Shown: positions 1 through 20,000 of the stretch, piece after piece
How positions within the stretch are numbered: position 1 is the first letter of the stretch
How the letters are laid out: each line of letters begins with the position of its first letter
IMG/VR virus record: IMGVR_UViG_3300031998_000049
DNA: 20,000 bases
Strand: one strand, 5' to 3'
Source: an uncultured virus (IMG/VR IMGVR_UViG_3300031998_000049)
Taxonomy: Duplodnaviria; Heunggongvirae; Uroviricota; Caudoviricetes
The notes under the pieces: generated by a model
Seen by the model: the letters and a program-made list of their open reading frames with translations, nothing else
Database searches by the model: none
What the model was told of the DNA's origin: nothing
Program-made: the position numbers and the translations under genes

Positions 1-694
1 GTCTGAAATCCGTCTCGCCGCCGAGGGTTGGCGGAAGCACTTCAAGAGCAAGTGCCGCATCGTGGTTGTCGGTGACGATCCCGGCATCCAGAACATCGAC
101 ACCGTACTCAAGGTTGACCGCTTGCCGGAGGTTGACGGCCAGTACCGCCCTCACCTCGACATCGCAAACAAGATGCGGGAGGTGATCAACGCTTTCTCCG
201 GCGCCTATGACGGCTGCATCTGGGCGTCCGATGACTGCTATGCGGTCAACGACTTCACCATCGCCGATGTGAAGCAGCCGAAGTTCCAGGATGCCGAGAT
301 GCCGTGGAAGGGAGAGCTTCATCCGAACCCCTGGAGGCGCAACCTCGTCAAGACACGCCACCTCTGCGACCGCGAAGGTCTCGGCATCGTCAACTGGGTC
401 ACTCACCTCCCCCTCTACTACAAGTTCGATAAACTCGCGTCCATCATCCAGGACTACGACCTGATTCACGAGAGTTATGTCATCGAGAACATCTACTTCA
501 ACAAGTTCCGTCCGAGGCTCGTTCCGCACCAGATGCGCAACGATGACGGTTACAAGTTCGGGGTGTACTACGAGCCGCTTGACAAGAGGGGCTTCGCCGA
601 TGCTCTCAACAGAAAAATCTGGGTCTGCAACTCCGCCCACGGATGGAGCGAGGGCCTTGAGTCCGCGCTTCGCCAGCACTATGGGCTGGAATAG
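1..694 (+). CDS. Stealth-like sugar-phosphotransferase/glycosyltransferase-like protein, 5'-truncated by the window edge
   Basis: Frame is open from nt 2 (SEIRLAAEGWRKHFKSKCRIVVVGDDP...). Motifs IVVVGDxP, IWASDD and THLP resemble Stealth CR2/CR3 motifs. TAG stop at 692-694. Confidence 0.55.
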   Translation, partial: SEIRLAAEGWRKHFKSKCRIVVVGDDPGIQNIDTVLKVDRLPEVDGQYRPHLDIANKMREVINAFSGAYDGCIWASDDCYAVNDFTIADVKQPKFQDAEMPWKGELHPNPWRRNLVKTRHLCDREGLGIVNWVTHLPLYYKFDKLASIIQDYDLIHESYVIENIYFNKFRPRLVPHQMRNDDGYKFGVYYEPLDKRGFADALNRKIWVCNSAHGWSEGLESALRQHYGLE

Positions 695-712
695 TTTTTC
701 CAAGTGAAACTA

Positions 713-747
713 TTTGTTTCTCGGAATGAAATGGTTTTGCATCTTTG
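713..747 (+). promoter_or_regulatory. Putative Bacteroidota sigma70-type promoter
   Basis: CATCTTTG at 740-747 resembles the TAnnTTTG -7 box. TTTG at 713-716 could be the -33 box, but the 23-nt spacer is longer than the usual 19-21. Confidence 0.4.
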
Positions 748-761
748 TTATGTTCCTTTAA

Positions 762-888
762 GTAGCGCGAAGGACGGACATAGTGCAATCCCGCCAATTT
801 GTGTCATACATCATATTTGGCTTGCGCCTCTTCGTCTTACGCGCTACCTCTTGAAAAAGAGAAGATGAAGAGGCGCAAGTGTTTTATT
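762..888 (+). promoter_or_regulatory. Structured leader with terminator-like hairpin and competing pairing upstream of the replication genes
   Basis: 18-bp stem 821-838/862-879 (one G-U) followed by GTTTTATT. Segment 762-776 is complementary to 833-847. Confidence 0.6.
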
Positions 889-898
889 ACCAAGACTA

Positions 899-1657
899 AT
901 GGCCGGATATATCACCATACCGAGAGACCTGTTTACGGACAAGACTTTCAAGCCAGGTAAAGCGAACGAAACATTTGCTTTCATCGACTTGATTCAGCTC
1001 GCCGAATACAAGGATCGAGATGTCAATATCAAGGGACAAATCATCCATCTGAATCGCGGTGAACTCGCCACTTCCGTCAGGATTCTTTCAGAGCGCTGGT
1101 GCTGGAGCGTAAACGCAACCACACACGCACTTGATACCCTCGAAAGGTGTGGCAAAGTGATACGCAGAAAAAGCAATGTAACTTCCATAATATCAATCGT
1201 TAACTACGACAAGTACCAGCCGAACTCAAACGCAGAAAGTAACGCAGAAAGTAACGCAAAAGGTAACGCAGACGAAGACATTACTAAAGAAATAAATAAA
1301 ATAAATAATACAAGAAAGAAAGATACTAAAGTATCTAAAGAAAAATCCGATGCCGTCCTACGGCTTTATGCCATGTACCCCGCTTCTGTCGTCCGCGCCG
1401 ACGGCAACCGGGTTTCCCTGAAATCAGGTAAGGACAAGGATAAACTCTCAAGACTTCTTGACTCTCATACTGAGGAAGAGTTGACGAACACGATCAATCA
1501 GTATCTCTCCGAGAACCACGGAGCATATACCAAGATGTTCTCCACTTTCCTCAACAATCTGCCGGACTACTCAGAAACACCTACCATTGTGACACCAGCC
1601 CAGCAGGAACTATCGCTATTTGACCAGAAAAGAATCCGAAGACCCCAGGATGTATGA
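899..1657 (+). CDS. Phage replication initiator (replisome organizer / lambda O-like)
   Basis: N-terminal wHTH-like region (GYITIPR...LNRGELATSVRILSERW...SIISIVNYDKYQ), low-complexity linker with internal repeats, and an ATGA overlap with the primase-helicase gene. Confidence 0.75.
   Translation: MAGYITIPRDLFTDKTFKPGKANETFAFIDLIQLAEYKDRDVNIKGQIIHLNRGELATSVRILSERWCWSVNATTHALDTLERCGKVIRRKSNVTSIISIVNYDKYQPNSNAESNAESNAKGNADEDITKEINKINNTRKKDTKVSKEKSDAVLRLYAMYPASVVRADGNRVSLKSGKDKDKLSRLLDSHTEEELTNTINQYLSENHGAYTKMFSTFLNNLPDYSETPTIVTPAQQELSLFDQKRIRRPQDV
1229..1347. repeat. Iteron-like 12-bp tandem repeats plus AT-rich tract (probable replication origin)
   Basis: AACGCAGAAAGT x2, AACGCAAAAGGT and AACGCAGA at 1229-1272. 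A-rich tract at 1280-1347 contains the inverted repeat AGATACT-aa-AGTATCT (1321-1336). Confidence 0.7.
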
Positions 1658-3705
1658 TTGACGAAAAAACGATCCGATGTTGGTGGTCGCTGTTCAAGGC
1701 TGACAACCCGCTGACGGAAATACGAATCTTGGGGAATGGGAAGACATTCTCCGGATACTACACCGATGTTGAGGCGGTCCTTCGTGACATCCGCAGTTTC
1801 GACGGCTATGGAATCTATGCGACCATCAACGCGATCAAGGAATCCTGCTATGGACGGATGCAGCACGATTGCATCATCCAGAAGCCGAAAGAGACCACTT
1901 CGGACAACGACATCGACTACCGCACCACGCTCCTGATCGACATCGACCCCAAGCGCACGAGCGGCACGAATGCGAGCGACAGCGAGAAGGAGGCGGCGCA
2001 CAAGAAAGCGCTGGAGATTTACAAGTTCCTTGACGAGCAGGGATTCGAGAAGCCGGTGGTTGCCGACTCCGCAAACGGATACCATCTGCTCTACAAGGTC
2101 TTCCTCGCCAACTCGCCGGAGGTGAACGAGACGGTCAAGAAGTTCCTCCAGGCGCTCGATATGCTCTTCTCGGACAACGAGGACGGCGGCGCGATGGTGG
2201 ATACATCGGTCTTCAATGCCGCCCGAATCGCCAAACTGATCGGTACGACCTCAAGCAAGGGCGCCAACACACATGACAGGCCACAGCGGATTTCCAAGAT
2301 ACTCAAGATTCCAAGCGAGTACAAGGAAACGAACATCGCCTACATCCAGAAGGTCGCCGCGATGCTCCCGGAACCGGAGAGGCCCAGCCAGTACAACAAC
2401 TACAACACCGAGCGCTTCGACCTCGACGCTTTCATCCAGGAACACAACATCGAGGTGGTCAAGGTCGTCCGGTTCTCCGGAGGAACGAAATACATCCTCA
2501 AGGAGTGTCCGTTCAACAACAACCACAAGGCGCCGGATGCGGCCATCTTCGCGCTTGACAATGGGGCGTTCGCGTTCAAGTGCCTCCACGCTTCCTGCCA
2601 ACAATACCATTGGCGCGATTTTAGGCTGTTTTATGACCCTCAAGCATACGACCGGAGGGAATACGAGGCATTCGACCGGAAGCGCAAATATAACGCCCAA
2701 ATTCGCCAAGAAGACCTAAAGCCGGTGCCGGAGGACGATCGCGGTCACAAGTGGAAGACCGCATCGGAGTTCAAGTTCTTCGACCTCAAGGATGCCCAGG
2801 CTATCCCGTTCGGAATCCCGGCCATAGACCGGAAGACGATGGGGCAGATTCTCGGAGAGGTGACAGTCCTCTCCGGCGGATCGGGTAGCGGAAAGACGAC
2901 ATTTGTCAACCACCTCATCCTTACCGCAGTCCAAAGGAACTACCATGCGGCGCTCTGGTCGGGAGAAATGGCCGGAGGACGAATAGTTGCTTGGCTCGAC
3001 CAGATGGCCGCAGGGAAGAACAATGTAGAGAGCGTCCCAGGGACGGATGGTCTTTACTCGGTTCCGAAGAGAATCCGCGACAAGATCAACGATTGGCTCG
3101 GTGATAGGTTCCACATCTACGAGAACTCCTACGGAAACCGATGGAGCCAGCTCTGCGCAGACATTGAAGACTGCATCAAGCAGCACAATGTGAACCTCAT
3201 CGTCCTTGACAACAAGATGAGCCTTTCGCTCGACAACATCGTAGGCGACGCGAACGAGAAAGACCGAGAGTTCATCCTTGAACTGACGGACATCGCAAAG
3301 CGGACGAACACACATATCGTCCTCGTCGCGCATCCGAGAAAGGAAAACCTCACGCAGCTCATCCGCAAGGAGAGTATCGCCGGGTCGAGCGACATCACGA
3401 ACCTCGCGTTCAATGTCGTCCTCCTCCATCGCGTTGGCCGTGACTTCGAGAAGCGTGGCCGCGAGTTCTTCGGCCCTATCGCCGTCCAGGAACTCATGGA
3501 CTACTCGCTCGTGGTTGAGGTCGTCAAGGCGAGGACATCAGGCGTCCAGGACTTGCTCGTCGGTCTCTACTACGAGCAAGAAACCAGGCGGCTCAAGAAC
3601 GAGCAAGCCGAGAACATCGTCTACGGTTGGGACGAGCAACCCGTACAGGCAGAGTTTGAGGATATGCCGGATTTCACGAATGTTCCGTACTACGAAAATT
3701 TCTGA
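1654..3705 (+). CDS. Bifunctional AEP-like primase / zinc-binding domain / SF4 (DnaB/T7 gp4-like) helicase
   Basis: Primase motifs IDID and DSANGYH. Zinc-binding CPF..H...FKCLHASC. Walker A GGSGSGKTT, Walker B LIVLDN, and SF4 motifs VAHPRK and IAGSSDI. Confidence 0.85.
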   Translation: MIDEKTIRCWWSLFKADNPLTEIRILGNGKTFSGYYTDVEAVLRDIRSFDGYGIYATINAIKESCYGRMQHDCIIQKPKETTSDNDIDYRTTLLIDIDPKRTSGTNASDSEKEAAHKKALEIYKFLDEQGFEKPVVADSANGYHLLYKVFLANSPEVNETVKKFLQALDMLFSDNEDGGAMVDTSVFNAARIAKLIGTTSSKGANTHDRPQRISKILKIPSEYKETNIAYIQKVAAMLPEPERPSQYNNYNTERFDLDAFIQEHNIEVVKVVRFSGGTKYILKECPFNNNHKAPDAAIFALDNGAFAFKCLHASCQQYHWRDFRLFYDPQAYDRREYEAFDRKRKYNAQIRQEDLKPVPEDDRGHKWKTASEFKFFDLKDAQAIPFGIPAIDRKTMGQILGEVTVLSGGSGSGKTTFVNHLILTAVQRNYHAALWSGEMAGGRIVAWLDQMAAGKNNVESVPGTDGLYSVPKRIRDKINDWLGDRFHIYENSYGNRWSQLCADIEDCIKQHNVNLIVLDNKMSLSLDNIVGDANEKDREFILELTDIAKRTNTHIVLVAHPRKENLTQLIRKESIAGSSDITNLAFNVVLLHRVGRDFEKRGREFFGPIAVQELMDYSLVVEVVKARTSGVQDLLVGLYYEQETRRLKNEQAENIVYGWDEQPVQAEFEDMPDFTNVPYYENF

Positions 3706-4406
3706 TGCCTATGGACTGCAAGGTTTATGCTTACTACCGGACGGATCACAGCGTGGTGCTTGAGCCGGGTGAGCGGATCGTCCAAGACAAGTGGCCTGGG
3801 CGACTCGCCGAGATCATTTCCAACGGCGACGATGTATGGCAACTCCATCTCGACAACCCCGCTGATTTCAACACCATCCGTCGATGTTTCTATGACAAGA
3901 GATACTGGGCTGGGAGGAGCTGGAACGAAGAATACAACGAAACACAAAGAGATAACACCATGAGAAAACTTGACACCATCACCACCTGCCGCGATTTCAT
4001 GCGCGAGCGTTCTTCACTCATAGATAGCCTCAAGTCATACGCCAAGACTCTCCGCAAGGGAAAGAACGGATATATGTACCCGACGCTCGACAAACTTGCC
4101 GATGACTTGAAGCCGTTTGATCCTGCATACTGCGAGTGGACGAACCCTTTCGAAACACAGACGAACGACCGCCTCTTCATCCTTGAGTACAACGAGGAGA
4201 AAGGCATCACGCATTTCAATTACCTGGATGGCGGAGAGTTCCACAACGCTCTTGGGTCGAACGGATACTCCCCCATCTCACTACTTCCGGATGCTTTCCA
4301 GACCAACCAGGAGTTCCTTGACCTCATCACTGGTCTTGCCAGGAAGAACACGCCGATTGCAGACTTCACCTCTGCGGTCTATATGTGGATTCTCAAAAAC
4401 TCATAA
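3705..4406 (+). CDS. Hypothetical phage protein
   Basis: 233-aa ORF with TGATG coupling to the helicase stop. No motif recognised. Confidence 0.65.
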   Translation: MPMDCKVYAYYRTDHSVVLEPGERIVQDKWPGRLAEIISNGDDVWQLHLDNPADFNTIRRCFYDKRYWAGRSWNEEYNETQRDNTMRKLDTITTCRDFMRERSSLIDSLKSYAKTLRKGKNGYMYPTLDKLADDLKPFDPAYCEWTNPFETQTNDRLFILEYNEEKGITHFNYLDGGEFHNALGSNGYSPISLLPDAFQTNQEFLDLITGLARKNTPIADFTSAVYMWILKNS

Positions 4407-4408
4407 CC

Positions 4409-4696
4409 ATGACACCGAATACACGAACGCAGCAGCGACAGGTCTATGACCTGCTTGCATCCCCCAATCCTGACGGCCTGACCAGGATGCAGATTGCGGT
4501 CTGCCTGAACATCGAGCGGGCATCCGTTTGTCGCCGGGTTGCCGAACTCCGCGATGCCGGAGTCCTCTGGGTGATCCGCAAGGGAATCTGCCCGATTACC
4601 GGCGAGCGGGCCGAGTTCCTTACCACTTGCAAGGAGGTGGCGATGAACGGCACGCTTGAGAAGAAAGTTGAATTGACAGGAACATTGTTCGGATAG
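4409..4696 (+). CDS. Winged-HTH DNA-binding protein
   Basis: GLTRMQIAVCLNIERASVCRRVAELRDAG HTH pattern. ATG lies 2 nt after the upstream stop. Confidence 0.7.
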   Translation: MTPNTRTQQRQVYDLLASPNPDGLTRMQIAVCLNIERASVCRRVAELRDAGVLWVIRKGICPITGERAEFLTTCKEVAMNGTLEKKVELTGTLFG

Positions 4697-4699
4697 GAT

Positions 4700-5068
4700 A
4701 TGGAACTGACTGACGATCAAAAAAGAACGATTGATTGGGTAGAAAACATGCCAGATGAAGCGCTTCACAATATTGTTGGTAGGCATACTGGCAAATCAAC
4801 TCGTATTGTGGATGAACTGATCCAGGACTTCTTCAACAAAAAGCCCGGCACGAAGATCAGAATCATTGATCACTATCCGACAAAAAGAGCGGATGAGCAT
4901 GTCACGAGGAGGATGTTACGAAGACTGGAGGTAGAACACAATGTGACCGCCCGCGTGTTTAGGGACAAAGACGGTTATCTATACACGGTCAGGGAGTTCT
5001 TAATGCTTCGCGATATTGTTGATGCCGAGATCGAGCGAAGGAAACAACTTATAGTACAAGCCAAATGA
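4700..5068 (+). CDS. Hypothetical protein with Walker A-like motif
   Basis: 122 aa with GRHTGKST. Packed in the operon. Confidence 0.6.
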   Translation: MELTDDQKRTIDWVENMPDEALHNIVGRHTGKSTRIVDELIQDFFNKKPGTKIRIIDHYPTKRADEHVTRRMLRRLEVEHNVTARVFRDKDGYLYTVREFLMLRDIVDAEIERRKQLIVQAK

Positions 5069-5382
5069 TACCGAATTTAATACTACCCGAGCTCCCGTCT
5101 CCGCCGCAAGGGAGGTGGGAGTGTCGGCCCAAAGGGGAAGACCAAGCGTGGTCTGTCTGCGCCCCCGATGACCTCTATCGTAGAGACAAAGAGTATAGGC
5201 ATATTCCTCCGGCAACATCGGAGGTTCGAGCATGGGTACACAAGATGGTTGACTACATCGCTGACGCCTGCGAAGCTGGCACCAAGTGCATATTTGACGA
5301 GAGCCACGCTTTCCTCGTGTTCCAACGCGACGGCGAGCTGGTGGTCGGGTTTGCGTTACCGGAAAAGAAAAAGAAAGAATAG
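5065..5382 (+). CDS. Hypothetical phage protein
   Basis: 105 aa, ATGA overlap with the upstream gene. Confidence 0.55.
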   Translation: MIPNLILPELPSPPQGRWECRPKGEDQAWSVCAPDDLYRRDKEYRHIPPATSEVRAWVHKMVDYIADACEAGTKCIFDESHAFLVFQRDGELVVGFALPEKKKKE

Positions 5383-5384
5383 CC

Positions 5385-5708
5385 ATGCGCGAGATCAAGT
5401 TTAAGGGCAAGGCCAAATCGAATGGCCAATGGGTTTACGGCAACCTCTCGTACCGGGAGGCTGACAACGGATATTCCTGCGTTTACATCGAAGACCAGGG
5501 TTGGGACGGCGGTTTGACCGAGGTCGATCCCGAGAGCGTCGGCCAGTACACGGGGCTCAAGGACAAGAACGGGGTGGAGATTTACGAGGGGGACATCTTG
5601 ACCAATGTGGATGGTTATTCTTTCCGCGTCCCGTTTAATTGGGCGCTCAATTTCGCCGCTGGCACAGATAGCCGTATCACCGGCAACATTCACGACAAAA
5701 AAGAGTAG
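5385..5708 (+). CDS. YopX family phage protein
   Basis: MREIKFKGK...WVYG...VDPESVGQYTGLKDKNGVEIYEGDIL...GNIHD is the YopX signature. Confidence 0.9.
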   Translation: MREIKFKGKAKSNGQWVYGNLSYREADNGYSCVYIEDQGWDGGLTEVDPESVGQYTGLKDKNGVEIYEGDILTNVDGYSFRVPFNWALNFAAGTDSRITGNIHDKKE

Positions 5709-5712
5709 CGAT

Positions 5713-5901
5713 ATGAAAGCATACAGAGTAAAGGTGGTGGCCACGAAGACGATGGTTGTCACGGAGGAGATGTTGAGGGAGGAAGGATGTGAAGTAGAGA
5801 TCGACGAGTTCTGGGCTGGCCGCCACGCCGTTGGCGCACTCATCGAAGAACTTCGCAACAACCCGAATCGCGGTTCGGTAAAAGTGGAACTGATAAAGTA
5901 G
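5713..5901 (+). CDS. Hypothetical protein (62 aa)
   Basis: ATG 4 nt after the YopX stop. Fills the gap in the operon. Confidence 0.6.
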   Translation: MKAYRVKVVATKTMVVTEEMLREEGCEVEIDEFWAGRHAVGALIEELRNNPNRGSVKVELIK

Positions 5902-5907
5902 AAATCT

Positions 5908-6666
5908 ATGGACAGAAAAGAAGCAATAGAAGTGATCCGGTCGAATTGGCCGGAGGGCAGGGTGATGTTGAAGGGGGCCCTGCAAGTTCTCATCCCCGAG
6001 TTCCGGGAGAGCGAGGACGAGAAGAATTGGAAGGCCGTTTTGGAGTGTGTCAAGGATGACGCGCTCCGGGCCTGGCTCGAAAAGCAGAAAGAGCGGAAAC
6101 CGTTTGCTCATGAAAACGATTTCGTGAGCAAGCCTAAAGGTTATATTGAAAATGCGGCACATAATTACGCAATGAATTTCGGCGATAAAGAAAGTGAACT
6201 ATATATCGAGATTTTTGATGCGTATAAGGCTGGCGCTTATTATGCCGAATTGCGACAGAAGCCTGCGGAATGGAGCGAGGATATTATCCAAAAAGCCGTT
6301 AAAGAGGTTGGGCTAACTCAGCATCAAATAGCTTGGTTCAAAACCAATGTATTTCCGTCAAAGCAAGAGTGGAGCGAGGAGGACGAGAAAAAGATTGTTT
6401 TTTTAGAGCGACTGATAAGGTATAATTTTCCTGAAGGACAATACGGATGGGTAGATGGGAACAAGGGTGGATTCGTAACTAAACTGGAAGCAATATCCAT
6501 GCTCAAATCCCTCCGCCCTCAGCCGCAATGGAAGCCTACCGAGAGAATGGTCAATGCGCTGAAATGGGTCGTTAGTGAGTTCCACCCCGATTGCCCGGAA
6601 ACAATGGAGCAGTTGGAATATTTATACACCGAGTTGAAGTCCATGTATTATGGGCCGATCAAATAA
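5908..6666 (+). CDS. Modular phage protein with EWSEED-type repeats
   Basis: ESEDEK, QKPAEWSED, KQEWSEEDEK and LKSLRPQPQWKPT modules, typical of Bacteroidales phage accessory proteins. Confidence 0.7.
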   Translation: MDRKEAIEVIRSNWPEGRVMLKGALQVLIPEFRESEDEKNWKAVLECVKDDALRAWLEKQKERKPFAHENDFVSKPKGYIENAAHNYAMNFGDKESELYIEIFDAYKAGAYYAELRQKPAEWSEDIIQKAVKEVGLTQHQIAWFKTNVFPSKQEWSEEDEKKIVFLERLIRYNFPEGQYGWVDGNKGGFVTKLEAISMLKSLRPQPQWKPTERMVNALKWVVSEFHPDCPETMEQLEYLYTELKSMYYGPIK

Positions 6667-6672
6667 TAGCCT

Positions 6673-7002
6673 ATGACACCCGAAGAAATCAACAAGAAAG
6701 CATACGAGAAGTACCCTATCCTTACGCGAGGACACGGGATAGACTTGAATTATGGGAAGCGCGAAATGTATATCGAGTTTCTCCAGGAAATCTCTGCCCT
6801 CCCTACCATCAAAGGCTGGGTGGCGAGAGATGGAGATGGAACCTTGTATCTGTATATCCGCCCTCCATATCGTGATAAAAACTACGATTGGTGGCATCCA
6901 ATAGCGGGACGAGATAAGCTCGCTATTGATATATCCCTTTTCCCGGAGCTCCGATATGAGGACGAGCCCATCGAGGTAGAACTCCCGATAATCAGAAAGT
7001 AG
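6673..7002 (+). CDS. Hypothetical phage protein
   Basis: 109 aa with GWVARDGDGTLYLY and LFPELRYEDEPIEVEL motifs, as recalled from Bacteroidales phage proteins. Confidence 0.7.
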   Translation: MTPEEINKKAYEKYPILTRGHGIDLNYGKREMYIEFLQEISALPTIKGWVARDGDGTLYLYIRPPYRDKNYDWWHPIAGRDKLAIDISLFPELRYEDEPIEVELPIIRK

Positions 7003-7005
7003 CAT

Positions 7006-7112
7006 AGGGGCGCGTAAAAAGTAGAATAAGAGCAATATTGGAGCGGGCCCTGCCGTACTGCATACACCGCGATCCGTTGCGGTAACTCCGTAAAAGTATG
7101 CAACGCGCCTCT
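7006..7112 (+). ncRNA. Putative structured RNA 1
   Basis: Closing stem AGGGGCGCGT/ACGCGCCTCT, inner stem TGCATAC/GTATGCA, hairpin ACCGCGA-TCCG-TTGCGGT, followed by a T-run. Intergenic. Confidence 0.55.
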
Positions 7113-7164
7113 TTTATACGAACCTATAAAAATCGAAAGAAATCAACAAAAATTTATAGTTCCA

Positions 7165-7332
7165 ATGACTGCAAATGAACTCATACGCAAGCTCCAGGGT
7201 GAGGTTGCAAAGCTAACCTCCGGGGATATTCCTATCAAGATTGATGGCACCAGGATTCTCGGCGCAGAAGTGAAGCTCGACGAGGATGAACGCGGCCTTT
7301 TTATAGACATTCAACAGAAGATTTACTTCTAA
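7165..7332 (+). CDS. Hypothetical protein (55 aa)
   Basis: MTANELIRKLQGEVAKLTSGDIPIKIDG...IYF*, read manually (below the ORF-track cutoff). Confidence 0.6.
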   Translation: MTANELIRKLQGEVAKLTSGDIPIKIDGTRILGAEVKLDEDERGLFIDIQQKIYF

Positions 7333-7466
7333 TGAAAGCAAGATACCCCAGATGTATGCCCCGGTTCTACAAGGTGGGACTTTGGTGGCGGAACTTCAAG
7401 AGAGAATACCGGCGCAACAAGCGCAACGATGCGCTCTGCGCAAGATTGACAAGGATCGCGGTGTAA
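7332..7466 (+). CDS. Small basic protein (44 aa)
   Basis: TAATG coupling. MKARYPRCMPRFYKVGLWWRNFKREYRRNKRNDALCARLTRIAV*. The 3' end overlaps the tRNA-like element. Confidence 0.4.
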   Translation: MKARYPRCMPRFYKVGLWWRNFKREYRRNKRNDALCARLTRIAV

Positions 7467-7555
7467 GAGATGCAACGCCCCGGCCCATCGGGTTTCGTGG
7501 TTAAGGGTGGGACGCGGGGAGGTGCTGGCTCTGCGATGCAATCCAGCCGATCCTT
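7452..7555 (+). ncRNA. tRNA-shaped RNA with expanded anticodon arm and T-loop
   Basis: Acceptor stem AGGATCG/CGATCCT, D-like arm, CCCCG/CGGGG stem, AGGT variable loop, and GCTGG/CCAGC T-stem directly adjoining the acceptor strand. No 7-nt anticodon loop and no CCA. Confidence 0.65.
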
Positions 7556-7562
7556 TTGACAT

Positions 7563-7664
7563 AGGGGGCCGTAAGGAATGAGCCGCGAGGTTCACGCACT
7601 ACTACATTTCATTTCGGACAGAATAAAGCGTTAAACAAGTTTTCCCAAAGCCCTGCGGCTCCCT
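7563..7664 (+). ncRNA. Putative structured RNA 3
   Basis: Closing stem AGGGGGCCGTA/TGCGGCTCCCT and GNRA hairpin TGAGCC-GCGA-GGTTCA, followed by a T-run. Confidence 0.55.
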
Positions 7665-7680
7665 TTTAATTGAAAGCATT

Positions 7681-7833
7681 ATGGAAACAGCGAAAATCAT
7701 CTTTGCCATCGTGGTCGGCATCCTCTTTATCGCGTGGATAGCCATTGAGGTTGTCTTGTTGATAGCTATGGCGAAATCGGACGCGAAACCGAGCCTTGAT
7801 CCGAACGATGACATAACGGAAATTGACTTATGA
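7681..7833 (+). CDS. Small single-pass membrane protein (50 aa)
   Basis: METAKIIFAIVVGILFIAWIAIEVVLLIAMAK..., with ATGA overlap into the next gene. Confidence 0.6.
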   Translation: METAKIIFAIVVGILFIAWIAIEVVLLIAMAKSDAKPSLDPNDDITEIDL

Positions 7834-8345
7834 AACAGACACTACAAACCATCACAACCATCTGCGCCTGCCTTGTGTGCTTCATGTGCGGTTATCTGCT
7901 CGGCGCAACAAGACCGCAGGCCAAGCAAGAGGTGGAGGTCAAGCCCCGCTCGGCGGTGCAGATGCTCCGCAACCTCCATCGTGACGAACTGACCGAGTGG
8001 CAGATGCTCACGATGGCCATCTGTTACACCGAAAGCAAGTTCCACGACGAGGCGAAGGGCAAGGCCGGAGATTCGGGCCAGTTCCAATTCATCCCTGTCT
8101 ATGTAGCCGAAGTGAACCGGCTCTATGGGACAGACTACACTATCGACGATGCTTCCGACCTCGGCAAGAGCCTGGAGATGTTCAACAAGCTCCAGAACTA
8201 CTACAACCCCTCGCACGGGATCGAGGACGGCATCAAGTACCACAACAGAAGTCCTTACTATCGCAGGGCTGTCTTGGATAATCTTGAACTCATCCGGCGG
8301 TACGAGAGGACGAGAAAGGCGGTGATTAACTACAAAGCTAACTGA
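7830..8345 (+). CDS. Membrane-anchored SLT-like lytic transglycosylase
   Basis: N-terminal hydrophobic helix, catalytic Glu motif AICYTES and second motif GQFQF (GxxQ). Confidence 0.75.
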   Translation: MKQTLQTITTICACLVCFMCGYLLGATRPQAKQEVEVKPRSAVQMLRNLHRDELTEWQMLTMAICYTESKFHDEAKGKAGDSGQFQFIPVYVAEVNRLYGTDYTIDDASDLGKSLEMFNKLQNYYNPSHGIEDGIKYHNRSPYYRRAVLDNLELIRRYERTRKAVINYKAN

Positions 8346-8346
8346 T

Positions 8347-8502
8347 ATGAAGGTATTTGGATGCGAAATGCAAGGAGGTTATGCCGGAGGAATCGTGCTG
8401 GTGGCGGCGAACACGAAAGAGCAAGCCTTTGAGGTGTCCGGTCGCGGGACTTGGGGGAACAACCCCTGGGTATTCGTCTATGAATTTGAATTAGTCAAGT
8501 AG
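8347..8502 (+). CDS. 51-aa probable chimeric remnant
   Basis: MKVFGCEMQGGYAGGIVLVAANTKEQAFEV joined to SGRGTWGNNPWVFVYEFELVK. The second part resembles the C-terminus of ASCH-like phage proteins. Confidence 0.5.
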   Translation: MKVFGCEMQGGYAGGIVLVAANTKEQAFEVSGRGTWGNNPWVFVYEFELVK

Positions 8503-8505
8503 CCT

Positions 8506-8748
8506 ATGAAAGCCGGAAGAGACTATGCTTGGTATGTTTCCTATTGCTGGAGCTTCGTGTGGTATGACGCCGAGATCAGGAAATGGGTGGCAACAAGTGA
8601 TTCCGATAGCGGTAGATTCTGTTGTCGAAAGAAAGACATCAAGAAGGAAGTAAACAAACGCGTCACGGAAGAACTCGAAGGTTTAATCTACCACGACTTT
8701 GAGATTACGATTCTTGATAAGTACAGAACAACTCCTACCGAATTGTAG
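8506..8748 (+). CDS. Hypothetical protein
   Basis: 80 aa, operon packing. Confidence 0.6.
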   Translation: MKAGRDYAWYVSYCWSFVWYDAEIRKWVATSDSDSGRFCCRKKDIKKEVNKRVTEELEGLIYHDFEITILDKYRTTPTEL

Positions 8749-8750
8749 CC

Positions 8751-9038
8751 ATGCCGACGATGAACACGCAAGAAGCCATCAAGGTCTTGCAAGACCTCAA
8801 TAAGTTTCGGGACAACCCCACGGCCTTCCCGCCGCGATTCCCGGAGCCGCGACAATTCAAAGAAGCCGTCTCCGCGATTGCGGAGTATGTGCAGAACTCC
8901 ATCACCCTCACATGGGTGACTATCCGTGACCTCGCCGGGATCATCAGGGAGGTTGAGGACGAGTTTGAGACGAAAGTCCAGACGAACCCCGAACTCTGCG
9001 AGGAAGTGTTGAAACGATTTAACGAAAGAAGGAAATGA
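8751..9038 (+). CDS. Hypothetical protein
   Basis: 95 aa, operon packing. Confidence 0.6.
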   Translation: MPTMNTQEAIKVLQDLNKFRDNPTAFPPRFPEPRQFKEAVSAIAEYVQNSITLTWVTIRDLAGIIREVEDEFETKVQTNPELCEEVLKRFNERRK

Positions 9039-9199
9039 GACCTAATCGAGCAATGTGTTCTCAATGCGCGAGCTACAAGGGCTTCTGCCCTCTCTATGAG
9101 GGGGTCTGCCCCGTCTATATGCGCCGGGAAAGGACTACCCGGTGGATTGTCTGCGGCGTGGCCGCTATCATCGTAATCGTAATGTTTATCGTGCTATGA
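9035..9199 (+). CDS. Small Cys-rich membrane protein (54 aa)
   Basis: CxxC...C...C motif then a C-terminal hydrophobic helix. ATGA overlaps at both ends. Confidence 0.55.
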   Translation: MRPNRAMCSQCASYKGFCPLYEGVCPVYMRRERTTRWIVCGVAAIIVIVMFIVL

Positions 9200-9582
9200 A
9201 AGCAGAAGAATTGATGAAAGGGAACTGGGTGTTCTCGTCCAGATTGGGGCGCCCCGTTCAAATTGTTTCAGTTGGGAGTAGGGTGACCTACTACTATGGC
9301 GGCACTTTGCGCCAGGCGGAGTTGAAAGACATCGGCCCGATCCCTCTCTCCGACGAAATCTTGAAGAAGGTCAGTTCTTGTGTGGTACACCATCCCGGCA
9401 CTGGCGCGTCCGAGGAAGTCACCTACTACACCATCGAGCGGCTTGAAATCAAGCACAACACGGAAGATTGGCGGCACGAATACTTCGCTGTTGTTGGCCT
9501 TCCTTGCTATGAGTTGAAGTGGTTGCATCAGCTCCAGAACTTGATGCGCGGGTGCGGCATCGAGAAAGAAATCACCCTTTAA
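9196..9582 (+). CDS. Hypothetical phage protein
   Basis: MKAEELMKGNWV...PIPLSDEILKK...LHQLQNL, a motif set recalled from Bacteroidota phage proteins. Confidence 0.7.
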   Translation: MKAEELMKGNWVFSSRLGRPVQIVSVGSRVTYYYGGTLRQAELKDIGPIPLSDEILKKVSSCVVHHPGTGASEEVTYYTIERLEIKHNTEDWRHEYFAVVGLPCYELKWLHQLQNLMRGCGIEKEITL

Positions 9583-9592
9583 TCGAAGCAAT

Positions 9593-9817
9593 ATGGGCGA
9601 GATTTATTACAAGTCAGAAGACGGCAAGTTAACAGCAACTGTAGTACATGACCCTTTCGAGATGACTGCAGGTATGACCGAGAATGCCTTTAGGACGATC
9701 CGTGAAATCCTCCTTGCTGGGGACTATTACATTGACGAACTTGACCTCGTGGAGATCGTTATGGAGTACGAGCGCAAGACCGGGGCGCATATCCCGGATC
9801 ATTGGTTAAGAGGTTAA
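9593..9817 (+). CDS. Hypothetical protein (repeat-bounded cassette)
   Basis: 74 aa, flanked by AATCGAAGYAATATG. Confidence 0.6.
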   Translation: MGEIYYKSEDGKLTATVVHDPFEMTAGMTENAFRTIREILLAGDYYIDELDLVEIVMEYERKTGAHIPDHWLRG

Positions 9818-9828
9818 ATCGAAGTAAT

Positions 9829-10476
9829 ATGAGCAATCAAGAACAAGTAATCGAGGTCGCGGGGAAGAAGGTGGTGTTGAGGTATGCGGAGGATGGTTGT
9901 CCGAAGTGTATGTTTTACCCAGACTGCCCCAATGAGGCGTTTATGGTGTGCGCGAAATTCGATAAGCGCGGGCTGGATATGCACGAATCGGCCTACTTCG
10001 TCGAAGCGGAGCAGCCGAAGAAAACCAATGCGCTTTTCGAGGAATGCGTAAAGAACTGCGACCCGAAGGTACGGGCCGAGGTGCGGAGCAACATTGACAA
10101 GATTATTGCCGAAGAAACCCATTCCCTCCGGGAGTGGGCACAGATACTCGCAACCAACCCAGAACTCCGCGCCGAGTTCGACAAGCTCTGTCCTCCCCAA
10201 CCGATTCAAGGGAGCATCGCTCCGCAGGCAGACCTGGAGGCGGAGATTGAGCGGTGGTGGAACGATAGGTATGCCAAGCTGAAAAAGGACTACAAGTTCG
10301 ATTCAACGAGCGGCCACTACATCGACAACGAGGGTATCATCGACCTCGCCCGCCACTTCGCGGAGTGGGAGAGGGGCCGGATAGAAAAAGCCATTCGTCT
10401 CGCCTGGGGGAAGATTTCAATGAACCCCTTTGATGTCGATAGCGCGTTTGAAGAACTATTAAGTAAAGTTAAGTAA
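9829..10476 (+). CDS. Hypothetical modular phage protein
   Basis: ATG at 9829. Cys motif CxxC...C...C, and a DLEAEIERW...ARHFAEW module. Confidence 0.65.
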   Translation: MSNQEQVIEVAGKKVVLRYAEDGCPKCMFYPDCPNEAFMVCAKFDKRGLDMHESAYFVEAEQPKKTNALFEECVKNCDPKVRAEVRSNIDKIIAEETHSLREWAQILATNPELRAEFDKLCPPQPIQGSIAPQADLEAEIERWWNDRYAKLKKDYKFDSTSGHYIDNEGIIDLARHFAEWERGRIEKAIRLAWGKISMNPFDVDSAFEELLSKVK

Positions 10477-10496
10477 AGTTAAGTAAAGTTAAGTAA
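10459..10496. repeat. 10-bp tandem repeat (TTAAGTAAAG) x3.8
   Basis: Read directly. Spans the stop of the upstream gene and ends 1 nt before the next ATG. Confidence 0.9.
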
Positions 10497-10497
10497 G

Positions 10498-10680
10498 ATG
10501 AACACGATTTGTGGTAAAGACTATCTGTGCAAGAAATCGTATAAGGCCGGGAATTGCTCTTATACAAAGGGCCACACCTACCATTGTATGAGAGACGGCT
10601 ACTTGAACGATGACAACAATGTCAGCTGGTCTTGCACGGGAAGTTGGTGCGATGAAGCACTTAAAGAAGTAGAGATATGA
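10498..10680 (+). CDS. Hypothetical Cys-rich protein (60 aa)
   Basis: ORF track, ATGA overlap with the next gene. Confidence 0.55.
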   Translation: MNTICGKDYLCKKSYKAGNCSYTKGHTYHCMRDGYLNDDNNVSWSCTGSWCDEALKEVEI

Positions 10681-10859
10681 TAATTGCACAAAGAACAATG
10701 TCTTATCAGATTGGTGAATATGATTTTGATGTAGTTGCAGAAACAAAGGTATTTGAGGATTCTGCTACGGTAGCTGATATTAGGAAGTGGTATGATGAAC
10801 TGAACACACAATACCATCACTATGCAAGCCCAGAAGTTAGACTGCAATTCGAAAAATGA
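10677..10859 (+). CDS. Hypothetical protein (repeat-bounded cassette)
   Basis: 60 aa, visibly AT-richer than its neighbours, flanked by TAGAGATATGATA. Confidence 0.6.
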   Translation: MIIAQRTMSYQIGEYDFDVVAETKVFEDSATVADIRKWYDELNTQYHHYASPEVRLQFEK

Positions 10860-10866
10860 TAGAGAT

Positions 10867-11235
10867 ATGATAGTAGAAGTAATCAAGGGTGTTGAACACT
10901 CGATAGAACTGAACTTCGGTGAATCCTCCGTGTGCATCACGCCCGACGAGGCCCAGAAGCTCATTGGCCAGTTGCGGGCCGTCCTCCCCGCCCCCTCCGA
11001 TGTAGAAGAAGCGGCAAGGGGGTACGCGACAGCCCACATAAAGAGAGCGGAGTGGGTGCCGATGGACGTGGCTTTTCTCGATGGAGCCAAGTGGAAGGAG
11101 GGCCAGCTGATGAAGGACGCGGTGGAGGTGACGGTATATTATAACTTCGAGAACAGGTTGGCGGTCACAGCCCAACTTCCCGAAGATAGCCCCCACAAGT
11201 TCTGCGACAAAGTTAAACTCATAATCTTGAAATAG
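10867..11235 (+). CDS. Hypothetical phage protein
   Basis: ATG at 10867. EEAARGYA...AFLDGAKW...MKDAVE module. Confidence 0.65.
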   Translation: MIVEVIKGVEHSIELNFGESSVCITPDEAQKLIGQLRAVLPAPSDVEEAARGYATAHIKRAEWVPMDVAFLDGAKWKEGQLMKDAVEVTVYYNFENRLAVTAQLPEDSPHKFCDKVKLIILK

Positions 11236-11236
11236 T

Positions 11237-11464
11237 ATGTGGAAAGACGAACCGATAGCAAAGGATCGGCCCAAGATGGAATTTCTCTATGGCGTCTGGT
11301 CCGCGATTCAATCAATCGTAATTGATTGGGACGAGCCTACCATAGCAAGGGAAATCGCTCGTGCCAATCACATCAACAAGAAGTTGGCTGTGGAGTTACA
11401 ACAAGGGACTGAATACAAGGCTCCGGGAATGGCCGCTTTCATCCGTGAACATATTGACGAATAG
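11237..11464 (+). CDS. Hypothetical protein
   Basis: 75 aa, flanked by AATAGTATG. Confidence 0.6.
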   Translation: MWKDEPIAKDRPKMEFLYGVWSAIQSIVIDWDEPTIAREIARANHINKKLAVELQQGTEYKAPGMAAFIREHIDE

Positions 11465-11465
11465 T

Positions 11466-11558
11466 ATGATCGCACTCTTTGAAGCTATCGTCTCTTGGGT
11501 CGCAAGATGCACCAGGAGATACAACGCAAGATGTTGGATAACGAATGAGTGGTATTAA
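11466..11558 (+). CDS. Mini-protein (30 aa, repeat-bounded cassette)
   Basis: MIALFEAIVSWVARCTRRYNARCWITNEWY*, flanked by ACGAATAGTATGA. Confidence 0.4.
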   Translation: MIALFEAIVSWVARCTRRYNARCWITNEWY

Positions 11559-11569
11559 ACACGAATAGT

Positions 11570-11857
11570 ATGACCAGGAAAGAGTACAACGAGAAACAAG
11601 ACAAGTACAATGCCGCCGTCAAGGAAATCCGGCAGAAGCAGATAGACCTCGACAAAGCCTATGCGGATGATCTCGCAAAGCTGAATGGGTTGGAGGTCGG
11701 GGAATTTATCCGGGATTACCACGGAGTTCTGTATGCCTTCTATCGGGTCGAGGTGAACGCGAGTTCTCACTTCGTGTGGGGGCGGAAAATCAGGATGGAC
11801 GGGACACCGAGCTGCAATTCCCTAATCGTCTGGGGCTACAAACTCAAAGAAGAATAG
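11570..11857 (+). CDS. Hypothetical protein
   Basis: 95 aa from ATG 11570, coiled-coil-like N-terminus. Confidence 0.6.
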   Translation: MTRKEYNEKQDKYNAAVKEIRQKQIDLDKAYADDLAKLNGLEVGEFIRDYHGVLYAFYRVEVNASSHFVWGRKIRMDGTPSCNSLIVWGYKLKEE

Positions 11858-11868
11858 GAGGACAAGAA

Positions 11869-12138
11869 ATGACTATCCGAAGCCTTAATGACAAACGAGA
11901 CAGGTTGAGTATCTTCCGTCAGCCAGACGGAGATATACAAGTGACCATCATTCACGATGGAGAAACATACCGAGAGAACCACTTGCTTGGAGTTCGCGTC
12001 GGCGGCTGTGGCTCCGGCCACGATATTCCCCGACGCATTTGGTCTTTACTGAACGAGCTTGCGACCGAGTTCGAGAAGTTCGAGGACTGCAAGTATGAAC
12101 GGGATGCTTGCTACAAAGAAATGGAGGACGAGAAATGA
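11869..12138 (+). CDS. Hypothetical protein (repeat-bounded cassette)
   Basis: 89 aa from ATG 11869, flanked by GGAGGACRAGAAATGA. Confidence 0.6.
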   Translation: MTIRSLNDKRDRLSIFRQPDGDIQVTIIHDGETYRENHLLGVRVGGCGSGHDIPRRIWSLLNELATEFEKFEDCKYERDACYKEMEDEK

Positions 12139-12305
12139 AGAACGGCATCATTATAAACGGAACCGAGTACGAGGCCACTACCGCAGACAACCCTCTTAAA
12201 AGGTGCGTCAAATGTGCCTTGCGTTTGGAGTGCTTCAATGCGGGCAGAATATGCTCGATATTCAGTAACGGAATGGACATTTATTTCAAAGTGAAAGAAC
12301 AATGA
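12135..12305 (+). CDS. Small Cys4 protein (56 aa)
   Basis: MKNGIIING...CVKCALRLEC...C...YFK, ATGA overlaps at both ends. Confidence 0.6.
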   Translation: MKNGIIINGTEYEATTADNPLKRCVKCALRLECFNAGRICSIFSNGMDIYFKVKEQ

Positions 12306-12604
12306 GCAAACTGAACTACAAGACCAGCAAGGACTACAAGCGGCTCAAGGAGCTGCTGGATAAGGGGTACGAGGTGGTGTGCTTCACTACCTATGACTTC
12401 CGGTGGATGGAATGGGAAGAACACGAGCCTATGTGGACAACGGATGTCTGCACCGCCAGAAAGGATGAAAACGGGCGATATTACTTCGCCGTCCGTGGTT
12501 GTGAGTTCACATCCTATTGGCCGGGGATGCACCGCTACGCATCTTTCGAGGAAGCCTGCGCGAGCGAACGCATCGAGTTCATCGAGCCTAACGGGGAGGA
12601 ATAG
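12302..12604 (+). CDS. Hypothetical phage protein
   Basis: 100 aa with YKTSKDYKRLKELLDKG motif. Confidence 0.65.
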   Translation: MSKLNYKTSKDYKRLKELLDKGYEVVCFTTYDFRWMEWEEHEPMWTTDVCTARKDENGRYYFAVRGCEFTSYWPGMHRYASFEEACASERIEFIEPNGEE

Positions 12605-12606
12605 CT

Positions 12607-12888
12607 ATGGCAAACAAAAGAAAACCGGTCAAAGACTACCCCGTCGGGCAAGCCATCGCGGAAGCCCTTGAAAAGAAGGGCATAACGCAGTCCGAACTCG
12701 CAGCAAGGCTTAATATGAGCCCAGGGAATCTATCGGCAATACTGCACACTGGACGCGAAGTAACCTCGCGTATGCTCGTTAGGATTGCTATCGCTACCGG
12801 CCTCGATGCCTTCGAGCTGGGCCGGATGCAGTCCGACTTCGAGATAATGAAAATCGTCAATTCTATCATCGAACATAACGGGGAATAG
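12607..12888 (+). CDS. XRE/Cro-family HTH regulator
   Basis: LEKKGITQSELAARLNMSPGNLSAILHTGR HTH_3 pattern. Confidence 0.85.
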   Translation: MANKRKPVKDYPVGQAIAEALEKKGITQSELAARLNMSPGNLSAILHTGREVTSRMLVRIAIATGLDAFELGRMQSDFEIMKIVNSIIEHNGE

Positions 12889-12891
12889 AGT

Positions 12892-13071
12892 ATGAATCAA
12901 GCACAAAAACTCGCGGCAGAAAAATTCCCGCACGACAAGTTCCCTGGAGAAAAGGGGGACTCCCTCCGCTTCGCTTTCGTCGTCGGCTACGTCGAGGCAT
13001 TAAAATACGCCTCGGATGTTATCATAGACCAAATACAAGTAATAGCTAATGACATTATAACAGAAAAATAG
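12892..13071 (+). CDS. Hypothetical protein (59 aa, repeat-bounded cassette)
   Basis: MNQAQKLAAEKFP...IITEK*, read manually, flanked by AATAGAGTATGAA. Confidence 0.55.
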   Translation: MNQAQKLAAEKFPHDKFPGEKGDSLRFAFVVGYVEALKYASDVIIDQIQVIANDIITEK

Positions 13072-13074
13072 AGT

Positions 13075-13425
13075 ATGAAACGCATTCCAGATTCCTACAA
13101 AGTGGGAGGACAGACAATGCAAGTCCTCCAGGTCGAAAGATGCGAGGATAACGCCCTTGGACAATGCTACGTCTCTGCCGGTTGGGTTAAAATCGCGGAC
13201 AAGATCAACACCTATGACACCCAATCCGAAACGAGCAAGGTAAACACCTTCTATCACGAACTTGTTCATTCTATCTTGAAAACGATGTGCGAGGACAAGT
13301 TGAATGAAAACGAGAAATTCGTCTGCTGCTTCGCGTCATTTCTCTGCGAAGCTATGTCGGAGGCTCGATTCCCTGGGGGCGATAGCGAGTTGGAATTATT
13401 AATGACAAAGGAACGCAGAGTATGA
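13075..13425 (+). CDS. HExxH zinc metallopeptidase-like protein (ImmA/IrrE-like fold)
   Basis: NTFYHELVH plus a downstream Glu (NEKFV). Confidence 0.7.
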   Translation: MKRIPDSYKVGGQTMQVLQVERCEDNALGQCYVSAGWVKIADKINTYDTQSETSKVNTFYHELVHSILKTMCEDKLNENEKFVCCFASFLCEAMSEARFPGGDSELELLMTKERRV

Positions 13426-13679
13426 TTACAGAGAAAGACCTACTCAAATGGGGGTTCGAGAATACGGGAATAAGCGGACGCTGCTACGAGATTATCATTG
13501 AAAAGCACCCGGCCCTTTTCGACCTCGTGTTTTTCGACTTTAGAGAAAACAGGCTCGTCGCTTGCTACAACCGCAGCCAAGTGGAACTCTTTGGCGTGAC
13601 CACCAAGCGCAAGGCCGACCAAGCGCTTCATCTTTTGGGGCTTCCGCCCATCGACAAACTCAAAGAGATCAAGAAATGA
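13422..13679 (+). CDS. Hypothetical protein
   Basis: 85 aa, ATGA overlaps. Confidence 0.6.
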   Translation: MITEKDLLKWGFENTGISGRCYEIIIEKHPALFDLVFFDFRENRLVACYNRSQVELFGVTTKRKADQALHLLGLPPIDKLKEIKK

Positions 13680-14092
13680 AACAAACTATTATCGGAACGG
13701 CCGGAGCGCCGGACTATGTACTTATCGGTAACTTCAAGGGCGCGCCGGTCAACTTCGCGCTCCCTTTCAACGTAGAGCCAGGGACGAGAGTCGCCATCAC
13801 CTTCGAGACGATTGACCAGACGACGGGGGGTATGGATGATGCGGAACGCCGTCCGAACACGTGGGCTAAACGCCTCGAAAAGATGAAGGCCGAACAAGCG
13901 GAAGCACCGAAGCCAAAGCCGAAGCGACCCCAGACCTCATACTTCTACATCGGCAGGAAAAGCGCGAAGCCGACGGTCGTGTTCGAGGGCGTCCGCCCTT
14001 GCTGGCCCGTCCGAGCTCTCCAGGCGCTCGTCGGAATCCATTGGGCCGAAGAAGGAAAAATCTTTAGACAAATACAAACACACAAGAAATGA
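13676..14092 (+). CDS. Hypothetical protein (repeat-bounded cassette)
   Basis: 138 aa from ATG 13676, flanked by CAAGAAATGAA. Confidence 0.6.
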   Translation: MKQTIIGTAGAPDYVLIGNFKGAPVNFALPFNVEPGTRVAITFETIDQTTGGMDDAERRPNTWAKRLEKMKAEQAEAPKPKPKRPQTSYFYIGRKSAKPTVVFEGVRPCWPVRALQALVGIHWAEEGKIFRQIQTHKK

Positions 14093-14316
14093 ACACAGGA
14101 AAAGCAATCAAGACGATCCGGGAAGAGAACGGCCTGTCGCGTCCGGATCTGGCGAAGAGGGTGGGAATCACGCCTGCTTCGATCTGGAAAATCGAGGCCG
14201 GTAAAACACAGGCCAAAAACGAGACCATAGAGAGCATTTGCTTCGCGTTAAGGGTACCGCTGGCAAGATTCTACACCCTTGCGCTTGAGCCCCGCGATTT
14301 CGGCCTTATTGATTAA
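14089..14316 (+). CDS. XRE-family HTH regulator
   Basis: IREENGLSRPDLAKRVGITPASIWKIEAGK HTH_3 pattern. Confidence 0.88.
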   Translation: MNTGKAIKTIREENGLSRPDLAKRVGITPASIWKIEAGKTQAKNETIESICFALRVPLARFYTLALEPRDFGLID

Positions 14317-14321
14317 AAAAG

Positions 14322-14361
14322 AATCCCCGGCAGGGTAACCGCAAGAAACCTACCGGGGATT
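14322..14361. terminator. Probable bidirectional intrinsic terminator
   Basis: Stem AATCCCCGG.AGG/CCT.CCGGGGATT, A-run upstream and T-rich downstream, located between convergent genes. Confidence 0.75.
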
Positions 14362-14390
14362 TATAGAGCAACCAACTTGCCGGTACCGCT

Positions 14391-14792
14391 CTATTTATTG
14401 CAATGCGGGCACGAAAGCCTGCAGACTATGTCACTGACCGAACTTGCTATGTCTCCGCACAGGTATGCCATCCTCTCCGATAGCGGGTCAATTCCGTTCT
14501 CTTCAGAGATGTGCTGTGCTATGTGCACTATTTCGTGAACTATCGTGTTAAGCATCTCCGGGCCGCTGGTGGTCCCGCTTGTCGCGAATACGGTACGCCT
14601 GAGCGAGGGCTCGCTGAACGTGAAGCCCTCGTTCAGTCTACCAGAATAAACATTCTCCGACACATCGTCTATAATAGAATCGGGAGCCTTGGCCCAGAGC
14701 AGGGCGTCACGGATACTCTCCATATCGTGCCTGTCGAAGGAGAATAGGAACAAGATCGTCCATCCTGGTATGTGCACCTTTCGCGAGATCAT
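14391..14792 (-). CDS. HExxH metallopeptidase-like protein with C-terminal CxxxCxxC
   Basis: NTIVHEIVH...SERMAYLCG, ending CRLSCPHC. Confidence 0.7.
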   Translation of the reverse strand: MISRKVHIPGWTILFLFSFDRHDMESIRDALLWAKAPDSIIDDVSENVYSGRLNEGFTFSEPSLRRTVFATSGTTSGPEMLNTIVHEIVHIAQHISEENGIDPLSERMAYLCGDIASSVSDIVCRLSCPHCNK

Positions 14793-14795
14793 GTT

Positions 14796-15200
14796 CTAAA
14801 GCATATCGTCCCAAATAACGGGGATTCCGAGCGCCATCGTCTTCGCGTAGAACTCGTCAAACGCCCTTGTCTGCGATCCATCCGGATCGTCGAGGTAGTC
14901 TTTTACGAACTTGGCCAGGTGCGCCTCGTCCGTAATGGATGAACCGAAATAGTCCGCGGTGGCCATGCACCACACATACGCGCCGTCGTATCCCTTATCG
15001 TTCTTGAGTGTCACGTTGTTCGTCCGCATCTTTTCATCGAACGCGCTTTTCTCAACCGGCCGCACCTTGTCCCCAGTCCTCGTCTCCATCATTTTTACGG
15101 CCCACTCATAGAGGGGCTTGCTGAAGTGGCGCCCGTTGTAGGACAGGTATTCACGAAGCCCTCTGGGCATAGGTTCGTAATCGTCAATCCGTTCTGCCAT
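14796..15200 (-). CDS. Conserved hypothetical helical phage protein
   Basis: YLSYNGRHFSK...ADYFGSSI...YLDDPDG, recalled as a Bacteroidales phage family. Confidence 0.75.
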   Translation of the reverse strand: MAERIDDYEPMPRGLREYLSYNGRHFSKPLYEWAVKMMETRTGDKVRPVEKSAFDEKMRTNNVTLKNDKGYDGAYVWCMATADYFGSSITDEAHLAKFVKDYLDDPDGSQTRAFDEFYAKTMALGIPVIWDDML

Positions 15201-15214
15201 AATCATCCGTTTTT

Positions 15215-15236
15215 AAAAGGGCGGGTTCCCCCGCCC
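15215..15236 (-). terminator. Intrinsic terminator or attenuating hairpin inside the operon
   Basis: Minus strand GGGCGGG-GGAA-CCCGCCC-TTTT. Confidence 0.65.
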
Positions 15237-15244
15237 AAGTAATA

Positions 15245-15493
15245 CTACATATAGCGGCCGCGGGAGTCACGACGCCGGCGCATGCCGTACATGTCGTCCA
15301 TTTCATCCCAGTCGTCACGCCGGCCATAGTCGCCGCGCATTCCGTAGCCGCCACGGCGCATGCCGTACTGCTCCTTCATATCCTCGGCGAGTTCGCGCAT
15401 ACACTCGAGTCCTTCTTCGACCATTCTTGCGGCCTCTTCGAACTCCATGGCGTCGGACTTGCGTCCCTTGAGGTTGTAAACTGCGTATCCCAT
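15245..15493 (-). CDS. Low-complexity Arg/Gly/Tyr-rich protein
   Basis: YGMRR-type motif repeated, ending RRRRDSRGRYM. Confidence 0.75.
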   Translation of the reverse strand: MGYAVYNLKGRKSDAMEFEEAARMVEEGLECMRELAEDMKEQYGMRRGGYGMRGDYGRRDDWDEMDDMYGMRRRRDSRGRYM

Positions 15494-15496
15494 TTT

Positions 15497-16012
15497 TTAT
15501 TCCTCCTTCTTTTTGCCAAGCGACTTAGACAGGAGCCCAGTCATTGCCGCGATCTGTTCGCTCATTCCGGCGATCTGCTCCTCGAGTCTCGCGATCTTAC
15601 CGGCCTGCTCTTGTTCGTGCTTCAACTGAGGGTTGAGGTCAAGAAGAAGCTGGTCGCAGGACGATATGATTCTTCGATGCAGGTCGACCTGGTCTATTGC
15701 CGTCTGGCTTGCATTGCGAATGACATTGATTTCGTTCACGATGCCGTCACGGGTCTCGCTGAGGATCACGCCCTTATCGGGGAATTCCGCTATCGACGAG
15801 TTGATCGGTATTCTCGGATATGTCTCCGTTTTCCCGTCCACCTCGATCGAAAGGTCTACCATCATACCCATAGTGTTCGGGTTGATTGGCTGCTGAAAAC
15901 TAAACTGCGGCGGATACTGGTTGCTGACTTGTGCAACTTTGCCTACAGCAAATCGCGGTTCGTTCTTGTAAAGAACATAAACTGGGGTTCCTTGCCTAAG
16001 TCCACTTAACAT
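15497..16012 (-). CDS. Conserved hypothetical protein (beta-rich N-domain plus C-terminal coiled coil)
   Basis: LRQGTPVYVL...LNPQLKHEQEQAGKIARLEEQI. Confidence 0.75.
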   Translation of the reverse strand: MLSGLRQGTPVYVLYKNEPRFAVGKVAQVSNQYPPQFSFQQPINPNTMGMMVDLSIEVDGKTETYPRIPINSSIAEFPDKGVILSETRDGIVNEINVIRNASQTAIDQVDLHRRIISSCDQLLLDLNPQLKHEQEQAGKIARLEEQIAGMSEQIAAMTGLLSKSLGKKKEE

Positions 16013-16030
16013 TGGTTAAACTTTTTGAAA

Positions 16031-16366
16031 TTAAACGATAGGTGACACGGTCTGCAGCGTGCCATTGAACCAGTCATAGAAGACCGTAATGACACCCGCT
16101 CCCGTAAGATCGGCGGCGGTCACTGCGACGCCGCCAAACGAAGTCAACGCGCGGGTCTGCCCGTTGAGGGTGAAACGGACGGGCAGCGTGCCTGTCGTGC
16201 CCGCCGGAATCGCCTCGGAAATGCGGATCGTAAGGTATCCGACGCGGGGAATGCCCCTGAAGCCAAGGGCAAAATCCACCGCGTCAGTACCCACGGTCAC
16301 GCCTGTCGTGACGAGGTAGGGGACTCCGCGTGCGTTGGTCGTTGCGATGCAAACACAATCACACAT
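16031..16366 (-). CDS. Small beta-rich hypothetical protein
   Basis: 111 aa, T/V/G-rich, Cys-rich N-terminus. Confidence 0.7.
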   Translation of the reverse strand: MCDCVCIATTNARGVPYLVTTGVTVGTDAVDFALGFRGIPRVGYLTIRISEAIPAGTTGTLPVRFTLNGQTRALTSFGGVAVTAADLTGAGVITVFYDWFNGTLQTVSPIV

Positions 16367-16378
16367 AGTCTCGTCCTC

Positions 16379-17296
16379 CTAGAAAACAAGCCCGTTGTTG
16401 CCGTAACCGTAGCCGTAGGCGCCGTAGATGCCGCCGCTGACATACGGGGTGGTGTTGATGGCCTGCAACTGAGGCCACTGGACGTTCACGGTGGGCAGTT
16501 GCTTGGCCGCGATCTGGTCGACCTTCTGGGCGAGCGGAGTCACGAGGCTGTTGACATAGCCGGTGATAGCCGCCGTCTGGTTGGCGTTGTCGATCTGCCC
16601 GCGGAGCTGGCCAATGATGTCCGCCTGCGTGTTGATCTTGGACTGCATCTCGCGCTTCTCGAGGTCGCAGAACTTGTCGTTGATCATAGTGGTCTGGTTC
16701 GCAATCGCTGCGGTGATGGCCGCGGTGTTGCGGTCTGCCTGGCCGGAGAGGGCCGTGGTCTGCTCGAGCGTGCGGAGCTGCGCCTGGTAGCCCTGCTCGA
16801 CGGTGAGGAGTTTCTGGTCGCAGCAGCACTTCTGGAAGTTGCTGATGATGCTCGCATCGCCGGAAGCGATGGCGTTCATGATCTGCGGCACAGAGACGGC
16901 CTGCTGAAGAGCGAGGGTCTGGAGCGCGTTCTGGACGTTCTGCACGGCGCCGTTGACGAGATTGAAGTCCTGTCCGAGAGCCGTTGCGAGATTGGACACG
17001 GCGGTGCGGGAAGCCTCACCCTGCGCGTTGATGGCGTTCATGATAAGTTCGCGACCGCTGTCGTTGTTGAGTTGGTTGGAAAGGAAACCGGCGCCAGAGT
17101 TGCCACCCCAGCCGCCGAAGCCGCCGAAGCCGTTGTTGCCCCAGCCGAACATTGATGCGATGATCGCCAGACCGAAGAGGTCCGCGATCGAATTGAAGGA
17201 GCCAAAGCCATTGCCAAAGCCCCCCATCGCCGGATAAGCGTATCCAGGGTACTGGTTGCCTTCCGGGAGGATGATTGTCTTGTCAGATTCTGCCAT
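16379..17296 (-). CDS. Gly/Asn/Gln-rich protein with hydrophobic segment, CCC motif and long coiled coil
   Basis: GFG repeats flanking LFGLAIIASMFGWG, QKCCCD, heptad-rich Q/N region and a YG-rich tail. Confidence 0.8.
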   Translation of the reverse strand: MAESDKTIILPEGNQYPGYAYPAMGGFGNGFGSFNSIADLFGLAIIASMFGWGNNGFGGFGGWGGNSGAGFLSNQLNNDSGRELIMNAINAQGEASRTAVSNLATALGQDFNLVNGAVQNVQNALQTLALQQAVSVPQIMNAIASGDASIISNFQKCCCDQKLLTVEQGYQAQLRTLEQTTALSGQADRNTAAITAAIANQTTMINDKFCDLEKREMQSKINTQADIIGQLRGQIDNANQTAAITGYVNSLVTPLAQKVDQIAAKQLPTVNVQWPQLQAINTTPYVSGGIYGAYGYGYGNNGLVF

Positions 17297-17325
17297 TTTC
17301 TGATATTGTTAAACAGTTAAACTTC

Positions 17326-17360
17326 GTCATAAGATGGGCCACATCTTTATGACAAAGTTC
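17326..17360 (-). promoter_or_regulatory. Putative promoter -7 box plus 5' hairpin for the operon
   Basis: Minus-strand GAACTTTG (17353-17360) immediately followed by the hairpin GTCATAAAGATG/CATCTTATGAC. Confidence 0.45.
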
Positions 17361-17405
17361 ACCAGAAAATATGTCGTATGGCAGAAAGTTTCTTATTTGC
17401 GCTAA

Positions 17406-17690
17406 CTATCTTTTATTGCGCCACTTGTCTGGAACAATTCTTATGAATTTGTGAAACGGGTATAAGACTTTCCGCTTCGGCTTGTCTATGAGCTTCCTTG
17501 CTATGTTCGTCCGTATCGTCTGCTCGGGAACGCCGAAAAAGCTCGCGAAGTCGGAAATAGTCCCGGTCACTTTCGCGTTCTCCTCCAGCGAGCGGACAAC
17601 CGAATTCATCTCTTCAAGGTTGCACAGGTCGTTTTCGACCTTATATTTATAGTAGTCGAGTATCTCGATCAGATATTTCTTTACATCCAT
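17406..17690 (-). CDS. HTH-containing putative regulator
   Basis: TISDFASFFGVPEQTIRTNIAR HTH-like segment. Confidence 0.65.
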   Translation of the reverse strand: MDVKKYLIEILDYYKYKVENDLCNLEEMNSVVRSLEENAKVTGTISDFASFFGVPEQTIRTNIARKLIDKPKRKVLYPFHKFIRIVPDKWRNKR

Positions 17691-18085
17691 TATCTTAAGA
17701 ACACTTTATACGCGGAAATGATAAAGAGCGTGGCTATAAGCGCAACTGAAATGTTCGAAATCATTGCTGCGCCCTGATCCATCGACGAAAAAAACCTGTC
17801 GAACAGCACCGGGATCTGAGATATTGCAGGTATCACGCAGGCCAACTGATGCCATCTGCAGAGGCGCAGCAGCCTGGAAAGGATTACGGCGCCGGCCATA
17901 AACGCCGGAGATATGTAGAATAGCGAATCAAGAAGGTCAACCGCCCACTCTGGAACGAACTGATATGCCAGAAGAACCGCGATGTAGCATAGCGAATAAA
18001 GAAACGGGAGCAATTGTGTAAAAATTGTCACCCGTTTCAGCGTGCGAATGTACTCCGCCACGTCATTTAGGCCGCGGCTTCCCAT
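17690..18085 (-). CDS. Multi-pass membrane protein (holin candidate)
   Basis: About four hydrophobic segments. Start uncertain (ATG 18085 or GTG 18061). Confidence 0.6.
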   Translation of the reverse strand: MGSRGLNDVAEYIRTLKRVTIFTQLLPFLYSLCYIAVLLAYQFVPEWAVDLLDSLFYISPAFMAGAVILSRLLRLCRWHQLACVIPAISQIPVLFDRFFSSMDQGAAMISNISVALIATLFIISAYKVFLR

Positions 18086-18242
18086 CGTGCGTCGTCCTGA
18101 TATGAACACCGATATGGGCACGCGAGCTGTGGGTCGTGGATCCTGCCGCGTTTGACGTTGTCTTAACCATCACTGGCGCCTTTGCGAGGAGCTGTCCGGA
18201 CCGGCCGGGCTTCGTCGATACTTTCACTTTTGATCTTGTCAT
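18063..18242 (-). CDS. Small basic protein (59 aa)
   Basis: MTRSKVKVSTKPGRSGQLLAKAPV...KPRPK*, read manually. ATG lies 6 nt after the upstream stop. Confidence 0.45.
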   Translation of the reverse strand: MTRSKVKVSTKPGRSGQLLAKAPVMVKTTSNAAGSTTHSSRAHIGVHIRTTHDGKPRPK

Positions 18243-18248
18243 AGCCTA

Positions 18249-18860
18249 CTATTTTCTGATAAGGTTATACTTTGCGCCTATCTGGCCGTACGGGCCAGCG
18301 ATTGCGCTCTTAAAGTCATAGAATACGCCGTATCCTCCCTCGGCCGAGAACTGCCAGCGGCCTTTCCAATAGTCTATCTCCAGACCTCCGCCGGCGCCGA
18401 AAGTCCCAGGAAGGACAAAGGCGTCTATGGTAGGAGATAGTGCGAAGGTTGGGTACTTGTACTCCGGTACGACCTTCGTGATGTAGAATGTGCGCTGGTA
18501 GACCTCTATCCAGTCGAGGTTCGGTTGGATGCCGGACACTTGCGCCCGATAGGTCGAGTCTTCGTATCGTTTCACCTCCGGGTTCATCGGGATTGCGGTC
18601 GTGTCCGCGTGGCCGGTGCTGTCCTTGACGATGACCGGCACATACACCACCCTGCCCGTATCGCGGTACTCGATGACGGGGACGGGCTTGTCAATGTAGA
18701 TCGGCTTGTCAACGTACTCTGTATCCGGCTTTATGGATGCGAGTGCGTCATCATACCCCGATGAATAGTGTATGTTGCCGCTTATTTGCCACGAAAAGTA
18801 GGCGACGACAATCACACAGACGACAAGCAAAATGTCGTCAAGAATCCTATCGAATTTCAT
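18249..18860 (-). CDS. Membrane-anchored lysis-associated protein (DUF6808-like, spanin candidate)
   Basis: N-terminal TM helix, YEDSTYRAQVSG motif, C-terminal amphipathic beta strands, ATGA overlap with the endolysin. Confidence 0.65.
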   Translation of the reverse strand: MKFDRILDDILLVVCVIVVAYFSWQISGNIHYSSGYDDALASIKPDTEYVDKPIYIDKPVPVIEYRDTGRVVYVPVIVKDSTGHADTTAIPMNPEVKRYEDSTYRAQVSGIQPNLDWIEVYQRTFYITKVVPEYKYPTFALSPTIDAFVLPGTFGAGGGLEIDYWKGRWQFSAEGGYGVFYDFKSAIAGPYGQIGAKYNLIRK

Positions 18861-19297
18861 TTCACGTTCATCGTTTTAACCTCACACCTCTGCTGGCCGG
18901 CGTTGTTGTAAAGTCCGATATGGAGCCAGCGATTACCCTTGCTGTCGGGCTCGATGATGAGCTGGTCGAACTTGATCCTGTTCTTCTTGAGCCACTCCTC
19001 GACAAACTTGACGAACTCGTCGAACTTCCCGTTTGCCGGGGTAAGGTCCGCCGCCCATCCGAGCTTATGGACCGAAGTAGTGGAACCGCCAACGAGTTTG
19101 TTGAGGGCCTCGCAGCGGAAACCGGAGTTGATGTTGATTCCAGACCCCCACGCGGCGCGCAACGGATCGAGGATGGACGAGACGAGCTGGCAGATCCGTT
19201 CCACGATTTCGAAGGTTGGAGTGTTGTCTATACCATTCTTTTTCGCTTTCTCGGATCGCAAGAACTCGTACAGTTCAAAATACTTGTACTTTCCCAT
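18857..19297 (-). CDS. Endolysin, peptidase M15 family
   Basis: INSGFRC, SVHKLGWAAD (SxHxxGxAxD) and WLHI zinc-ligand motifs. Confidence 0.9.
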   Translation of the reverse strand: MGKYKYFELYEFLRSEKAKKNGIDNTPTFEIVERICQLVSSILDPLRAAWGSGININSGFRCEALNKLVGGSTTSVHKLGWAADLTPANGKFDEFVKFVEEWLKKNRIKFDQLIIEPDSKGNRWLHIGLYNNAGQQRCEVKTMNVK

Positions 19298-19301
19298 AAG
19301 G

Positions 19302-19463
19302 CTACTTTTTATTTTTTCTGAGTGTTACAAAAGTCTTGCGGCGATCATGTTTGGCGAACCAAAAGTTGATGATGGCGGAGATTCGCGTGGGGTACTCCTC
19401 CTTGTGGTGGATCAGTTCCCCCATATCACCAATATATGAATAAGTCAATGTGAACCCCTTCAT
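19302..19463 (-). CDS. Hypothetical protein (53 aa)
   Basis: MKGFTLTYSY...KNKK*. Start uncertain. Confidence 0.4.
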   Translation of the reverse strand: MKGFTLTYSYIGDMGELIHHKEEYPTRISAIINFWFAKHDRRKTFVTLRKNKK

Positions 19464-19480
19464 TTCTTTTCGATATATAT

Positions 19481-19507
19481 GGGCGCCCATTGGCGGGCGC
19501 CCTTTTT
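19481..19507 (+). terminator. Hairpin / intrinsic terminator
   Basis: GGGCGCCC-attggc-GGGCGCCC followed by TTTTT on the + strand. Confidence 0.5.
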
Positions 19508-19510
19508 CGA

Positions 19511-19990
19511 CTATTCTTCCGGCGCCACCCAAAGCACGCCTTCGAGGACGTCCTCGACGTAGCCGTGCGTGAGGGCCGGGCAGGTCTTCTCATTCTCCTT
19601 CTGGAGAGCGTGGAAATCCTCGTAGGGCATGGGCACGCAGTCGAGCTTCACCTCCTCCTTCAGCATCTCTTCTTCGAGGGCCTTGTAGCGGTTGAAGGTC
19701 GCCTCGGCCTTCATAAGTCTTTCGCCGATCTCGGCGGGTATTTCCTTGCCCGCGTCGGTGTAAGGCTTGGCCTTCTCACGCAGTTCGGCAAGCTCCTTGT
19801 CGAACGCATGCGGGTCTTCGATGCCCGCCTCCTTGAAGATGGCGGAGAGCTCGTCGCGGATCTGGCCGTGGACGGCGATGAGGGCGCGGCGGAATTTCAG
19901 CACCTTGTAGGCGTGCTTCCCGTCGAGGGTGAGGTTCGTGATGCCGGGCACACCGGCGTTGACGAGGTTGATGATGTCTGCTTTGTTCAT
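19511..19990 (-). CDS. Hypothetical helical late-region protein
   Basis: 159 aa with strongly GC3-biased codons, upstream of the lysis genes. Confidence 0.7.
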   Translation of the reverse strand: MNKADIINLVNAGVPGITNLTLDGKHAYKVLKFRRALIAVHGQIRDELSAIFKEAGIEDPHAFDKELAELREKAKPYTDAGKEIPAEIGERLMKAEATFNRYKALEEEMLKEEVKLDCVPMPYEDFHALQKENEKTCPALTHGYVEDVLEGVLWVAPEE

Positions 19991-20000
19991 GGTTGTTCCT

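What the first reader, a model, noticed from the sequence alone, without database searches (positions are those of the whole stretch)
7452..7555. tRNA-mimic RNA with intact stems but remodelled anticodon arm and T-loop
Seen: tRNA topology with a 7-bp acceptor stem (7452-7458/7548-7554), 2-nt linker, D-like arm GTGTAAGAGATGCAAC, 5-bp CCCCG/CGGGG stem, AGGT variable loop and 5-bp T-stem. The anticodon loop is replaced by a 32-nt extension (extra stem CCCATC/GGTGGG plus a 16-nt loop GGGTTTCGTGGTTAAG). The T-loop is 14 nt and holds a mini-hairpin TGC-GAT-GCA. The acceptor, anticodon and T stems pair perfectly, which argues against simple decay. Known precedent: phage P1 C4 and P4 CI RNAs are structured antisense regulators processed by RNase P. 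Inference: an antisense regulator, an RNase P/Z processing signal, or a decoy against anticodon nucleases.
Basis: partly seen in the sequence, partly recalled or inferred. Interest (0 to 1): 0.75.

Follow-up and report, generated by a model that had tools for sequence, protein, structure and literature searches.

The report
Conserved tRNA-shaped non-decoding phage RNA
A roughly 105-base stretch between two genes of a phage folds into a tRNA-like cross shape that diverged relatives keep through matched changes on both sides of its stems, so it is a real RNA of an uncatalogued family that cannot read codons and whose job is still unknown.

Summary
Folding energy alone does not support them (z -0.1 to -0.4). 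Comparison does.

- **Conservation.** One relative keeps 7416-7553 letter for letter while its flanks diverge.
- **Family.** A covariance model built from the window alone recovered diverged copies. Ten distinct members are now known, all on the same strand as their neighbouring genes.
- **Covariation.** 94.6% of pair cells are standard pairs, against 36-57% when partners are slid. 18 of 29 pairs change on both sides.
- **tRNA likeness.** The lower half looks tRNA-derived: an 8+5 bp acceptor/T stack and an AGGU variable loop. Two members have canonical T loops, and one scores 27.2 bits on Rfam tRNA (threshold 29).
- **Why it cannot decode.** The "D arm" is a conserved 6-7 bp hairpin. The "anticodon arm" is a 12 bp or longer helix with a GUGGUU loop motif. 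The window's T loop is 14 nt.
- **Databases.** ARAGORN finds no tRNA in the window and Rfam has no convincing match there.

Best reading (0.42): a stand-alone, tRNA-derived, non-decoding RNA carried on the early-operon transcript and recognised through its tRNA-like core. Whether it is a processing signal, a regulator or a decoy is untested.

The parts
7451..7458 (+). P1 5' strand (acceptor-like stem, 8 bp with 7548-7555)
   Evidence: Read. 6 of 8 pairs change on both sides in relatives. Stem length varies from 4 to 12 bp across members.
7459..7477 (+). The most sequence-conserved part of the family.
   Evidence: The apical pair is A-U in 6 of 10 sequences, G-C in 2, C-G in 1 and unpaired in 1. 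The other pairs are invariant or wobble changes.
7478..7519 (+). P3 long arm. Base stem 7478-7482/7515-7519, G7483-C7513 flanked by bulged G7514 and A7512, upper stem 7484-7489/7506-7511, 16-nt loop 7490-7505.
   Evidence: Read. 7 of the 10 modelled pairs change on both sides. The upper part is completely rewritten in L005, L007 and L087.
7497..7502 (+). GTGGTT motif in the P3 loop
   Evidence: Present in 9 of 10 distinct members. One of the nine, L087, was found with a pattern that demanded the motif, so the unbiased count is 8 of 9.
7520..7523 (+). AGGT junction between P3 and P4 (tRNA variable-loop position)
   Evidence: AGGT or a close variant in all members.
7524..7547 (+). P4 arm (T-arm position): 5-bp stem 7524-7528/7543-7547 and 14-nt loop 7529-7542
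   Evidence: 100% of cells paired and 4 of 5 pairs changed on both sides. Loop length is 5 to 14 nt. Loops are canonical 7-nt T loops in L041 and L087.
7548..7555 (+). P1 3' strand
   Evidence: As for P1 5' strand. No CCA follows in any of the 10 members.
7332..7466 (+). 44-aa basic ORF. Its last five codons and its stop codon (7464-7466) overlap P1 and P2.
   Evidence: Its C-terminal motif is kept in G001, L005, L063, L066 and, at protein level, in L007.
7563..7667 (+). Separate downstream conserved domain: a long-range 10-13 bp helix (7563-7576 with 7652-7664), a GNRA-capped hairpin (7580-7593) and a T-run. The next gene starts at 7681.
   Evidence: Present in the window, G001, L005, L007 and L066. 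Absent after the element in L063, L041, L044, L025, L023 and L087, so it is not part of the tRNA-shaped unit.
7681..8345 (+). Downstream genes: a 50-aa hydrophobic protein (7681-7833) and a 171-aa SLT-domain protein (7830-8345)
   Evidence: I judged the 50-aa protein holin-like from its hydrophobic sequence only.

Best explanation
The element is one member of an uncatalogued family of phage RNAs derived from a tRNA gene that can no longer decode.

Inferred from strand and spacing: it is transcribed as part of the + strand early-operon message. It sits between ORFs or at the end of the operon.

Shown by covariation: it folds into a four-way junction.
- P1 and P4 occupy the acceptor and T-arm positions.
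- P2 and P3 occupy the D and anticodon positions.
- An AGGU linker occupies the variable-loop position.

The conserved letters cluster at the junction (the last P1 pairs, P2, the base of P3 with a bulged G, AGGU, and the inner P4 pairs). Loops and outer stems are free to change.

Inferred, not shown: the tRNA-like core is what is recognised by a host or phage factor that handles tRNAs. The two concrete versions I consider likeliest are these.
(a) Host RNase P and 3'-end enzymes cut the RNA out. That splits the polycistronic message and releases a stable ~100-nt RNA, as with P1/P7 C4 RNA and plant mitochondrial t-elements.
(b) The RNA acts as a non-decoding stand-in that occupies a tRNA-binding protein, such as a tRNA-directed defence nuclease.
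For: Structure and family:
- 7416-7553 is identical in G001, while the whole 401-nt comparison is 83% identical.
- Model R1, built from the window sequence only, found L005 (E 2e-7), L041 (9e-6), L025 and L007 (1e-3), L044 (1.6e-3) and L023 (0.04) in 237,354 bases. All are on the gene strand.
- Model R2 then found L063, L066 and L087.
- Unconstrained folding returns the cloverleaf, or nearly so, in 5 of 10 members: L007, L041, L044 (approximately), L025 and L066.

tRNA ancestry:
- L041 scores 27.2 bits on RF00005 across the whole model, with a 49-nt insert.
- The T loops of L041 and L087 are canonical 7-nt loops.
- R2 weakly hits a true tRNA in G002.

Stand-alone RNA rather than a leader:
- The neighbouring genes differ between members.
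- In L087 the element follows a stop codon by 8 nt and is itself followed by a strong hairpin-plus-T-run terminator (read by eye).
- In 5 members it starts 4-8 nt after a stop codon.

Precedents:
- C4 precursor as an RNase P substrate (title seen in a reference list).
- t-elements (abstract).
- tRNA-directed immunity (abstract).
Against: - No expression or end-mapping data exist.
- P1 plus P4 is not a constant 12 bp. It is about 9 bp in L087, 10 in L066, 13 in the window and 18 in L007. That argues against enzymes that measure the tRNA arm.
- The T loop, a contact for RNase P, is 5, 6, 7 or 14 nt.
- Folding energies are not better than shuffles in most members (z from -2.7 to +0.9).
- No CCA is encoded in any member.
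- No target complementary to the P3 loop exists in the window.
- No protein family co-occurs specifically with the element.
- The conserved junction with a closing helix of variable length is also what ligand- or protein-binding cis elements look like.
- Three of the ten members were found with patterns that required P2 letters. The model-fitted alignment also leans towards the structure.
Confidence: 0.42

Rival explanations
1. It is a cis-acting regulatory RNA, either a ligand- or protein-binding leader or an antitermination element. It would control the genes downstream (in the window, the hydrophobic 50-aa protein and the SLT-domain protein), possibly together with the terminator-like domain at 7563-7667.
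For: - The conserved junction core with a variable closing helix resembles an aptamer.
- In the window group the element lies at the border between the early genes and the holin-like/SLT genes. It is followed by a conserved long-range helix and a T-run just before the next start codon.
- A small arginine-rich ORF always precedes it in that group.
Against: - Downstream genes differ: a resolvase-like gene in L041, whose downstream sequence L044 shares (I did not run L044's ORFs), and a small phrog_1123 protein in L025, with a closely similar start in L023.
- In L025 and L023 the element lies after the SLT gene, not before it.
- In L087 it is followed by a terminator, so there is no gene to control.
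- The 7563-7667 domain is missing after 6 of 10 members.
Confidence: 0.15
2. It is the precursor of a working tRNA. The upper part of P3 would be an intron that is removed, like the 'enigmatic' introns reported in tRNA genes of Prevotella megaphages.
For: - L041 nearly passes the Rfam tRNA threshold.
- With its intron option, ARAGORN calls L041 and L044 as tRNAs.
- The related phage G002 carries a clear tRNA (48.4 bits) with a 52-nt anticodon loop.
- Lak phage tRNA introns are described in PMC6784885 (passages read).
Against: - ARAGORN assigns different identities and intron lengths to the two close relatives: Asn with 29 nt and Ala with 14 nt. It finds nothing in the other 7 family members in the set, the window included.
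- Covariation supports a P2 hairpin that excludes a normal D arm.
- P3 is 12 bp or longer, not 5 bp.
- No 7-nt loop with U33 and a common anticodon can be drawn across members.
- The window's T loop is 14 nt.
Confidence: 0.1
3. It is a decaying pseudo-tRNA or a recombination scar with no function.
For: - T loops and arm lengths differ widely.
- Folding energies are ordinary.
- Phage genomes are mosaics, so an identical block in one relative could be a recent exchange.
Against: Compensatory changes occur in all five helices across ten diverged members from different gene neighbourhoods. P2 and the junction stay conserved in sequence while the flanks are unalignable.
Confidence: 0.06
4. It acts as DNA, for example as an attachment site, an origin, or a copy of a protein-binding site.
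For: The P3 loop letters GTGGTTAAG equal a DNA motif, TGTGGTTAAGT. That motif occurs five times (at most 1 mismatch) within 288 bp of an intergenic region of the relative G002. Shuffles give a mean of 0.7 per genome.
Against: - G-U pairs occur on the + strand only. They would be A-C mismatches on the other strand.
- In G001 the integrase genes and a tRNA-Ser gene lie about 46 kb away.
- The motif cluster is absent from the window. G001 has one site, and five partial relatives show counts no higher than the control.
Confidence: 0.05

Closest known systems
Transfer RNA (Rfam RF00005)
   Same: - Four-way junction with acceptor and T-arm positions.
- A 5-bp T stem.
- AGGU at the variable-loop position.
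- Canonical T loops in two members.
- One member scores 27.2 bits.
   Different: - No D arm with GG.
- No 5-bp anticodon stem or 7-nt loop.
- No common anticodon.
- The window copy gets no tRNA hit even at E <= 10 and no ARAGORN call.
tRNA genes with 'enigmatic introns' in Lak megaphages (Devoto et al. 2019, PMC6784885), and the tRNA with a 52-nt anticodon loop in relative G002
   Same: Phage-borne tRNA-shaped genes with tens of extra bases in the anticodon region.
   Different: Those keep a normal D arm, T arm and a predicted anticodon. This family has rebuilt the D position and lengthened the anticodon stem.
C4 antisense RNA of phages P1/P7 and CI RNA of P4
   Same: A small structured phage RNA cut from a longer transcript. 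The C4 precursor is an RNase P substrate (Hartmann et al. 1995; title seen in a reference list, details recalled).
   Different: - No Rfam match to C4.
- Different fold.
- No complementary target found in the window.
Plant mitochondrial t-elements (Forner et al. 2007, PMC1920247)
   Same: tRNA-like folds between or beside mRNAs, proposed as RNase P / RNase Z cutting signals (abstract).
   Different: They come from organelles rather than phages. This family also has a sequence-conserved core and a long third arm, which a mere cutting signal would not need.
Bacterial tRNA-Sec and allo-tRNAs (Mukai et al. 2017, PMC5389517; abstract start seen in the listing; tRNA-Sec details recalled)
   Same: An 8+5 bp acceptor/T stack and a long D-position stem with a tiny loop.
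   Different: No separate variable arm, no anticodon loop, and no UCA anticodon common to the members.

Membership tests
tRNA (RF00005) | Acceptor stem of 7 bp stacked on a 5-bp T stem | tested here: met
   Window: 7-8 bp plus 5 bp. Across the family the sum ranges from about 9 to 18 bp.
tRNA (RF00005) | 7-nt T loop of the UUCRANY type | tested here: not met
   The window loop is 14 nt. The feature is met in L041 and L087 only.
tRNA (RF00005) | D arm with a 3-4 bp stem and a 7-11 nt loop carrying GG | tested here: not met
   Covariation supports a 6-7 bp hairpin with a 3-5 nt loop instead.
tRNA (RF00005) | 5-bp anticodon stem and a 7-nt loop with U33 and an anticodon | tested here: not met
   The window has a 12-bp arm with a 16-nt loop. 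ARAGORN with its intron option gives inconsistent calls.
tRNA (RF00005) | Passes detector thresholds | tested here: not met
   ARAGORN finds 0 genes. No RF00005 hit at E <= 10 in 7300-7720. The best family member scores 27.2 bits, below the 29-bit threshold.
C4 antisense RNA (Rfam C4 family) | Match to the family model | tested here: not met
   No hit at the gathering threshold or at E <= 10.
C4 antisense RNA (Rfam C4 family) | Loops complementary to sites in a target mRNA | tested here: not met
   The complement of the 16-nt loop is absent from the window at up to 3 mismatches. 8-9 nt matches in G001 are scattered.
RNase P / RNase Z processing signals (t-element-like) | tRNA-like fold next to mRNA ends | tested here: met
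   The fold is supported by covariation. It lies between ORFs or at an operon end.
RNase P / RNase Z processing signals (t-element-like) | Cleavage at the ends of the acceptor stem | not testable with these tools
   No RNA run was listed. In vitro cleavage or end mapping is needed.
Riboswitch / cis leader | A constant position upstream of one gene class, with an expression platform | tested here: not met
   Downstream genes differ, and L087 has a terminator with no gene downstream.

The most novel reading that the evidence does not exclude
Phages of this lineage have turned a tRNA gene into a scaffold. The tRNA core is kept so that host tRNA-handling or tRNA-attacking proteins still bind it, and the decoding arm has been rebuilt into an effector arm.

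Under this reading the RNA is a counter-defence decoy or a regulator, and it would belong to a wider, undescribed class of non-decoding tRNA-shaped phage RNAs. The identity between the arm-3 loop letters and a five-fold DNA repeat in relative G002 would then mean that the RNA and a DNA-binding factor share a recognition motif.
Probability: 0.2. Interest if true: 0.8.

Novelty: new variant of a known kind. Interest (0 to 1): 0.6.

Why it matters
tRNA genes are the commonest RNA genes in phages, and tRNAs are a major target of bacterial immunity. A conserved phage RNA that keeps the tRNA body but has given up decoding would show that phages reuse the tRNA shape for another purpose, such as message processing, regulation or protection. 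It would also give a defined, small, covariation-supported RNA to test that idea on.

There is a practical point as well. Such genes are invisible to ARAGORN and Rfam in their default use, so phage RNA gene counts miss them.

Tried and rejected
- **GenBank phages.** The 1-kb region had no match in blastn distant mode.
- **Own assembly.** It is not held, so I worked with the nearest record, G001.
- **Exact 20-mer of the element in viral contigs.** It found only G001.
- **A 21-mer pattern for the L041 type.** It found nothing.
- **Gapped pattern.** Of 11 loci, 5 lay in records that already held a known copy (L080 to L083, L085). Of the 6 loci in new records, only L087 matched the model at E <= 1. 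The other five (L079, L084, L086, L088, L089) did not, so I treated them as chance matches.
- **Relatives of the SLT-domain protein in species genomes.** One short contig of a metagenome-assembled genome was found, so the host is not identified.
- **RNA evidence.** No RNA holder was listed.
- **Loop complement.** It is absent from the window. 8-10 nt matches in G001 and G002 are scattered, apart from the G002 repeat cluster.
- **G002 repeat cluster in other genomes.** It did not recur in five partial relatives or in the window.
- **Co-occurring proteins.** I compared 10 loci with the element against 42 without it. Only the SLT protein used to collect the loci stood out, in 7 and 41 loci respectively.
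- **Pfam scan of G001.** 98 of my 99 ORF calls were scanned; I left out the 267-bp call L071:993-1259, which is the frame opposite the element's region. No RNA ligase, CCA-adding enzyme or similar partner appeared.
- **Attachment-site reading.** Rejected, because the integrases and the tRNA-Ser gene lie elsewhere in G001.
- **Weak model hits.** L011/L051 (E 2.1) were dropped as probable noise before the covariation count.
- **Literature.** Four searches found no description of this family.

Full report
**Setting**

The window is part of a phage genome.
- The + strand carries a DnaD-like loader (899-1657), a DnaB-type helicase/primase (1654-3705), a YopX protein (5385-5708) and many small ORFs.
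- The element lies between a 44-aa basic ORF (7332-7466) and a 50-aa hydrophobic protein (7681-7833). An SLT-domain protein follows at 7830-8345.
- None of the 26 + strand ORF starts I listed has a clear Shine-Dalgarno sequence upstream, by my reading.
- In the relative G001, a TAnnTTTG-type motif precedes a Cro-like gene (read). From recalled knowledge of Bacteroidota promoters and ribosome-binding habits, I infer a Bacteroidota host. This is not shown.
- G001 is a temperate tailed phage. It has portal, terminase, capsid and tape-measure genes, two integrases and a tRNA-Ser gene next to one of them.

**Checking the observation**

ARAGORN finds no tRNA in the window. Rfam finds nothing at gathering thresholds. 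At E <= 10 it returns only three implausible hits, none of them tRNA-related.

Thermodynamics gives no support. The minimum-energy fold of 7452-7555 has z = -0.10, and the fold of 7451-7555 has z = -0.40. Both are rod-like, not cloverleaves. The reverse strand has z = -1.0.

**Relatives**

The nearest held record, G001, matches 7300-7700 at 83% identity. Within that match, 7416-7553 is identical while both flanks are heavily changed.

I then collected loci encoding relatives of the neighbouring SLT-domain protein. Two diverged copies turned up by blastn and by eye.
- L005 is about 70% identical.
- L007 has rewritten stems.

A covariance model made from the window sequence and my hand-drawn structure (R1) was run over 237,354 bases. 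It found the following, all on the gene strand:

| Locus | E-value |
|---|---|
| L005 | 2e-7 |
| L041 | 9e-6 |
| L025 (with two duplicates) | 1e-3 |
| L007 | 1e-3 |
| L044 | 1.6e-3 |
| L023 (with one duplicate) | 0.04 |

Pattern scans plus a second model (R2) added L063, L066 (which lies in phage G002) and L087. That makes ten distinct members, and G001 is identical to the window. Three of them (L063, L066, L087) were fetched with patterns that demanded P2 letters. L087 was also fetched with a pattern that demanded GTGGTT, so those features are partly there by selection.

**Structure**

On the ten-sequence alignment, the pair counts are as follows.
- 94.6% of 280 cells are standard pairs, against 36-57% when the 3' partners are slid by 1-3 columns.
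- 18 of 29 pairs show changes on both sides.
- 0 of 500 column shuffles reach any of the five measures.

Per helix, the number of pairs changed on both sides is:

| Helix | Pairs changed on both sides |
|---|---|
| P1 | 6 of 8 |
| P2 | 1 of 6 (3 never vary) |
| P3 base | 3 of 5 |
| P3 upper | 4 of 5 |
| P4 | 4 of 5 |

The alignment was fitted to the structure, which favours it. However, the rewritten stems are plain by eye in L007 (12-bp P1, 6-bp P4), L005 and L041.

Unconstrained folding returns the cloverleaf, or nearly so, in 5 of 10 members: L007, L041, L044 (approximately), L025 and L066. It does not in the window, L005, L063, L023 or L087. The z-scores run from -2.7 to +0.9. G-U pairs lie on the + strand, so the folded molecule is the + strand RNA.

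**How tRNA-like it is**

The 3' half is clearly tRNA-like.
- It has the AGGU linker and a 5-bp P4.
- L041 and L087 have canonical 7-nt T loops.
- L041 aligns end to end with Rfam tRNA at 27.2 bits (threshold 29, E 0.081), with a 49-nt insert in the anticodon region.
- R2 also weakly picks up a genuine tRNA in G002.

The rest is not tRNA-like.
- P2 directly abuts P1 and P3. It forms 6-7 pairs with a conserved G.A (or G.G) mismatch and a 3-5 nt loop.
- P2's apical pair is A-U in six sequences, G-C in two, C-G in one and unpaired in one. That excludes the alternative 4-bp D stem that ARAGORN draws.
- P3 is a 12-bp or longer helix with a conserved bulged G near its base.
- The top of P3 is plastic. 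Several members have a short hairpin whose 3' strand includes GGUU, followed by 7-13 unpaired bases that often contain UUCA.
- With its intron option, ARAGORN calls L041 as Asn with a 29-nt intron and its close relative L044 as Ala with a 14-nt intron. It finds nothing in the other seven family members in the set.
- The window copy has a 14-nt T loop. L005 and L063 have 5 nt at the same place.

These RNAs therefore cannot decode.

**Context**

- All ten copies are co-oriented with the flanking ORFs.
- In L041 and L025 the ORF listings put the element 4 and 6 nt after a stop codon.
- In L044, L023 and L087 I read stop codons 5, 5 and 8 nt upstream, without listing ORFs.
- In the window group and in L007 the upstream ORF's stop codon lies inside P2 or P1.
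- The next gene varies: the hydrophobic 50-aa protein, a Holliday-junction resolvase-like protein in L041 (L044 shares its downstream sequence, but I did not run L044's ORFs), or a small phrog_1123 protein in L025 with a closely similar start in L023.
- In L087 the element is followed, after about 10 nt, by a strong hairpin and T-run that I read by eye; I did not list the ORFs beyond it.
- No CCA follows any copy.
- No protein family tracks the element.
- No dedicated RNA enzyme is seen in G001.

**What this means**

The varied neighbours and the L087 arrangement argue against a leader that controls one gene. They favour a self-contained RNA carried on the operon transcript.

The conserved junction, with free loops and outer stems, suggests that the tRNA-like core is what is recognised. 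The known precedents are these.
- tRNA-like cutting signals: C4 of P1/P7 (title seen, details recalled) and t-elements (abstract).
- tRNA-directed immunity that a stand-in could absorb (abstract).

Against the cutting-signal version, P1 plus P4 ranges from about 9 to 18 bp and the T loop is not kept.

I put 0.42 on a stand-alone non-decoding tRNA-derived RNA acting through its core. The rivals get 0.15 (cis regulator), 0.10 (intron-bearing tRNA precursor), 0.06 (junk) and 0.05 (DNA-level element).

**An unexplained lead**

In G002 the letters of the arm-3 loop, GTGGTTAAG, recur as TGTGGTTAAGT five times (at most 1 mismatch) within 288 bp of a repeat-rich intergenic region. That region lies upstream of a TAnnTTTG-type promoter motif. 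Twenty shuffles of the genome gave a mean of 0.7 sites and at most 3.

G001 has one such site in its Cro-like switch region and the window has none. In five partial relatives the 9-mer TGTGGTTAA at up to 1 mismatch was no more frequent than the control pattern. I cannot say whether this is chance, a shared protein-recognition motif or a pairing target.

**Novelty**

- No Rfam family matches.
- No GenBank phage matches.
- Four literature searches found no description.
- The nearest published item is the 'enigmatic' introns in Lak phage tRNAs (passages read). G002 itself has a true tRNA with a 52-nt anticodon loop, so odd tRNA-shaped genes are a theme in this lineage.
- Earlier notes of this scan report similar non-decoding tRNA-shaped phage RNAs elsewhere. 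They are unchecked leads, not support.

I rate this a new variant of a known kind (tRNA-like RNAs), with interest 0.6.

Noticed in passing
window 7563-7667: A second conserved RNA-like domain lies just after the element. It has a 10-13 bp long-range helix, a GNRA-capped hairpin and a T-run, and it ends 14 nt before the start of the 50-aa hydrophobic protein. It is shared by G001, L005, L007 and L066 but missing after the other members. It may be a terminator or leader for the following genes.
   Followed up: partly
window 7332-7466: A 44-aa arginine-rich ORF overlaps the previous ORF's stop codon (TAATG), and its last codons overlap P1 and P2 of the RNA. Its C-terminal motif is kept in relatives even where the N-terminal part differs or is shortened to 22 aa (L005).
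   Followed up: partly
L078:6632-6749 (G002): A clear tRNA (Rfam 48.4 bits, normal D and T arms) has a 52-nt anticodon loop. Default ARAGORN misses it. With the intron option it is called Gly(ccc) with a 43-nt intron at an unusual place.
   Followed up: partly
L077:19522-19979 and L078:182-254 (G002): This phage carries a tmRNA gene (Rfam 67.9 bits). It also has two tRNA genes that ARAGORN cannot assign ('tRNA-???', two-letter anticodons), one directly upstream of the tmRNA gene.
   Followed up: no
L077:16981-17268 (G002 56981-57268): Five copies of TGTGGTTAAGT (at most 1 mismatch) lie among other repeats in an AT-rich, roughly 1.1-kb stretch with no convincing ORF. Three are on one strand and two on the other, which looks like iterons or operators. 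The motif equals the arm-3 loop letters of the RNA.
   Followed up: partly
window 18857-19297 (- strand): A second lysis-type gene (phrog_894 endolysin, E 1.9e-32) sits far from the SLT-domain gene at 7830-8345. The SLT protein may therefore not be the phage's main lysin.
   Followed up: no
window, starts of many + strand ORFs: Several genes start in the form TAGCC(T)ATG, with the previous stop codon 2-3 nt before the ATG and no Shine-Dalgarno sequence. This points to tight coupling and a host that does not use Shine-Dalgarno pairing.
   Followed up: no
L073:4764-7762 (G001): Two integrase-family genes sit next to a tRNA-Ser(gct) gene. This is the probable attachment region of the temperate phage, and it is far from the element.
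   Followed up: no

Follow-up and report, generated by a model that had tools for sequence, protein, structure and literature searches.

The window analysed here, a 20,000-nucleotide stretch of the uncultured-virus record IMGVR_UViG_3300031998_000049, comes from a temperate, siphovirus-like phage of the cattle gut. Downstream of the phage replication genes it carries an array of about 18 small accessory genes, mostly orphans, with gaps of only -4 to +21 nt between them (9196-14316), which we read as the distal portion of one long plus-strand operon. Pfam families are assigned to just two of the 18 array proteins, g30 and g35, both of them HTH proteins, with the other 16 lacking a family. Promoter-like and terminator-like sites in the array show no excess over shuffles. 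A first-pass annotation of the sequence had seen no recombinase and no att sites, and this holds: no recombinase is visible in the window and no att-like hairpins were found, the single inverted repeat in 9400-14400 being a hairpin that is probably the terminator of the operon.

9196..14316, plus strand: small-gene array g18-g35, 18 tightly packed genes of 30-215 aa (gene models)
14322..14361, no strand: hairpin with 13-bp arms, directly 3' of the last array gene, between converging plus- and minus-strand gene blocks

The same annotation had listed nine pairs of short direct repeats in the array; all nine are real and each lies at a stop/start junction between genes. These linkers, four of the cassettes that they border and a further single-copy linker outside the range originally annotated are as follows:

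6667..6680, plus strand: linker E, TAGCCTATGACACC, single copy between g9 and g10
9581..9595, plus strand: linker A left, AATCGAAGCAATATG, g18/g19 junction
9593..9817, plus strand: cassette g19, 74 aa, between two A linkers in the window as well as in G001
9817..9831, plus strand: linker A right, AATCGAAGTAATATG, g19/g20 junction
10670..10682, plus strand: linker B left, TAGAGATATGATA, g21/g22 junction
10677..10859, plus strand: cassette g22, 60 aa, linker B on both sides
10860..10872, plus strand: linker B right, g22/g23 junction
11231..11239, plus strand: linker C1 copy, AATAGTATG, g23/g24 junction
11457..11469, plus strand: linker C1 copy, ACGAATAGTATGA, g24/g25 junction
11561..11573, plus strand: linker C1 copy, ACGAATAGTATGA, g25/g26 junction
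11857..11872, plus strand: linker D left, GGAGGACAAGAAATGA, g26/g27 junction
11869..12138, plus strand: cassette g27, 89 aa, linker D on both sides
12123..12138, plus strand: linker D right, GGAGGACGAGAAATGA, g27/g28 junction
12579..12597, plus strand: tail linker left, last codons of g29
12866..12884, plus strand: tail linker right, last codons of g30
12884..12896, plus strand: linker C2 left, AATAGAGTATGAA, g30/g31 junction
12892..13071, plus strand: cassette g31, 59 aa, linker C2 on both sides
13067..13079, plus strand: linker C2 right, g31/g32 junction
13417..13425, plus strand: linker C2-like copy, AGAGTATGA, g32/g33 junction
13670..13680, plus strand: linker D' copy, CAAGAAATGAA, g33/g34 junction
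14083..14093, plus strand: linker D' copy, CAAGAAATGAA, g34/g35 junction

The two members of a pair agree at 14/15 positions for linker A (9581/9817; 18/21 once extended), 13/13 for B (10670/10860), 9/9 and 13/13 for C1 (11231/11460 and 11457/11561), 15/16 for D (11857/12123), 17/19 for the tail linker (12579/12866), 13/13 for C2 (12884/13067), 9/9 for its C2-like neighbour (13070/13417) and 11/11 for D' (13670/14083). Linker lengths are 9-19 nt, and some linkers reach 20-30 nt back into the final codons of the preceding gene; every repeat contains the start codon and most contain the upstream stop. The tail linker left lies within an island of 33-44 nt with 93-100% identity to two related phages, G001 and L013 (the complete relative G002 being the record of L013), and the copy at 13417 opens a 46-nt island 98% identical to both. 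The repeat was at first thought to differ largely from cassette to cassette, which is overstated: the repeats group into about five linker families and are not particular to each gene, and three related phage records contain these families as well. The AATAG(AG)TATGA family recurs in separate runs at g24-26 and g31-33, and the RAGAAATGA family at g27-28 and g34-35. Seven linker motifs have 16 matches in the window, all of them on the plus strand (0 on the minus strand) and coincident with gene junctions; in G001 there are eight matches inside the array and two in the remaining 58 kb.

The claim that these repeats match across the same gene was borne out when the junction order of g18-g35 was permuted (windows of -20 to +6 or +8; longest shared run; 20,000 permutations). 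Adjacent junctions are far more alike than others, with a mean longest shared run of 8.06 versus a null of 5.69 (sd 0.39; z 6.1; p 5e-5, the floor for 20,000 permutations), whereas junctions at distance 2 reach only 5.62. The effect is retained with all 35 plus-strand genes (z 6.0), among which exact shared runs of at least 13 nt occur in 3 of the 34 adjacent pairs versus 0 of 561 non-adjacent ones, and runs of at least 9 nt in 7/34 versus 17/561 (Fisher p 1.8e-4). No effect was found for the 18 upstream genes (899-9582; z -0.5), the 11 minus-strand genes (z 0.4), or, in the same genes, for mid-gene control windows (z 0.2) and flanking ones (-60..-32, z -0.2; +9..+37, z 0.2); it is limited to about -40..+8 around the start codon. 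Nor is it general: adjacency reaches p<0.05 in 3 of 18 helicase-anchored and 1 of 5 g37-anchored relatives tested, and it is missing from most of the more distant ones. The array of L013 shows it (p 0.015), as does that of a further relative, G003, even with a duplicate removed (p 6.5e-4), with G001 at p 0.07-0.10 only.

Comparison with relatives and with contigs from sequencing runs reveals cassettes gained, lost, replaced and duplicated at these repeats. G001 is 97% identical to the window over 1-6025, and its counterpart of g19 has 88% aa identity; its homology stops at 9832, with an extra gene following linker A right both there and in one contig of run X4, and contigs of runs X3 and X4 part from the window at 9584, in linker A left. 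In slot B, with homologous flanks on both sides, the window has g22 between two linkers and G001 an unrelated 112-aa gene between two linkers; g22 has a GC of 0.36 and a GC3 of 0.26 versus 0.44-0.54 and 0.54-0.70 for its neighbours. Similarly, g27 is 91% identical in nucleotide sequence to L013, where homology begins at linker D left (11856); in each genome the neighbours on either side are unrelated, and in L013 three D linkers follow one another. In the relatives and contigs the g27 slot shows the gene replaced or provided with an extra neighbour, e.g. an X3 contig has 154 other letters between 11873 and 12118, and loose contig ends lie near linker D right at 12115 (X3) and 12139 (X6). A gene missing in a relative with one repeat copy left, as the first-pass annotation had envisaged, is seen for g31 in one X4 contig (record 19), in which the end of g30 (12873) is followed by 13 other letters and then by 13067 with a single linker; the contig is 99% identical over 13067-13320, the left side comprising 48 letters as we count them from the coordinates of the record. 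Linker C2 also precedes other genes in X4 contigs, one such contig having a different gene in that position. All such empty-site and replacement evidence from runs consists of single short Logan contigs at 85% likeness. In slot E, L013 has a 77-aa gene between two identical 14-nt copies and the window and G001 have a single copy; linker E in the window is the unoccupied form of the slot. Finally, G003, with a 62% identical helicase, contains a 149-bp tandem duplication, 100% identical and arranged linker-gene-linker-gene-linker; each of its three borders is the 18-nt D linker, of which the array has six exact copies.

Of the 31 ends of BLAST segments against G001 and L013, which are mutually non-independent and for which such ends are fuzzy, 9 lie between -16 and +5 relative to a start codon; this zone occupies 7.3% of the region (binomial p 2.8e-4). 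The remaining 22 lie outside the junction zones, several of them well inside genes. The recombinational interpretation as a whole is partly supported: the gains, losses, replacements and duplications at repeats favor it and the many breakpoints inside genes do not.

Those intragenic breakpoints, together with the lack of an adjacency effect in most relatives, are accommodated by an alternative that we regard as rather unlikely, namely that the linkers are translation signals only, i.e. RBS-like stop/re-start elements, with neighbours co-inherited or expression-tuned, recombination illegitimate and repeat-blind, and selection purging gene-breaking recombinants. The start and stop codons within the repeats and a GGAGG in linker D, seven bases 5' of the ATG, fit such signals, and the conservation of linker E between flanking proteins that are only 34-45% identical suggests function. 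However, genes with the same linker are not co-inherited, with g27, g22, g31 and g32 each appearing or vanishing alone in relatives, and indels with the same 11-18 nt at both ends, of which one copy is left when the gene is missing, are not predicted by blind end-joining. The perfect, linker-bordered duplication in G003 is likewise at odds with it. Further, neither the other genes of the window nor those of G001 have the motifs, which hence are not the phage's general start signal, and the upstream gene of the g31-less X4 contig reads, by our reading with its 13 extra letters, through linker C2 in another frame, implying that the linker is not kept for coding.

Less likely still, and indeed very improbable, is that the matching junctions are relics of tandem gene duplications whose bodies have diverged or been overwritten with their ends still alike. 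G003 does provide a recent tandem duplication, an unrelated phage locus (L043) has, by eye, a run of junctions between similar neighbours, and g29 and g30 have their last codons in common. Yet of these two only g30, unrelated to g29, is an HTH protein, BLASTP at E 1e-3 yields two matches within the window, neither joining neighbouring genes, and adjacent array genes do not appear to be paralogs. The likeness also ceases within about 40 nt on the 5' side of the start codon and 8 nt on its 3' side, and the GC3 of g22 differs from that of its neighbours by about 0.3-0.4. An assembly artefact, i.e. a chimeric contig of co-occurring strains joined at shared sequence with the repeats as mis-joins, is hardly credible: the same runs contain several strains side by side, conserved islands (e.g. 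12340-12355 and 12575-12599) are points at which the Logan contigs of run X1 break and the 33-105-nt islands common to relatives could mislead an assembler, but the repeats fall below the word sizes of metagenome assemblers, six of the nine pairs lie whole inside single X1 contigs (records 3, 4 and 8) with no difference from the window, an agreement that is not independent as X1 may be the source sample, and G001, G002 and G003, three records that were assembled separately, have the same architecture.

We consider it fairly probable that short-homology recombination at the stop/RBS/start linkers shuffles single-gene cassettes with their frames unbroken. The linkers would have two roles: first, as translation re-start signals of the operon, and second, as short homology tracts for recombination, whether of copies within one genome or of related phages or prophages in co-infection. 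An exchange at two copies of the same linker would insert, delete, duplicate or replace one gene or a few, keeping the neighbouring frames and their coupling intact, as had been proposed at the outset; since the zone of crossover extends over the stop, the spacer and the start, neither reading frame is broken. Each insertion would leave an identical linker on both flanks of the new gene, which would explain why neighbouring junctions match and linker types run together. Counting against this reading, selection alone places surviving mosaic borders at gene junctions. The adjacency statistics, the linker-located breakpoints and indels of relatives and the tandem duplication are observed; the direction of each event and the enzyme are inferred. 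The small circles originally suggested would be a hypothetical intermediate; linear or concatemeric genomes that exchange unequally account for the same products.

A look for an annealase elsewhere in the genome had been advised, and in G001, the nearest relative, an Erf-like annealase (E 1e-25), a RecE-like exonuclease and an SSB are encoded directly upstream of the homologous start of the window. Thus, extrapolating from G001, the window phage's own Erf-type annealase, exonuclease and SSB are the likely catalyst. G003 too has an Erf match. In G002 no Erf, RecT or AAA_24 match was found, although linker runs are present; Erf is therefore either not required or replaced in that phage.

Integrons are arrays of promoterless, one-direction single-gene cassettes built by IntI with attI and attC sites. 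The window array resembles them in its one-direction, promoterless cassettes, which have bordering repeats and vary from relative to relative, but it has no attC hairpins, its gaps being -4 to +21 nt and the single inverted repeat lying at the array end, and there is no integrase in the window; in G001 about 15 kb or more separates the two tyrosine integrases from the array. "Integron-like" applies by analogy only. Morons of lambdoid and other temperate phages are single accessory genes inserted in phage operons and varying between relatives, as are the present cassettes. Morons, in the summary given by Arbiol et al. 2010 (PMC2839356), come with a promoter and a terminator of their own and do not depend on conserved sequence at their flanks. 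In contrast, the window cassettes lack signals of their own and are flanked by repeats.

The modular theory of phage evolution invokes linker or boundary sequences. The short conserved gene-border sequences common to related temperate phages with mosaic genomes, and the relaxed homologous recombination by Rad52-like annealases in which Erf/Exo pairs efficiently use short, diverged homologies, as presented by De Paepe et al. 2014 (PMC3945230), are closely comparable. That account, as far as drawn on here, deals with exchange from genome to genome along conserved stretches and not with single genes that have direct repeats on either side in one genome; the adjacency signature, one-copy empty sites and linker-bordered duplication of the window and its relatives lie outside it.

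A close parallel is offered by the cassettes that T4-type phages carry between PeSLs (promoter-early stem-loops; Arbiol et al. 2010; PMC2839356). There too, in the parts of that study relevant here, the orphan genes of a hyper-variable region are flanked by short elements that recur, close relatives differ by element-bordered indels and replacements with one copy left when a gene is missing, and a general phage recombination system is invoked without a dedicated recombinase; its authors themselves draw the integron comparison. PeSLs are about 100 bp long, with a sigma-70-type promoter and a terminator stem-loop, making each cassette its own transcription unit, and mini-circles were demonstrated for them by inverse PCR, whereas circles are hypothetical for the window cassettes. 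The window linkers are 9-19 nt (up to about 30), lie inside one operon without promoter or hairpin, belong to several families arranged in runs, and are found in a temperate siphovirus-like phage rather than a T4-type myovirus. On this reading the array is a variant of PeSL/linker-mediated modular shuffling and not an integron; it shows, on a small scale, a mechanism of gene shuffling that was known before from T4-like phages.

The + strand of the window carries 35 tightly packed genes (g1-g35, 899-14316), followed by a hairpin (14322-14361) and then a converging block of - strand genes. Gene models were built for the window, and an automatic caller agreed with them throughout the repeat region save for the 30-aa g25. 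PHROGs profiles assign functions to several of the 46 ORFs, i.e. a DnaD-like loader (g1), a primase/helicase (g2), two XRE-type HTH proteins (g30 and g35) and a - strand endolysin; most of the small genes have no PHROGs match. The last 18 + strand genes, g18-g35 (9196-14316), form an array in which just 2 of the 18 proteins belong to a Pfam family.

IMG/VR provided three useful relatives. The nearest, G001, is a 67,621-bp record rated complete, with 97% identity across 1-6025 of the window and patchy likeness across 8913-14058; it encodes a portal, a terminase, a tape-measure protein and two tyrosine integrases, and the phage is of a temperate, siphovirus-like type. G002, the record holding locus L013, has a g37 homolog 99% identical to that of the window and a mosaic array, and the helicase of G003 (loci L155, L070 and L071) is 62% identical to that of the window. 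The stretch was found in runs labelled as bovine and goat gut metagenomes; naming a host from the helicase was rejected, as its 45% identity to Butyricimonas MAG contigs and 32% to Bacteroidales MAGs are too distant. A blastn search with 9000-14500 had zero matches among 50,697 GenBank phage records, and a scan of viral contigs with g20 gave a single weak, unrelated match. Scanning metagenomes with g37 recovered 35 loci, mostly short. Against all collected loci, 9000-14400 matched, beyond G001 and L013, only two small segments (L015, L182), and a 26-nt stretch from the start of g33 recovered no relatives beyond the two already known. Thus, the comparative set is small.

Two further features of the gene block were observed. 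Only two sizeable non-coding gaps occur in the + strand gene array, at 7002-7165 (162 nt) and 7466-7830 (363 nt), each with a promoter-like site (7133-7160 and 7670-7697), where the transcript carrying the cassettes may start. Additionally, g32 (13075-13425), two genes past the XRE-type HTH gene g30 (12607-12888), holds a HELVH stretch that by eye resembles the HExxH metalloprotease motif; its profile matches are confined to one PHROG of unknown function. We take the arrangement of g30 and g32 to recall regulator pairs of the ImmR/ImmA type.

All nine repeat pairs that the first-pass annotation had placed around single small genes are present at the coordinates it gave. They represent copies of a linker, a stop/spacer/start repeat of variable length (9-19 nt) at the gene junction; the linkers fall into about five families:

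Linker families of the window (+ strand, at gene junctions)
Family A: AATCGAAGYAATATG
Family B: TAGAGATATGA; ahead of window genes g22 and g23, and of a different gene and the g23 homolog in G001
Family C: AATAG(AG)TATGA; its form C2 ahead of window genes g31 and g32, and of other genes in G001 and in contigs of sequencing run X4
Family D: GGAGGACRAGAAATGA, plus a short form; upstream of g27 and g28 in the window, of three genes in L013 and at six junctions in G003
Family E: TAGCCTATGA(CACC)

The families qualify the earlier claim of cassette-specific repeats: the match across each gene stands, but families C and D both form two runs apart from each other in the window, so that one repeat per cassette is too strong a statement. 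In the window the motifs occur on the + strand only and at junctions only, and G001 has 8 matches in its array versus 2 in the remaining 58 kb; thus, the linkers are not the general start signal of the phage. Certain linkers extend back into the gene before them: the terminal 19 nt of g29 are nearly identical to those of g30, an unrelated gene, and the last codons of g21 are common to the G001 homolog of g20. Hence, a newcomer gene can inherit a linker-encoded tail.

The expectation that adjacent junctions resemble each other more than non-adjacent ones was borne out in a permutation test:

Similarity of junctions and control windows
Adjacent junctions, g18-g35: mean longest shared run 8.06 nt versus 5.69 (sd 0.39) permuted; z 6.1, p 5e-5, the floor at 20,000 permutations of junction order
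Junctions at distance 2, g18-g35: mean longest shared run 5.62 nt
Adjacent junctions, g1-g18 (899-9582): no effect, z -0.5
Exact shared runs of at least 13 nt: 3 of 34 adjacent pairs versus 0 of 561 non-adjacent pairs
Mid-gene control windows: z 0.2
Window -60..-32: z -0.2
Window -40..-12: z 2.6
Window -20..-1: z 5.8
Window +9..+37: z 0.2

The signal of the adjacent repeats is thereby real and restricted to the junctions. A different kind of repeat is seen at 10459-10496, where TTAAGTAAAG is present four times head-to-tail, starting from the stop of g20 and filling the gap up to g21; this region is 20 nt shorter in contigs of runs X3 and X6, indicating that its copy number differs between samples.

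Comparison with the relatives shows that indels or replacements occur at linkers in five slots, named for their linkers: A (g19), B (g22), C2 (g31), D (g27) and E (the g9/g10 junction, 6667-6680). Across related genomes, a given short linker (B, C2 or D) stands before genes that differ and are unrelated to one another. Around slot B, the sequence common to the window and G001 covers, on the left, the linker and the 27 nt that end the upstream gene and, on the right, the linker and approximately the first 150 nt of g23; the linker copies enclose g22 (60 aa, GC3 0.26) in the window and an unrelated 112-aa gene in G001. For g27, in slot D, the window and L013 are 91% identical; homology sets in with the very first linker base, and the genes flanking g27 in one genome are unrelated to those in the other. 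The three D linkers in a row in L013 imply one extra cassette. Linker A lies on both sides of g19 in G001 too, where homology stops at 9832, and an extra gene follows past this point in both G001 and an X4 contig. In slot E, which lies outside the 9581-14093 range of the first-pass annotation, L013 has a 77-aa gene between two identical 14-nt copies, at the place where the window and G001 have one linker copy between homologous g9 and g10.

Contigs from sequencing runs, where the indel evidence consists of single short contigs compared at 85% likeness, provide additional cases. An X3 contig matches 11566-11873 and 12118-12361, with 154 other letters replacing g27. An X4 contig proceeds from the end of g30 (to 12873) through 13 other letters to 13067, and then with 99% identity through g32, so that g31 is missing and a single linker copy is left; in a second X4 contig, another gene stands behind this linker, and an X6 contig carries 13067-13438 alone in a different context. 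Gene absence with one repeat copy left behind, a pattern the first-pass annotation had proposed to look for, was found for g31 (the X4 contig) and for the slot E gene (the window and G001). An empty site for g29-g33, suggested by joints 12602>13417/13419 in X4 and in X1 (possibly the source sample of the window), was rejected, as the joints are recorded without their intervening sequence and fit a relative like L013, which has a 62-aa gene there.

A further case is in G003, whose array has six exact D linker copies and includes a 149-bp tandem duplication, 100% identical, of the form linker-gene-linker-gene-linker with a linker at all borders. Such a structure is what an unequal exchange, from one of the linker copies flanking the gene to the other, is expected to leave.

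The breakpoints agree with the junctions in part. Of 31 BLAST segment ends, 9 lie in junction zones, which cover 7.3% of the sequence compared (p 2.8e-4); the remaining 22 lie outside, several well within genes. Where g27 ends, the window and L013 differ by 57 nt, in frame, which gives no clean fit to a linker-to-linker deletion. One mosaic border within a gene is seen at 10369-10650: towards the 3' end, but within the g20 homolog, 281 nt in the window stand against 58 nt in G001 (locus L011). The difference leaves g20 truncated and a new 60-aa ORF, g21, reading into the old g20 tail with the same last codons. Separately, the ends of g29 and g33 (30-100 nt; 12301-12367, 12572-12604, 13417-13462 and 13593-13697) are 87-100% identical to G001/L013, whereas their middles are unalignable as DNA, with 45-53% amino-acid identity; these conserved islands adjoin a slot with different content in the window, G001 and L013.

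The adjacency effect recurs in other arrays:

Adjacency effect in related arrays
G003: p 2e-4; 6.5e-4 without the duplicate
L177: p 0.002
L013: p 0.015
L173: p 0.033
G001 alone: p 0.067 with automatic gene calls and 0.097 with hand-corrected starts, below significance

It reached p<0.05 in 3 of 18 helicase-anchored loci tested (21 listed, 3 being too short or with too few genes) and in 1 of 5 g37-anchored loci tested (9 of 14 having too few genes). It is thus a trait of this lineage and this part of the operon rather than of all relatives. Mid-gene controls in the relatives range from z -1.9 to 2.1, the maximum coming from L155, the holder of the perfect tandem duplication. A scan with the 16-nt D linker returned 117 stretches; the two multi-copy contigs examined among the 80 listed are L043 and L070/L071, and the single-copy matches are likely chance. 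L043, an unrelated viral contig, has five junctions in a row (2438-4396) with about 18 nt in common (GCGCCGCGCTTGGGGAGG...) before ATGA-coupled starts; its neighboring proteins are alike at their ends by eye, and the array may thus comprise tandem paralogs. On the reverse strand of L071, genes at ~4561-4875 and ~6846-7118 (reverse-complement coordinates) both contain MKLTKEDYMRLPKERL..., implying that a cassette, or part of one, is present twice at non-adjacent places about 2 kb apart.

Neither promoters nor terminators exceed the shuffled expectation. Promoter-like sites in 6900-14800 number 9 versus 6.9 (sd 2.6) in shuffles, those on the + strand of the array lie at 11888, 12274 and 13812, and none of the five + strand sites within or before 9196-14316 falls at a linker copy. 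Terminator-like sites number 5 versus 8.1 (sd 2.5) in shuffles, with none at a junction, and the single inverted repeat in 9400-14400 is the one at 14322-14361, past the last gene. Tandem duplication of paralogs, which would also yield similar neighboring junctions, was rejected, as all-against-all BLASTP (E 1e-3) found no match between adjacent window genes. A transposable element with target-site duplication is rejected by the lack of a transposase among the 46 ORFs and of inverted repeats at cassette ends, and by repeat lengths of 9-19 nt.

The evidence best supports a reading in which the stop/spacer/start linkers would serve as short homology tracts for recombination, both in cis and between related genomes. 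A single linker-to-linker exchange would add, remove, double or swap a gene, with the neighboring frames and the operon staying whole, and insertion into a linker would leave the same linker on either side of the new gene. Such duplication of the linker would explain why only immediate neighbors match and linker types come in runs. The observed products (the bordered duplication, empty sites with one copy and homology from the linker edge) are consistent with recombination at linkers; which enzyme acts, which way each event went and whether the donor is a circle or a linear unequal exchange are elements that we infer. The earlier proposal that genes move by microhomology at the junctions, perhaps as circles, is partly supported, by gene indels, replacements and duplication at linkers, but not in its one repeat per cassette.

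In agreement with the first-pass annotation, no recombinase is encoded in the window, the PHROGs search of the 46 ORFs giving no match to transposase or integrase families. As for the annealase that it had suggested looking for elsewhere, Erf family matches were obtained in two records, G001 and G003, whereas G002, G004 and G005 gave none to Erf, RecT or AAA_24. In G001 the Erf-like annealase belongs to a module with an SSB and a RecE-like/PD-(D/E)XK-type exonuclease (locus L214 60-2275, G001 9060-11275, - strand), which adjoins, directly upstream in the window orientation, homologs of the first genes of the window. With short and diverged homologies, Erf/Exo systems are known to be far more efficient at recombination than RecA (PMC3945230); a tie between the shuffling and a particular annealase is suggestive only. 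A fuller and rather doubtful version of the recombination reading is integrase-free cassette capture, with the runs of matching junctions as its footprints: single promoterless genes would leave as mini-circles with one linker and, by annealase-driven short-homology exchange, integrate at whichever copy of that linker the operon of a related phage offers, duplicating the linker like a target-site duplication, with selection keeping linkers for both mobility and translation. If true, this would be a general route for temperate gut phages to trade orphan genes with operons never broken.

Small orphans make up most of the genes of gut phages, and their rapid turnover is poorly understood. The locus offers a concrete, testable rule for this turnover in a temperate phage, namely one gene at a time at 9-19-nt linkers, and supplies natural cases of insertion/deletion, replacement and duplication at the same linkers. 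As genes move singly at stop/start linkers, every product would still be translatable. Should the rule hold widely, it would account for mosaic borders sitting exactly at start codons, make linkers markers of accessory-gene slots in metagenomic phages and suggest safe insertion points for engineering such phages.

Among known systems, the integron is excluded by its defining features: the window has no IntI-type integrase (46 ORFs, PHROGs) and no attC hairpins, its intergenic gaps being -4..+21 nt, and the integrase-like genes of G001 (~44.8-47.5 kb) lie away from its array (~62.6-67.6 kb, continuing at 1-2.4 kb). Narrow word searches of open-access text returned nothing relevant on the exact arrangement, which may still be published. 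The closest published system is presented by the promoter-early stem-loop (PeSL) cassettes of T4-type phages, ~100-bp promoter and terminator units for which mini-circles have been shown experimentally (PMC2839356). In both, repeats flank orphan genes, empty sites keep one copy and a dedicated recombinase is absent; in the window, indels between relatives are likewise bordered by the elements and 16 of the 18 array proteins have no Pfam family. Whereas PeSLs have a sigma-70-type promoter and a stem-loop terminator, the window linkers have no promoter and no terminator or hairpin; they are also 9-19 nt rather than ~100 bp long, lie inside one operon and comprise several families. The locus is thus a variant of already known phage gene shuffling, which takes the PeSL idea beyond T4-type lytic phages and their regulatory elements of ~100 bp, to translational junctions that are very short and lie within an operon.
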